In this document: positions 1-64,000 of the stretch, piece after piece
Position numbering within the stretch: the stretch's first letter is position 1
Layout: each line of letters begins with the position of its first letter
Assembly: GCF_963921235.1 (NCBI RefSeq)
Contig: NC_086124.1
Span: 27,838,001-27,902,000 of the forward strand
Length of the DNA stretch: 64,000 nucleotides
Direction of reading: 5' to 3'
DNA from: Mobula hypostoma
Taxonomy: Eukaryota
The notes under the pieces: generated by a model
What the model saw: the letters and a program-made list of their open reading frames with translations, nothing else
The model's database searches: none
Told to the model about the DNA's origin: nothing
Made by a program: the position numbers and the translations under genes

Positions 1-1160
1 AGCAAGGTATTTGATGAGGTTTGACCCCATGCAAGGCTTATTGAGAAAGTAAGGAGGCATGGGATCCAAGGGGACATTGCTTTGTGGATCCAGAACTGGC
101 TTGCCCATAGAAGGCGAAGAGTAGTTGTAGACGGGTCATATTCTGCATGGAGGCTGGTCACCAGCGGTGTGCCTCAGGGATCTGTTCTGGGACCCCTGCT
201 CTTCGTGAGTTTTACAAATGACCTGGATGAAGAAGTGGAGGGAATGGGTTAGTAAATTTGCTAATGACACAAAGATTAGGGGTGTTGTGAATAGTGTGGA
301 GGGCTGTCAAAAGTTACAGCGGGACATTGATAGGATGCAAAACTGGGCTGAGAAGTTGCAGATGGAGTTCAACCCAGATAAGTGTGAGGTGGTTCATTTT
401 GGTAGGCCAAATATGATGGCAGAATATCGTATTAATGATAAGACTCTTGGCAGTGTGGATGATCAGAGGGCTCTTGGGGACACTCAAAGCTGCTGCACAG
501 GTTGACTCTGTGGTTAAGAAAGCATACAGTGCATTGGCCTTTATCAATCATAGGACTGAGTTTAGGAGCCAAGAGGAAATGTTGCAGCTATATACTGTAG
601 GATCCTGGTCAGACTTGGAGTACTGTGCTCAGTTCTGGTCGCCTCACTGTAGGATGGATGTGGAAACCATAGAACGGGTGCAGAAGAGATTTACAAGGAT
701 GTTACCTGGATTGGGGAGCATGCTTTATGAGAATAGGTTGAGTGAACTCGGCCTTTTCTCCTTGGAGTGACGGAGGATGAGAGATGTCCTGATAGAGGTG
801 TATAAAATGATGAGAGGCATTGATTGTGTGGATAGTCAGAGGCCTTTTCCCAGGGCTGAAATGGCTAGCATGAGAGGGCACGGTTTTAAGGTGCTTGGAA
901 GTAGGTACAGAGGAGATGTCAGGGGTAGGTTTTTTATGCAGAGAGTAGTGAGTGCGTGGAATGGGCTGCCGGTGATGGTGGTGGAGACGGATACAATAGG
1001 GTCTTTTAAGAGATTCCTGGACAGGTACATGGAGCTCAGAAAAATAGAGGGCTATGTATAACCCTAGGTAACTTCTAAGGTAAGGACATGTTCGGCACAG
1101 CTTTGTGGGCCGACTGGCTTGTATTGTGCTGTAGGTTTCCTATGTTTCTATGGTTCTATT
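1..1160 (+). mobile_element. CR1 LINE 3' fragment (degenerate RT C-terminus and tail)
   Basis: KFANDTK, CEVVHFGR, LEYCAQFWSPH motifs over several frames; ttctatgtttctatg tail. Confidence 0.9.
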
Positions 1161-2811
1161 CTCCTTCACCTTGTCTTCTAGGGCAACTTCATGCCTTCTT
1201 TTAGCCCTCCTGATTAATTTCTTAAGTGTTCTCTTGCTTTTCTTATACCCCATAAGCACCTCATTTGTCCCAACCTGCCTATACCTGCCATGCACCTCCT
1301 TTTTCTCTTAACCAAGGCCTCATTATCTCTTGAAAACTAAGCTTCCCTCTACTTGTTACCTTTACCTTTTATTCTGACACATTCTCAAAACGCTTTGTAC
1401 TCTCAAAATTTCACTTGTGAAGGTCTTCCACTTACCAAGTGCACCTGTGCCAGAAAACAGTTTGTCCCAGTCCACTTCTGATACTATCAGAATTGGTCCT
1501 TCACCAATTTAGAATCTCAACCCGCAGACCAGACCTATCATTTTGCATATTTACTTTCAACCTAATTGGATTGTGATCACAAGATGCAAAGTGTTCACCT
1601 GCACCAGTGATTCCCAACGGGGAGGGGGATGTTATGTGATTTAAGAGGCCATTAGAGGAAATGGAAGTCAGCCGGGGGCATTCAAGATTCTTGGGGGTGG
1701 GGGGAGGACAGTAAGTGCAACCTAACTCGAGGCTCGAGACCTGACCAACCGTTAGTAGAGCAGGCACTTCCGAAAAAGAGGATGAGGCACTGGAACACAG
1801 GAAGAACCACAGCTCAGCAGGCAGTGAGCACCTGTCATCACAACATGTCAGAAATTCGACAGTCTCATCCGACCTTCCTAACCAAGCAGACATTATTGGG
1901 GATGCATAATTTAGCAACCAGGGTGTCCAACAGTTGCCCTTGACTCGTGACATGGAACGAGTTCATGCAATTTAACAGTTGATAAGTCAAGTACACCCTC
2001 TCAACTCTCTCTACAGATCTATGGAAAACAGGTTGCGCAACGATACAGCGCTGGCCGGAACCAAATGGTGCAATAGAGTCAATCAGTGAACCTGCCGACT
2101 CCCAGGATTCCTCTTGAGGTGTTCAAAGTGACCTCAGCTTCTTATGTGCGGTCAAGAACCATCTTTGGGGATTGTGAGACCTTACTTGATTGATCAATCA
2201 CTCCAGCTGGAATAGTATAAAGGTAGCTTGCCGAACACCAGCTCTGCCCCAACCAACATTCAGATTCCAATCTGAATCCTTGTCAATGTAATTTCCGCTG
2301 TTGTGATTGTCTTAATCTTCACCTGGCTGTTCCTTTGCGTGCCGCTACCATTGTTCCATCCGTGTCAGCTCGCTGTTGCTGCTGTTGTTAACATCTGATA
2401 GGCATTCCCAGTTTGTGTAAACGTTTTATTTTAATTTAGCCCCATTTACGATGGATAAATATATGCGGCGCTATCTCTATGAGTCTGAAGGTAGTGAAGC
2501 CTTGAATTCTAATCCTGCAGAGAAACAGAAATGACAAAGAGTGTGTCAATACAAAGTTACATACCTGGAGTATGGTTTTATTCCATTCCATCAGATCAGC
2601 GATGCCTCATGTCTCTTATTTATAATACTGTACTGTCTAATGAAGCATAAAACCATCAAGATTGCAGGAACACTTCAGTAAAAGACACCTGGAAAAAGCT
2701 ACTTATGGTATTACTCAGTTCCAGAAGATGAAAGACGCATTGGAAAAAGCATTGCACACTTGAGTCATTTGCCAAGAAAGCTAAAAATGACCATGCTAGT
2801 GGTCTCATTGC

Positions 2812-3861
2812 TTCAGAATGGCAGGCGGTGACTAGTGGGGTACCGCAAGGCTCAGTGCTGGGACCCCAGTTGTTTACAATATATATTAATGACTTGGATG
2901 AGGGAATTGAATGCAGCATCTCCAAGTTTGCGGATGACACGAAGCTGGGTGGCAGTGTTAGCTGTGAGGAGGATGCTAAGAGGATGCAGGGTGACTTGGA
3001 TAGGTTGGGTGAGTGGGCAAATTCATGGCAGATGCAATTTAATGTGGATAAATGTGAAGTTATCCACTTTGGTGGCAAAAATAGGAAAACAGATTATTAT
3101 CTGAATGGTGGCCGATTAGGAAAAGGGGAGGTGCAACGAGACCTGGGTGTCATTATACACCAGTCATTGAAAGTGGGCATGCAGGTACAGCAGGCGGTGA
3201 AAAAGGCGAATGGTATGCTGGCATTTATAGCGAGAGGATTTGAGTACAGGAGCAGGGAGGTACTACTGGAGTTGTACAAGGCCTTGGTGAGACCACACCT
3301 GGAGTATTGTGTGCAGTTTTGGTCCCCTAATCTGAGGAAAGACATCCTTGCCATAGAGGGAGTACAAAGAAGGTTCACCAGATTGATTCCTGGGATGGCA
3401 GGACTTTCATATGAAGAAAGACTGGATGAACTGGGCTTGTACTCGTTGGAATTTAGAAGATTGAGGGGGGATCTGATTGAAACTTATAAAATCCTAAAGG
3501 GATTGGACAGGCAAGATGCAGGAAGATTGTTCCCGATGTTGGGGAAGTCCAGAACAAGGGGCCACAGTTTGAGGATAGAGGGGAAGCCTTTTAGGACCGA
3601 GATTAGGAAAAACTTCTTCACACAGAGAGTGGTGAATCTGTGGAATTCTCTGCCACAGGAAACAGTTGAGGCCAGTTCATTGGCTATATTTAAGAGGGAG
3701 TTAGATATGGCCCTTGTGGCTACGGGGGTCGGGGGTATGGAGAGAAGGCAGGGGTGGGGTTCTGAGTTGGATGATCAGCCATGATCATAATAAATGGCGG
3801 TGCAGGCTCGAAGGGCCGAATGGCCTACTTCTGCACCTATTTTCTATGTTTCTATGTTTCT
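2812..3861 (+). mobile_element. Young 5'-truncated CR1 LINE (RT C-terminus)
   Basis: ORF 2828-3784 with [10 protein letters not shown] and KFADDTK; (tttctatg)n tail; nearly identical to 22346-23408. Confidence 0.95.
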
Positions 3862-4381
3862 GATAACATTTCCAAAATGATAGAAAAGTGTGGAAAATCA
3901 CATACAGTTTGTGAAAGATTAATAATACCTGCTGTATCAGAAATGCTCACCACTGTTCTCAAAGTGATGCCAGTATTTTAAAATCAATTCCTTTGAGTAA
4001 TAACTCTCCAGCTCATCATAGTGACGAAATGAGTGAAGACATTGAGTATCAGCTAGGCACAGAGCTACAAAAACAGAATTTGGGATACAACTGGATCAGT
4101 GAACTGTGCGAGACAACGAGGCATTGCTAATAGCATATGTACAGTTTATCAAAAATGGATAAGTTTATGAAGAGATTCTCTTCTTTAAAAAGTTAAAAAC
4201 AAATATCAATTGAGAATCAATCTATGAAGAGCTCAAAATGTATTTGAGAATAAAAATATCCTGATTAGGAATATGATTTCTTGTGCAACAGGCGGAACAC
4301 CATAAATGATGGGATGCCACGCTGGGTCAGTGGCATTTATGTAAAAAAAATCCATGTCTGTTTACAATCCACTGTCTAAAT

Positions 4382-5775
4382 TAATGGTCGCCAACCAGTC
4401 GATCACGATCGACCGGTCAATCTTTGAGACTTTCCCAGTGGATCCCAAACAAAAAAGAAAAATAAATACACAAATACTGTTGTAATGTGAGCATTATAAA
4501 AATAAGTAATACTAATTAGGATAATGGTAATATAGCAATGCTCCCACTACGGAAAGCTGTTTGTAAAGAGAGGTTGTTTCTGGGGTTGCGGGGTTTTACT
4601 TCCGTTCTTTCTGCCTGGTGCGCATCTCCGTTTGGTGTCTGAGTTGCGGCAAAGTGCGGCAACGATTTGTTGACTTGCTGCCTGAGATAAAGACTTTTCT
4701 GTCGACAAGAAACGAGGAGCACGAGGAACTGTCAGATGATGCATGGCTACTGGATTTAGGGTTTCTGACAGACCTAACGGCTAAATTAAATGCAGTTAAC
4801 AACATTAAGACCGACACCTGCCCCACATGATAAGCGCAGTAAATGCATTTAAGGCCAAGCTCGGTGTTTGTATTTCAAATTTAAAGAACGGGAGGCTGAC
4901 ACACTTTCCCAACTTGGAGAAAATGTTACAGGCCATCAAGGAAAAAAATGCTTTTCGCCCTGAGCAGTACTGTGCTTACCTAGACAAACTAGCAATAGAG
5001 TTCGATTGCTGTTTTGGGGAGTTAAACACCATGAAAGATATTGCTGCATTTATTTCAAACCTATTTCTGCCGATCGATATAGAACATATAGCAGCCAAAT
5101 TCCAGCTAGTATTTGGTGTGCCAAATGATATTGACATGGAAATAATTGATTTGCAAAATGACATCGAGCTTAAAGCAAAATCAAGGGACTGTGACTTTTG
5201 GGGGCTTGTCAGCAGGGAGAAGTTCCCTCATCTCACCACATGTGCACTAAAAGTCAGTGCCTACTTCAGGTCAATTTATCTGTGTGAATTTGCATTTTCA
5301 CAGATGAAAATTATTAAATCTAAGTACAGGAGCTGTCTTACTGACAGACACCTCACAGACTGTCTCAGACTGGCTGTCTGTAGTTATGAGCCAAAATTCA
5401 GGGAACTTGCAGAAAGTATTCAGCCCCAGTCATCACACTGAGTGCAACAGTCAATTTTTATTCATTTATTTTTCGTGTTGAAATAAAATTAAATAATGAA
5501 ACTTAGAATTAAAGGTATGAAGTATTGTAATATTCTTAAAGAAAGACAGCTATGGCCTATTTGATATGCTAGTTACCGTGTTTTCTTGGTTGAAATAATT
5601 TGAAAGTTTGACAAAAACATTTTACGTAATTCAAATACAATTAGCCCAAATAAAAGACCTCAAGTTGGAAGTACAATCTGAGCTGTTTTCTCTCTAAACG
5701 ATTTGGTAGGTATATCGTACCTTTCACTAAGGCCGAGGCAGGGGAACTTAGGCTTAAAAAGGTTGGCGACCACTA
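4382..5775 (+). mobile_element. Internally deleted hAT element (GTF2IRD2/SPIN-like transposase C-terminus)
   Basis: TIRs TAATGGTCGCCAACC / GGTTGGCGACCACTA; exact 8-bp TSD GTCTAAAT (4374-4381, 5776-5783); ORFs 4618-4830 and 4827-5441 with the hAT dimerisation region. Confidence 0.92.
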
Positions 5776-6829
5776 GTCTAAATCATTGTCAACATCTTGT
5801 AGCCAAAGACCTCAACCAGCGACTTTTTTCAAGCATGACTCTTGTAATATCTGCTAGCAACAAAATTGAAGTTCATCTTTTAAATAGCAGAATATTTTGC
5901 CAGTTATGCCAAGATAATGATGAAAAATTTAATTATTTCTTTACACTGAAGTGCATTGGCTGTCAAAGGTCTGTTACTTAAAATGTTTCTTTGATCTTTT
6001 TGCCAGTGTGGCTGAATTTTTGCTCAAAGTAGGCAAGAGCTTGGGGAGCAAGATTGAACCTCTGCATGGATATTTGGCATCCCTAGCCAATCTATATGGC
6101 GAAATGAACATTCTAAATATAAACAAGAATTTCAATTTAATCCAGGCAAAAAGTGCAGTGTCCACTTTTATCAGAAAGTTGGAAATATATGAGCTAAACA
6201 TTGGGAGAAAAATGTTCTCACAGTTTCCCTGCATGGAAAGTATGGCACTCCCTTTCACAAATGGTGATTTGCAAAAGTACTGCTTACATCTGCAGTCACA
6301 GAAGAAGGATTTTCCGAATCAATTTGAACGATCTGGAAATTCCAGACTGGGCATTTAACCCATTTCTTTGCAAGGTGGAAGAACAGCAAGAGAGCTCGCA
6401 AGAAGAAATGATCAAAAGTAAAGTAAAAGTAAAGCTCAGGACACTCAACCTTTCGATTTCTGACTTAGTCTGAGCTCTTACCAACATCTGTCTCAACAAT
6501 CTCTCCGTTAACTGTTCTGGCATTATAGTTGCCAATCCCCTGCAACTCTAATTTAAACCCCACCGTGAAGCACTAGCAAACCTTCCCAGTAGGATATTAA
6601 TCCCCTCCCCGTTCAGGTGTAAACCATCTCTTCTGTACAGATCCCACCTTCCCATCTCTTGCATTTCAGCCACTAAAGCTTGTAACTCCTCCAGAGTTGT
6701 CATAGATCTGTTGGTGGCCTCCCTCACTCGTCCCCTTCTTGCATGGTCATCCAAAAATCTTATGTGCTTCCTCCTATATTAGCTCATTAGCCACATGTTA
6801 AGCTGCATAAACTTCCTATTCACCCCCTT

Positions 6830-8100
6830 TAATATGACACACCAAATTATCACTGGTGCAGCCAATTAGTTTTAGAAAACAAGTCTGTTTTTGGAGACCT
6901 GTGTGCAGTCAGGGTGTTTGAATTGATAGCAGTAAAGATATACCTGTATCTGGAAGGCCCAACTGCTCGTGAGTCAGTGTCCAGGTAAAAACTACACCAT
7001 GAAACAAAAGAACTCTCCAAGCAACTCCGCCAAAAGCACAAGTCAGGAGATGGATACAAGAAAAATTTCAAGTTACTGAATATCCCTTGGAGTGTAGTTG
7101 TTGATGATCAAGAAATGGAGAGAATATGGCACAGCTGTAAATCTTCCCAGAGCAGGCCGTCCTCAAAAACTGAGTGACCGTGGAAGAAGGGGACCAGTGA
7201 GGGAGGCCGCCAAGAGATCTACGACAGCTCTGGAGGGGTTACAAGCTTTAGTGGCTGAGATGGGAGAGACTGCGCATACAACGACTGTTGCCCGGGTGCT
7301 TCACCAGTCACTGCTTTACGGGACAGCAGCAAAGAGAAATCCATTGTTGAAAAAAACTCACACGAAACCTTGGCTAGACCTTGCCAGAAGGCATGTGGGA
7401 GACTCTGAAGTCATCTGGAAGAAGGTTCTATGGTCTGATGAATCCAAAAGTGAGCTTTTTGGCCATCAGACTAAACACTGTGCTTGGCATAAGCCAAACA
7501 CTGAACATCCTCAAAAACACACCATCCCTCCTGTGAAACATGCTGTGGGAATGCTTCACGGCAGCAAGCCTTAGAAGGCTTGTGAAGGTAGAGGGTAAAA
7601 TGAACGCAGCAAAATACAGGGAAATCCTGGAGGAAAACCTGATGCATTCTGCAAGAGAACTGCGATCTGGGAGAAGATTTGTTTTCCAGCAAGACAATGA
7701 CTCCAAGCATAAAGCCGAAGCTACAGGGGAGTGGCTTAAGAACAACAAAGTTAATGTCCTGGAGTGGCCAAGTCAGAGTCCAGCCCTCAATCCAATCGAG
7801 AATTTGCGGCTGGGCTTGAAAAGAGCTGTGAGCAGTTTTGTAAAGAAGAATGAGGAAAATTTGCAGTATCCAGATGTGCAAAGCTGATAGAGACCTATCC
7901 ACACAGACTCAAGGCTGTAATTGCTGCCAAAGGTGCATCTACTAAATACTGACTTGAAGGAGGTGAATACTTATGCAATCAAGTATTTTGTGTTTTATAT
8001 TTGTAATTAATTTGGATCACTTTGTTGAGAGCCAAATTAAATCCACTGTGATTTAATAGAAAATGAAACTTCTGGGGTGGGGGGTGTGAATACTCTGTAT
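6830..8100 (+). mobile_element. Degenerate Tc1/mariner transposon
   Basis: ORFs 7098-7574 and 7540-7887: GRPQKLS, VLWSDESK, FQQDNDSKH, WPSQSPALNPIENL. Confidence 0.9.
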
Positions 8101-8104
8101 CTAT

Positions 8105-10913
8105 CAAGAATATCACTGGTAAAGAGCTCTTCTGTTCTTCAGGTGGATGTTTGAAAGCAAAGGACGGTACCATTATCATAGAAAAAGATGAGATTATGAA
8201 CAAATGGACTGAGTATATTCAGGAATTGTTTGAAAACAATAAGGAGAAATTAAGAAAAATATTGAAGGTCCAAGTATTTTAAAATCTGAAATTCGTAATG
8301 CAATAAATAAGATGAAGAAAGGAAAGGCAGCAGGTCCTGAGGAATTGAAAATTTTACTGATTTAATCAATTACATTTATGAGACTGGAATAATACCAGGA
8401 GAGATGAAAAAATCAGTATTTATCACTCTTCCTAAGAGAATGTGAATTACATAGGACTATAAGTTTAATGAGTCATATTACCAAGATACTTCGAAGAATT
8501 TTGATGACAAGAGCTAAAAATAAGATACAAGCTGAAATAGGCAAAGAACAATGTGGTTTTGTGAAAGACAAAGGTACAAGAAACGTAATATTGATGTTAC
8601 GGCTGCTATCTGTCATGGTCCGGTCCGTAAAGTCCGTATTCCGGTTCACGGTCCGGTCCATCGACCCTTGCTCCAGGTTTTCCTATCTACCCTGTTTCTG
8701 TTCTTGTTGAGCTAAGTGAGGCAGCTGATACTCATTGGGGCTGGATTGTTCTTGTCCTTACTCCTTGTATCCCTTCCTCTGCCTTCTGTTTCCTCGCCTG
8801 AAGCCCTGCCTTGTCTTGCCGGTAACTCTTGCCTCGCCTGAAGTTCTCGTCTTGCCCTGCTTTGCCAGTAGCCTTGCCTTGTCTTGCTGTTTGGTCCTGG
8901 AGCTACCCTGTACCTAGCTCCCTTCCTGTCCCTTGCCTCCGCCCAGGTAAGCCAGGCCGTCTTGCCGTTACCTGGGGTTGGTTCTGTCCCATCCTGTCCC
9001 TTGCCTCCGCCCAGATAAGCCAGGCCGTCTTGCCGTTACCTGGGGTTGGTTCTGTCCCTTCCTGTCCCTTGCCTCTGTCGGGTGGTGAACCACGCCCTGC
9101 CCAGGTGAACCGCGCCCTGCCCAGGAGCAGCCAAGCCTTGCCTCAAGTCTCACGTCTCCTGCCTCCTGCCAAGCCTTGCCTCAAGTCTCCTGCCTCATCT
9201 CAAGCCTCCAGCCTCCAGCCTCCTGCCAAGCCTCGCCTCAAGTCTCCTGCTTCCAGCCTCATCTCAAGCCTCCAGCCTCCTGCCAAGCCTTGCCTCGTTT
9301 CTTGCCTAGCCTCGAGCCTGAAGACTCCAGCCTCTAGCCTCTTGCCAAGCGAAGTCTCTAGCCTCTTGCCAAGCCAAGCCAAGTCTCTAGCCTCCAGCCT
9401 CTTGCCAAGCCAAGCCAAGTCTCTAGCCTCTAGCTTCAAGCCTGAAGACTCCAGCCTCCTGCCTCCTGCCAAACCTTGCCTCTAATCTCTAGCCTCAAGC
9501 GTGAAGACTCCAGCCTCGTCCTGCCTGTCTGCCAAGCCTCGTCCTTGCCTGGTTCTGGGGACCGAGCCAGAGGCAAGACCCAGGTACTGGGTCCTTGTCC
9601 AGTCTCTGGCTCGGAGTCCAAGCCCGAGCTCCTAGTTCCCTTGTTCAGTCCTGTTCCAGGTTCCTGGTTTTCCTGTCCATGTCCTTGCCATCGCCCTGTA
9701 TCCTAGTCCTGTCCCTAGTACTTCAGTGTCTGTGTCTTGCCCTTGGGTCCGTTCCCAGCCACCCGCCTTATGACACTATCAGAACGAGCTATTCAAGTGC
9801 AAAAAGATTTGTTTGTTTGTTTTATCGACTACACAAAAGCATTTGATAACGTAAAGTACGAGAAGTTACTTGCAATACTACAGAAAACTCTAAATCTAGA
9901 TTCGAAAGACCTCCGCCTAATCAGAAATCTGTACTGGGAATAAACTGCTGCTGTAAGAATAGATAGAGAAGTGAGTCAGTTTATGAAAAATCAAGAGAGG
10001 CGTTAGACGAGGGTGTGTTTTCTCCCCTGATTTATTTAATGTGTACAGTGAAACAATATTACAAAAAATAAGAGACATCTTGGGAATCAAAGTTGGCGGT
10101 GAAAACATCAATAATTTCAGATATGCAGATGACACTGTGTTAATTGCAAGTATGGAGGAAGAACTACAAAACTTAATTGATATAGTTGTTGAAGAAAGTG
10201 CAAAAATGGGTTTATCTATCAATTGCAAAAAGACATAACGTATGGTGATATCCAAAAAGGACAATCCTATCTGCAGGCTGAGTTTAAATGGGAAGACATA
10301 AAACAAGTAAAGGACTTTTGCTACTTAGGAAGCTGGGTGACATCAGATGGCAGGTGCGACATGGACATCAAAAGAAGAATAGGGATGGCAAAAGACACCT
10401 TTATGAGAACAAAGAGTACACTGACCAATACTAAACTAGGCATGACAACCAGCCTCAGAGTACTGAAATGTTACGTTTATCCAGTTATACTTTATACTTT
10501 ATGTTACATGGCTCAGAATGTTGGACAATATCTAGTAACACGAGGAAATGAATTGTAGCAGCACAGATGTGGTTTTTGAGGAGGAATAAGAATATCATGG
10601 ACAAAACGAATATCTAACGAGGATGTCATGAACAGAGCAAACACAAAAAGAGAAATAATGTATGAGATCATGAAAAGGCAACGTGACTTCATTGGACATG
10701 TGATTAGGAAAGAGGAGTTAGAATGCACGGTAATTATGGGAAAGATTGAAGGGAAGAAAGCAAGAGGAAGACAAAGACAAATGATGATGGAGAGAGCAGA
10801 CAGAGAATTGGAAATGAATATCAATGAATTGATCCACTTGACCCGAAACAGGAGTGTGTGGGCCATGGCAGTCAAAGCTCAAACTGGGCTCGGCACCTGA
10901 TGATGATGATGAT
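8105..10913 (+). mobile_element. RTE-clade LINE, 5'-truncated, split by a solo LTR
   Basis: [30 protein letters not shown] motifs; (GAT)n 3' tail near 10899-10913. Confidence 0.88.
8611..9775. mobile_element. Solo LTR with internal tandem repeats
   Basis: TGTCAT...ATGACA termini; 5-bp TSD CTATC (8606-8610, 9776-9780); removing it restores the RTE frame LMLRLLSERAIQVQKD. Confidence 0.85.
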
Positions 10914-11160
10914 CTATCAATATTATGTATCACTATGTACTGCTGCTACAAAACAACATTCATGACCTATGTCGGTGATACTAAACCTGATTCTGAAATA
11001 ATAGTACTGTCACTGGCTTGAATTTATAGTAAATGTATTTTTGTTAAAGAAAAAAGGGGATACTGTTCCCGGCACTTGTAGAATTGGTTGTAGTTCAAGG
11101 TTAAAATAACTTCCTCTGTTCAACATGAGCTTGTATTCAATCATCCAGTTAACCACTTAC

Positions 11161-11424
11161 AGTTCAGGGTCAGAACATTCTGGTAAACGCTCTCTGCAAT
11201 GAAAGGGACGAAGGCTTGGTATGGTTGACTTCAATGACAGCCCGGGGGTTGCCCAGGTCTCTGATGAAAGCTTCCAAAAGTGAAACGCTGGCCCCAAATT
11301 TCCTCACAGAGAAATCAACGTAAATGACATCTTTACCGTCGTAACCAAATCACAGGTCCGTTCTCGAGAACCACGGAGCTGTGCTGGAGTAGATTGTCCA
11401 GCTGATGTACATCCCAGATAAACA
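11161..11424 (-). pseudogene. Degenerate MHC beta1-domain exon (W-category WB-like), head-to-head with the alpha gene
   Basis: Minus strand: acceptor ctatccttctaattag|, donor T|GTAAGT, 264 nt, phase 1-1 at both ends. The middle reads DL*FGYDGKDVIYVDFSVRKFGASVSLLEAFIRDLG (YDGxD motif of class I alpha2 / WB beta1) in a different frame from the two ends, so two compensating frameshifts plus a TGA are needed. No frame is open across the exon. Confidence 0.7.
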
Positions 11425-12099
11425 CTAATTAGAAGGATAGTTTAAGAGTCATCTCAAAGCCATTCTGAGTTGGGAATGAGTTACTTAAGACAAGGTGATT
11501 TCTATCTCCTGAGTTGCAGACTGCATCCATCAGTTACAGGTTCAATCTCTTTCCTTTTATGTTAGACATCACAACATTAATGCCTCAACAAACTCTATAG
11601 AACCATACAGCATAGAAACAGCCCCTTCAGCCCAACTGGTGCATGCTGGCCAAGATTCACATCCAAACCAATACTACTTGTCCATATTTGGCACACATCA
11701 TTTACCCTGTTTGCACTCCCTGCCTTCCTCCCTTTTCCCTCTCCCCCACCTTGAAATCTTTCTTATCCATGTACCTTTCAAATGTTTCTCCCCCGCCTGC
11801 CTCAGTCAATTCCTCTCGTAGTTTGTCGTATATAGACACACATAGCTCTCCAACTGGGACAAGGCCTCTTCTCATTACAATCATCGGGATGAGGTTCAGG
11901 AGGCTGAGGAGCCAGCTGCTGCCATCAGATTTCGGAACAGTTCATGAATCCACAAACACTACTTCACTGTTCTTTTGCTTTTGCACTAATTTATGGTCTA
12001 TGCACTGTACTGCCGCTGTAAAACTACAAATGAACAGAATCAGGTTTATTTTCACCGGCGTCTATTAGCAGCAGCAATAACTGATTTTGGAGAAAAAAA

Positions 12100-12600
12100 A
12101 AGACAACCAAGTAAATCAATTACAGTATATTGAATGGATTAAAATATATTTTTAAAAAAGTGAGGTAGTGTTCATGTTTTCAATGTCCATTTAGGAATCT
12201 TATGGCAGTGTGGAAGAAGCTGTTCCTAAATCGCTGAGTGTGTGCCTTCAGGCTTCTGTACCTCCTTCCTGGCGGTAACAATGAGAAAAGATCATGCCCT
12301 GGGTGATGGGGGTCCTTAATAATGGACACTGCCTTTCTGAGGTACGACTCCTTGAGTACTATGGAGGCTAGCACCCAAGATGGAGCTGACTACTTTTACA
12401 AATTTCTGTAGCTTCCTTTGGTCCTGTACCTGCCCCCTACCATACCTGACAGTGATGCAGCCTGTCAGAATGCTCTCCACAGTACATCTACAGATATTTT
12501 TAGGTGTTTTAGGTGACAAACCAAATCTCTTCAAACTCCTAATGAAATATTGTCACTGTGTCGGCTTTTTTATAGCTGGATCAATATGTTGGAATCAGGT
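12100..12600 (-). mobile_element. Rex1/Babar-type LINE 3' fragment (similar pieces at 19205-19660, 46420-47560, 51860-52270)
   Basis: HHPGHDLFSLLPPGRRYRSL...RFRNSFF C-terminal motif; LFIDYSSGFNTIV RT motif in the 19.2 kb copy. Confidence 0.7.
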
Positions 12601-12839
12601 TAGGTCCTCAGAGATCTTGACACCCAGGACTTGAAATTGCTCACTCTCTCATTGTGTCCTAAACAAAACTCATAATTTAAACTGATTCTGATACTGACCA
12701 CCCTCTGGGTGAAAGAGTTGCTCCTCAGGCTCATAGTAAATCTCTCTCCTCTCATTTTAAACCTACATTCTAGTTCTCGATTCCCCATCGCTGGGGAAAA
12801 GACTGCACATTCACCCTACATATGCCGTTAATGATTTTG

Positions 12840-12927
12840 GAAGGTGGAAATGAGGGGGATCAAACTGAGCAAGGTTAGGAAGGAGGAGGAGGAGGAGGAA
12901 GGAGCGATCTCCATAAATTCCCTCCAT
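12840..12927 (-). pseudogene. Candidate leader exon remnant of the left-hand beta pseudogene (MEGIYGDRSFLLLLLLPNLAQ...)
   Basis: ATG at 12927 followed by a poly-Leu stretch, correctly oriented between the beta1 exon and the alpha promoter; runs into a CR1 fragment with no phase-1 donor. The poly-Leu could simply be a (GGA)n microsatellite. Confidence 0.25.
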
Positions 12928-12959
12928 TTAAGTGACACCCAACGCCATCCCCTCCCATT

Positions 12960-13480
12960 TGTCCCTCCCACCCACCTTTCCCACTAATCCCCCAGGCAGT
13001 TCGAAAACCATCTCCCATCATAAACCAATTCCTCCTTCCAGTTATTCCCTCTCTCCTCCTGCGCCCACCCCCTGAGAATCAGTCTGCACTGCCTCCTCAC
13101 ACACACCCCTTCAGCACAAATCTCTGAAACCACCCCCTTAAAATCAGCACTTTCCCTCATCACTCACTCCACATTTACCTGCTCACACTTTGCACAGACC
13201 TGCTTAGCTTCAACCAGTCCTCCAACCCATCAGTCCCCCATCTGCAATCACCTTCCAACCCCTGCACCACCCAGCCACACAACTCCCAGGCTCTGCATCT
13301 GTCTCATTCTTTCCACCCTCTGCACCATTCTTCACCCCACCCTCTGATCTACCTGCTCAACACCTAATGCACCCACCCTTGTCAGTCCATGCCCTCTCCC
13401 CCTTCCCTGCGCACTCACACATCACTTCCATGATCTACAGCCACCCTTCTGAATCCATCTGCTCAACACCCTATCACTGC
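12960..13480. repeat. C-rich low-complexity tract
   Basis: Strongly C/A/T-skewed sequence with recurring ccaccc/ccatc words; no clean period determined. Confidence 0.6.
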
Positions 13481-13839
13481 TCGGTCTAAACCATGTAGAT
13501 GTGCGGCCGCGCAGTTACTGAAATGCTCCCGCTCACATAGCCATCGTAGCTGTGCAGCTGGAATTTTCTTTAGTGCTGACTGCGAACGTGCATTCAGTTT
13601 TATGAATTAAATCAAATGTAAATCCAGGAGCGGACTAGAAGTGGAACATGTAGATGATCTGATGAGGGCACAGAAGTATCTTTCATCTGGATGTGAAATT
13701 AATCTGGATGACGTTTACAGGCAAAAGATTTGTAATAAAGACAGACAAGAGAAAGTTTATGAAACTAGCAAGATTTTCTTTGTTGTGCTGTATTTAATTA
13801 TGCCCTTCAATTAATACATAAAATAAAATGTATGTGATT

Positions 13840-14445
13840 CTAAAAATGCAAACACGAGAAAATCTGCAGATGCTGGAAATTCAAGCAACACACATCAAAG
13901 TTGCTGGTGAACGCAGCAGGCCAGGCAGCATCTATAGGAAGAGGTACAGTCGACGTTTCGGGCCGAGTCCCTTCGTCAGGACTAACAGGAAAAAAAGAGA
14001 TAGTAAGAGATTTGAAAGTGGGAGGGGGAGGGGGAGATCCGAAATGATAGGAGAAGACAGGAGGGGGAGGGATGAAGCCTAGAGCTGGGAGGTTGATTGG
14101 CAAAAGGGATACAAGGCTGGAGAAGGGGGAGTATCATGGGACGGAAGCCCTTGAAAGAAAGCAGAAAAGGGAAGGGAGCACCAGAGGAAGATGGAGAACA
14201 AGTGCCTGTAGTCTCCCTTCTCTAGCCTTGTATCCCTTTTGCAATCAACCTCCCAGCCCTTGGCTTCATCACTCCCCCTCCTGTCTTCTCCTATCATTTT
14301 GGGTCTCCCCCCCCCACTTTCAAATCTCTTACTACCTCTTTTTTCCGTTAGTCCTGACGAACGGTCTCGACCCGAAACGTCGACTCTACCTCTTCCTATA
14401 GATGCTGCCTGGCCTGCTGCGTTCCACCAGTATTTTGTGTGTGTT
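13840..14445. mobile_element. Non-autonomous Penelope-derived insertion with inverted terminal repeats
   Basis: Left and right arms are reverse complements, each with a hammerhead motif; 14-bp TSD AAATGTATGTGATT (13826-13839, 14446-14459). Confidence 0.85.
13948..13983 (-). ncRNA. Minimal type I hammerhead ribozyme motif in a Penelope terminal repeat
   Basis: Minus strand AGTC-CTGACGA-A-GGG-ACTCGG-CCC-GAAAC-GTC-GACT: stem I AGTC/GACT, intact CUGAnGA and GAAA cores, stem II GGG/CCC, palindromic ACGU helix III, GUC cleavage triplet. Confidence 0.7.
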
Positions 14446-14729
14446 AAATGTATGTGATTGTTCAGTTTTCATTCTAAATATTCATAGTATGTTACTTACA
14501 AAAAAAAATTAAAGAGCTGCGCAGTTTTCAGGACATGTAAAAATTTCCTGCTCAGAACAATGGTTGGTCCGTGTAGCTGTAAAACATATTAGAGCGAGCT
14601 TTGCATCCAATTCACCCACCTGCAACCTCCATCCAGTGTACCTGAGTGCCCCCAATACCCTCTGAAGCCATCCAGCTGCCCACATCTCTGCACCCACCCA
14701 ACCATCCCCATCTTCTGCAACTGCCTACT

Positions 14730-15165
14730 CCTCACCCCTCCATCCTCTACAACTATCTGTCCCTCACCCCTCCCATCCTCTACAACTGTCTGTCCCTCAC
14801 CCCTCCCATCCTCTACAACAGTCTCTCCCTCACCCCTCCCATCCTCTACAACAGTCTCTCCCTCACCCCTCCCATCCTCCAGAACTATCTATCCCTCACC
14901 CCTCCATCGTCTACAACTGTCTATCCCTCACCCCTCCCATCCTCTACAACTGTCTATCCCTCACCCCTCCCATCCTCCACAACGGTCTATCCCTCACCCC
15001 TCCCATCCTCTACAACTCTCTATCCCTCACCCCTCCCATCCTCTACAACTGTCTATCCCTCACCCCTCCCATCCTCCACAACTCTCTATCCCTCACCCCT
15101 CCCATCCTCCACAACTGTCTATCCCTCACCCCTCCCATCCTCCACAACTATCTGTCCCTCATCCG
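14730..15165. repeat. 33-bp minisatellite, about 13 copies, directly upstream of the alpha promoter
   Basis: Unit CCCTCACCCCTCCCATCCTCTACAACTGTCTAT (reads [11 protein letters not shown] in frame); a few shorter units. Confidence 0.92.
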
Positions 15166-15189
15166 CCCTTCACTACACCTGTCAGTGAC

Positions 15190-15620
15190 CACCCCCCCCC
15201 ATCCCGAGTCAGCCAGGCACCACTGATTGGCTGCCGCGTCTTCCCGCCAGAAAGACCATCCACACACGCCCTACCCCATCTCCGGGCGCGCGACATTACC
15301 GCCGGCGGGCCGCTCGCGCTCCCCGGGCGCGCGCCATCACAGACGTCGGCCCACTCGCGCTCCCGCCGGAGGCTCGGCTTGGGTGGAGGAGGAGGAGACT
15401 GAGGTCGGTGGGCGGGTTGAATGGCGGCGGCGTCTCCTCCTCCACCCGTCGCTCTTTTGCTTTCGGGACGGTTTCTGCCATGGGTCGTTATCCCGCTGCG
15501 TGGGCGCTCCTCCTGCTCCTCCGCCCCTGTTCGGGGACTGCCTACAAGCTGGCCGGTGAGTCGATTCCTGTCGCTGCGATCGCCGCCCGGTCAACTTGCT
15601 GTAAAGTTGTTGCTAAGGGT
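15190..15620 (+). promoter_or_regulatory. CpG-island promoter of the alpha gene with inverted CCAAT/Y-box
   Basis: Dense CpGs (e.g. ccgggcgcgcg, gccggcgggccgctcgcgc) in an otherwise CpG-poor window; CTGATTGG at 15223-15230, identical to the MHC class II Y-box core; an X2/AP-1-like CGAGTCA just upstream. Confidence 0.55.
15480..15555 (+). CDS. WA: alpha-chain exon 1, signal peptide MGRYPAAWALLLLLRPCSGTAYKLA
   Basis: gccATGG Kozak context, hydrophobic LLLLL core, donor G|GTGAGT at 15555/15556, lies in a CpG-rich island. Confidence 0.85.
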
Positions 15621-18600
15621 GGGATCTTGCTGAGTAGACGTCCCTGGGGTCATTAACCATTTCTTGGGGTGGGGAGGGCGGTAGCGTTCGGATCTTGCTA
15701 AGCACATTCTACTTGGCGTCTTGCTGGCTTGGTGTTAAACTACCTGGTTCGACCAAACTTGGAAAATTAGGTTCGTGCTAGGAAGGATGGGAACCAAGTT
15801 TAATATCAGGATATTGAAATTGGGATGTGGAAGCTCGAGAAAAAGATGCACAGGAGATTTACCAGGATTAGAGATCAGGAGCAGACTAGGGCTTTTCTCT
15901 TTGAAGTGAAGGAGGATGAGAGGTGACTTGATAAAGGTGTACAAGATGATAAGAAACACCTATAGTAGAGTGGACAGTGGAAGACTTTGCCCCCAGGGTG
16001 GCAATGGCTAACAGGAGGGGCCATATCTATAAGGTGTTTAGAGGAAAATACAGGGGGAATGTCAGGGGTAGTATATTTAGGTGCGTAACCTGGTACTGCC
16101 AAGGTTGTCATTAGGGACATTTAAGAGACTCTTAGATACGCACATAGCTGACAGAATAATGGAGGCTGCTGTGTGAGGGAAAGTTTGGATTGACCCTGGA
16201 GTAGATCAAGGGGTCGGCACAACAATGTGGACCGAAGAGCTGGTACTGCGATCTACTGTTCTATGCACATGGTTGGTGGGATCTTGCTGTGGGCGTGCAG
16301 GGATGGGGAGGGAGGAGTTGTGTTGTGGGATCTTGCCCTGCACCTGTTGGGTGGGGGCCGTACTATGGATTGAATGGGAATTTGTTTGATTGTGCCTTGC
16401 CCGTGTTGCATGGACGCTTGCCATGTGCAGACTAGATGGGGATTGTTGTCGTGTTATAGACTTGTACAACACACAACTGGACCCTTTTGCCCACCATGTG
16501 TTTGCTGACATTTTTTCCCATGTATGCTAATTCACCCCCCCCCCACATTAGGACCATATCCTGATGATATATGTACTTTGAATATACTTATACACCTTGC
16601 CCCTTTACGTGTCTGTCCAAATACCTTTTAAACATAATGATTGTGCCAATTTCCACAGCCTCCACTGGCAGCTCATTCTAGATATCAACCATTTTTTATA
16701 TAAGGAAAAAAAAGCATACCCCTTCGGATCTCCTTTAAAACTCATTCCTTTCACTTGAAATTTGTGCCCTCTTGTTTCCATTGTGTATGGATTGGTTGGG
16801 ATGTTGTTGTGTAACTGCTGAGTGGGATCTTGCCATGTACATAAGGTTGGAACTTGTCACAGAGTAGGATCATGTTTGTGCTTTGTGCATGTATGTAGAT
16901 GGGTGAGTTATTTTTGGGTGAGTCATAAGACACACTACATAAAGAGCAGGGTAATTTCTCTCAATATCCCAAGGCCAATATTTCAAAAAGGATATTGTGC
17001 TTTCCCAGCGTATATGACAAATAAATTCCTCTCGGGCTTCAATTGGTACCTGTATTCGGTTTGAAACCCGAGAAGAGTTGATTTGACAAATGATTTTGTT
17101 CTCAGTTTCCTGTTTGTGCTCTTTATCTCATGGCTCCCCTGTAGATCAAACATCTACCTTTATCTTAAATATATTCAATGGCCCTGGCTCCTTAGCTTTC
17201 TGGAGTACAGAGAGTAGAAACTCCCAGCCCTCTTGAAAAGAATTCCTCATCTCCATTCTCAATGAGCAATACCTTATTTTGAAGCCGTGCAATCCAGATG
17301 TGAATTCCCTCAGGAAGCCCTGGCTGGATCACACTTGAAGTATTGTGTTCAGTTCTGGCCGCCTTATTATAGGAAGGATGTGGAAGCTTTATAAGGGGTG
17401 CAGAGGAGCTTTACTAGAATTTGAGAACATGTCTTATGAAGATAAGTTGAGCAAGCTAGGGCTGTTCTCTTTTGAGACAAGGAAGACGACAGATGACTTG
17501 ATAGAATTGTACAAGATGGATCTGCACTTTGTATTTTCAGTTGCTTCATTCATGAGTTCAAGTCTTTTGTGTCATTTGATATGAGAGGTCAGTGGAGAAT
17601 GGCCAGACTGGTTCAAGTCGACAGGAAGGCGACTAACTCAAATAACCATGTGTACTAACAGTGGTGTGCAGAAGAGCATCTCTGAACACCCAACACGTCG
17701 AAACTTGAAGTGGATGGCACAGCAGAAGACCATGTACTTACACTCGTTGGTCACTGTATTAGGTACAGGAGATACCTAATAAAGTGGCCACTGAGGGTGA
17801 ATAAGTGTTTGTGTGTGTTCTTGTTTAATGTCCATACCTAAGGTCTGGTCTCCAGTTGCATTGGAATTCCTCATCATTGACCAAGACCTCACTCTTGTCA
17901 ACATCACGTTGTAAATGATGTACAAGAGCCACTCCACATTAAAAATATTCACAATCTGTCATAGCATATCACCCTTAGCCTAAGAAGACATGATCATAAA
18001 AAATATTGGTATAATGCAAGTAATTCTAAGATTCAAAGTACATTTATTATCAAAGTGTTTATACAGAATACACTTGTGAGTGGACAGCACATAGAATTTC
18101 AAACATCAAACCGGGGGTCTAGTAGTATTCAGTTCAGTGCCCTGCCGCTAGCTGGCTACAGGCTGCAGGGAAAAGCATTCTTTGCTAAGCGATGCAGATC
18201 GCATAGATTGCCCCGATCAAATCACTCAAAGGTAGCAAAAAAAAGAGTAACCAGAATCCAGGGATATATGCTCAAAGCATGGCAACACTTGTGGCTGTCC
18301 AGCACAATCCTCGGACTGTGTTGGCAGTTGACATCAGTGACGCGTTTCTCTGTATGTTTTCATTCAATTTTTAAATCTTTTTATTAATTATTATTGAAAA
18401 TTGACAAAGAAAAATACATTAAAATAATCACGTCAATATATCAATAAATATAATAAGAATCAAACTATTAACCAAACTAAACAGTATATCAACAATAATA
18501 ATTAAAAAAAACAAAATGTTAAAGCTATTTTTTTTGAAAAAAGGAAGAAGGAAAAGAGAACCCCTATTAACTAAAACAAAAAATCCCCAACTAACAACCA

Positions 18601-21600
18601 AAAAAAAAACGAGAAAAAAAAAACCCATTTGGAGCACAAACCCGGAGCTATACGCCATACAAGCTTCTATTAAAAAAAAAAGACATCAATCCGCCAGCCA
18701 AATCCATTTACCCAAGAATCAGAAGGGAACCATCTTAAGTAACTGAAATCAAATGATAGTAGCAGGCAAAGGAGCCCCACCTTTTCTCAAAAGTCAAATC
18801 GAGGATCAAAAGTTCGACTTCTGATTTTTTCCAAACTAAGACCTCTGTATGTTTTAATGATTCAATGTACATGTGACAAATAAAACTAATTTATATTCTT
18901 TACTTTTAATATCTGTTAGCTTCACCAAAGAACATTTTACAGACATTAAATGTGCCCTCTCACATGCCAACTATTTAGATATTTCCTTGCTGAGTGACAA
19001 TGACCACTTTGGTAGGGTCTGAGGAGGATTTGGGACCGTGAAACACAATAAGCACTCTGTACTCCGTGGCCACTTTATGAGGTACCTCCTGTACCTCCGG
19101 TACCTCATAAAGTGGCTACTGATTATATGTTCATGGTGTTCTGCTGCTGTAGCTCATCCACTTCAAGGTTCAACATGCTGGCCTGAAACTCCTGTAATTT
19201 ACATATCACAACACTAGGTCTACAGTGGAGACATTCTCACTGGCTCTCCACTCAGTCTTGCAGCACCTGGACATCAGCAATACCTACATCAGGCTGCTGT
19301 TTATTGATTACAGCTCAGGGTTCAACACCATCGTGTTCTCAGTACTAATCAACAAGTCCCAAAATCTGGGCCTCTGTACTTCCGTCTGCAGATGGATCCT
19401 TGACTTCCCTTAGTCAATGCAGATTGGAAATAACATCTTCTCACTGGCTCACTTCAAGGATGTTTGCTTAGCCCACTGCCCTACTCTACACCCACAACTG
19501 TGTGGTTAGGTACAGTTCAAATGCTACCTAGAAAAATTGCTGTTGACACAACTATTGTTGGCAGAATTTTAGATGGCGACAAGGAGGCGTACATGATTGA
19601 GATAGATCAGCGGGTTGAGTGGTGTCGCAACAGCAACCTTGCACTCAATGTCACAAAGACAAATTGCATGTCTTACCCATGTACACCAAGGTCCATCTGT
19701 CCTTTGACCATTCATAGTGTGTGTGTCCTACAATTGTGGAGTGAAATCCCATTGTCCCTTGACACTTACCAACATTCACTGTGTGTGTCCAACCCTTCTA
19801 CAGTGAGGTCCCTCTGTTTTTTGACACTCTACACCATAGGTGGTGTGTGCCCTACCTTTGTATACCATCTGGCCCAGGATATTCCACATCATTCACGGTG
19901 TATGCCAACAGCCTTGTACTGCCAACACCCTCTGAAACTCAACACTGCCCACTGTTCACTATGTGTCCTTACCCTTATACACCGAGGTCCCTCTTTCCCT
20001 CAATTCTCCACACCATTCATGATGTGTGTCCTACCCTCGAACACCGAGGTCACTTTGTCTCTCGACACTCCTCACCAGTCACATAGTCTCTCCGACCCTT
20101 GTACATAGAATTGCACTTGAACCCCGACTCTCCCCGCCACTCATGGTGTGTCTTTCCCTCTACACTGTGATGCCTCTGTCCATGACAATCCCTACCATTC
20201 AATATGCGTCTCCTACCCTTGTACACTGAGATCCCTCTATCCTTTGATATTCCCTTTAATAAACAGTGTTTGTCTTATCCTTCCAATGCACACAAAATGC
20301 TGAAGGAACTCAGCAGACCAGGCAGCATCTATGGAAAAAGTACAGTCGACATTTCGGGCCGAGACTCTTCAGAAGGACCCTTTATCCCTCTGCTGTAAGG
20401 TATTGGCCTGAAACGTCGACTGTACTATTTTCCATTGATGCTTGTTTGATTTTCTCTTGTTTGCCCTACGCTTGTACACCGAGATCCCTCTATCCCCCGA
20501 CACTCCCTATCATAAACAGTGTTTGTCCTACCCTAAAACACTGAGGTCCCTTTATCCCTCAGCACTCCCTAGTATAAACAGGGTTTGTCCTAGCCTTCTA
20601 CATTGAGGTCCCCCGTTCCTTGACTTCCCACTACTTATGGATTTTGTCTTTTGGATTTTGCCCTTGTACAGCGAAGTCTCACTATCTTTTGATGCTCCCC
20701 ATAGTTCACTCTGTGTGCAACCCTTCCACACCAAGGTTTCTCTGCTCCTGGTTACGACGTGTGCCAACTGAACCACTTGACCATTTTTGCATGTTTTTAT
20801 GCTGCCACATGATTGGCTAATAAGATATTTATGTTAATATACAATATATGTTAATATAGGAAATTAGAAATGTGTGCAATAAAGGAACAGCAGTTATAAT
20901 GGCTGACTTCAATCTACATGTAGACTGGGTGAACCAAATTGGTAAAGGTGCTGAGGAAGAGGATTTCTTGGAATGTATGCGGGATGGTTATTTGAACCAA
21001 CATGTCGAGGAACCAACTAGAGAGCAGGCTATTCTGGACTGGGTTTTGAGCAATGAGGAAGAGTTAATTAGCGATCTTGTCGTGAGAGGCCCCTTGGGTA
21101 AGAGTGACCATAATATGGTGGAATTCTTCATTAAGATGGAGAGTGACATAGTTAATTCAGAAACAAAGGTTCTGAACTTAAAGAGGGGTAACTTTGAAGG
21201 TATGAGACGTGAATTAGCTAAGATAGACTGGCAAATGACACTTAAAGGATTGACGGTGGATATGCAATGGCAAGCATTTAAAGGTTGCATGGATGAACTA
21301 CAACAATTGTTCATCCCAGTTTGGCAAAAGAATAAATCAAGGAAGGTAGTGCACCTGTGGCTGACAAGAGAAATTAGGGATAGTATCAATTCCAAAGAAG
21401 AAGCATACAAATTAGCCAGAGAAAGTGGCTCACCTGAGGACTGGGAGAAATTCAGAGTTCAGCAGAGGAGGACAAAGGGCTTAATTAGGAAGGGGAAAAA
21501 AGATTATGAGAGAAAACTGGCAGGGAACATAAAAACGGACTGTAAAAGCTTTTATAGATATGTAAAAAGGAAAAGACTGGTAAAGACAAATGTAGGTCCC

Positions 21601-24600
21601 CTGCAGACAGAAACAGGTGAATTGATTATGGGGAGCAAGGACATGGCAGACCAATTGAATAGTTACTTTGGTTCTGTCTTCACTAAGGAGGACATAAATA
21701 ATCTTCCAGAAATAGTAAGGGACAGAGGTTCCAGTGGGATGGAGGAACTGAGCGAAATACATGTTAGTAGGGAAGTGGTGTTAGGTAAATTGAAGGGATT
21801 GAAGGCAGATAAATCCCCAGGGCCAGATGGTCTGCATCCTAGAGTGCTTAAAGAAGTAGCCCAAGAAATAGTGGATGCATTAGTGATAATTTTTCAAAAC
21901 TCGTTAGATTCTGGACTAGTTCCTGAGGATTGGAGGGTGGCTAATGTAACCCCACTTTTTTAAAAAAGGAGGGAGAGAGAAACCGGGGAATTATAGACCG
22001 GTTAGCCTAACGTCGGTGGTGGGGAAATTGCTGGAGTCAGTTATCAAGGATGTGATAACAGCACATTTGGAAAGCGGTGAAATGATCGGACAAAGTCAGC
22101 ATGGATTTGTGAAAGGAAAATCATGTCTGACGAATCTCAAAGAATTTTTTGAGGATATAACTAGTAGAGTGGATAGGGGAGAATCTGTGGATGTGGTATA
22201 TTTGGATTTTCAAAAGGCTTTTGACAAGGTCCCACACAGGAGATTAGTGTGCAAACTTAAAGCGCACGGTATTGGGGGTAAGGTATTGGTGTGGGTGGAG
22301 AATTGGTTAGCAGACAGGAAGCAAAGAGTGGGAATAAACGGGACCTTTTCAGAATGGCAGGCGGTGACTAGTGGGGTACCGCAAGGCTCAGTGCTGGGAC
22401 CCCAGTTGTTTACAATATATATTAATGACTTGGATGAGGGAATTAAATGCAGCATCTCCAAGTTTGCGGATGACACGAAGCTGGGTGGCAGTGTTAGCAG
22501 TGAGGAGGATGCTAAGAGGATGCAGGGTGACTTGGATAGGTTGGGTGAGTTGGCAAATTCATGGCAGATGCAATTTAATGTGGATAAATGTGAAGTTATC
22601 CACTTTGGTGGCAAAAATAGGAAAACAGATTATTATCTGAATGGTGGCCGATTAGGAAAAGGGGAGGTGCAACGAGACCTGGGTGTCATTATACACCAGT
22701 CATTGAAAGTGGGCATGCAGGTACAGCAGGCGGTGAAAAAGGCGAATGGTATGCTGGCATTTATAGCGAGAGGATTCGAGTACAGGAGCAGGGACGTACT
22801 ACTGCAGTTGTACAAGGCCTTGGTGAGACCACACCTGGAGTATTGTGTGCAGTTTTGGTCCCCTAATCTGAGGAAAGACATCTTTGCCATAGAGGGAGTA
22901 CAAAGAAGGTTCACCAGATTGATTCCTGGGATGGCAGGACTTTCATATGAAGAAAGACTGGATGAATTGGGCTTGTACTCGTTGGAATTTAGAAGATTGA
23001 GGGGGGATCTGATTGAAATGTATAAGACCCTAAAGGGATTGGACAGGCAAGATGCAGGAAGATTGTTCCCGATGTTGGGGAAGTCCAGAACGAGGGGTCA
23101 CAGTTCGAGGATAGAGGGGAAGCCTTTTAGGACTGAGATTAGGAAAAACTTCTTCACACAGAGAGTGGTGAATCTGTGGAATTCTCTGCCACAGGAAACT
23201 GTTGAGGCCAGTTCATTGGCTATATTTAAGAGGGAGTTAGATATGGCCCTTGTGGCTACGGGGGTCAGGGGGTATGGAGGGAAGGCTGGGGCCGGGTTCT
23301 GAGTTGGATGATCAGCCATGATCATAATAAATGGCGGTGCAGGCTCGAAGGGCCGAATGGCCTACTCCTGCACCAATTTTTTATGTTTCTATGTTTCTAT
23401 GTTTCTATACCTAATGTGGCCACTGAGTGTTGTTTAAACATTAGTTGCAAAAACTGACAATGTGATTAAAAGTCTTCTTTTACAATAATCTTTTTATCCT
23501 TTCAGAGACAGACACATTGGAAGTCACCATCTTCTTTACAGATGACCTCAGCCTACCAGATGGGGCAGCCGAGTTGAAGATTCAGGATAGAAGCATTGGT
23601 TACTATGACACCACGTTACCAGGAGCTCAGTTTCACTTGGCTAACTTAGAACACTTCCGTAAAACTATTGATAGCCTGTTGGAAGAAAATAAGGAAAACA
23701 CAATCGCATTGGCAGAGCAGCTGATGGATCAGGCGAAGTTGTTAACCAACAACTCTCTCCCCCCAAATGGTGAGTCAAGATAGGAACGTGAGCAGCTCAG
23801 TGTACTGACTACCATCAGCCCAATAAAGTGTCCTCAGTATGGATTTTGCTTACAGTACAGGCCCTTTGGCCCACCGTGTTGTGATGACCTTTCAAACTAC
23901 ACCAAGATCAATCTAACCCTTTCCACCTACACAGTCCTCTAATTTCCTTTCATCTGTGTGCCTCTCTAAGAGTTTCTTAAATGCCCCTAATTTATTCACA
24001 TCCACCACCACCTCTGGTAGGGTGTTCCAAGCACCCACTAACTAGAGTTTTATAGAGCTGCAACATTACCTCCCAGCTCTTGAACTCAAAACTCTCCATC
24101 TGACATTACCTCTCCACCCGCCCCCACCCCCCCGTACTTTCTTCCAAACGCCTCAAAGTTATGCCGTGTTGTATTAGCCATTTCCACCCTGGGAAAGAGT
24201 CTTTGGCTGTCCACTCTGTCTATGCCTCTCATTATCTTGTACACCTCTATCAAGTCACTGCTCATCCTCCTCTTCTCTGAAGAGATAAGCCCTAGCCTAC
24301 TCAATCTATCCTCATACTGTAAGAGATGTTTTCTAATCCAGACACCATCCTATAAATCTCCTCTGCACCCTCTCTAAAGTTCTGCATCCTTGCTATAATG
24401 AAGCGACTAGAATTGAACACAAACAAGTGTGGTCTAAACATTACCTCGCGGCTCTTGAACTCAAACCCTCAACTGACAATGGCCAACACATCACAACCCC
24501 TTCTTAACAATCATTTCACTGAAAATACTTTAGCTGGAAATTTGAGTAAATGGCTGGCACTGTGGTACGCTGACATAATTAATCCTTTGTTGTGTCAGGA

Positions 24601-27452
24601 TACCACTGGCAGTTAGTTTCTCTCCCAGGGCTCCATTAGGTGGCTGATGTGAACGTTGATTGTCAAAGTGGGTCCAATGGCAGATGATCAGCGAGAAACC
24701 ACTTCACCTGCCTGCAGCAAAATGTTTCGGGCTGCTTTATTTCTATGCAGTAATACTGAATTTCAAAAGTAATTTTTATATCATTGGCGTTGCTAACGGG
24801 AATTACATGGACTTGGTTCACTATCTTCCCAATATGGTTGTGTTGCCGGCAGTGAGTTGGCAATCTCAGAGAACAGTGGATCATTTACTCTTCTTGCTGC
24901 TGCTGTCAGGAAGAGATACAGGAGCCTCAGGACTGACACCACCATATTCAGGAATAGTTGTTGGCTATCAACCATCAGGTTCTTGAATCACTGGTAATAA
25001 TTTCACTTGCCCCATCACTGAAATGTTCCCACACCTATGGACTCACTTTCCAGGACTCTTCATCTCATGTTCTCGATATGTGTTGATTATTTATTTCTTG
25101 TTGTTATTTTTTACCTTTTGTATTTGCACAGTTTGCCGTGTTTTACAGACAGGTTGTTTGTCCACCCTGTTGGGTGTGGTCTTCCATTGATTCATTTATG
25201 GTTATTGGATTTACCAAGCATGCCCACAAGAAATCAAATTCCAGGGCTGTATATAGTGAAATATATGTGCTTTGCTAATAAATTTACTTTGAACTCCAGA
25301 AGTTTGCATCTATGACTGATACGAATTAATAGATAATAATCATCATCTAATGCAACTGACAAAAAAAAATCTTCAACTTATTCTTTTAGAAATCGGTGAG
25401 CTCTATCTGTACTTAGAGAAACCAGCTGTCTTCGGGGAGGTAAACACTTTGACCTGTTTCATCAGCGGCTTTTTCCCACCAACCGTAATGGTAACGTTAC
25501 AGAAGAACGCACAGCCTGTCAATGGCGAAGTTAACTCCTCACACCTCTCATTTGGCAAAGATTGGCGATTTCAAGTGCTCCACTACACATACATCCAGCC
25601 AGCAGAAGGTGACATATACTCCTGTAGAGTGCTCCATAACATCAGCAAAGAGGAAAAAGTAATTTACTGGGGTAAGAGAATGTTATGGTTGTTATTCTAT
25701 AGATTTATTGAGTATGTCCACAGGAAAACAATAGGTACTTTGATGCTAAAGTTACTTTTTGAACTTTGAAAATACTCTGGGGTAAGTGATACAGGGCAGC
25801 AGAGTAGCATGGCAGTTAGTGCCGTGGTTTACAACACCAAATGTAAGATCAAGGTTTGATTCCTACTGCGGACTGTGAGGAGTTTCTACGTTCTCTCCGT
25901 GACCGCATAGGTTTTGTCCAGGCACACTGCTTTCCTCCCATGTTTCAAAGATGTATGGGTTAAGGTTAATGAGTTGTGGGTTGCTATGTTGGCACCAGAA
26001 GTGTGGCAGCATTTGCGAGCTGCCCTCAGCACGATCCTCACTGTTATGATTGGGTGCATTTATCTGTATGTTTTGATCTTTCAACGTACACATGGCAAAT
26101 AAAGCTTATCTCTGAAATCCAGCTCATTGCCTGCAGTGCTGACTGACAGCATTTTCCAGTGGAAGTGTTGTTGAGATCAGGAGCTTAGCAAATACAAAGA
26201 CAAGCTTCCCTTTGCGCATTTCAGCTAGTGTTGTACCACTCCAACCCAATCTGGAGCCGAGCCATAGATTCACTAATGAGGGGTAGTGCTGAAGCACTCC
26301 AACTGGATGAGATTGTTTTTAACCCTCGTGTTGCTCTGTTAGGTCAGTGAGAGGAAAACCAGCTCATGTTCCTGTTTACACTCAGTATCCAGCAATTCCC
26401 AGTGGAACGTGAGGATGCAATGTGACTATTTCGGTTTTATCTTGATCAATCCTGCTGCCAATATTGATACAGCACAGAATAGACCCTTCCAGCTGCACCA
26501 CCCAGCAACTCCCAAGTTTAACACTAGCCTAATCACAGGACAATTTATAATGACCAATTAACCCATCAACTAATACGCCATTGAACTGTGGGAGGAAACC
26601 GGAGCACTTGGTGGAAACCCATGTGGTAATAAGGAGAACATACAAACGACTTGCATACAGCTGCAGGAATTGAACCCAGTCACTGGTACTGTATGGTGCT
26701 AACCTCTGCACTACAGTGTTTTCATTTACTGATAGCCATTTAGTCATATAGTCATGGAAAAGTACAGCACAGAAGTAGGACATTTGCCCCACCTAGTCCA
26801 TGCCAAACAATTTAAACTGCCTACTCCCCTCGACCATAGCCCTCCAAACCCCTACATCCATATACCTATCCAAACTTCTCTTAAACGTTGAAATCAAGCT
26901 TGCATGCACCACATCTGCTAACAGCTCATTCCACACTCTCACAATCATCTGAGCGAAGTAGTTTCCCCTCATCTTCCCCTTAAACTTTTCACCTTTCACC
27001 CTTCACCCATGACCTCTAGTTGCAGCGCCACTCAACCTCGGTGGAAAAAGCCTATCTATACCCCTCATGATTTTGTATCTAAAATCAGTCTAGGGCTGAT
27101 CCTAGGAAAACTTTGGACACCTGGAACCTTTGCAACACCTGCTTCACTATTGGAAAGTATATTCAGCTGAGAAAGGGAAACAGGGAAGAGGACAATTTAG
27201 TTTCGCCAGCTCATCTTTGTTCAAACTGATTTAAAAACTAGTTCCCCGTTCAAAATATGAGTGTGTGCTTTGTTCACAGAACCAGAAGAACAAAGTCGTG
27301 CTGAAGGACTGGATACAAGCCAGATTGCTGTTTTGATCTGTGGGCTGATTATAGGAATACTTGGCACAGCAGCTGGACTCTACTTATGTTTTCAGTTGCG
27401 ACTGTCTGGCTGTGACTCTTGGACAGTCCGGATCAATCCCCCTTCTCAATAA
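15480..27452 (+). CDS. WA: MHC W-category-type alpha chain gene; spliced CDS join(15480..15555,23506..23769,25390..25671,27280..27452), 795 nt, 264 aa
   Basis: Four exons, all phase-1 junctions with GT/AG sites, splice into one open frame: leader, alpha1, Ig-C1 alpha2, CP/TM/cytoplasmic. alpha2 carries B2M-type residues (VTLQKN with Leu at the usual Ig Trp, LSFGKDWRF, YSCRVLH, terminal YW). TM has the class II alpha GxxxGxxGxxxG motif. MHC class II-type alpha chain is near certain; the W-category label rests on the by-eye motif match. Confidence 0.85.
18350..18845 (-). mobile_element. L1-clade LINE 3' end
   Basis: Minus strand LEKIRS...KRWGSF-type ORF2 C-terminus followed by a long T-rich 3' UTR. 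Confidence 0.6.
19665..20745. repeat. Degenerate ~61-bp tandem array in intron 1, interrupted by a Penelope terminal-repeat fragment (about 20290-20440)
   Basis: Recurring gtgtgtcctacccttgtacaccgaggtccctct words at about 61-nt spacing (e.g. 19783/19843, 19961/20022). Confidence 0.75.
20868..23408 (+). mobile_element. 5'-truncated young CR1 LINE in intron 1 (endonuclease tail plus RT, one +1 frameshift)
   Basis: ORFs 20872-21963 and 22016-23302 are broken by one extra T in the homopolymer of VTPLFKKG (about 21956-21961); (tttctatg)n tail ends about 100 nt before exon 2. Confidence 0.95.
23506..23769 (+). CDS. WA: alpha-chain exon 2, alpha1 (peptide-binding-type) domain
   Basis: Acceptor tttttatcctttcag|, donor G|GTGAGT, 264 nt, phase 1-1. 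ETDTLEVTIFFTDDLSLPDGAAELKIQDRSIGYYDTT...LAEQLMDQAKLLTNNSLPPN: strand-then-helix pattern with a C-terminal NNS sequon where class II alpha1 has its N78 glycan. Confidence 0.85.
25390..25671 (+). CDS. WA: alpha-chain exon 3, Ig C1-set alpha2 domain, beta-2-microglobulin-like
   Basis: Acceptor ttcttttag|, donor G|GTAAGA, 282 nt. NTLTCFISGFFPP...YSCRVLH Cys pair; SHLSFGKDWRFQVLHYTYIQPAEGDIYSCRV resembles B2M [31 protein letters not shown]. Confidence 0.93.
25793..26110 (+). mobile_element. tRNA-derived SINE in intron 3 (related copy on - at about 26500-26710)
   Basis: A-box-like tagcatggcagttag and B-box-like ggtttgattcc, then body and A-rich end. Confidence 0.55.
27280..27452 (+). CDS. WA: alpha-chain exon 4, connecting peptide/TM/cytoplasmic tail with stop
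   Basis: Acceptor tgctttgttcacag|; EPEEQSRAEGLDTSQIAVLICGLIIGILGTAAGLYLCFQLRLSGCDSWTVRINPPSQ*; G-LII-G-IL-G-TAA-G matches the class II alpha TM glycine motif. Confidence 0.88.
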
Positions 27453-28837
27453 GAAATGAATCTGCAATGTTTCACAGTCGTCTGTACCTTGCTCTGTCAC
27501 AATTAGGTGCACTCAGATTTGTAAATATCATTCTCTTCCGTCTTAAGCTGTTGATTTTAAATATCATGTTCCGATTCTGAAATTCTGTATTTCATCTGTC
27601 AGTTGTCCATTTACATGCTTAATACTACAGCAATCTCCTTCAGATAGACAAGGTCACAGGCAGGTCGGGTCATAAAATGGATGGCACATTCGCTTTTATA
27701 AATCAAAGTATTCAGTACAGGAGTTGCGATGTTATGTTGAAGTTGTACAATACACCGGTGAAGCCTAATTTGGGAGCATTGTGTTCAGTTCTGGTCACCT
27801 ACCTACAGAAAAGATTTCAATAAGATTGAAAGAATGCAAAGAGAATTTACAAGGATGTTGCTGGAAGTTGCAGGCCTGAATTAGAGGAAAGGTTGAGTAG
27901 GTTAAGACTGTATTCCCTGGAGCACAGGAAACCAAAGGAGTTTTGATAGAGCTGTACAAAGATATGAGGGGTGTAGATAAGGTAATTGCAAGCAGGCCTT
28001 TTCCACTGAGGTTGGGTAAGGCTAGAACTAGAGTTCATGGCTTAAAGGTGGAAGTGAAATGTTAGGGGAATTAATTTGCTAAGGAATTTCAATTCAAGTT
28101 GGTTCACAAATACATTGGACACGGACTTCAAAGTGACTCGAGAATATCTTTATTCATGAATAAGGAAGAATGATTTGCTAACAGTGAGATCGCCAAGTTT
28201 TCTAAAGAAAAATAGTCATAGCCTTTTTTATACTTACACACAGAAAGTCAATTACATCAAAGTTAAAGAAAGTTCAATTCTGCCGAAGGGTCTGGGCCCA
28301 AAGCATCGACTGTCCCTTTTTTTATAGATGCTGCCTGGCCTGCTGAGTTCCTCCAGCATTTTGTGGATTATTGCAAGCGTGATGAGAGCCGGGTGGCCCT
28401 ACCAACACCTTCCCCACTCCCACAGAGGGGTCACCCTGGAATCATTGTCTACAGCCATAGTCTCTTCACCGATGGAAGGGACGACAACTACAACTAAATG
28501 CAATAAGGCTTGTTACTGGGCAAAAGTGAAATTTGCTGTTACCTTATTTGTTTGCCTTTACTTTTGCCATGTCTTTCTGTGTTATTTTGCTGTATTTAAC
28601 ATGTGCAATAAAATGAGTTACTGGGCAAAAGTGATTTTATTTTTACATGAGTAAAAGTGAAACTTACAATTTTCCTTTTTTGGCCTTAACATTTTCATGT
28701 CTAAGACAGGTGGCGTTGTGGATAATGAAGTAGGCTTTCAAAGCTTGCAGAGAGATTTAGGCCAGTTAGAAGAGTGGGCTGAAAGATGGCAAATGGAGTT
28801 TAATGTTGATAAGTGTGAGGTCATACATTTTGGTAGG

Positions 28838-31800
28838 TGTTACATAACCGGCAACAATGAATATCAATCGAGACAGGTTATATAAAAACAACCAAACATT
28901 TATTAAACATGGTTAAACGATAAACAAAAAAAAAACAAACGAAAACCTTAACCGGAAGTTAACCATTATGCAGCCGTTCAACAACTCGTCACTCGGCACT
29001 GGTTCTTAAAGTGTTAAATGCAAAAACAGTTTTTAAAGCGATTAAGTCAGATATAGTTCTTAAAATGGTAACTTCGAAAGTCCAACAGATCTATACGTTC
29101 AATTGGGAGAGACTTCTCTGGAGAAGGATTTCTTCATAGACGCGACTTTCCTGCTGGTTCTGTCCACAGGATTCATGATGCAGTAAATAAACAGTTTAAA
29201 ACAACTGACCTTAAATTCTTTTGGAGAGAGCAAACCTTTGCATGAACTCTTTTCTCTTTTGGCAAGAGTTATCTTTAATGCAGGTCGCTACTCCTCCAAC
29301 AAAGACTCAATAAGGTCGATCCTTTGTTAAACTGCCGAACGATGCTGACTCCTCTCAATCCTTCGGTCCTGTACTTTGATAAAGTCTTCAGTCTCCCTTC
29401 TGCTGCTGGAATAAGGTAAATCAGCACATCTAGCAAAAATTTCCGGTCCAGAAATATTGTACCTTGCAACAGAATGCAACACTCCGTTTTAAAAATGAAA
29501 CTGCGTCGCAAAAACAAACACGCAACAGAAACGGAGACACAGCATGTTCTACCTGGAAATCTACAAACTAAAAACTAACTGCGTCATCTGGGGTTTCCCT
29601 TATATACTCAAGGTGCACGTCAGCATGTGACCTCACATCGGCGGGAAAATCACATCAGGTGACCTCCAAAAGACCATTAGATCATTCTCACAAAAAAAAA
29701 GATCTCCTTGAGGCATGTAACACCTCCCTCCAAAAAAAATTGGTCTCTTAAAGAACAAAATTTTAACAATTTATACAAAAAAAAATACAAAGGTATAAAA
29801 TTTACGAAGTACACAATATATACAGTCCTATCTTTCAGCCCTATACACTAATGTACAGTAGGAGTGTTACAAATGTTAAAATATCACTCCATAAAAAAAA
29901 ATTTTCATTGTACATTTAACATCTGGACAGACAATCAGCGATCACATTATCTTTACCCTTAATATGAGTGATCAAAATAATGTACTCCTGTAACATCAGA
30001 CTCCAATTTAATAATCTTCTATTTTTGTTTTTCATCTTGCTCAAAAACACTAATGGATTGTGATCGGTATAAACTGTGAGTGGTTTATGAGCAGAACCAA
30101 CATATACTTCAAAATGTTGTAAAGCCAAAACAAGAGATAACAATTCTTTTTCTATTGTTGAATAATTTCTTTGATGAGCATTAAATTTCTTAGAAAAATA
30201 AGCTACCGGACGATCAACTTCATCACCATCATCTTTTTGAAGTAACACTGCTCCTGCAGCTTCATCACTAGCATCTACAGCTAACAAAAATGGTTTTTCA
30301 AAGTCAGGAGATTTAAGTACAGGTTGACTACATATTATAGCTTTCAATTTATCAAATGCCTCCTGACAAGGCTCTGTCCAAACAAACTTCATTTTTCTTC
30401 AAGAGATTTAGTTAATGGAAGAGCAACGTTTGCAAAATCCTTACAAAATTTTCTGTAATATCCTACCATACCCAAGAATCTTCTGAGAGTTTTTCTACCA
30501 GTTGGAGTGGGTACTTCTAAAATTGCCTGAACTTTTGCTTGAACAGGTGCTAGTTTTCCCTGACCCACAACATAACCAAGGTAAGTCACTGTGGCATGAC
30601 CAAATTCACTTTTAGCTAAGTTAATAGTTAAGTTAGCTTTTGAAAATCTCTCAAATAATTTCTCCACCGCAGTAATATGTGCTTTCCACGTATTATTTCC
30701 AGGAACTAAATAATCAATATAAGCATCTGTATCTTTTAATCCCTGAATCATGCTATTAATCATCCTCTGAAAAGTACCTGGTGCATTCTTCATCCCAAAT
30801 GGAAGAACATTGTATTCATATAACCCAGATGGGGTTACAAATACTGAAATCTCTCTACCTCTATCCGTCAATGGAACACACCAATAACTTTTTAACAAAT
30901 CAATTTTGGTAAGGAATTTGGCCTGTCCAACTTTATCCACACAATCATCTACCCTGTGGATTGGATATGCATCAGTTTTTGTCACAGCATTCACCTTTCT
31001 GTAATCCGTACAAAACCTAATACTATTGTCTGGCTTAGGCACCATAACACACGGTGAACTCCAATTCGAATTAGAATGTCTAATAATATCATTCTCTAAC
31101 ATATACTTAATTTCTTGTTCAGCAAGTTCACATTTTTCCCTGTTCATTCGATATGGATGTTGTTTTATGGGTTTTGCATCTCCAACATCTACATCATGCG
31201 TAGCTACGGTGGTTCTTCTAGGGACATCTGGAAACAAATCTCCATATTTAAAAATTAACTGTTTCATCTGCTCTGGCTGTAAATCAGCTAATTTTTCATC
31301 AATACTTTCCAGAATTTTTGAATTTGGTAACCTGGCTGAAATAATGTTGGGTTTAAAATGAGTTTCAGATGAATCCCCCATTAAGTTTTTATCAAGATCA
31401 GACTCATTATTGATCACAACAGTCATAGTAGCAACTTATCTCTGATAATACAGTTTTATCATATTTATATGACACAGCTGTGTTGTCTTTCTCTGATCTG
31501 GGGTTTTTACCACGTAATCTACATCATTTACCTTAGATTTAATCTCATAAGGACCATGAAATTTGGCTTGTAATAGGTTCATTTGCACTGGGAAAAGAAC
31601 CAAAACCTTATCTCCAGGCTTAAATGATCTCATCTTAGCTTCCTTATCATACTAAGTCTTCATCTTCTCTTGAACTAATTTAAAATTTTCCTTGGCCAAG
31701 CTACAAACTTTATACAATCTTTCTTAAAATTTCAAAACATAATCTAGCAAATTAGTCTGTACTTTATTAATCCACTGTTCCTTCAATAAGGCCAAAGGTC

Positions 31801-34609
31801 CTCGAACTCTATGCCCAAACACAAGTTCAAAAGGACTAAAACCTAATGATTCCTGCAAAAAGTAGTAAATGTATACCTTCATTCCAGTCCTTTTCATTTT
31901 CCACACAATATGTCCTAATCATAGTTTTTAGTGTAGAATGAAATCTCCCCAAGGCTTCTTGTGATTTGGGATGATAGGCTGAGGAAATAATCTGTTTTCC
32001 TCCCAGTTTACAAACTATCGGCTGAAACAACCCGGACATAAAATTACTACCTTGATCTGATTGTATTTCCTTAGGCAACCCAAAATAAGTAAAGAATTTT
32101 ATAAGAGCCTTTGTCACAGTTTTGGCTGTTATATTCCTAAGAGGTACTGCCTCTGGAAACCAAGATGCTGTGTACATAATAGTTAATAAATATTGATGTC
32201 CAGTTTTAGTTTTTGGCAAAGGATCTACACAGTCTACAATGATTTTTGAGAACGGCTCACTGAATACTGGAATAGGTTGCAGTGGGGCCACTGGAGTAAC
32301 CTGATTAGGTTTACCCACAATTTGACACATCTGACACGTTCTACAAAATGTCGCCACATCTTGTCTTAAACTAGGCCAATAAAAATGTTTAGAAACTTTG
32401 TTCATAGTTTTGTTTACACCTAAATGACCACCCAAAGGAATACTATGAGCTATAGTTAAAATCTCATTTTGGTAAATTTTAGGAATTATTACGTGATGAT
32501 TAACTTCCCATTCCTCACTAGCAGGAATTGTAGGCAATGTCCACTTTCTCATTTATACCCCCTTTTCAAAATAATATCCTCCTGGTACTTTTCCAATTTC
32601 ACTATCTGGAAGAGCTTGTTCTTTTAATTTAACTATCTCAGGATCTCTATCCTGCTCTGCTATCATCTCCTTCCGAGATAAAGACAAATCTTCCTGGTCA
32701 GACTTACCACCAAGATCCTGATCAAATGATGTAGGTAAGAAAGTTTCTGATACATCCACAAAATTCGAATCTTGATTTGAGCCGTCATGGCTAACAACCT
32801 CATCCTTTACATCAGTCTTTTTAGCCATAGCTCTTGTCACAACACAGGAAGAATCTGTGTTAGAATCCCTCTGTGGTTCCTCAGAATTTGAATTTATTGT
32901 CAAATGCATTTCAGGAAAAACTTGTCCACCTGCTAAATCATTCCCTAACAAAAAAGAAACATCATTCACAGGTAAACTGGATTGTAATCCTACTTTAACA
33001 ACCCTGTAACTAATCCCGATCTTAAATTTACTCTATGTAAATGTACTGGCATAAGGGCACTCCCTACTCCTCTTATATAATTTACCTCATCAGGGTCAGA
33101 CTCATCACTAAACCTTAGCACACCGTCTAATATTAGTGATTGAGAAGCTCCAGTATCTCTAAGTATTCTTATTGGTACTGAATTGGATCCTTCGTTCAAG
33201 GATACAAATCCTTCTGTTATAAAAGTTTCATATTCCTTCTTAACTTGGTCAGACTCTGACACATCTTCATTAGTATTTTCTGAACCCTGTGGCTTCACAG
33301 GTTTTTCCAATATGCTGCACACAAGCATCTGGGACCACTTCTTTCTCTTTCCTTTTCAATTGGAAGTAATCAGCCATGTTTCTTACAATAATTCATAATA
33401 ATAACAAAATGTCTTTCCTTCACATGTCTCCCTTCATCCTTACTTTTCTCACTAACTTCAGGTTTAATTTCTGGTTAACCTTGACTCTCTGTGCTATTTT
33501 TCCTTTTAAAAATTTTACCTGGAGAAAATTTATTCTTGTGAGTTAAAACATACTCATCAGCTAATTTAGCAATCTCCTGCAATGTAGCAGTGTCCCATTC
33601 ATTTAAATATGTCTCACTTCAACAGGAATGCTTCTTTTAAATTCCTCCTGCAAAATCAGCTCTTTTAATTTATTATACTCCCCATTCACAGTTTTAGAGG
33701 AAACCCATCTCTCAAAACACACAGATTTCTCATAGGCAAATTCCACATAAGTTTTTTCCACCAATTTCTTCAAACTCCTGAATCTTTCTCGATACGCCTT
33801 CAGAACCATCTCGTATGCCTTTAATATATGCTGCTTAACAATATCATAATCCAGTGCTTGCTCAGCATCTAAAGCCGTATAAACTTGTTGTGCCTTGCCT
33901 TTAGTTACACTTTGTAACATCACTGGCCATTGGTCTCTCGGCCACTTTAAACCCAGAGCAACAATTTCGAAATGCTGGAAATATTTGTCCACTTCAGCTT
34001 CATTAAATGGAGGAGCCAAAATAACCTCACGACTAGCAATAAACTGTTTCGTAGAACCAGAAGACTGATTACCGGACTTTAATTTCTGCATCTCTAGCTC
34101 AAATTTCCTGTGGTTTTCAGCCTCTCTTTCTTCGAATTCCCTTATTTTATTAGCCTCTCTTTTGGCCATTTCCGCTTTAAAATGTTCAAACATTAACTGT
34201 TCAAGATATAACTGCATTTCCAGATTACTCACTGGAAACTTATCTAACACCTCCTCATCAAATAATTTCAAATTAATATAATGCTCAGCAATTATTCTTT
34301 GTATGAAAGCCTTGGTGGAATTTTTCGTAATTCCTTTAATATCCAACTTCCTAGCAATCTCCAATACCTCAGGTTTTCTCGCATTCTCTAAAGACTCCAA
34401 GTTAGGCGTGTCCAAAAACCTGTCAATATCCATTGTTGCCGAATACTACTCACACCAATCAAACCAAAAAAAATTGGATATTTCCCTTTTCCAAATCAAA
34501 ATGGCAATTACCAGCACTTAAACTCAAATCTGGAACATCCCGGACGAGCCCCCACAGATTATGTTATGTAACCGGCAACAATGAATATCAATCAAGACAG
34601 GTTATATAA
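28838..34609 (-). mobile_element. Gmr1-like Gypsy LTR retrotransposon (gag-PR-IN-RT-RH order), decayed, 5' LTR truncated
   Basis: 3' LTR 28838-29722 (TGTTAC...GTAACA) with adjacent PPT; 48-bp 5' LTR remnant 34562-34609; PBS TGGGGGCTCGTCCGGGAT (tRNA-Pro) at 34537-34554; gag 33603-34433, protease LRDTGASQS, integrase 31436-32552, RT 30389-31426, RNase H 29916-30392. Confidence 0.93.
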
Positions 34610-35155
34610 GGCCAAATTTGGAGTATTGTGTACAGTTCTGGTCCCCGAATTATAGGAAAGATGTCAACAAAATAGAGAGAGTACAGAGAAGATTTACTGG
34701 AATGTTACCTGGGTTTCAGCACCTAAGTTACAGAGAAAGGTTGAGCAAGTTGGGTCTTTATTCTTTGGAGCGTAGAAGGTTGAGGGGGGCTTGGTAGAGG
34801 TATTTAAAATTATGAGGGGGATAGATAGAGTTAATGTGGATAGGCTTTTTCCATTGAGAGTAGGGGAGATTCAAACAAGAGGACATGAGTTGAGAGTTGG
34901 GGGGCAAAAGTTTAGGGGTAACACGAGGGGGAACTCTTTACTCAGAGAGTGGTAGCTGTGCGGAATGAGCTTCCAGTAGACGTGGTAGAAGCAGGCTCGA
35001 TATTGTCATTTAAAGTAAAATTGGATAGCTATATGGACAGGAAAGGAGTGGAGGGTTATGGGCTGGGTGCAGATCAGTGGGACTAGGTGAGAGTAAGCAT
35101 CTGGCACGGACCAGAAGGGCCAAGATGGCCTGTTTCCGTGCTGTAATTGTTATAT
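34610..35155 (+). mobile_element. CR1 3' fragment; its 5' part is at 28696-28837 on the other side of the Gypsy element
   Basis: Left piece ends at VIHFGR, right piece resumes at RPNLEYCVQFWSP. Confidence 0.85.
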
Positions 35156-35813
35156 GTCTATCCCAAACATAAGCTACTACTTAAAAATGACATTTTGGAA
35201 GTAATGACAATTGCATCTATTGAATGTTTGCACAAGCAGTACATTAATAAAGCACCTTGTTAAAAATGGGTTAAATTCACAGGGTCCTCCCTACAATTTA
35301 TGAGCTTCACTGTCTTGTTTACACAGCTGTGTTATGCACTAAGGCCAGCACTAGGCATATTGCTAGTTAAAGGAAGGTGCAGGGTTTTAACTCAGATAAC
35401 CCTTTATTCAAAATTTTCTTCCACACTCTCCAACCTATGTTTGCCCCTTTGCTCTGCTGTGCAAACCACTTCCTTACCACCAATTCCTCTTTTCACTTCT
35501 CTTTGTAAAGTAAATGAGCATTTCTTTACATACCATTACCGTTGTTGTAAATTAAGTCTAATCATTAAATCAGTGGATTCGCTGTAAATCTGCATTGTTT
35601 GTGGAGAATAAAATGTTTGCACACCATCTGCAATTCCTCCCTTTTGCAGCTAATTCCTCTCTGTAAAACACCACTTCTGTTCTCGGGGCAGCTGGTAATA
35701 ATTACCCTCTTCCTCAGTAGCTTTTAGATGAGTCAAATAGTACGTTCTCTTGCACTTCAGACAAATGTGACTCCTTCTGAGTTTTTAGTGCTTGACTCTT
35801 GCCAAATGATCAT

Positions 35814-38030
35814 AAACACAAAATATTCTGCAGATGCTGGGGTCAAAGCAACACTCACAACACGCCGGAGGAATTCAGCAGGTCGGGCAGCATCCGTGGA
35901 AAAGAACAGTCAATGTTTCGGGCCGGAACCCTTCGTCAGGGCTGAAGAGGGAAGGGGCAGAGGCCCGATAAAGAAGTTAGGGGGAGGGTGGGAAGGAGAA
36001 GGCTGGTAGGTTCCAGGTGAAAAACCAGTAAGGGGAAAGATCAAGGGGTGGGGGAGGGGAAGCAGGGAGGGGATAGGCAGGAAAGGTGAGGAAGGAATAG
36101 GGGAAAACACAACGGGTAGTAGAAGGAGGTGGAACCATGAGGGAGGTGATAGGCAGCTGGGGGAGGGGGCAGAGTGAAACTGGGATGGGGGAAGGGAGGG
36201 GGAGGGAATTACCGGAAGTTGGAGAATTCAATGTTCATACCAGGGGGCTGGAGAATGCCCAGATGGTATGTGAGGTGTTGCTCCTCCAACCTGAGTTTAG
36301 CCTCATCATCGCAGTAGAGGAGGCCATGTGTGGACATATCCAAATGGGAATGGGAAGCAGAGTTGAAGTGGGTGGCAACCGGGAGATCCTGCCTGTTGTG
36401 GCGGACAGAGCAGAGGTGCTCGACGAAGCAGTCCCCCAATCTGCGTTGGGTTTCACTGATGTAGAGGAGGCCGCACCGGGAACACCGGATGCAGCGGAGA
36501 TGGAGGAACTATGGGCACAAGCATGGGCACCAGCTATGTCTGCCTCTTTATTGATTATGTGGAACAGTCTGTGCTCCGAACCTATACTGGTACTGCTGCC
36601 CAACGTTTCCTTCGCTTCATTGATGACTACATTGGTGCTGCTTCCTGCACCCATGCTGAGCTCGTCAATTTCATTGACTTTACTTCAAACTTCCACCCAG
36701 CCCTCAAATTCACTTGGTCCATCTTGCACACTTCTCTCTCCTTTCTCGATCTCTCGGTCTCCATCTCTGGAGACAGACTGTCCACTAACATCTTTTATAA
36801 GCCCACTGACTCTCCCAACTACCTAAACTATACCGCTTCCCACCCTGCAACATGCAAAAATGCCATTCCCTATCCCCAGTTCCTCTGTCTCCGCCGCATC
36901 TGCTCCCAGGATGAGGATTTCCGTTCCAGGACATCTCAAATGTCCTCTTTCTTTAAGGATCGTGGTTTCCCTTCTGCCATCATCAATGATGCCCTCACCC
37001 GCATGTCCTCCATTTCCCGCACTTCGGCCCTCACCCCATCCTCCCGTCACCACAACAGGGACAGAGTTCCCCTTGTCCTCACCTACCACCCCACCTGCCT
37101 CTGGATCCAACACATTATCCTCCATAACTTCTGCCATCTTTAACAGGACCCCACCACTAAGCACATCTTTCCCTCTCCGCCCCTCTCCGCTTTCCGCAGG
37201 GATCATTCCCTCTGCGACTCCCTGGTCCACACGTCCCTTCCCACGGATCTCCCACCCAGCACTTATCCCTGTAAGTGTAAGTGCTTCACCTGTCCCTACA
37301 CCTCCTCTCTTGCCACCATTCAGGGCCCCAAACAGTCCTTCCAGGTGAGGCAACACTTCATTTGTGAGTCTGTTGGGGTCATCTATTGCATCCGGTGCTC
37401 CCAGTGTGGCCTCCTCTACATCGGTGAAACCCCACGCAGATTGGGGGACCGCTTCGTCGAGCACATCCGCTCCGTCTGCCACAACAGGCAGGATCTCCCG
37501 GTTGCCACCCACTTCGACTCTGCTTCCCATTCCCATTCGGATATGTCCATACATGACCTCCTCTACTACCATGATGAGGCTAAACTCAGGTTGGAGGAGC
37601 AACACTTCATATACTGTCCGGGTAGTCTCCAGCCCCTTGGTATGAACATTGAATTCTCCAACTTCTGGTAATTCCCTCCCCCTCCCTTCCCCCATCCCAG
37701 TTTCACTCTGCCCCCTCCCCCAGCTGCCTATCACCTCCCCCATGGTTCCGCCTCCTTCTACTACCCATTGTGTTTTCCCCTATTCCTTCTTCACCTTTCC
37801 TGCCTATCGCCTCCCTGCTTCCCCTCCCGCACCCCTTCATTTTTCCCCTTACTGGTTTTTCACCTGGAACCTACCAGCCTTCTCCTTCCCACCCTCCCCC
37901 CACCTTCTTTATAGGGCCCCTGCCCCCTCCCTCTTCAGTCCTGACAAAGGGTTCTGGCCCAAAACGTTGACTGTTCTTTTCCACGGATGCTGCCCGACCT
38001 GCTGAGTTCCTCCAGCGTGTTGTGAGTGTT
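35814..38030 (+). mobile_element. Penelope-like element (RT plus GIY-YIG) with inverted 5' duplication
   Basis: RT ORF 36511-37143 (FLRFIDDYIG), GIY-YIG 37345-37671 (VIYCIRCSQCGLLYIGET), inverted copy at about 35814-36490, TSD GCCAAATGATCAT (35801-35813, 38031-38043). Confidence 0.93.
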
Positions 38031-38164
38031 GCCAAATGATCATGCTGTGATTTTTAGACCATACAAAAGACTAACAATGGTCAGGGATTTACAGAAGTGT
38101 CTAAACATCTTCAAGTTAAAATACGATTGCTGTTGTCTACAAATCACTCAATTCCCTGGGGGGG

Positions 38165-38525
38165 TGGGGTGGGGAAGTTGGTGGTGCCCCATTCACAGAA
38201 ATCCCCCGTTGTGCCATAGAGATTGCATGTTAACCTTTCCATGGACACTCCAGCTCGAATGTAATACTGGAAGAGGGACAGTCAGTCGGCTCAAGCAGAG
38301 ACCTTGACTGCCTGCTGCCTGGAACTGCGCGTGGCCATTTTGGCAAGGCCCAGGATCGAGCCTACCAAGAGATCCCTGAGTTACACCCCACCCTCCCATG
38401 CTGTGGGACTGTAGTTGATGAGCATGGGGTTGAGGTGCAGTCAGACCTTGAGGAGCAGCTCCTTCGAGCATACAAACAGGGGCTGCAACTTCTCACACTC
38501 CATATACATACAGTGGCCATTTTAT
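38165..38525 (-). mobile_element. Tx1/L1-clade ORF2 C-terminal fragment
   Basis: Minus strand ...YMECEKLQPLF...LGLAKMA motif. Confidence 0.6.
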
Positions 38526-39679
38526 AAGGTACACCTGCTCGTTCATACAAATATCTAATGAGCCAATCATGTCACAGCAACTCAATGCATAGGAGCATGC
38601 AGGCATGTTCAAGAGGTTCAGTTGTTCTTCAGAACAACTTCAGAATGGGGAAGAAATGTGATCCAAGTGACTTTGATGGTGGAATGAATGTTGGAGCTAG
38701 TTGGGATCATTCGAGTATCTCAGAAGCTGCTGAGAAAAGCTTTCCCCACCATTGAGCACATCTACACGAAGTGCTGTCGCAGGAAAGCAGCATCTATGAT
38801 TAGGGACTCCCACCACCCAGGACATGCTCTCTTCTCGCTGCTGCCATCATGAAGGTGGTACAGGAGACTCAGGATAACTTCACTTGCCCCATCATTGTAA
38901 ATGCTGACACAACCAATGGACTCATTTTCAAGATTTCTTCATCTCTTGATCTTGATATTTATTGCTTATTTATTATCATTTCTTCATTTTTGTATTTGCA
39001 GAGTTTGTCATCTTCTGCACAAGGTTCCCCTGAGTTGATGCGGTCATTCATTAATTCTTGTATGGTTATTTTATGCCTGCAAAGGAAAATATCCCAGAGT
39101 TGACATACGGCGTATATGTACTAAATTTACTTTGAAATTTGATCTCTGTTGGATTTTCATACACAACAGTTTACAGAGAATGGTGTGAAAAAGAAAAAAA
39201 ATCCAGTGAGTGTCAGTTCTGTGTCCGAGAACGCCTTGTCAGTCAGAGAGTTCAGAAGAGAATGACCATACTGTTTCAAGCTGACAGGAAGGTGACAGTA
39301 ATTTAAATAACCATACATTACAACAGTGGGGTGCAGAAGAGCATCTCTGAACACACAGCATGTCGAACCTTGAAGAGGATGGTCTACAGCAGCAGAAGAC
39401 CAGAAATATACAAGCGATATCTAATGAAGCGGCCGATGTGTGTATTTTAGTTTTCTGAACTTGAATCATCATGCTGCTGGATGACAAAGTGTGTTGTACA
39501 GATTTTATTTGAATCCACAGACATTCTTCATTCTTCCAAGCAGGTGCGGCAACAGAAAGATTTTGCTCAGAGGTTAATTGTACCTTAGGATGTAGGACTC
39601 CGCACCTCTTGATAACTGCTTTGCAGGCACTGACAACACTGGTCTCCAGCACTGCAGTTAAACATAGGCACACGAGATG

Positions 39680-40260
39680 CGGGAAATCCAGAACAACAGA
39701 CACACACAAAATGGTGGAGAAATTCTGCAGGTTAGGTAACATCTATGGAGGAAAATAAACAGTTGATGTTTCAGGCTGAGAGCCTTCATCAGGACTGGAA
39801 AGGAAAGGGAAAGAATAAGGAGGGGAGAAGAAGAAGCTGACAGGCATAGGTGAAGTCGGAGAAAGGTGGTTGGGTGGAGGAGGCTGGATGAAGTGAAAAG
39901 CAGGGAGGTGATAGGTGGAAAAGGAAACAGCTAAAGAAGGAGGAATCTGATAGGAGAGAATAGTTGACCGTGGAGGGAAGGCAAGGAGAAGGAGCACCAG
40001 AGGGAGGTGATGGGCAGGTGAAGATAAGCGAAGAGGTAAGAGGGGAGGCAGATTGCGGAATATATGAGGAAAAGGTTGGGGAAACAATTTCCTGAAGGTA
40101 TAAAGTCTAAATTTATGGTATCAGGTTGGAGGTTACCCATAGAGAATATGAGGTGTTGCTTCTCCAGCCTGAGTCTGACCTCATCATGGGAGTAGAGGAA
40201 GTCGTGGACAGACATGTGGGAGTGGGAATCATGATCATCATCGTGTGCCATGTCGTAGGA
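39680..40260 (-). mobile_element. Degenerate Penelope fragment (GIY-YIG C-terminus and terminal repeat)
   Basis: SHSHMSVHDFLYSHDEVRLRLEKQHLIF motif; decayed hammerhead motif near 39760-39795. Confidence 0.75.
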
Positions 40261-41127
40261 TGCGGATGATCATGGTCATAGGCTCTTGGCAAATTCTACA
40301 GAAATAGTTTGCTATTGCTTTCTTCTGGGGAGTTGTTTTACAAAACGAGTGATTCCAGCCATTATCAATACTCTCCAGAGATTGTCTGCCAGGCTGTTGT
40401 CAATTGTCAATGGCCACAAAATCAGGATTTATGCCCCACGAATCTGACAGGGGGATAAGCAGGTGCTACACCTTACCCAGGGGTGACCTGCATGCCAGCA
40501 GAGGGAAGGAGCACCTTACACCTTTGGTCAACGTATGTGAATAGGAAATCAAACTGAAGTGAGCTAAACACAAGGTAAAAAGCTGCATTGTGAGGCAGGT
40601 GATTTCCAATGCATGCCAGACAAACGAGAACGGAGACGGCAGGCACCAGGTATCCAAGTACCAGCAAGTTGTGAATTTGACAGTTCGATTTCAAGCTTCT
40701 GTCGTGCATTCAGAGGCAGGCCTCGGCATCTGGCCAAGTTCTTCAGACAGACGGTCCTCCTCACCGTGTGAGCAGAGTTCTGAGAAGAAAAGAGAAGAGG
40801 GATGATGAAGATATGGACTGTGTAATAATTAAGTCAGCACCAGTCAACAGCAGTATGTAACATTTCAGGATATAATGCTGCTGCTTTATAATGGATTAGG
40901 CAATCCACATTTGGAGCATCGCGAGCAGTTTTGGACCTAAGCTAAGAATGGATGTACTGACAGTGGAGTGGTTCCAGAGGAGGTTCACGAGAATGATCCT
41001 GGAAATGAAAGGGGTAAAGTATGATGAGCATTTGACAGCTCTGGGTCTGTACTCACTGAAGTTTAGAACAATGGCGAGTGGGATGTCATTAAAACCTACT
41101 AAATATTGAAAGGCCTGGTTAGAATTG

Positions 41128-41270
41128 CCGGCTGGTGGCGTAGTGGCATCAGCGCCGGACTTCGGAGCGAAGGCTCTCAAGTTCGAATCCAGCTGGCTCC
41201 CTTGCACGCTTTCCATCCGTGCTAGCAACTCAGCCTCGTAAAAGCGAGAAAGCCTGCTAAAAAAACGCCG
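41128..41270 (+). mobile_element. tRNA-derived SINE head
   Basis: A box TGGCGTAGTGG and B box GTTCGAATCC; no closed acceptor stem. Confidence 0.6.
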
Positions 41271-41272
41271 TC

Positions 41273-41915
41273 ATAGAACATAGAATAGTACAGCACAGTA
41301 CAGGCCCTTCTGCCCACAACGTTGTGCCGACCCTCAAACCCTGCTTCCCATATAAGCCCCCACCTTAGATTCCTCCATATACCTGTCTAGTAGTCTCTTA
41401 AACTTCACTAGTGTATCTGCCTCCACCACTGACTCAGGCAGTGCATTCCATGCACCAACCACTCTCTGAGTGAAAAACCTTCCTCTAATATCCCCCTTGA
41501 ACTTCCCACCCCTTAACTTAAAGCCATTTCCTCTTGTATTGAGCAGTGGTGCCCTGGGGAAGAGGCACTGGCTATCCACTCTATCTATTCCTCTTATTAT
41601 CTTGTACACCTCTATCATGTCTCCTCTCATCCTCTTTCTCTCCAAAGAGTAAAGCCCTAGCTCCCTTAATCTCTGATCATAATGCATACTTTCTAAACCA
41701 GGCAGCATCCTGGTAAATCTCCTCTGTACCCTTTCCAATGCTTCCACATCCTTCCTATAGTGAGGTGACCAGAACTGGACACAATACTCCAAGTGTGGCC
41801 TAACCAGAGTTTTATAGAGCTGCATCATTACATCGCGACTCTTAAACTCTATCCCTCGACTTATGAAAGCTAACACCCCATAAGCTTTCTTAACTACCCT
41901 ATCCACCTGTGAGGC
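41273..41915 (-). mobile_element. Young CR1 3' fragment
   Basis: ORF 41334-41939 RPHLEYCVQFWSPH with open frame; ctatgttctat tail. Confidence 0.9.
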
Positions 41916-42389
41916 ATGACTGCGTCCCAATGACTCCACTTGAAGTCAAGGGTTTTCGTCTTTCTTCTTCTGGTTAGAATGGATGTGGAGAAGATGTTTC
42001 CTATAGTGGGGGGAGTCTAGGACCAGAGGGCACAGAATCAGAGTGGTTGAATGTCCCTTTAGAACAGAGATGAGGAGGAATTTCTTTAGCCGGGGGTTGT
42101 GAGTCTGTGGAATTCATTGCTACAGGTGGCTGTGGAGGAGAAGTCATTGCGTATATTTACAGTTGAGCTTGGAAGGAAAGAAGTTGATGTTCCTTCCTGA
42201 ACTTGATGACTTCTTGATTAGTACGGGCGACAAAGGTAATGGGGAGAAGTTAGAAGAATGAAGTTGAGAGGAATGATAAATCAGCCATGGTGGAATGGTA
42301 AACTAGACATGGTGGGCTGAATGGCCTAATTCTGCTCCTATGTCTAATGGTTACATCCTCCTGACCCCAGGTTCCTGTGTGCATAGTGT

Positions 42390-44992
42390 GCCCTAGTTAG
42401 CTTTTCTTATGTTTACCAGATACAAAATGGGGTGTATGAGATGTCCAGGGAGGGCTAGCACTGCTGGTGAAGGAGCTTGTCGTGTCCATTCTGGGGCAAC
42501 TCACTCACATTGGTCCCTGACTGATACTCAGCTCTCACCTGTGGCTCCAAGCAGCCACACCCCAGGACATTGCTTCGATGGACAGGTTAAACCAGGAGAG
42601 GGTAGCTGGCGGCCTCACACCACAGTGAGATGGGAACGCCCATCCGAGCATGCAAAGTGATGCGGACTGAGTGGATGAGGTCAACAGTGAGATTCAACAG
42701 CCACATTTCATGGAGAGGTATAGAATTGAAAATACACGTGGACTAAGATGTTAACTGTCCTGTGCTATCACCAGTGGGATCATCAGTTGATCTGCCACCT
42801 GTCTTCAGGAGTTTCGGCCCGGTTATGATCAAGACTCCCTCAAGGTGGTGGGCCAGCAGTGCTAAAGCACCACCTCCCACTGGTGAGCTTAAAAACTTGG
42901 CATCTTCCTCTATCAGAGTTGTTGGTCACTTCCCTCCAACAGATAGTCTGCTCTTCAGGTGTCTATGCAACTACTGAAGGGTTTGCAAGATATGTATACA
43001 CTGTCTGACTATCTGTCCCTCTGGACATACTTGTCCACACCCATGCTGATCCTGTCTCTGCTGCCTTAGCTACAGCCCTGCTGGTTGACTTGATCTCTCT
43101 TCTAGTGAAGCCAAGGTCACACAGCCACTTCTGGAAAGTAAACGCAATAAACCTACGACAGACTACTTCGAATGGATAGCACGAGACCTTCCACCCTCTG
43201 TCTCTGCACTCTGAACTTAATTCTGCATACTTCGTTAACTTGCGCTCATGGGCTTCATTGATGTTGTCTTCCCGGGGACTGTGAGTTCACCAATAACCAC
43301 TTCCCTACTGGTGTCAGACCATACAATTATATCTGGACGTAATGTGGTGAAAGCTATTTGTTCCGGGAAACTGCCTTTCCCATCCAGGTTGGCCTTGACA
43401 CACCAGTCATTGGCTGAAGAAAGTATGCTTGATCGTGAGCCTATGCTGTACACCCTTGACCTGGAGCCTTCTTTCACAAATGATATGTGATGTTCTGTGC
43501 AGCATGGGACATGAGATAAGTTGTGCTGCAGTACTCTCTGCTCAACCGCTTCTGTTACAGCTTTGAGAACGTTGTTATGTGTCCAAGTGTACATGCCGCT
43601 GGAAAGATTGACTCTGCATGCACTGAAGATATGTTGAAGTGTTCCCTTTCGCCACAAGCAGCACACCTGTCTGTCTTACCTTCATACCAGGTGCTGAGGT
43701 TGGCAGGTGTTGGCAGCACATCGTACGCTGCTCTGTATAGAAAAGCAATGCAGAGCGGTTCCATCTGCCACAGAACATTCCAAGATAGATGTCATTGTTC
43801 AACACTTTCCCACCAGGTCCAAGCCCCTTGTTTGGTCAGGCCAGCTGTTTTAGTTAACCTCTTCTCCTCTTCTACCTCTCGTATTTCTTGTGTTACAAGC
43901 TCACGGCGCTCCTTACCTGTAGAAGATGACCACCACTTGTGGGTTGTCCATCCAAGTCCCTGGCGGCCTAGCTGGATAGCCCCAACCATCCGCTTGTGCT
44001 TCAATCTAGACTCTGCCTCATCAACTGCTACATGGGCTGACCACTTCCTGCCTGATCTCACATCTGGCTGGGTGTTCTTGATGACAGGGTCTTTTGAGTC
44101 TCGAAGCATCAAGAATGATCTTACCTTGGCTACCTTGACCTCCTCAACAAGGGATTGCACTGGGATGGTAAGCTTTGTTTGGCTACTGTGGATTGCAACA
44201 TTGGAGAGGCTGCTCGGTACTCCAAGCCACTTCTTCACATACTTGTTGATCTTCCGTTCCATTGCCTCAACATGGGACATTGCCACTTCATAGACAGTTA
44301 GTGGCCACATTATCGTGGCATCAGTCTACGTACTGCAAGCACCACAACTTCAACTTGCCAGGCAAGCCACACTTGTCAACAGACATCAGACCTCTGCTGA
44401 TCTGTTCTCCTGTCTCTTGAACCCTCTTGGTGTCTCTCAGCTCCTCTGTGTACCATCGCCCGAGACTCTTACTGGTTGGTCCTGAATGGATGGAATCTCC
44501 CCTCCACAAAGAGTGAAATGAAATTCAACCAGCTTTCCTCGCCTAAGAACAAGGCTGCTTGACTTCTTGGTCTTGAACTTCATTTTTCCCCAATCCATTA
44601 GCTCCTCCAGTCTAGATAATACATTTTCCACTGTCTCCGTGCTGGGACCCAAAAGGGTGAGATCGTCCATGAACGCTCGTATTGGTGGTAACTCCCCTCC
44701 GCCATCAAGTGCGTCACCTGGTCCCACTGATTCTGCAGCCCTCACAATGACCTCCATAGCTAACACAAAAAGGATGGATGAAATCGCACATCCCATTGGG
44801 ATTCGAATATCCAAGCCCTGCCACCTAGTTGTAAACTGCTAAGTGGAAAACCTCATCCAGAAATTGTTGTAGTACTGCATAACAAAGTTCCTCACCTTAA
44901 CAGGAATCCATAGGAATTTCATCGCAAACTCAATCAGGACATGGGGAACAGAACCACACGCATTTGCCAGATCAAGCCAAACTACAGCCAGT
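42390..44992 (-). mobile_element. Hero-clade non-LTR retrotransposon (RT plus restriction-like endonuclease), 5'-truncated, frameshifted
   Basis: WLDLANA, RAFMDDLTLL, CCHC-type DRCAACG..TLQHIFSAC, LRPDIIVWS..VIGELTVP, AHERKLTKY motifs. Confidence 0.8.
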
Positions 44993-46984
44993 CTTCAACA
45001 GGACTGGAGAAAAAAAGATGAGGAGTAGGTTTCTTCTCAACCTTTTCTTCTCAACCAGATGAAGTCATGGTTGTCTACTGCAACGAAGGAAGACCTCGGT
45101 TATGACAAGTACTCGTACCACTGGTCCCGGACCTTCAAATTTCAGAGAGTGGTTCTGCCCCAGTGCAGCAGTTTTTCCACTTTAAAAACTCTCCTGCACT
45201 GGTTTCAAACTCATCGTCAGATATGACAGATATCCAATCAATCATCCAGAAACAAGGCAAACAAGAGAAAATCTGTAGATGCTGGAAGTCCAGGCAACAC
45301 ATATAAAATGCTGGAGGAACTCAGCAGGCCAGGCAGTGTCAATGGAAAAGAGTAAAGAGTTGACGTTTCGGGCCAAGACCCTTCAGCAGGACTGGAGAAA
45401 AAAAGATGAGGCGTAGAGTTCTGGGGGGTCCTGTTGAAGGGTTTCAGCCCAAAACGTTGATTCTTTTCCATAGATGTTGCCTGTCCTGCTGAGTTCCTCC
45501 AGCATTTTGTGTTTGCTGTCCAGATACAAGGTATTACTGACACTGGTGAAGTGATTGCACAGCAAAGAATTTGCACGGACTCCAATATGCTGACTTAATG
45601 TCACTTTCCGCCATATCAGACAGGATTAATTAAACTCTTGATGACATGGCTGTGGACAGCGCAGTAGGTTGTTGTAGGTTACAACAGGACATTGGCAGAA
45701 TGCAGAGCTGGACCCAGAAAACTGAAATGATTCACGTTGGAAGGTTGATCTTGAAGTCAGAGTGCAGGGTTAATGGCAGTATTCTCAGCAGTGTGGAGGA
45801 CAGAGGGATCTTTGGTCCATGTCCCCAGTCACCTCAACGTTGCTATGAAAGTTGAAATTGTGGTTAAGAAGGCATATGGTATGTTGGCCTTCATTAGTCG
45901 AGGGATTGAGTTCAAGAGCTGACAGGTAATGATGCAGTTCTACAAAACCCTGGTTATACCTCACTTGGAACAGTGTGTTCAGTCCAGGTCTCCTCATTAT
46001 AGGAACGATGAAGAAGCTTCAGAGAGAGTGCAGAGCAGATGTACCAGGATGCTGCCTAGATTGGGGAGCATGTCTTATGAGAATAGATTGAGTAAGTCAG
46101 AGCAAAGGAGGATGAGAGGCTACTTGAGAAAAGGTGTATAAGAGGCAATGATTGAATGGATAGCCAGAGACTTTTTCCCAGGCCAGTAATGACTAATACG
46201 AAGGGCATAATTTTAGGTGATTGGAGGAAAGTATAAGGGGGATCTCAGGGGTAAGTTTTTATTTTAAAACACATGAAGTGGTGAGTGTGAGGAATTCCCT
46301 GCCAGGCGTGGTGGTAGAAGCAGAAACATTTGGGATATTGAAAAGACTCTGAGGCACACAGATGAAAGGAAAATGTAGGGCTGTACAGGAGGGAGGGTTA
46401 GACTGATCTTAGAGTAGGTAATAAGAGCAAACTATATCACTACTGCACAGGATTGGAAAAAGCTGCAGGAAGTTGTGAACTTAGTCAGCTCCATTGTGGG
46501 CACTGGCCTCTCCAGCATCCATCATTAAGGACCCATCACCCAGGACATGCCCTCTTCTCATTGCTATCATCAGGGAGAAGGTACAGGAGCCCAAAGGCAT
46601 ACACTCAACCATTCAGGAATAGCTTCTTCCCCTCTGCCAGCCAATTTCTGAATGGACATTGAACCCTGGAAAACTATGTCACTACTCCCCCCCCCTTTTT
46701 ATATCACTTATTTAATTTAAGTACTTACTTACTATAATTTACAGTTTTTTATTATTTTGTATTGCAATGTACTGCTGCCACAAAGACAAATCTGACAACA
46801 TATACCGATGATATTAGTCTTGATTCTGATAACTTAGTTGGCCTGGATGAGTTGAGCCAAAAGATCCTGTTTCTACCAAAATCAGACCTAGGTTTAATAT
46901 CATCAGCATATTTTGTGAAATTTGTCTTTGCCGCAACAGTAAAGTACAATACACAATAACAGAAAAAAATGTGAACTACCGTAA

Positions 46985-46985
<1 letters not shown>

Positions 46986-47018
<33 letters not shown>
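46986..47018. repeat. (TA)n microsatellite
   Basis: Pure TA dinucleotide run. Confidence 0.95.
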
Positions 47019-47020
<2 letters not shown>

Positions 47021-50008
47021 CATAATTAAATTAAAGAAGTAGTGCAAAAATAGAAATAATAAAGCGGTTGAGGTAGTGTTGAAGGGATCAGTGTCCATAC
47101 AGAAAGTGGATGGCAGAGGGGAAGCGGCTGTTCCTTAATAGCTGAGTGTGAGCCTTCAGGCTCCTGCACCTCCTTCCTGACGGTAGCAATGAGAACAAGG
47201 CGTGTGCTGGGTGATGAAGGGCCTTAAAGATGGATGATGCCCTTTCAGGCATCACTCCCTCAAGATGTCTTGGATACTACAGAGGCTGGTGCCCATGATG
47301 GAGCTGTCGAAGTTTACACCCTCTCCCCATACCAGACAGTGAAGCAGCCAGTTGGAATGCTCACCTTGGTACATCTGTAAAAATTTGCAAGTGCCTTTGG
47401 TGACACAGCAAATCTCAAAATCCTATTGAAATATAGGCAGCATCATAAATGTTTCGATACGTTGGGCCCAGGACAGATCCTGAGAGATATAGATATCCAG
47501 GAACTTGAAATTGCTCACTCTCTCCATTTCTGACCCTTTGATGAGGATTGGTGTGTGTTCCCTTGCATTACCCTTTCTGAAGTCCACAATCAGTTCTCTG
47601 GTGATCACATTCCTCAAAGTTGGCCTTGCACCTCTATCTTCACCCGACTTGTCAGCATAGCTCAAGACTAAAAACTTCAAACTTTTTTTGTTCTGTGAAA
47701 TACTGGAGGGCCATGGAGCAAGATTACAGTGTCTCTCTGAAAGAAGGTGGCATAGTTCCAGTGGCCTTGGTTCTATCCTGAACCATCCAACCCCGCGCGC
47801 CCCCCCCACCCCACCCCACCCCAGGACTGTCTAATGATTCAGATGCAGATTTATTTATTTTATTTATTTATTTTATTTAGAGCTACACCACCCACCTATT
47901 TAACATTAGGCTAATCACGGGACAATTAACCTACTAATTGGTGCACTTTTGAAACCAGAGCATCAGGAGGAAACCCAGGCATTTGTGGGGAGGACATACA
48001 AACTTCTTGCAGGCAGCGCTGGAATTGAATTCTGAACTTCAGCGCCCCCAGCTGTAATAGCGTCGCACTGACCGCTACACTACCTTGGCGCCTGTAAATT
48101 ACGTCGTTTGTTCTAACAACCTAACGAAGTGATGGGGGCAGCCCGCAAGTGCCGCCACACGTTCTGCCGCCAACGGAGCATGCCCGTGATGCTCGGCAGA
48201 ACGACACGGAGCACAACAAGCAACAAAACTACAATAGCAGAAGGAGACCCGTGTGACCAACACAAAATGCTGGAGAAACTCAGGGCAGGCAGTCTCTATG
48301 GAAAGGAATAAGGAACTGATGTTTTAGGTTCCCTCTTCAGCAAACAAGCCCTGTTCCTCCATTTCCTCCCACCCACACACACTTCCCCCAGGTGCTCCAG
48401 TTTCCAACCACAATCCAGAGAAGCACAGATCCAGCATAGCTGATTCATCATCATTACCACCATGTGACATGGACAATCGCAGTCTCATCACCATGATTGG
48501 TCTTGGCAAATCTTTCCACAGAACTGATTTTCTATTGCCTTCTTCTGGGCAGAGTCTTTACAAGATGAGTGACCTAGCCATTATCAATACTTTCCAGAGA
48601 TCGTCTGCTTGGCGTCAGTGGTTGCATAACCAGGACTTGTGATATGTATTAGCCGCTTATACAACCATCCACCAACTGCTCTGATGGCTTCACATAACTC
48701 TGATTGCAGTGGTGGGGATTACAGTGTCTCACCTTGCCCTAGGGTGACCTACCGGCCAGCGGAGGGAAGAAGTGCCTTACAACTACTTTGGTACAGACAC
48801 ATCTCCACCCCGCCACCTAACATAGTTGATCGGCCACTGTAACTTGGTCCCAGTGTGGAGGTGACTGGCGGAACAGGGAGGAAAATTATGAAATAAAAGA
48901 AAGAAGGGCTAAGTCTACTAGAGGTATATATGTATCCTGATGAAGGGCCTCGCCTGAAACATTGACTGTAAATTCCTCGCTCTAGATGCCGCCTGACTTA
49001 GAACATAGAATGTAAAACCACAATCTCTATGATCCCGTATTACCAGGTAGGAGGTACCGTAGCATTAGGGCAAGGACTGTTAGGATGGGAAAAAGTTTCT
49101 TCCTCCTGACTGTAGACAATTGAACACCCCTTCATCACCCAGGTATCATCACTTATGATGCGCCAGTAGTGTTATATCATTTACTTCGCACTTAATGCAA
49201 TATGTCAATCTTGTGGAATATATTTTATTAATTGTTAATTTATTTGTGGTAATATTACTTTGTGTGTTGAGTGTGAGTTAAATGTACTGTGTTGTGCACC
49301 TTGGTCTGGAGGAGCATGGTCTTTGTTTAGATATATGGTTGAGTGATAATAAACTGAAACTTCAACGTCAACAGTACAAGCCCTTCACTCCGAGATGTTG
49401 TGCCGACCTTTTAAGCTACTCCAAAATTATTCCAGCCCTTCCCTCTTACATAGACCTCCATTTTTATATCACCCATGTTCCAATCTAAGAGTTTCTTAAA
49501 TGATCCTAATGTATGTGCCTCTATCACCATTGCTGGCAGCGCATTTCATGCAGTCATCACTCTCTGTGTAAAAGTACAAACCTCTGATACTCTCGACTAT
49601 ACTTTCTCTTAATCACCTTAAAATTATGCCCCCATTCCCACCCTGGGACTTGCCAAGTTCCTCCAGCACTTTGCTCAAGATTTCCAGCATCTACAGAATC
49701 TCGTGTACATACAGGTGATATACCCCGATGGTCAGTAGGGAATCAAGTTAACAGAGGATGGCGCGTGTGTGGAATAAACTGCTAGTGGAGGTGGTGATTG
49801 CAGGTTTGCTTTCAACACTTAAGGGAAGTTTGGATAAGTACATTGATGGGGGTGGTGTGGAGTGCTATGGTCTGGTTGTGGGTCAATGGGAGTAGGCAGT
49901 TTGGCATGAAATTGATGAGCCAAAGGGCCAGTTTCTGTGCTGTGATGCTCTCGGACTCTACAGCTATCATTTTTGATATACATTCGAGAGTCAGCACGGT
50001 AACAAGCC

Positions 50009-50216
50009 AAACAACAGGAATTCTGCAGATGCTGGAAATTCAAGCAACACAATTCAAAGTTGCTGGTGAACGCAGCAGGCCAGGCAGCATCTCTAGGAAG
50101 AGGTACGGTCGACATTTCAGGCCGAGACCCTTCGTCTCGGCCTGAAACATCGACTATACCTCTTCTTAGAGATGCTGCCTGGCTTGCTGCGTTCACCAGC
50201 AACTTTGATGTGTGTT
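50009..50216. mobile_element. 208-bp Penelope-derived hairpin insertion
   Basis: About 80-bp inverted arms around a 5-nt loop (50129-50133); 13-bp TSD ACGGTAACAAGCC (49996-50008, 50217-50229). Confidence 0.88.
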
Positions 50217-50511
50217 ACGGTAACAAGCCCTTCAGGTCTAAAGAGCCTGCACCACCCAATTACACCCATGTCAGCAATTAACCTTCTTCAGCCAGAGAGT
50301 GGTGAATCTGTGTAATTCATTGCCATAGACCGCCGTGGAGGACAAGCCATTGGGTATAGTTAAAGCGGAGGTTGAAAGGTTCTTGATTAGAAAGGGCTTC
50401 AAAGGTGATGGGGAGAAGGCAGGAGAATGGGGAGAGGGCTAATAAACCAGTCATAATGGAATGACAGAGCAGATTCGATGGGCTGTTTTCTGCTCTGATG
50501 TCTTATAGGCG

Positions 50512-51131
50512 GGAGGAGAAGATGGCAGCGCGCGCAGCTCTCCGGTGAAATGATATCGTATCTGTAAGTAGGATGCCGTGCACAATTCTGATTTGATGCA
50601 GACAGACGTGAGAAGCAGAGGAACATCTGGAGAAATTTCTGAAATGTCCGGTTCACTGCCGCTGCTACTGTGCGATCAAGAATCTCCGGAGGGAAGGCCC
50701 CAAAATCCTCAGCTTCTCCCACTGCTGGCGGCCGGGGCTGGGGTTGAAGCGTTCGGATAGAGATGGTGCTTGGTACTCGGTGTCGGAGGGCTGATCAGAG
50801 CTTGAAGTTTTCGGACGGACTCAGAGTCAGACTGTGGTCGGGCATGGCAGGGAGAGTTTTCTTCCTTCTCCCGTCTGCGTGAGATGTGGGACATTTGAGA
50901 GACTTTGAACTTTTTTACCGTGCCCATGGCCTGTTCTTCATTAAGTTATGGTATTGTTGCACTGTTGTAACTATATGTTATAATTATGTGGTTTTTAATT
51001 AGTTTTTCAGTCTTGGTCTGTCCTGTGTTTCTGTGATATCACACCGGAGGAATATTGTATCATTTCTTAATGCATACATTACTAAATGACAATAAAAGAG
51101 GACTGCGTGTCCTCATAATCTAATAATCTAA
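50512..51131 (+). mobile_element. Non-autonomous LINE-derived retroposon
   Basis: GAAGATGGCAGCG 5' start, residual CpGs, AATAAA followed by an (ataatcta)n-like tail; no ORF of note. Confidence 0.45.
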
Positions 51132-52524
51132 TTTGGAATGTGGGAGGAAACCCACACGATCAGGAGCAGACCATACACTATTCCTTACAGGCAGTAGTGG
51201 GATTGAACCCGGGTTGCTGGTTATGCCACTGTGCTACCCATTCTTAAGTCTGTGCGTGCGCGAGTGATTAACATACTAAAGCAACTGTGGGCTGCCCACA
51301 GGTGACTGAAATGAAAGGGGCAAGTGATTAATTCAAGGAAGGCCCTGTGCAGACTGCAACGCTTGTTAATGGCGATATGTATCTTGTGCTGAAGAAGGTA
51401 TTACCTGGGTGTGTAACAGAGGCACTTGCATTTGAACATATGAAGCCTTGAATCCAGTTCATCCCACGTTGAGAGCCACAACCATGGTGAGCTGGAGAGA
51501 AATAATCAATGCTATTATGGGTTTACTGAGTATGCCCACAAAAAATTGAATCTCAGCGTTGGTTATGGTGACATATACGGTATGTACTTTGATGATAAAT
51601 TCACTTTGAACTTTGATAAGCATTGTGAAGTCACTGAGGTGCCTGCAAGGGAACACTGCTGAGGGGCACAAGGCAGTACGGGAAAAGACTGCAATCTAAA
51701 GTCCGCTGGAATGGGACACTTTGAAAGCACTAAGACATGGCCCAGCAAGGTAGTGAAAGAGGGAAGTTCATCACAAACGGTAACTGTTGGCCTTACCATT
51801 GACACACAGATTCTCAAAAAATGAATTAAACACAACACTTGTGGTTAAATTAAAGGTGTTGATGAATTGGCAGATAGGAGCAAGATTAAAAATCTCGTTG
51901 ATTGCTGCCATACCAACAACCTCCCATTCAAATTCAGCAAAATCAAAAAACTGATTACTGACTACAGGAGGAGGAAATCAGAGGTCCATGAGCCTGTCCT
52001 CATTGGAGGATCAGTAGTGAAGAGGGTCAGTAACTTTTCAATTCCTTCACATTGCCTTATCAGAGGATCTGTGTTGGAACCAGCACATTGCGTTGTCACA
52101 AAGAAAGGACTGCAGCATCTCTAATTTCTTAGAAGTTTATACAGATTTGGTACGTCATCAAAAAATTTGACAAACCTCTATAGAAATGGAAAAGTCGACA
52201 GAAAGTGGTGGACACAGCCCAGTCCATCACAGGTAAAGCCCTCCCCACCACTGAGAACATTTATAAGGAGTACTGTTGTTGGCCATGAAGGAATTAAATT
52301 ATGGAATAAAACATTGAATTTGAATGGGTCAGGGACAGTGGAAGTAGATAAACCAATTGTCTGTTCTTGCCATGTGCTTGAAGGAATAGAGGTTACCATT
52401 TTGTGAAGCTCCTCTGTAACCTCCATTTTGTGAACTGTTTGATGAACTGATTCTTTCTGTGAGATAACTTAATCAGAGCAATTGAATGTGGACACAAGAA
52501 TTTTCTGCTATTGAACTGAGATCA

Positions 52525-53035
52525 TACATAGACTATGTATTGTGTACAATGGCATGCTTGCAGAAGTAATCTCAGAGGAGATTTATAAGGATGTTGCCTG
52601 GATTGGGAGCATGCTTTATGAGAATAGGTTGAGTGAACTCGGCCTTTTTTCCTTGGAGCGACGGAGGATGAGAGGTGACCTGATAGAGGTGTATAAGATG
52701 ATGAGAGGCATTGATCGTGTGGATAGTCAGAGGCTTTTCCCAGGGCTGGAATGGCTAGCACAACAGGGCACAGTTTTAAGCTGCTTGGAAGTAGGTATAG
52801 AGGAGATGTAAGGGGTATGTTTTTTTTTATGCAGTGAGTGGTGAGTGCATGGAATGAGCTGCCAGTGACGGTGGTGGAGGCAGATATGATAGGGTCTTTT
52901 AAGAGACTCTTGAATAGGTACATGGAGCTTAGAAAAATAGAGGGCAATGGGTAACCCTAGGTAATTTTGAAGGTAAGGACATGTTTGGCACAGCTATGTG
53001 GGCTAAGGGCCTGTATTGTGCTGTAGGTTTTCTGT
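52525..53035 (+). mobile_element. CR1 3' fragment, same subfamily as about 700-1150
   Basis: GSMLYENRLSELGLFSLE shared with ORF 435-770. Confidence 0.88.
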
Positions 53036-53231
53036 TTTTAATCTTGGCCCAGTTTCTGGGTGACCTGGTTTGAACCAGCGTTGATGAAAACTAAGGAAGT
53101 TACCTAAGGCATGATGTTGTGTAGCCCTTGTACTACATCCAATGGGAATCAGTTATAGGGCAGTCAGAAGACCTTGAGCCAACAAGATAGAAGTGCATTA
53201 TTTGAACTGACAAGGAAGACAATAAGACTTA

Positions 53232-56200
53232 CAGTGGCATGCAAAAGTTTTAGAACATATAGAACATAGAACATAGAATAGTACAGCACATTACAGGCCC
53301 TTCGGCCCACAATGTTGTGCCGATCCTCAAACCCCGCCTCCCATATAACCCCGCACCTTAAATTCCTCCTTATACCTGTCTAGTGGTTTTGGCACCCCTG
53401 GTCAAAATTTCTGTTACTGTGAATAGTTAAGTAAGTAGAAGATGAACTGATCTCCGAAAGTCATAAAGTTAAAAATGAAACATTATTTTCAATATTTTAA
53501 ACAAGATTAGTGTATTATTTTTGTTTTGTACAATTTTTGAGTGAAAAAAAGGAAAAGAGCAGCATGCAAACGTTTGGGCGCCCCAAGAGATGTGAGGTCT
53601 CAGATAACTTTTATCAAGGTTTCAGACCTTAATTAGCTTGTTAGGGCTATGGCTTGTTCACAGTCATCGTTAGGAAAGACCAGGTGATGCAAATTTCAAA
53701 GCTTTATGAATACCCTGACTCCTCAAACTTTGTCCCAACAAACAGCAGCCATGGGCTCCTCTAAGCAGCTGCCTAGCACTCTGAAAATTATAGTAATTGA
53801 TGTCCACAAAACAGGAGAAGGCTATAAGAAGATAGCAAAGCGTTTTCAGGTAGCCGTTTCCTCAGTTCGTAATATAATTAAAAAATGGCAGTTAACAGGA
53901 ATGGTGGTGTTCAAGTTGAGGTCTGGAAGACCAAGAAAACTTTCTGAGAGAACTGCTCGCAGGATTGCTAGAAAGGCAAATCAAAACATCTGTTTGACTG
54001 CAAAAGACCTTCAGGAAGATTTAGCAGACTCTGGAGTGGTGGTGCACTGTTCTACTGTGCAGCGACACCTGCACAAAAATTACCTGCATGAAAGAGTCAT
54101 CAGAAGAAAACCTTTCCTGCATCCTCACCACAAAATTCAGCAACAGAAGTTTGCCAAGGAACATTGAAACAAGCCTGATGCATTTTGGAAACAAGTCCTG
54201 TGGACTGATGAAGTTAAAATAGAATTTTTTGGCCGCAATGAGCAAAGGTATGTCTAGAGAAAAAAAGGTGCAGAATTTAATGAAAAGAACACCTCTCCAA
54301 CTGTTAAGCACGGGGGTGGATCGATCATGCTTTGGGCTTGTGTTACAGCCAGTGACACGGGGAACATTTCACTGGTAGAGGGAAGAATGTATTCAATTAA
54401 ATACCAGCAAATTCTGGAAGCAACCATCACACCATCTGTAAAAAAGCTGAAGACGAAAAGAGGATGACTTCTACAACAGGATAATGATCCTAAACACATC
54501 TCAGAATCCACAATGGACTACCTCAAGAGACGCAAGCTGAAGGTTTTGCCATGGCCCTCGCAGTCCCCCGACCTAAACATCATTGAGAATCTGTGGATAG
54601 ACCTCAAAGAGCAGTGCATGCAAGATGGCTCAAGAATCTCACAGAACTGGAAGCCTTTTGCAAGGAGGAATGGGTGAAAATCCCTCAAACAAGAATTGAA
54701 AGACTCTTAGCTGGCTACAGAAAGCATTTACAACCTGTGATACTTGCCAAAGGGGGTGTGACTAAATACTGACCAGGCAGGGTGCCCAAACTTTTGCTTT
54801 AGGTCCTTTTCCTTTTTTTGTTATTTTGAAACTGTTAAAGATGGAAATAAAAAAAGTAATCTTGCTTAAAATGTGAAAGAATTGTGTCATCTTTAACTTT
54901 ATGCCTTTTGGAAATCAAGTTGGAGAGGTGTTCTTCTCATGAAATTCTGCACCCTTTTTTCTCCAAACATACCTTTGCTCATTGTGGCCAAAAAGTTCTA
55001 TTTTAACTTCATTAGTTCACAGGACTTGTTTCCATAATGCATCAGGCTTGTTTCGATGTTCCTTTCCAAACTTCTAATGCTGAATTTTGTGGTGAGGATG
55101 CAGGAAAGGTTTTCTTCTGATGACTTCCATGAAGGTCATATTTGTGCAGGCGACGATGCACAGTACAACAGTGCACCACCACTCCAGAGTCTGCTAAATC
55201 TTCCTGAAGGTCTTTTGCAGTCAAACAGGGGTCTTGATTTGCCTTTCTAGCAATCCTACGAGCAGTTCTCTTAGAAAGTTTTCTTGGTCTTCCAGACCTC
55301 AGCTTAACTTCCACCATTTCTGTTTACTGCCATTTCTTAACTACATTACAAACTGAGGAAACGGCTACCTGAAAACGCTTTGCTATCTTTTTATAGCCGT
55401 CTCCTGCTTTGTGGACATCAATCATTTTAATTTTCACAGTGCTAGGCGGCTTCTTAGAGGAGCCCATGGCTGCTGATTGTTGGGACAAGATTCTTCTTCT
55501 TCTTCTATTTCCGGCTGTTTAGACGCATCTAGGCATATTACAGCCCTCTGCAGGATGTATAATTAATTATAGAACTTCAAGGAACTCAAATTCTCGAATA
55601 CAACCTAGTCTCATGAATAAACTGAATAATAGAGTCTTCAATCAGATGTTGATTCTCTTGATGGCCAAGCGAAGATTTAACAGAAAACCAAAATAAATTT
55701 AAGCCAGATAACCTCTTGAACAACATGCTTCTTTCAATTTTGTATCAATTACAGCTCAGCAAAATATACTGGACTGTCTCTGGACTACCACAATCACATA
55801 ATCCAGTAGGATGTTTTCCTATTATCTTTAAATAATAATTTAGCCCACAATGCCCCAACCTAAGTCTTGTTAATTTCACCATATCTCTACGACTTAAAAG
55901 GTAACAGTCTAAGTCCTTTTTAACTAGTGGGTGACTAGAAAAGTAATGCCTGCCCCTTAATTTGTTTTTCCAATCCTCCTGCCACTTCTTCTCTATACCT
56001 TTTTAAATCCCACTTCTCAATTCTGCTCTGCCTAGGGGAACTCTAATTTCTACTTGCCTGCTCTGTAAGGAAGACTTTGCAATGCCATCCACAATTTCAT
56101 TTCCCTCCACCCCAGCATGCCCAGGTATCCAAGAAAATCTAACTGCACAACCCATCTTCCCTACTCTAAACAGCACTAAGAGAATCTCAATAATTATCTC

Positions 56201-57394
56201 AGGATGAGCTTTTGATTTACTCCCTTTTATAGACTTGAAGGCAGCAGCAGAATCCGAACAGATGATAACCCTGCATGGTCGAGAGTCTTCTATCCACAAT
56301 AAGGCCCAGAGGATTGCTAATAATTTTGTAGCAAAGACAGAAACACCATCTGAAACCCGGTGACCAATCTTAACTCCAAGTTGAGACACATACATCTCAA
56401 ATCCTGCCCTACTGCTCTCTGGGTCCACTGAGCCATCAGTAAAAATCTTCAGATAAGATCCCCACTTATTATTTAAATATTCATTTGTGATCAACGCTGA
56501 TGAAATTGCACTGCTTCTTGAAGCTGAAAAGGGAGGATTATGTCTACTTCTGGTTCTGGAAAGAGCCAAAAAAGGATAGGTGGTAAGCAAACTTGGTCAA
56601 CTATGTCTTCCTCAGTCAGTTTCAATTTCACAGCCCAGTTAGTAACCAAATCTAAAAATGGTTATCTTTTACTTTTACTTTGGCGCTCTGACTTCCCCTG
56701 CAAAAGACACTTTGATGGACAGCAGTGATTGAATCCATTTAGTTTTACCCAATACTTCGGGCCCAACTGAATTTGTCTTAAATGCACAGGCAGTTCTCCC
56801 ATCTCCATACATAATGCTGGGACTGATGTTGTTCTAAAAGCTCCACAACAGAGTCTAAGTGCTTTGGACTGCACACCGTCTAGTTTTCGAAGCACTGCCA
56901 TAGCAGCGGGAACCATATGCAATACAACCATAATCTATAACTGATCTAATCATAGCTAGATACATTAAGTACATAGTTTCCCGCCCTGCTCTACAGTCGC
57001 ATCCAGCAATACTTCTCATAACATTTAAAACTTCCTCACACTTTTTGGAACAAGTTTGAGGAGTCAGGGTATTTATAAAACTTTGAAATTTGCATCACCT
57101 GGCCTTACCTAACGATGATTGTGAACAAGCTAATTAAGGTCTGAGACCTTGGTAAAAGTTATCTGAGAGCTCAAATCTCTTGGGGTGCCCAAACTTTTGC
57201 GTGGTGCTCCTTTCCTCTTTTTCACTCTAAAATTGTACAAAACAAAAATAATACGCTGATCTTGCTTAAAATGTTGAAAAGAATGTTTCATTTTTAACTT
57301 TATGACTTTTGGAGATTAGTTCATCTTCTACTCACTTAACTACTCACAGTAACAGAAATTTTGACCGGGGTGCCCAAACTTTTGCATGCCACTG
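53232..57394. mobile_element. Tc1 complex: a full + copy (transposase about 53748-54770) joined to an inverted partial copy, bounded by TA-flanked TIRs
   Basis: TA|CAGTGGCATGCAAAAGTTT at 53232 and AAACTTTTGCATGCCACTG|TA at 57394; [32 protein letters not shown] motifs; 54918 onward mirrors 54302 back to 53232. Confidence 0.88.
55490..57044 (-). mobile_element. Nimb/I-clade LINE 3' part with RNase H, inserted in the Tc1 arm
   Basis: ORF 56003-56590 KIFTDGS..CSDS..WIPGHAGVEGNEIVD; (AAG)n tail; near-TSD TTGGGACAAG / TTGGAACAAG. Confidence 0.8.
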
Positions 57395-57837
57395 TATGTT
57401 TTTATTTGCACAATTAGTCTTCTTTGGCACATTGGTTGTTGATTAGTTTTTGATTATGTATAGTCTTCATAAATTTGATTGTAATTATTTTCCAGTAAAT
57501 GCCCGGAAGAAGATGAATCTCAAGGCAATATTTGGTGGCATATATGTACTTGGATGCTATATTTAAATCACAAGGCATAGAAGCAGAATTAGGGCATTTG
57601 GCCTATTGAGTCTGTGCTGGCCATTTCATTGCAGCTGGTTTATTATTCATCTCAAACCCATTCTCCTGCCTTCTCCCCATGATCGTTGATGCCCTTACTA
57701 AACTTTAATTTTAACAAGTTGTAATACAAATCACAAATTTACTCTGACTTTGGTGGTTACACCACTCAGAAGAGGCCACATGTAAATAGTATGCACAGCA
57801 TGGAAGACACAATCAAGATGCTGCTTTGATGACACAA

Positions 57838-57881
57838 TCAATCTAGAAAGGGGCATCTACCAAGTATATCGTATTTCCTGC
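57838..57881 (-). CDS. Candidate terminal cytoplasmic-tail exon of the convergent chain, (G)RKYDILGRCPFLD*
   Basis: Acceptor ttttattcattcaaattatag|, phase compatible with the 60720 donor, lies in non-repeat sequence, ATTAAA about 130 nt past the stop (57704-57709, minus). Confidence 0.4.
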
Positions 57882-58003
57882 CTATAATTTGAATGAATAA
57901 AAGTATGTTTTAGAAACAAAGAAAAGTACAGCTCAGAACCAGGCCATTCCGCCCACATTTGTACTAGCCACGATACCAAATTACACGATCTCCTTTTAGT
58001 CTT

Positions 58004-59250
58004 CACTCAGTGGCCACTTTATTAGGTATTTGCTTGTTAATGCAAATATCTAATCAGCCAATCATGTGGCAACTCAATGCATAAAAGCATGCAGACGTGG
58101 TCAAGAGGTTCAGTTGTTGTTCAGTCCAAACATCAGAATGGGGAAGAAATATGATCCAAGTAACTTTGACCACAGACCAGGCAGGGTGGTTTGAATAGCT
58201 TAGTAACTGCTGATCTCCTGGGATTTTCACGGGCAACAGTCCCTAGAGTTTATAGAGAACAAAAAAAACATCCATGGAGCAGTTCTGATGGGCTGAGTGG
58301 ACTAATTGTACTCCGATGTCTTACGTCCTATCTCTGAAGATTAAAATTCTTTAATCCACAGCTTTGGGACCTGAGTGGTGCTGACTACACAAAATGTCTC
58401 CTTCAGACTTAATGACTGGCCTTGGCCCAAAATGTCAACTGTTTATTCCCCCTCCATAGATGCTGCCTGACCGACCGAATTCTTGCAGCATTGTGTGCAT
58501 GTGTCTGTGTGCGTTGCTCTGGATTTCCACCAACTGCAGAATCTTTTGTGTTTCGAAACCGTCCCCTGGCCGTTTGCCACTGACCAAGAGAACGGTTCTT
58601 TCAGACACTCCCAAGTCATATGAGGCTTCCAAGAACAGTTGGTAACCTGAAGTTTCAGTGAAATGGAAATACTGACGGCCGAAATATCAAAAGTTACATT
58701 GTGAAGTTAATTAGCTACAGGTTAGTGCAGATCAGAAGCAGATTTAATATTAACAGAATTAATAGAAACATCTAATCAGCCAATCATGTGGCAGAAACTC
58801 AATGCATGCAGGCAGTCAAGAGGTACACTTGTTGTTCAGACCGAGCATCAGAGAGGGGAAGAAATGTGATTTAAGTGACTTTGACTGTGGAATGATTGTT
58901 GGTGCCAGATGGGGCGGTTTGATTATCACAGTAACTGCTGATCTCCTGGGATTTTCACATACAACAGTCTCTAGAGTTTACAGACAATGATGCGAGGAAC
59001 AAAAGTGGGGCGGCAGTTCTGAGGGTGAAAACAATTTGTTAATGGGTGGGGTCAGAGGAGAATGGCCAGACTGGTTCAAGCTGACAGGAAGGCGACACTG
59101 ACTCAAATAACTACACGTTATAACTGTGGTGTGCAGAAGAGCATCTCTGAACACACATGTCAAACTTTGAAATTGATGGGCTGCAGCAGCAGACCATGAA
59201 CATAAACGTTATTATGTTCCTCATGCACCCTTAATAAAGTGGCCACTGAG
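58004..59250. mobile_element. Two Tc1-derived MITE copies (family also at about 17580-17795, 19050-19200, 38530-38760, 39150-39450, 62740-62850, 63710-64000)
   Basis: TIR CACTCAGTGGCCACTTTATTAGG and its reverse complement; shared cagccaatcatgtggcagcaactcaatgc body. Confidence 0.75.
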
Positions 59251-60044
59251 GGTATAATGGCTCCACTTCTTGCTTGTTCACTCGTCTGCCAAAATGGTCT
59301 TAAACATTGCTTTCATATCTGGTTCCACCACCTCCCCTGGTACCCCAGGTCCTGACTGCTCTGTGTAGAACAGTTCTCCTCACAGCTCTCCGTTCACTTT
59401 TCCTCTCTCACCAGGAATCTGCACCATCGAACATTTGATAAACACAAGGGGTTCTGCAGATGCTGGAAAATCCAGAGCAACACACAAAATGCTGGATGAA
59501 CTCAGCAGGTGAGGCAGCAACGATAGAGGGGAATAAACAGTCAATGTTTCAGGTCAAGAACCTTCGTCAGGACTGGATTGGAAGGGGACAGAAGTAAGAG
59601 TAAAGCATGAGGAGGGAAAGGAATACATGCTGGCAGATGACGGTGAGTAGCATCGATTTCTCTAACTTCTGGTAATTTCTCTTCCCTTCCCATCTTATCT
59701 TTATCCATTCCCCATTCGGGCTACCCATTACCCCTTCACTTCTCCTTACTGTCCAGCGCCTCCCTATGGTGTCCCTCCACCTTCTGTTTCTCTCAAGGTC
59801 CACTCTCCTCTATCAGATTAGTTGAGTGTGGGGAGCTGATGGGAATGTCTCTAGTGTGTAGGTGTGGGGGTGGGGGGATTGGAGTTTAATTGGAGCTAAT
59901 GGAAATGTTGGAAGAACAAAGTTGGATAAACGTACATGGATATTTGATGGTCAGTGTGAACCAGGGGTCTGTTTCTGTCTTGAACTACTTCTTGTTCTCT
60001 GGCCTGCCCTTATGTTCTACCACTCTTTGTATAGATTTTGGTGT

Positions 60045-60579
60045 GAGGGGTCCCCAACCTTTTTAACACCGTGGACTGGTTTAATATTGACAATATTCTT
60101 GCGGACCAGCCGACAGGTGTTCAAGTAGGGTTGCCAACTTTCTCACTCCCAAATAAGGGACAGAAGTAGCAGTCAAATACAGGACACTTGTGTTTACCCC
60201 GAGAAAGACTACAACTACCATGAAGCCTTGCGCGGGCACCTGTGTGCACATGCGTGTACGTGCAGATTTCTTTTTCTACAAATCGGTTTTGGCTTAACCT
60301 TCCCGATTCTGTTAAGTGAAACTACACTGTACATACATTATTTCTAGTTTATACAGGCTGTGTATTTATCATATCATTCCTGCTTTTACTATGTATTGGT
60401 GTTATTTTAGGTTTTATGTGTTATTTGGTATGATTTGGTAGGTTATTTCAAGTTTAATAGTGCGTGACAGGGAATGAGGAAAGGTGCAGCTGACTCATAT
60501 CGTTTCATATCGCCAAATCATAGGGTTTCCTCGCGGCCCGGTAGCACATGCTTTGCGGCCCCGTGGTTGGGGACCACTG
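60045..60579. mobile_element. hAT-type MITE
   Basis: GAGGGGTCCCCAACC ... GGTTGGGGACCACTG termini; no TSD recognisable. Confidence 0.65.
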
Positions 60580-60719
60580 TTTAACCCATGCTGAATCACT
60601 GGGTCTCAGATGACCAGACTGGGTATTTGGCCAACTGAGTATCTGTGGCTTTTTTTTAATGAAGTGTATGAAGAAAAAGTGTTCCCCGGACTGATGAGTA
60701 CATACAAAAATATTCCTAC

Positions 60720-60821
60720 CTTTCCACCTGATCATTCCTCCGGACACTGCAATCAGTATGCCAATTATTCCAGCAATTATTCCAATCACATATCCATAGA
60801 CTGGATAGGTATTCTTGGGAA
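60720..60821 (-). CDS. CP/TM exon of a second MHC class II-type chain (probably beta/WB), convergent with the alpha gene; upstream exons outside the window
   Basis: Acceptor gttttactgattttcctag|, donor G|GTAGGA, 102 nt, phase 1-1. xPKNTYPVYGYVIGIIAGIIGILIAVSGGMIRWK-G: Gly-spaced TM helix ending ...K G| like class II beta TM exons, with no stop in the exon. Confidence 0.65.
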
Positions 60822-60949
60822 CTAGGAAAATCAGTAAAACTGGGGTCAGAAGATATTACAGCAGAGAGCAGTTTGGCCGCAGTTGTTCGCACTTCATCGT
60901 CTTCACCAGACTTCTCTAGTCTTGGTCCAATACAACAGCAGAGAATGGC

Positions 60950-62560
60950 CCCTTATTGAAGAAGGATGTGCTGGGTTTGAACCCAGGTCACTGGCAGTTA
61001 AAGTGTTATGTTACCTGCCAGTTAGACTGCTGGAATGTGCCGGTTGTCTTATGAGAAAGGGTCAGACAGGCTGGGCTTGTATCCACTGAGGATAGAAGTG
61101 TGCTAATTGGCTTATTATGATACACCGAGGTAAAAAAGTATTTGTGAGCATGATATCCAAACCATCATTCCATATATACAAGGTAGTACAAAAGCAAGTA
61201 CTTGGGAGAACTCGTGGAGGGTTCCCTAAATGTTAATTTGTCAGTTGAATCAATGGTAAGGGAGGCAAATACAATGTCAGCATTCTTTTCCTATGGACTC
61301 GAATATGAAAGCAGGAATCTATTGCCGGGCCTCATTAGGCATCGGTCAAATCCGCACTTGTAGTATTACGAGCAGTTTCATCTGGGAATGGATGTGCTTG
61401 CATTGGCGAGGGTCCAGAGGAGGTTCACGGTAAATTATCCTGGGAATGAATGGGTTAACATGCAGGGAACATTTCACAGGTGAAGGGCAAGTAGCGTCAA
61501 GGAAGCAGGGTGTCTGTAGAAGGACTTAGATTGGGAGAATTGGCAAAGAAGTAGCAGATGGAACACAGTGTCGGGAAGTGTATTTGGCAGAAGGAATAAA
61601 GGTGTAGACTATTTTTCTGAATGGGAGGAAATTCAGAACTCTGAGGGGCAAAGGGACTTGGGAGTACTTATGCAGGACTTCCTAAATGTTAATTTGCAGT
61701 TTGAGTTGGTACTGAGGAAGGCAAATGCAATGTGAGCATTTGTTTTGAGAGGACTAGAACATTAAAACAAGGACATGATACTGAGACCTCACTTTAAGTA
61801 TTATGAGCAGTTTTGGGCCTCTTATCTCAGAAAGGATGTACCGGAATTAGAGAGGGCCCAGAGGAGGTTCATGAGAATGATCCCAGGAAGGAAAGTACGA
61901 ACCAAGAGAAAACACAAATCCGAGGTGCAAAGGGAATTGGAGGTCCTCGAACAGGATTCCCTAAAGGTTAATTTGCAGGTGGAGTCAGGAGTAAGGAAGG
62001 CAAGTGCAGTGTTACCAATCTTTTATGCTGAGGCTTCATAAGAGATTGGTCTGATGTAGTTTGAGTACCGGAGAGGGTCTGAATGAGATTAACCAGAATG
62101 ATCCTGACAATGCACGGGTTAACATATGATGAGAATTTGATGGCTCTGGGCCGGTACTTGGTGGAGTTTAGACGAATGATGGGGGTGGGGGGGGTGGGGG
62201 TGTAAATCTCATTCAATCCTATCAAATACTGAAAAGCCTAGACAGAGTGGACGTGGAGAGGATGTTTCCTCTCGTGGGGGAGTCGAGCACCAGAGGACAC
62301 AGCCTCAGAATAGGAGGACATCCCTTTAGAACAGAGATGAGAAGGAACTTCTTTAGGTAAGTCCCTGAATTCATTGCCACAGACTGCTCTGGAGGCCACG
62401 TCACTGGGTAGATTTAAAGATGAAGTTGAAAGCTTCTTCATCATTAAGGGTGTCAAAGGTTACGGGGAGAAGGCAGAAATACGGGGTTGAGTGGATAATA
62501 AATTAGCCATGAAATGCCAAAGCAGACTCAATAGGCCAAATGGACAAATTCTGCTCCTAT
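60950..62560 (+). mobile_element. Stack of old CR1 3' fragments
   Basis: Repeated RPHFKYYEQFW / LERAQRRFMRMIPG-type remnants. Confidence 0.7.
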
Positions 62561-64000
62561 AATTTACGACCTTGTGGTGATCAGCATGGTCCAGTTGGGC
62601 TGAAGAGCCCATATCTGTATTACTCCATGACTGATGTAGAAAGGGGAGTTACTGGTCCTCACCAGATTACAGCAGGATTCTGTTCCTGCGAAACAATCAT
62701 AACCTGAATGGGTTGAAAATGTGAACCAAATCACCCAATCATGTGGCAGCAACTCAATGCATCAAAGCATGCAGACAAGGCCAAGAGGTCCAGTTGTTGT
62801 TCAGACCAAACATCAGATTGGGGAAGAAATGTGATCCAAGTGACTTTCACCATGGAATCTAGTGAAGTTGGCGCCTGTGTACAACGTCCCCCTGGTCGAC
62901 ATCTACCAGATAGTCCATGAAACTGTTTATTTCACTTCTTTTACTTCTGCTTTTCATCTTAAATGTGTTTCTAGAACTGTTAAGAGCCTGTGATTTAGAG
63001 TTTGGAGATCAATTGGGTGACCTAGTGCTTTGCTGTCTCCAGGAAGATTCCAGGAAGCTCAAACAGCCTCAGGGCGAAGCAGCTTAAAGATAAGGTAGGG
63101 GCCAATGATCGAGTCCCTTTTGCCGAGTAAAGTGTCGAGGAAGATTGAATCTGAGGCAACTGCTTGCCTTTTGATTGCAGGGATGGATTTCTCTGCTGTC
63201 AGAGGAGTCTGTGTAGTGCCTTTCACTCACTGTTGTTGGAGGGTAGGCCTCTGTGTTTGAGTGGTCTCTCTCTCTCTCTCTCGCTGTTGGTCAGAGGACA
63301 TCACCAAGGTTCTGAATTTATGGATTGGACTATGGACTTCCAGTCTTATGATTTTTATATTCTATGTTTTCCCCTGTTCTTTCACCTTGTTATTGCATAG
63401 CATGTTTTGTTAGTTTTTTGTGTGGGGGAGGGGGTTTAGGGCTTGATGTTTTTGTTAGTTTTTTACGTGACGGAGTGGGGTTTAGATGGGTTGATGTTCT
63501 TGTAGCATTTTGATTTTTTTGTGCAGGGTGGGGGTTTGATGCTCCTGTTCAGTTTTGTTTTTTTTTGTGCCGGGGGGGGGGGGGGTTTGATGTTTATCTT
63601 TGAATGACTTCCACGGATTTCTTTTTTTCATGGCTATCTGGAGAAATGAATCTCAGAGTTGATACTGAATACATAGTTTGATAATAAGTGAACCTTTGAA
63701 CGATGCTGATGCACGACAGGGTGGTTTGAGTATCTCAGAAATTGTTGAGTTCCCGGGATTTTCAGGCACAAGTCTTAAGTTTAAAGTGAACAGTGTGAAA
63801 AACAAACCAAAAAAATTATCTACTGAGTGGCAGTTGTGGGCAAAAATGCCTTGTTAGTGTGATTTCAGAGGAGAATGGCCAGACTGGTTCCAGCTAACAG
63901 GAACACAATAGTAACTCAAAGAACCGCCTGTTACAATTGTAGTGTGCAGAAGAGCGTCAGTGAACGCAAACATTTCGAACCTTGAAGTGGATGGGCTACA

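What the first reader, a model, noticed from the sequence alone, without database searches (positions are those of the whole stretch)
11161..11424. Hidden disabled beta1 exon with a class I-type GYDGKD motif, head-to-head with the alpha gene
Seen: absent from the ORF track, but the minus strand has a 264-nt segment with a good acceptor and a GTAAGT donor (same length and phase as the alpha1 exon) containing *FGYDGKDVIYVDF..RKF. It has a TGA (plausibly CGA>TGA at a CpG) and two compensating frameshifts. Established: YDG is the class I alpha2 signature, whereas class II beta1 has YNxEE. Inference: this is the divergently transcribed WB partner, now a pseudogene. Its beta2/TM exons are not in the 11 kb to the left, so they are deleted or beyond position 1.
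Basis: partly seen in the sequence, partly recalled or inferred. Interest (0 to 1): 0.82.

Follow-up and report, generated by a model that had tools for sequence, protein, structure and literature searches.

The report
Dead W-category MHC beta1 exon relic
This is a real but long-dead leftover exon of a "W-category" MHC beta-chain gene in the lesser devil ray, lying back-to-back with an intact alpha-chain gene; it is an ordinary pseudogene fragment of a family described in 2021, not a new kind of gene.

Summary
The segment is real. The window is Mobula hypostoma contig C80. On the minus strand, 11414-11161 is a decayed copy of the beta1 (groove-domain) exon of a W-category beta chain (WB) of the WB_DS1-like type.

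Evidence for homology:
- A profile of eight ray WB beta1 domains scores it 22 bits (E 4e-5 in the window). Unrelated DNA scores 10 bits or less.
- hhalign of the copy family against living WB beta1 gives 97% probability, E 3e-11.
- The match starts at the first exon codon and ends at the conserved GTAAGT donor.

Lesions:
- The ancestral acceptor is lost (CAG to CTG).
- One codon is CGA to TGA.
- There is a 6-nt in-frame deletion.

Short-read contigs show the same lesions, also in a sister species. Six more dead copies lie on the same chromosome. Exon and flanks diverge at equal rates, so the exon evolves neutrally.

It lies 4 kb from, and head-to-head with, an intact WA_DS10-like gene. That is the published shark pairing, WA_DS10L/WB_DS1L. 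No beta2 or TM exon lies within 31 kb downstream.

The scan's other notes on this genome cover the living WA and WB genes, not this relic. Verdict: an ordinary pseudogene relic of low interest.

The parts
11161..11414 (-). Pseudo-exon: relic of a WB_DS1-like beta1 (membrane-distal domain) exon, 254 nt. The inferred ancestral length is 261 nt, phase 1-1.
   Evidence: The ray WB beta1 HMM aligns positions 1-60 to 11412-11233 and positions 69-84 to 11212-11165 in the -1 frame. tblastn of the neighbouring intact WB beta1 gives E 7e-5. hhalign gives E 3e-11.
11415..11417 (-). Lost ancestral splice acceptor: CTG here, CAG in paralogs L003, L004, L005, L006 and L017, and in the intact WB gene.
   Evidence: DNA alignment of the seven copies. 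Intact WB exon boundary ccag|GAATGCAC.
11425..11428 (-). The AG is absent from all six paralogous copies, so it is not the ancestral site.
   Evidence: the paralogs read TTTG or ATTG here. The sister-species contigs show no difference at this place.
11350..11352 (-). In-frame TGA stop. The codon is CGA (Arg) in the four L004-type copies, TGA in the 90% copy L002, and TAA in L003. Shark WB_DS1-like proteins have Arg at this position (LRFAYDG).
11329..11346 (-). GYDGKD motif, covering W-category/class I positions 32-37. G35 and D37 are kept. Position 32 is G, as in published teleost WB.
11252..11253 (-). Site of a 6-nt in-frame deletion found only in the window copy among the paralogs. Its state in the sister species is unknown.
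   Evidence: Sister-species contigs do not cover 11243-11253.
11213..11214 (-). Site of a 1-nt deletion, the single frameshift. It is shared with copy L002, and L003 keeps the base.
   Evidence: No indel is seen here in reads of the own or the sister species.
11155..11160 (-). Conserved splice donor GTAAGT. Copy L003 has GTAAGC, L002 has GTACAT, and the L004-type copies have lost it.
   Evidence: The intact WB beta1 exon ends ...ACGG|gtaagt in the same phase.
11415..11573 (-). Remnant of the intron upstream of the exon, homologous among the seven copies (74-94% identity).
15480..27449 (+). Intact WA_DS10-like alpha-chain gene, head-to-head with the relic. Exons: leader from 15480, alpha1 23506-23769, alpha2 about 25389-25670, CP/TM/CY 27270-27449.
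   Evidence: tblastn of Mobula birostris WA (P0012) finds all four parts open. C1-set Pfam hit E 1e-18. Splice sites read directly.

Best explanation
Window 11414-11161 (minus strand) is a non-functional relic of the beta1 exon of a W-category MHC beta-chain gene of the WB_DS1-like lineage, in Mobula hypostoma. The exon once encoded the membrane-distal groove domain of a chain that pairs with a WA alpha chain.

It can no longer be spliced or translated. Its acceptor is mutated, it carries a CGA-to-TGA stop and an uncompensated 1-nt deletion, and the rest of the gene (beta2, TM/CY exons) is gone from the locus. It has drifted neutrally since before several segmental duplications on this chromosome and before the split from a sister Mobula species.

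Inferred, not shown: it is what is left of the ancestral divergently transcribed partner of the adjacent, still intact WA_DS10-like gene. That WA chain must now pair with a WB chain encoded elsewhere in the cluster, for example the intact convergent WB gene 30 kb downstream.
For: Homology:
- tblastn of the neighbouring intact WB beta1 exon has its only significant hit in the 64 kb window here (E 7e-5).
- An HMM of eight ray WB beta1 domains scores 22 bits, E 4e-5, starting at profile position 1.
- The C-terminal helix piece matches profile positions 69-84 in the shifted frame and ends at the donor.
- In 202 kb of other loci, nothing unrelated exceeds 10 bits. The paralogous dead copies score 23-36 bits.
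- hhalign of the copy family against living WB beta1 gives 97.2% probability, E 3e-11, 58 colinear columns.
- Living WB beta1 passes Pfam MHC_II_beta (27.5 bits).

Motif: GYDGKD occurs in published teleost WB, and A32/G35/D37 is the W/class I signature.

Lineage: by-eye comparison with Dataset S1 shows the DS1-like pattern G-x-H-I-x-Q...L-R-F-A-Y-D-G.

Death and neutrality:
- Lesions were mapped on a seven-copy alignment.
- Exon identity equals flank identity: 0.92 vs 0.93-0.94, 0.76 vs 0.79, 0.79 vs 0.76.
- Substitutions are spread evenly over codon positions: 6/5/6, 20/14/13, 11/13/14.

Not an assembly error: short-read contigs of the same species match with 0 differences. Sister-species contigs show no difference at the lost acceptor, the TGA or the 1-nt deletion.

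Context:
- The intact WA ATG is at 15480 on the other strand.
- The shark pair WA_DS10L/WB_DS1L is published as head-to-head.
- Older locus B keeps a dead beta1 head-to-head with a dead WA.
- No Ig exon lies within 31 kb downstream.
Against: - Pfam and PDB sequence searches of the open pieces alone give nothing significant. There was no Pfam hit for the 59-aa window piece and no PDB hit. Paralog pieces hit only MHC_II_alpha weakly, at 15 bits against a cutoff of 23.
- A profile search of 1.84 billion proteins found no true relative, only a spurious LRR protein. No living gene of exactly this sub-lineage was found.
- No convincing leader exon was found between the relic and WA.
- Two other WA paralogs (loci D and E) have no such relic upstream.
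- The L004-type copies lie upstream of WB genes on the same strand, not next to WA genes. The relic's adjacency to WA could therefore be a product of rearrangement.
- The DS1-like assignment rests on by-eye comparison of about 38 columns, not on a tree.
Confidence: 0.82

Rival explanations
1. The relic is a genuine WB beta1 pseudo-exon, but it was never the partner of this WA gene. It was brought next to WA by the segmental duplications, deletions and transposon insertions that shaped the cluster.
For: - Seven copies exist. Four of them (L004-type) lie 15-32 kb upstream of intact WB genes on the same strand, two with a dead beta2 exon downstream.
- Locus A carries the relic next to a WB 3' part, with the 47 kb holding WA absent.
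- WA paralogs D and E lack a relic upstream.
Against: - An older copy (locus B, about 76-79% identity) also has the relic head-to-head with a WA alpha2 remnant.
- Orientation and lineage pairing match the published shark WA_DS10L/WB_DS1L pair.
Confidence: 0.13
2. The exon is still functional, and the stop, frameshift and acceptor change are assembly errors or are bypassed.
For: The GTAAGT donor and a usable AG upstream are present.
Against: - Short-read contigs reproduce the sequence with no differences. A sister species shows no difference at the lesions that its contigs cover.
- Copy L002 shares the same acceptor loss, TGA and 1-nt deletion.
- Substitutions follow a neutral pattern.
- There are no downstream exons.
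- No contig of the one presumed RNA run lies on the exon.
Confidence: 0.02
3. The resemblance to an MHC domain is chance, found by choosing among frames in non-coding DNA.
For: The open pieces alone give no significant Pfam or PDB hit. Reading it needs a stop read-through and a frame change.
Against: - Unbiased six-frame scans put it first, with a 16-bit gap over noise.
- Profile-profile comparison gives E 3e-11.
- Exon start, end, phase and length all coincide with the living WB beta1 exon.
Confidence: 0.02

Closest known systems
W-category beta chain genes of the WB_DS1-like lineage in cartilaginous fish (Okamura et al. 2021, PNAS, PMC8713811)
   Same: - The beta1 pattern matches: G-x-H/Y-I-x-Q/W ... 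L-R-F-A/G-Y-D-G-E/K-D.
- It is a phase-1 exon of about 260 nt.
- It lies head-to-head with a WA_DS10-like gene, as in the great white shark pair WA_DS10L/WB_DS1L.
   Different: It is only a lone, disabled beta1 exon with no beta2, TM or CY exons. Position 32 is G, not the A of shark DS1-like genes; G is the teleost WB state.
Living Mobula hypostoma WB genes (P0001 and relatives; NCBI names them 'class II histocompatibility antigen beta chain-like')
   Same: Same chromosome cluster and the same exon boundaries and phase. Identity is 28-31% over the first 58-60 residues, and the C-terminal helix motif is shared (PF-A-E-V-Q-V--L).
   Different: The living genes are intact, with YNGE instead of YDGKD. 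The Mobula copies have lost D37 (V/T/A/E), which the relic and the stingray orthologs keep. The relic's sub-lineage is far diverged from them.
Banded houndshark WB_DS1_n2, a possible pseudogene linked to WA_DS10 (PMC8713811 SI)
   Same: It is a precedent for a decayed DS1-like beta gene beside a working WA_DS10 gene.
   Different: The shark copy keeps an Ig-like exon that is spliced into a read-through cDNA with WA_DS10. Here only the beta1 exon survives, and no transcript was seen.
MHC class I alpha2 domain (AYDGKD motif around D122)
   Same: It shares the YDGKD core. D37/D122 is the residue that hydrogen-bonds W61 (the paper's numbering) of beta2-microglobulin. The window's WA alpha2 keeps the matching LSFGKDW motif.
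   Different: The exon belongs to a class II-type beta chain architecture. No Pfam MHC_I hit was found for the relic pieces.

Membership tests
W-category WB beta chain, beta1 domain (WB_DS1-like) | Sequence homology to WB beta1 domains | tested here: met
   HMM 22 bits, E 4e-5. hhalign 97.2%, E 3e-11. tblastn E 7e-5. Background is 10 bits or less.
W-category WB beta chain, beta1 domain (WB_DS1-like) | W-category/class I characteristic residues A32, G35, D37 | tested here: met
   The relic reads F-G-Y-D-G-K-D, so G35 and D37 are present. Position 32 is G, as in published teleost WB (YGYDGKD).
W-category WB beta chain, beta1 domain (WB_DS1-like) | Class II-type exon structure: separate beta1 exon, phase 1-1, boundaries as in WB genes | tested here: met
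   The profile match starts at the first codon after the ancestral acceptor and ends at the conserved donor. The inferred ancestral length is 261 nt, against 258 nt in the living gene.
W-category WB beta chain, beta1 domain (WB_DS1-like) | Downstream beta2 Ig C1 exon (G61, P57) and CP/TM/CY exons | tested here: not met
   None was found within 31 kb downstream using three WB proteins and the lineage's own dead beta2 as queries. Dead beta2 exons exist only downstream of the L004 and L005 copies.
W-category WB beta chain, beta1 domain (WB_DS1-like) | Head-to-head pairing with a WA gene (WA_DS10-like for DS1-like) | tested here: met
   The WA ATG is at 15480 on the + strand and the relic's 5' end is at 11414 on the - strand. 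WA alpha1/alpha2 resemble the little skate WA DS10-like rows. The pairing is published.
W-category WB beta chain, beta1 domain (WB_DS1-like) | Open reading frame and expression (a working gene) | tested here: not met
   There is a TGA, a 1-nt deletion and a lost acceptor. Substitutions look neutral. No contig of the one presumed RNA run lies on the exon (weak evidence).
Classical/conventional MHC class II beta (Pfam PF00969) | Pfam MHC_II_beta match above the gathering score; YNxEE-type motif | tested here: not met
   The relic and its paralog pieces have no PF00969 hit. The motif is YDGKD. Living Mobula WB beta1 does pass PF00969 (27.5 bits).
MHC class I heavy chain alpha2 (Pfam PF00129) | Pfam MHC_I match; alpha1-alpha2-alpha3 exon order in one gene | tested here: not met
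   There is no PF00129 hit. Its relatives are class II-type two-domain beta chains.

The most novel reading that the evidence does not exclude
The relic marks a partner swap. The ancestral cis-linked, divergently transcribed WB_DS1-like partner of this WA_DS10-like gene died in the Mobula lineage. That partner still carried the D37 residue that bonds W61 of the WA alpha2 domain. The surviving, expressed WA now depends on a diverged WB paralog set that has lost D37. The W-category interdomain contact has therefore been rebuilt in devil rays.
Probability: 0.3. Interest if true: 0.35.

Novelty: new member of a known kind. Interest (0 to 1): 0.2.

Why it matters
It adds little new. It documents that the W-category cluster of a devil ray went through birth-and-death evolution, as class I and class II families do. 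It shows that a living WA gene can outlast its head-to-head WB partner. It also supports the published head-to-head WA_DS10L/WB_DS1L arrangement as ancestral for rays as well as sharks. For annotation, it is a pseudogene fragment that gene finders miss.

Tried and rejected
- PDB phmmer of the 59-aa open piece gave no hit at E up to 10.
- Pfam on the window piece gave no hit. On paralog pieces it gave only a sub-threshold MHC_II_alpha hit (15 bits).
- hmmsearch of the family profile against 1.84 billion proteins gave one hit, an LRR-repeat (NLR-like) protein matched seven times on a short leucine-rich stretch. I rejected it as spurious. No living close relative was found by this route.
- The search for a WB leader exon between 11415 and 15480 found only a 7-residue EPPAGAR match (E 0.28) in GC-rich, low-complexity DNA. 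The DNA alignment was out of order. It is left unresolved.
- The search for beta2 or TM remnants to the left found nothing.
- MAFFT misplaced the short C-terminal pieces, so they were tested separately.
- Assembly error is rejected by the reads.
- Expression: the one presumed RNA run laid covers only the flanking high-copy repeats. This is weak negative evidence.
- One own-genome search and one run search failed because the machine was busy. The run search was repeated successfully.

Full report
**What the window is.** The window is contig C80:27838001-27902000 of a 3.48 Gb vertebrate genome. The neighbouring beta-chain gene is 100% identical to an NCBI protein of Mobula hypostoma on a contig of the same length. 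The genome is therefore the lesser devil ray.

**The observation.**
- The open piece FGYDGKDVIYVDFSVRKFGAS... is preceded by a TGA at 11352-11350.
- A GTAAGT donor lies at 11160-11155, and an AG at 11426-11425.
- No ORF of 70 aa or more covers the segment.

**Is it an MHC exon?** Direct searches of the open piece fail. There was no PDB hit and no Pfam hit. The decisive comparison is with the living W-category beta genes of rays.

The intact gene just right of the window has a beta1 exon at window coordinates 74084-73827 (258 nt, phase 1). A tblastn of that exon against the whole window has one significant hit, exactly here: 11412-11233, E 7e-5, 28% identity over 60 residues.

I built an HMM from eight beta1 domains of Mobula, Hemitrygon and Hypanus WB proteins. 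Scanned over all six frames with stops written as X, it gives these results.
- The segment scores 22 bits (E 4e-5). The next unrelated place in the window scores 5.6 bits.
- In 202 kb of other loci, nothing unrelated exceeds 10 bits.
- The match begins at profile position 1 and runs colinearly to position 60.
- The last helix (profile 69-84, FVPFIAESVYQNVLTL) follows in the -1 frame and ends one codon before the donor.
- A profile of the relic's paralog family against the living WB beta1 alignment gives hhalign probability 97.2%, E 3e-11.
- The living beta1 domains pass Pfam MHC_II_beta (27.5 bits).

**The motif.** According to Okamura et al. 2021 (PMC8713811), A32, G35 and D37 of the beta1/alpha2 domain are shared by W-category and class I, and they contact W61 of the light-chain-like domain. 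The string GYDGKD occurs eleven times in that paper's supplementary file of sequences, for example in white sucker and grass carp WB.

In Dataset S1, shark and skate WB_DS1-like rows read G-x-H-x-x-Q ... L-R-F-A-Y-D-G-E/T-D/E. The relic family reads G-M-H/Y-I/V-S-Q/W ... L-R/stop-F-G-Y-D-G-K-D. By eye it is DS1-like, and so are the living Mobula WB genes. This lineage call is a by-eye comparison of about 38 columns, not a tree.

**Anatomy of the damage.** The segment has six DNA paralogs, all on C80.
- L002 is 90% identical.
- L003 is about 76% identical.
- L004, L005, L006 and L017 are about 72-79% identical.

The seven-way alignment shows the following.
- The ancestral acceptor is CAG|GGATG. 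It is kept in L003 and the L004-type copies, and it matches ccag|GAATG of the living gene. In the window and L002 it is CTG. The true exon start is therefore 11414, and the acceptor is lost.
- The stop codon is CGA in the L004-type copies, TGA in the window and L002, and TAA in L003. The CpG-decay guess is therefore right. Shark DS1-like proteins have Arg at this position.
- The window copy alone has a 6-nt in-frame deletion, between 11253 and 11252.
- The window and L002 share a 1-nt deletion, between 11214 and 11213. L003 keeps that base and reads on in frame (QFVPIIAEN).
- There is thus one uncompensated frameshift, not two compensating ones. 254 + 6 + 1 = 261 nt is the inferred ancestral exon length.
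- The L004-type copies carry 12-, 5- and 36-nt deletions and have lost the donor. All seven copies are dead.

**Neutral evolution.** The exon is no better conserved than its flanks: 0.917 against 0.942 and 0.925 for L002, 0.763 against 0.790 for L003, and 0.787 against 0.755 for L004. Substitutions are spread evenly over the three codon positions. The exon has drifted without selection since before these duplications.

**Reads.** Logan contigs of a DNA run of the same species tile 10999-11650 with no differences and no indels. Contigs of a second organism hold about 30% of the 31-mers, which corresponds to roughly 96% identity, so it is a sister species. They cover 11115-11242 and 11254-11483. 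They show only five substitutions in the exon and none at the TGA, the 1-nt deletion or the lost acceptor.
- The lesions are therefore real and older than that species split.
- The first run may be from the individual that was assembled, so it is not fully independent.
- The site of the 6-nt deletion is not covered in the sister species.
- The one presumed RNA run covers only the high-copy repeats that flank the segment.

**Context.**
- *The WA gene.* It is intact: leader from 15480, alpha1, alpha2, and CP/TM/CY ending at 27449. Its alpha1 and alpha2 resemble the little skate WA DS10-like rows. The relic's 5' end is 4,066 bp from the WA start codon, on the other strand.
- *Published arrangement.* The paper reports head-to-head WA/WB pairs in sharks. 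It lists the great white shark pairs as WA_Nds3L/WB_DS3L, WA_DS10L/WB_DS1L and WA_DS5L/WB_Nds5L. Position, orientation and lineage all fit a dead partner.
- *Locus B.* This older inverted paralogous locus (29.66 Mb) keeps the same arrangement: a dead beta1 about 4 kb from a dead WA alpha2 on the opposite strand.
- *Missing exons.* No beta2-like or TM exon lies in window 1-11160 or in 20 kb further left, using three living WB proteins and the lineage's own dead beta2 as queries. That space is filled with transposon ORFs.
- *A fuller pseudogene.* Two L004-type copies do have a frameshifted beta2 exon, 4 and 11 kb downstream. A fuller pseudogene of this sub-lineage therefore exists elsewhere.

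**What weakens the partner reading.**
- The L004-type copies sit upstream of living WB genes on the same strand, not beside WA genes.
- Locus A (24.09 Mb) is colinear with window 365-14085 and then 61324-65284. The 47 kb holding WA is therefore absent there.
- Two other WA paralogs have no relic upstream.
- I found no convincing leader exon.
- The profile search of 1.84 billion proteins found no living member of this sub-lineage, only a spurious LRR hit.

**Verdict.** The interpretation (dead WB beta1 exon, probably the old head-to-head partner of WA) is supported. It is a pseudogene fragment of a family described in 2021, inside a multigene cluster that shows ordinary birth-and-death evolution, so its interest is low.

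Other notes of this scan on the same genome describe the living WA and WB genes and a half-dead pair to the left. They agree with what I found for the WA gene and the neighbouring WB gene. None describes this relic on other DNA.

Noticed in passing
window 40694-40786 (-) and 60616-60822 (-): The C-terminal 31 residues of the neighbouring WB protein P0001 match 93.5% at 40694-40786. The stretch at 60616-60822 matches residues 229-291 at only 59%. The WB gene's last exon(s) may lie about 20 kb further into the window than the TM exon, within 13 kb of the WA 3' end.
   Followed up: no
G000:C80:24086501-24106500 (L026+L027) vs window 365-14085 and 61324-65284: Locus A is a 90-95% segmental duplicate of the window. 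It lacks the 47 kb between 14085 and 61324, which holds the WA gene and the WB 3' exons. This is either a deletion there or an insertion here.
   Followed up: partly
G000:C80:24283168-24286946 (within L037): The WA paralog at 24.28 Mb has in-frame stops in its alpha1 and alpha2 exons, so it is a pseudogene. The paralog at 28.00 Mb is open and is 94-98% identical to the Mobula birostris WA P0012.
   Followed up: partly
G000:C80:27923000-27923450 (-) and 24394318-24394768 (+): The two dead beta2 exons downstream of the L005 and L004 relics are 100% identical over 451 nt. The nearby dead beta1 pieces of those two copies differ (89% at the protein level). This suggests a very recent duplication or gene conversion of part of the unit.
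   Followed up: no
window 10950-10997 and 11598-11650: High-copy repeats flank the relic, with word depths in the thousands. Some contigs from elsewhere join about 10996 to about 11604-11625. These short-sided joints come from other repeat copies, not from a deletion allele.
   Followed up: partly
P0001, P0003, P0005, P0008, P0009 vs P0007, P0010, P0011: All living Mobula WB beta1 domains have V, T, A or E at position 37 (AYNGE-x). The stingray orthologs and the dead relic keep D37. The window's WA alpha2 still has the LSFGKDW motif whose W61 bonds D37 in class I.
   Followed up: no
G000:C80:27705409-27718732 and 27784518-27817721: Two further head-to-head pairs of more distant WA-like and WB-like Ig exons lie left of the window. 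One alpha2 has stops. Their beta1 exons read GYDGETIVYYD and YAYDGVTIMYYN.
   Followed up: partly

What the first reader, a model, noticed from the sequence alone, without database searches (positions are those of the whole stretch)
57838..60821. 3' end of a second class II-type chain converging on the alpha gene
Seen: a 102-nt phase 1-1 exon encodes YGYVIGIIAGIIGILIAVSGGMIRWK-G. Its Gly spacing fits both alpha and beta motifs at 3 of 4 positions. Ending at K-G| with a separate tail exon is the class II beta layout. Inference: a second beta (WB-like) gene about 30 kb downstream, tail-to-tail with WA.
Basis: partly seen in the sequence, partly recalled or inferred. Interest (0 to 1): 0.7.

Follow-up and report, generated by a model that had tools for sequence, protein, structure and literature searches.

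The report
Membrane-anchor exon of devil-ray WB gene

Summary
A 102-nt phase 1-1 exon on the minus strand (60821-60720), with clean splice sites, encodes PKNTYPVYGYVIGIIAGIIGILIAVSGGMIRWK.

An exhaustive phmmer search found it 100% identical to residues 230-262 of Mobula hypostoma RefSeq XP_062891132.1, named "class II ... beta chain-like". That protein has a leader, an MHC_II_beta domain, a C1-set domain, then this TM segment.

The protein carries W-category beta (WB) marks:
- P57 and G61 in beta2 (ILPNQDGTFQ), where class II has W61.
- The glycine pattern of published shark WB_DS1 TM regions.
- Best PDB sequence hits to class I MR1, then class II beta.

So the reading "a second WB-like beta gene, tail-to-tail with WA" is right. 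The proposed tail exon (57881-57838) is not supported.

Splicing the TM exon to 40779-40691 reproduces isoform X4 exactly. Adding an 87-nt cassette exon (51491-51405) reproduces isoform X2.

The CDS spans 34,680 nt, from the stop at 40691 to about 75370. That end matches the WB gene this scan had already noted just beyond the window (s1-141866).

The WB stop lies 13 kb from the WA stop, not 30 kb. Transcription in Mobula was not shown here. The family is known and the gene model is public, so interest is low.

The parts
60720..60821 (-). Connecting-peptide / transmembrane exon of the WB_DS1-like beta-chain gene. It is 102 nt, phase 1-1, and encodes (V)PKNTYPVYGYVIGIIAGIIGILIAVSGGMIRWK.
   Evidence: Sequence and splice sites. 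It is 100% identical to residues 230-262 of XP_062891132.1. It is conserved in all batoid homologues. It shows the WB_DS1 glycine pattern.
51405..51491 (-). Alternative 87-nt cytoplasmic cassette exon, phase 1-1, encoding AHHGCGSQRGMNWIQGFICSNASASVTHP. It is included in isoform X2 (320 aa).
   Evidence: tblastn gave 100% identity. Splice sites are tctctccag| and CCAG|gtaatacc. The spliced translation equals the P0005 C-terminus. It is homologous to the shark WB_DS1 segment FPACGS.../LHACGS....
40691..40779 (-). Last coding exon: cytoplasmic tail (E)LCSHGEEDRLSEELGQMPRPASECTTEA plus the TGA stop at 40693-40691.
   Evidence: tblastn gave 100% identity. The acceptor is ttcttctcag|. TM plus tail translates exactly to the P0001 C-terminus. 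The tail is conserved across batoids. The CDS span of 34,680 nt ends here.
39504..39509 (-). First canonical AATAAA after the stop codon. This is a possible polyadenylation signal, giving a 3' UTR of about 1.2 kb.
   Evidence: Read directly from the sequence. It is an inference only, with no transcript evidence.
57838..57881 (-). It is not supported.
   Evidence: It is absent from every WB protein retrieved. Its acceptor aaattatag| has a weak pyrimidine tract.
58977..59018 (-). Repeat-derived potential terminal exon (E)LPPHFCSSHHCL*. Its peptide is identical to the annotated tail of the paralogue P0011. It is not used in the four isoforms of this gene.
27280..27452 (+). CP/TM/CY exon of the neighbouring WA (WA_DS10-like) alpha gene. 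Its TM reads ICGLIIGILGTAAG, the alpha-type GxxxGxxGxxxG motif. It is the presumed pairing partner and lies tail-to-tail with the WB gene.
   Evidence: Compared with the little skate DS10-like row of Dataset S3.

Best explanation
The exon is the connecting-peptide/transmembrane exon of an intact W-category MHC beta-chain gene of the WB_DS1-like lineage in the lesser devil ray (Mobula hypostoma). RefSeq annotates this gene as 'class II histocompatibility antigen beta chain-like' (isoforms XP_062891130.1 and XP_062891132.1).

The gene runs on the minus strand. Its leader, beta1 and beta2 exons lie just right of the window, at about 64.2-75.4 kb. Three exons lie inside the window:
- the CP/TM exon, 60821-60720;
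- an optional 87-nt cytoplasmic cassette exon, 51491-51405;
- the tail exon, 40779-40691.

Introns of about 9 and 11 kb separate these three exons.

The exon supplies a short stalk (PKNTYPV), a 23-24 residue glycine-rich helix and a basic stop-transfer RWK, which together anchor the beta chain in the membrane.

Inferred, by analogy with class II: the small-xxx-small glycine face packs against the GxxxGxxGxxxG helix of a WA alpha chain, such as the WA_DS10-like gene 13 kb away, to form the heterodimer. The acidic tail, which ends in a conserved S/T-x-V/A, handles sorting or scaffolding.
For: Shown:
- phmmer of the 33-aa exon against 1.84e9 proteins gave 4 hits. The best was 100% identical to residues 230-262 of P0001, E 1.2e-11. 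P0001 is XP_062891132.1 of M. hypostoma.
- P0001 has MHC_II_beta (24.3 bits, cut-off 20.9) and C1-set (59.4 bits) domains upstream of this segment.
- Splicing 60821-60720 to 40779-40691, with or without 51491-51405, reproduces the C-termini of isoforms X4 and X2 exactly.
- The CDS span is 34,680 nt. Counting from the stop at 40691 gives 75370, which is exactly the end of the WB gene noted earlier just beyond the window.
- No beta1 or beta2 match lies on the minus strand to the right of the TM exon inside the window.
- WB marks: beta2 reads ILPNQDGTFQ, giving P57 and G61, against the definitions in PMC8713811.
- The TM glycines G17, G21, G25, G28, G35 and G36 are identical in position to houndshark WB_DS1, THGYVAGIVIGVAGIIIALAGG.
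- By-eye identity of beta2 to houndshark WB_DS1 is about 48%.
- The best PDB sequence hits are class I MR1 alpha2-alpha3 (E 9e-25), then class II beta (E 5e-20).
- The first 44 beta2 residues of Amblyraja P0017 are identical to the paper's 'little skate WB DS1 like 01' row. P0001 matches P0017 at E 4.5e-77.
- In 18 batoid sequences the TM segment always ends ...WK, followed by a D/E-initiated tail or a cassette.
- A 1,011-nt Logan contig (L001, run SRR11241647) carries an uninterrupted 282-aa homologue, closest to skates. Its TM is joined directly to the homologous tail, so it reads as a spliced transcript.
- The M. birostris orthologue has a similar 36.9-kb span.
Against: - No Mobula transcript was seen. 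The XP_ records are automated gene models from the same assembly, so the 100% identity does not independently prove that the exon is expressed or spliced as modelled. A search for short protein fragments of the 3' part found nothing.
- DNA to the right of the window could not be fetched. The positions of the beta1 and beta2 exons therefore rest on span arithmetic plus an earlier unchecked note.
- The beta1 domain has V in place of the class I-like D37 and lacks the canonical cysteines, so ligand binding is uncertain.
- The gene is tail-to-tail with WA, not head-to-head as in published WA/WB pairs.
- TM pairing with WA is an analogy and was not tested.
Confidence: 0.93

Rival explanations
1. 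One reading: the same WB-like TM exon, but the transcript ends in a short tail exon at 57881-57838 (GRKYDILGRCPFLD*), making a compact 3' end 30 kb from WA.
For: An AG acceptor and an open frame with the right phase exist at 57881, and the translation reads through to a stop.
Against: No isoform of this gene, no paralogue and no orthologue in seven other batoid species carries this peptide. All of them continue with a D/E-initiated acidic tail or a cassette. The exact RefSeq C-termini are reproduced only with the exons at 51.4 and 40.7 kb. The acceptor has a poor pyrimidine tract.
Confidence: 0.03
2. The three 3' exons in this window are shared 'constant' exons used by two WB 5' units. One unit is proximal, at 64-75 kb. 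The other lies about 252 kb upstream. This is what RefSeq isoforms X1/X3 versus X2/X4 imply.
For: P0008/P0025 (X3/X1) differ from P0001/P0005 in beta1 and beta2 (88% identity overall) but have identical TM, cassette and tail. Their accessions are consecutive, as isoforms of one gene. The X1 CDS spans 279,198 nt and ends at the same coordinate.
Against: The span crosses three other genes, including a same-strand WB gene with its own TM and tail. In M. birostris the orthologous distal-type gene is compact (18,426 nt) and has its own, different TM and tail. The two beta2 exon ends are identical at the protein level (HLSVPDKLHAVW; the DNA there could not be fetched), so junction reads or protein alignments would probably map ambiguously. 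A gene-model chimera is the simpler reading.
Confidence: 0.06
3. The exon belongs to a recently inactivated or unexpressed gene copy: intact-looking 3' exons of a WB pseudogene.
For: The locus holds dead W-category relics, such as the beta1 relic at 11161-11424 with in-frame stops. The beta1 domain of P0001 lacks D37 and the canonical cysteines. No Mobula transcript was retrieved.
Against: All coding exons are open and in phase with canonical splice sites. The full 291/320-aa frame is intact in the RefSeq model. The M. birostris orthologue keeps the same structure, and its cassette peptide is 100% identical. The TM and tail are conserved across batoids.
Confidence: 0.08

Closest known systems
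Shark WB_DS1 (banded houndshark and great white shark W-category beta chain; Okamura et al. 2021, PMC8713811)
   Same: - The two-domain beta architecture is the same.
- Beta2 carries the ILPN.DGTF motif (P57, G61).
- The TM glycine positions are identical (GYVxGIxxGxxGIxIAxxGG), followed by a basic R-W/R-K/R.
- The cytoplasmic region is in homologous segments: (LH/FP/HH)xCGS..., then ...GE.E.L..E...P.P.
   Different: - In Mobula the middle cytoplasmic segment is an optional cassette exon.
- The Mobula introns are very long (9-11 kb).
- The tail ends in S/T-E-A/V, not ...AQD or ...IPN.
- Beta1 has lost D37 and the cysteines.
- The gene lies tail-to-tail with a WA_DS10-like gene, not head-to-head.
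Classical MHC class II beta genes (e.g. HLA-DRB1): exon 4 encodes CP/TM, later exons encode the cytoplasmic tail
   Same: - A phase-1 CP/TM exon is followed by separate short cytoplasmic exons.
- The conserved TM glycines G21, G28 and G35 are present.
- A partner alpha chain with GxxxGxxGxxxG is present.
   Different: - Beta2 has G, not the invariant W61, and it has P57.
- The sequence scores better against class I MR1 than against class II beta.
- It lacks G24 of the class II beta GxxxG pair and carries G25 and G36 instead.
Mobula birostris orthologue (XP_072102492-494; 'class II beta chain-like')
   Same: - The exon set is the same, including a 100% identical cassette peptide.
- The TM is 94% identical.
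- The gene span is similar: 36.9 kb against 34.7 kb.
   Different: - There are two TM substitutions (I->T, S->F) and three tail substitutions.
- The annotated isoforms start inside or skip beta1.

Membership tests
W-category MHC beta chain (WB), WB_DS1-like lineage | Class II-type beta architecture: signal peptide, membrane-distal beta1, Ig-like C1-set beta2, CP/TM/CY. | tested here: met
   P0001 has MHC_II_beta at 67-118 (24.3 bits, above the 20.9 cut-off), C1-set at 142-218 (59.4 bits), then the TM encoded by the window exon.
W-category MHC beta chain (WB), WB_DS1-like lineage | Beta2 lacks the class II-invariant W61 and mostly carries G61, as in class I alpha3. | tested here: met
   P0001 reads ...ILPNQDGTFQ..., with G where class II beta has the W of NGDWTFQ. 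The definition is in PMC8713811 section 8. The placement against class II rests on the unambiguous D-x-TFQ motif (established knowledge).
W-category MHC beta chain (WB), WB_DS1-like lineage | P57 in beta2 (the class I alpha3 / beta2-m contact residue). | tested here: met
   The P lies four residues before G61 in ILPNQDG. Houndshark WB_DS1 has the same arrangement, ILPNTDG.
W-category MHC beta chain (WB), WB_DS1-like lineage | Class I alpha2-like A32, G35 and D37 in the first half of beta1. | tested here: inconclusive
   P0001 reads FAYNGEV. A32 and G35 are present, and D37 is replaced by V. Batoid paralogues vary at this position.
W-category MHC beta chain (WB), WB_DS1-like lineage | Beta-type TM glycines, with the WB_DS1-specific pattern of Dataset S3. 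| tested here: met
   The window exon has G17, G21, G25, G28, G35 and G36, identical in position to houndshark and blue shark WB_DS1. By-eye identity over the CP/TM columns is 46-54%.
W-category MHC beta chain (WB), WB_DS1-like lineage | Sequence closeness to published WB_DS1 members. | tested here: met
   Beta2 is about 48% identical by eye to houndshark WB_DS1. P0001 matches Amblyraja P0017 at E 4.5e-77, and the start of P0017's beta2 is identical to the paper's little skate WB_DS1-like row. No formal tree was built.
W-category MHC beta chain (WB), WB_DS1-like lineage | Genomic pairing with a WA gene, typically head-to-head (WA_DS10L with WB_DS1L in great white shark). | tested here: not met
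   The gene is linked to a WA_DS10-like gene but tail-to-tail, with the stop codons 13.2 kb apart. The head-to-head position of that WA gene holds only a dead beta1 relic. Orientation is typical of the family and is not definitional.
Classical or conventional MHC class II beta chain | Invariant W61 in beta2. | tested here: not met
   The residue at that position is G. The public annotation name 'class II beta chain-like' is therefore imprecise.
MHC class I heavy chain | Three extracellular domains (alpha1, alpha2, alpha3) on one chain. | tested here: not met
   There are only two extracellular domains in 291 aa. The PDB matches cover class I alpha2-alpha3 only.

The most novel reading that the evidence does not exclude
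The TM, cassette and tail exons in this window may serve as shared constant exons for two WB 'variable' 5' units 250 kb apart, as RefSeq isoforms X1-X4 imply. That would be a protocadherin- or UGT1A-like variable/constant arrangement inside an MHC family. A smaller alternative is that the batoid-specific, conserved C-terminal S/T-x-V/A is a working PDZ ligand, which would tie W-category molecules to a scaffold.
Probability: 0.06. Interest if true: 0.65.

Novelty: new member of a known kind. Interest (0 to 1): 0.2.

Why it matters
It completes the gene model of one devil-ray W-category beta gene. The 5' part noted in the neighbouring window gets its membrane anchor and cytoplasmic tail, and these turn out to be spread over 20 kb of this window.

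It also shows that the nearest intact beta gene to the intact WA gene lies tail-to-tail with it, while WA's head-to-head partner is dead. That bears on which chains pair.

Beyond that it is routine. The W-category was described in 2021 and this gene is already in RefSeq under a class II-like name.

The practical lesson is that a short, plausible-looking tail exon near a TM exon can be a chance match when introns are this long.

Tried and rejected
1. It is absent from all homologues, and the exact isoform C-termini are reproduced only by the exons at 51.4 and 40.7 kb.
2. I looked for Ig or beta1 exons at 60822-64000 on the minus strand. None were found, only repeats.
3. I tried to fetch the DNA to the right of the window through the look-up of encoding contigs. 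The gene spans came back, but no DNA did because the file was too large.
4. I searched for short protein fragments of the TM, cassette and tail region as a proxy for Mobula transcripts. No hits.
5. I ran a bacterial promoter/terminator scan of the 3' UTR region. It is irrelevant for a vertebrate gene and was ignored.
6. I searched the Okamura paper's supplements for 'PDZ', 'cytoplasmic', 'alternative splicing', 'splice variant', 'tail-to-tail' and exon-number phrases. Only one 'head-to-head' passage turned up.
7. I considered a chance ORF in a repeat, or the TM exon of another IgSF protein. Both were rejected on the 100% match to a two-domain MHC protein and on the exon being unique in the window.
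8. No formal phylogeny against shark WB and classical class II beta was built, because those sequences are available only as paper text and long sequences may not be typed in.
Full report
**1. The observation**

On the minus strand the sequence reads ...gttttactgattttcctag|TTCCCAAG...GGTGGAAAG|gtaggaatat.
- The exon is 60821-60720, 102 nt, phase 1-1.
- Its 33 complete codons give PKNTYPVYGYVIGIIAGIIGILIAVSGGMIRWK.
- It occurs once in the window and is not part of a repeat.
- The 3.2 kb upstream of it, up to the window end, holds no Ig-like or groove-domain exon, only interspersed repeats.
- The only C1-set exon in the window belongs to the plus-strand alpha gene, at about 25.4-25.7 kb.

**2. 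What the exon belongs to**

I ran an exhaustive phmmer search of the 33 residues against 1.84 billion representative proteins. It returned four hits and nothing else.
- P0001: 100% identity over residues 230-262, E 1.2e-11.
- Three other batoid proteins: 94%, 72% and 67% identity.

P0001 is XP_062891132.1, 'rano class II histocompatibility antigen, A beta chain-like isoform X4' of Mobula hypostoma. A 320-aa isoform X2 (P0005, XP_062891130.1) sits in the same cluster.

Pfam finds an MHC_II_beta domain (residues 67-118) and a C1-set domain (142-218) in front of the matched segment. The exon is therefore the CP/TM exon of a two-domain, class II-type beta chain.

**3. The real 3' end**

After ...RWK comes ELCSHGEEDRLSEELGQMPRPASECTTEA.
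- tblastn places this tail, 100% identical, at 40786-40694 on the minus strand.
- The extra 29 residues of isoform X2 (AHHGCGSQRGMNWIQGFICSNASASVTHP) map 100% identical at 51492-51406.
- Reading the DNA gives a cassette exon at 51491-51405 (87 nt, phase 1-1, tctctccag| ... CCAG|gtaatacc).
- It also gives a last coding exon at 40779-40691 (ttcttctcag|AACTCTGC...GCTTGA).
- Joining TM and tail, or TM, cassette and tail, reproduces the C-termini of X4 and X2 residue for residue.
That peptide occurs in no isoform, paralogue or orthologue.
- The split codon after Lys is G|AA (Glu) or G|CT (Ala), not Gly.
- The first AATAAA after the stop is at 39509-39504. It is a possible poly(A) signal, unverified.

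**4. Where the 5' exons are**
- The CDS of P0005 spans 34,680 nt on a 37.5-Mb contig of GCA_963921235.1.
- Counted from the stop at 40691, this puts the start codon at window coordinate 75370.
The far ends coincide exactly.
- A second note (s1-143019) places its 258-nt groove exon at 73827-74084. That fits a minus-strand gene and the 86-residue beta1 of P0001.
- Those notes are unchecked leads and I could not fetch the DNA. The exact arithmetic agreement still makes it very likely that the window's exons are the missing 3' end of that gene.
- On this reading the beta2->TM intron is about 3.3 kb, TM->cassette is 9.2 kb and cassette->tail is 10.6 kb.
- The M. birostris orthologue has a similar 36.9-kb span.

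**5. Is it W-category?**

Okamura et al. 2021 (PMC8713811) define WB by class II architecture plus class I-type interface residues: no W61 (mostly G61) and P57 in beta2, and A32/G35/D37 in beta1.
- P0001 has ILPNQDGTFQ (P57, G61) and FAYNGEV (A32 and G35, but V for D37).
- In the paper's CP/TM alignment (Dataset S3) houndshark WB_DS1 reads THGYVAGIVIGVAGIIIALAGGIGRRRG-FPACGS.
- Great white shark reads TYGYVTGIVFMIFGI-IALAGGISRWRG-LHACGS.
- The window exon plus cassette reads VYGYVIGIIAGIIGILIAVSGGMIRWK-AHHGCGS.
- All six glycine positions (columns 17, 21, 25, 28, 35, 36) coincide. The start of the cassette exon matches the shark (LH/FP)ACGS segment.
- Full shark sequences in the SI show the same ILPNTDGTF motif, and beta2 is about 48% identical by eye.
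- The beta2 start of Amblyraja P0017 is identical to the paper's 'little skate WB DS1 like 01' row. P0001 matches P0017 at E 4.5e-77.
- Against PDB sequences, P0001 scores best with class I MR1 alpha2-alpha3 (E 9e-25) and next with class II beta (E 5.5e-20). This is the dual character expected of WB.

I therefore file it as a WB_DS1-like member, with two reservations: D37 is missing and no formal tree was built.

**6. Conservation and transcript evidence**

An alignment of 18 batoid sequences covers Mobula (two species), Hemitrygon, Hypanus, Pristis, Rhinoraja, Amblyraja, Leucoraja and a Logan contig.
- The TM segment VYGY[VA][IV]G[IV][IM].G[IL][IV]GIL... is conserved and always ends ...WK.
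- A D/E-initiated acidic tail or a cassette follows it.

The Logan contig L001 (1,011 nt, run SRR11241647; its protein is closest to skate proteins, and the run's species was not looked up) carries the whole 282-aa frame without interruption, with the TM joined directly to the homologous tail. This is consistent with transcript-level evidence, in a relative, for the TM->tail splice. Across the 27 helix codons, Mobula and this contig differ at 6 synonymous and 6 conservative codons.

For Mobula itself I found no transcript. The XP_ models are automated, and a search for short fragments of the 3' part was blank. Expression of this exon in the devil ray therefore remains inferred.

**7. How it most likely works**

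*Shown.* The exon encodes a 7-residue stalk, a hydrophobic helix of about 23 residues rich in glycine at i/i+4 spacing, and a basic RWK.

*Inferred.* It anchors the beta chain. As in class II, where TM GxxxG motifs drive alpha/beta pairing (PMC13399432), its glycine face packs against the alpha-type helix of a WA chain.
- The WA gene in this window (WA_DS10-like) has ICGLIIGILGTAAG, which is GxxxGxxGxxxG.
- In great white shark, WA_DS10L and WB_DS1L form a head-to-head pair.
- Here the head-to-head position of WA holds only a dead beta1 relic. The tail-to-tail gene is therefore the nearest intact candidate partner.
- The cassette exon would lengthen the cytoplasmic region by 29 residues without changing the frame.

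**8. Side observations**

*A 279-kb gene model.* RefSeq isoforms X1/X3 (P0025/P0008) attach a different leader-beta1-beta2 unit to the very same three exons. Their CDS spans 279,198 nt and crosses three other genes.
- In M. birostris the corresponding gene is compact (18.4 kb) and has its own TM and tail.
- The two beta2 ends are identical at the protein level. I read the join as a probable gene-model chimera (about 6% that it is real).

*C-termini.* All batoid tails end in S/T-x-V/A/L (TTEA, TTEV, ASEA, MSEV, VSEV, TLTL). This is the class I PDZ-ligand consensus (established knowledge). Shark WB_DS1 tails do not end this way.

*A repeat-derived exon.* A possible terminal exon at 59018-58977 encodes exactly the tail annotated for the paralogue P0011.

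**9. Verdict**

The exon is real and correctly interpreted as the anchor of a second, WB-like beta gene converging on WA. The tail exon and the spacing were wrong.

This scan had already found the gene's 5' part on the adjacent DNA, and RefSeq already models the whole gene under a class II-like name. It is a further member of a family described in 2021. The result is useful for completing the gene model and is of low interest otherwise.

Noticed in passing
window 40691-60821 (-), plus a distal unit about 252 kb beyond the window end: RefSeq isoforms X1/X3 (XP_062891129/131) join a second leader-beta1-beta2 unit to the same TM, cassette and tail exons. The resulting CDS spans 279 kb and crosses three other genes. 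The M. birostris counterpart is a compact gene with its own 3' exons, so this is probably a gene-model chimera.
   Followed up: partly
window 40694-40705 (-), the last residues of the tail exon: The tail ends ...TTEA. All batoid WB_DS1-like tails end in S/T-x-V/A/L, the class I PDZ-ligand consensus. Shark WB_DS1 tails end ...AQD or ...IPN. This may be a batoid-specific scaffold-binding motif.
   Followed up: partly
window 58977-59018 (-): Inside a transposon-like repeat, a potential terminal exon with an AG acceptor in the right phase encodes (E)LPPHFCSSHHCL*. This peptide is identical to the annotated tail of the paralogue XP_062890833.1 (P0011), whose tail therefore looks repeat-derived.
   Followed up: partly
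window 11161-11424 (-): A WB beta1-like exon with a GYDGKD motif has an in-frame stop inside the exon; two further stops lie in the same frame just upstream. It lies head-to-head with the WA gene. This scan had already noted it as a dead relic (s1-142174).
   Followed up: partly
window 20872-23302 (+); 30392-32552 (-); 56006-56590 (-); 2828-3781 (+): Retroelement ORFs by Pfam:
- A LINE endonuclease plus RT sits inside the WA intron.
- An LTR-type RT plus integrase lies between the WA and WB 3' ends.
- An RNase H fragment sits in the WB TM->cassette intron.
- An RT fragment lies near the window start.
   Followed up: partly
window 27280-27452 (+): The WA CP/TM/CY exon closely matches the little skate WA_DS10-like row of Okamura Dataset S3 (EPE..LD.SQ..VLICG.IIGILG.A.G). 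This places the window's alpha gene in the WA_DS10 lineage, which pairs with WB_DS1L in great white shark.
   Followed up: partly
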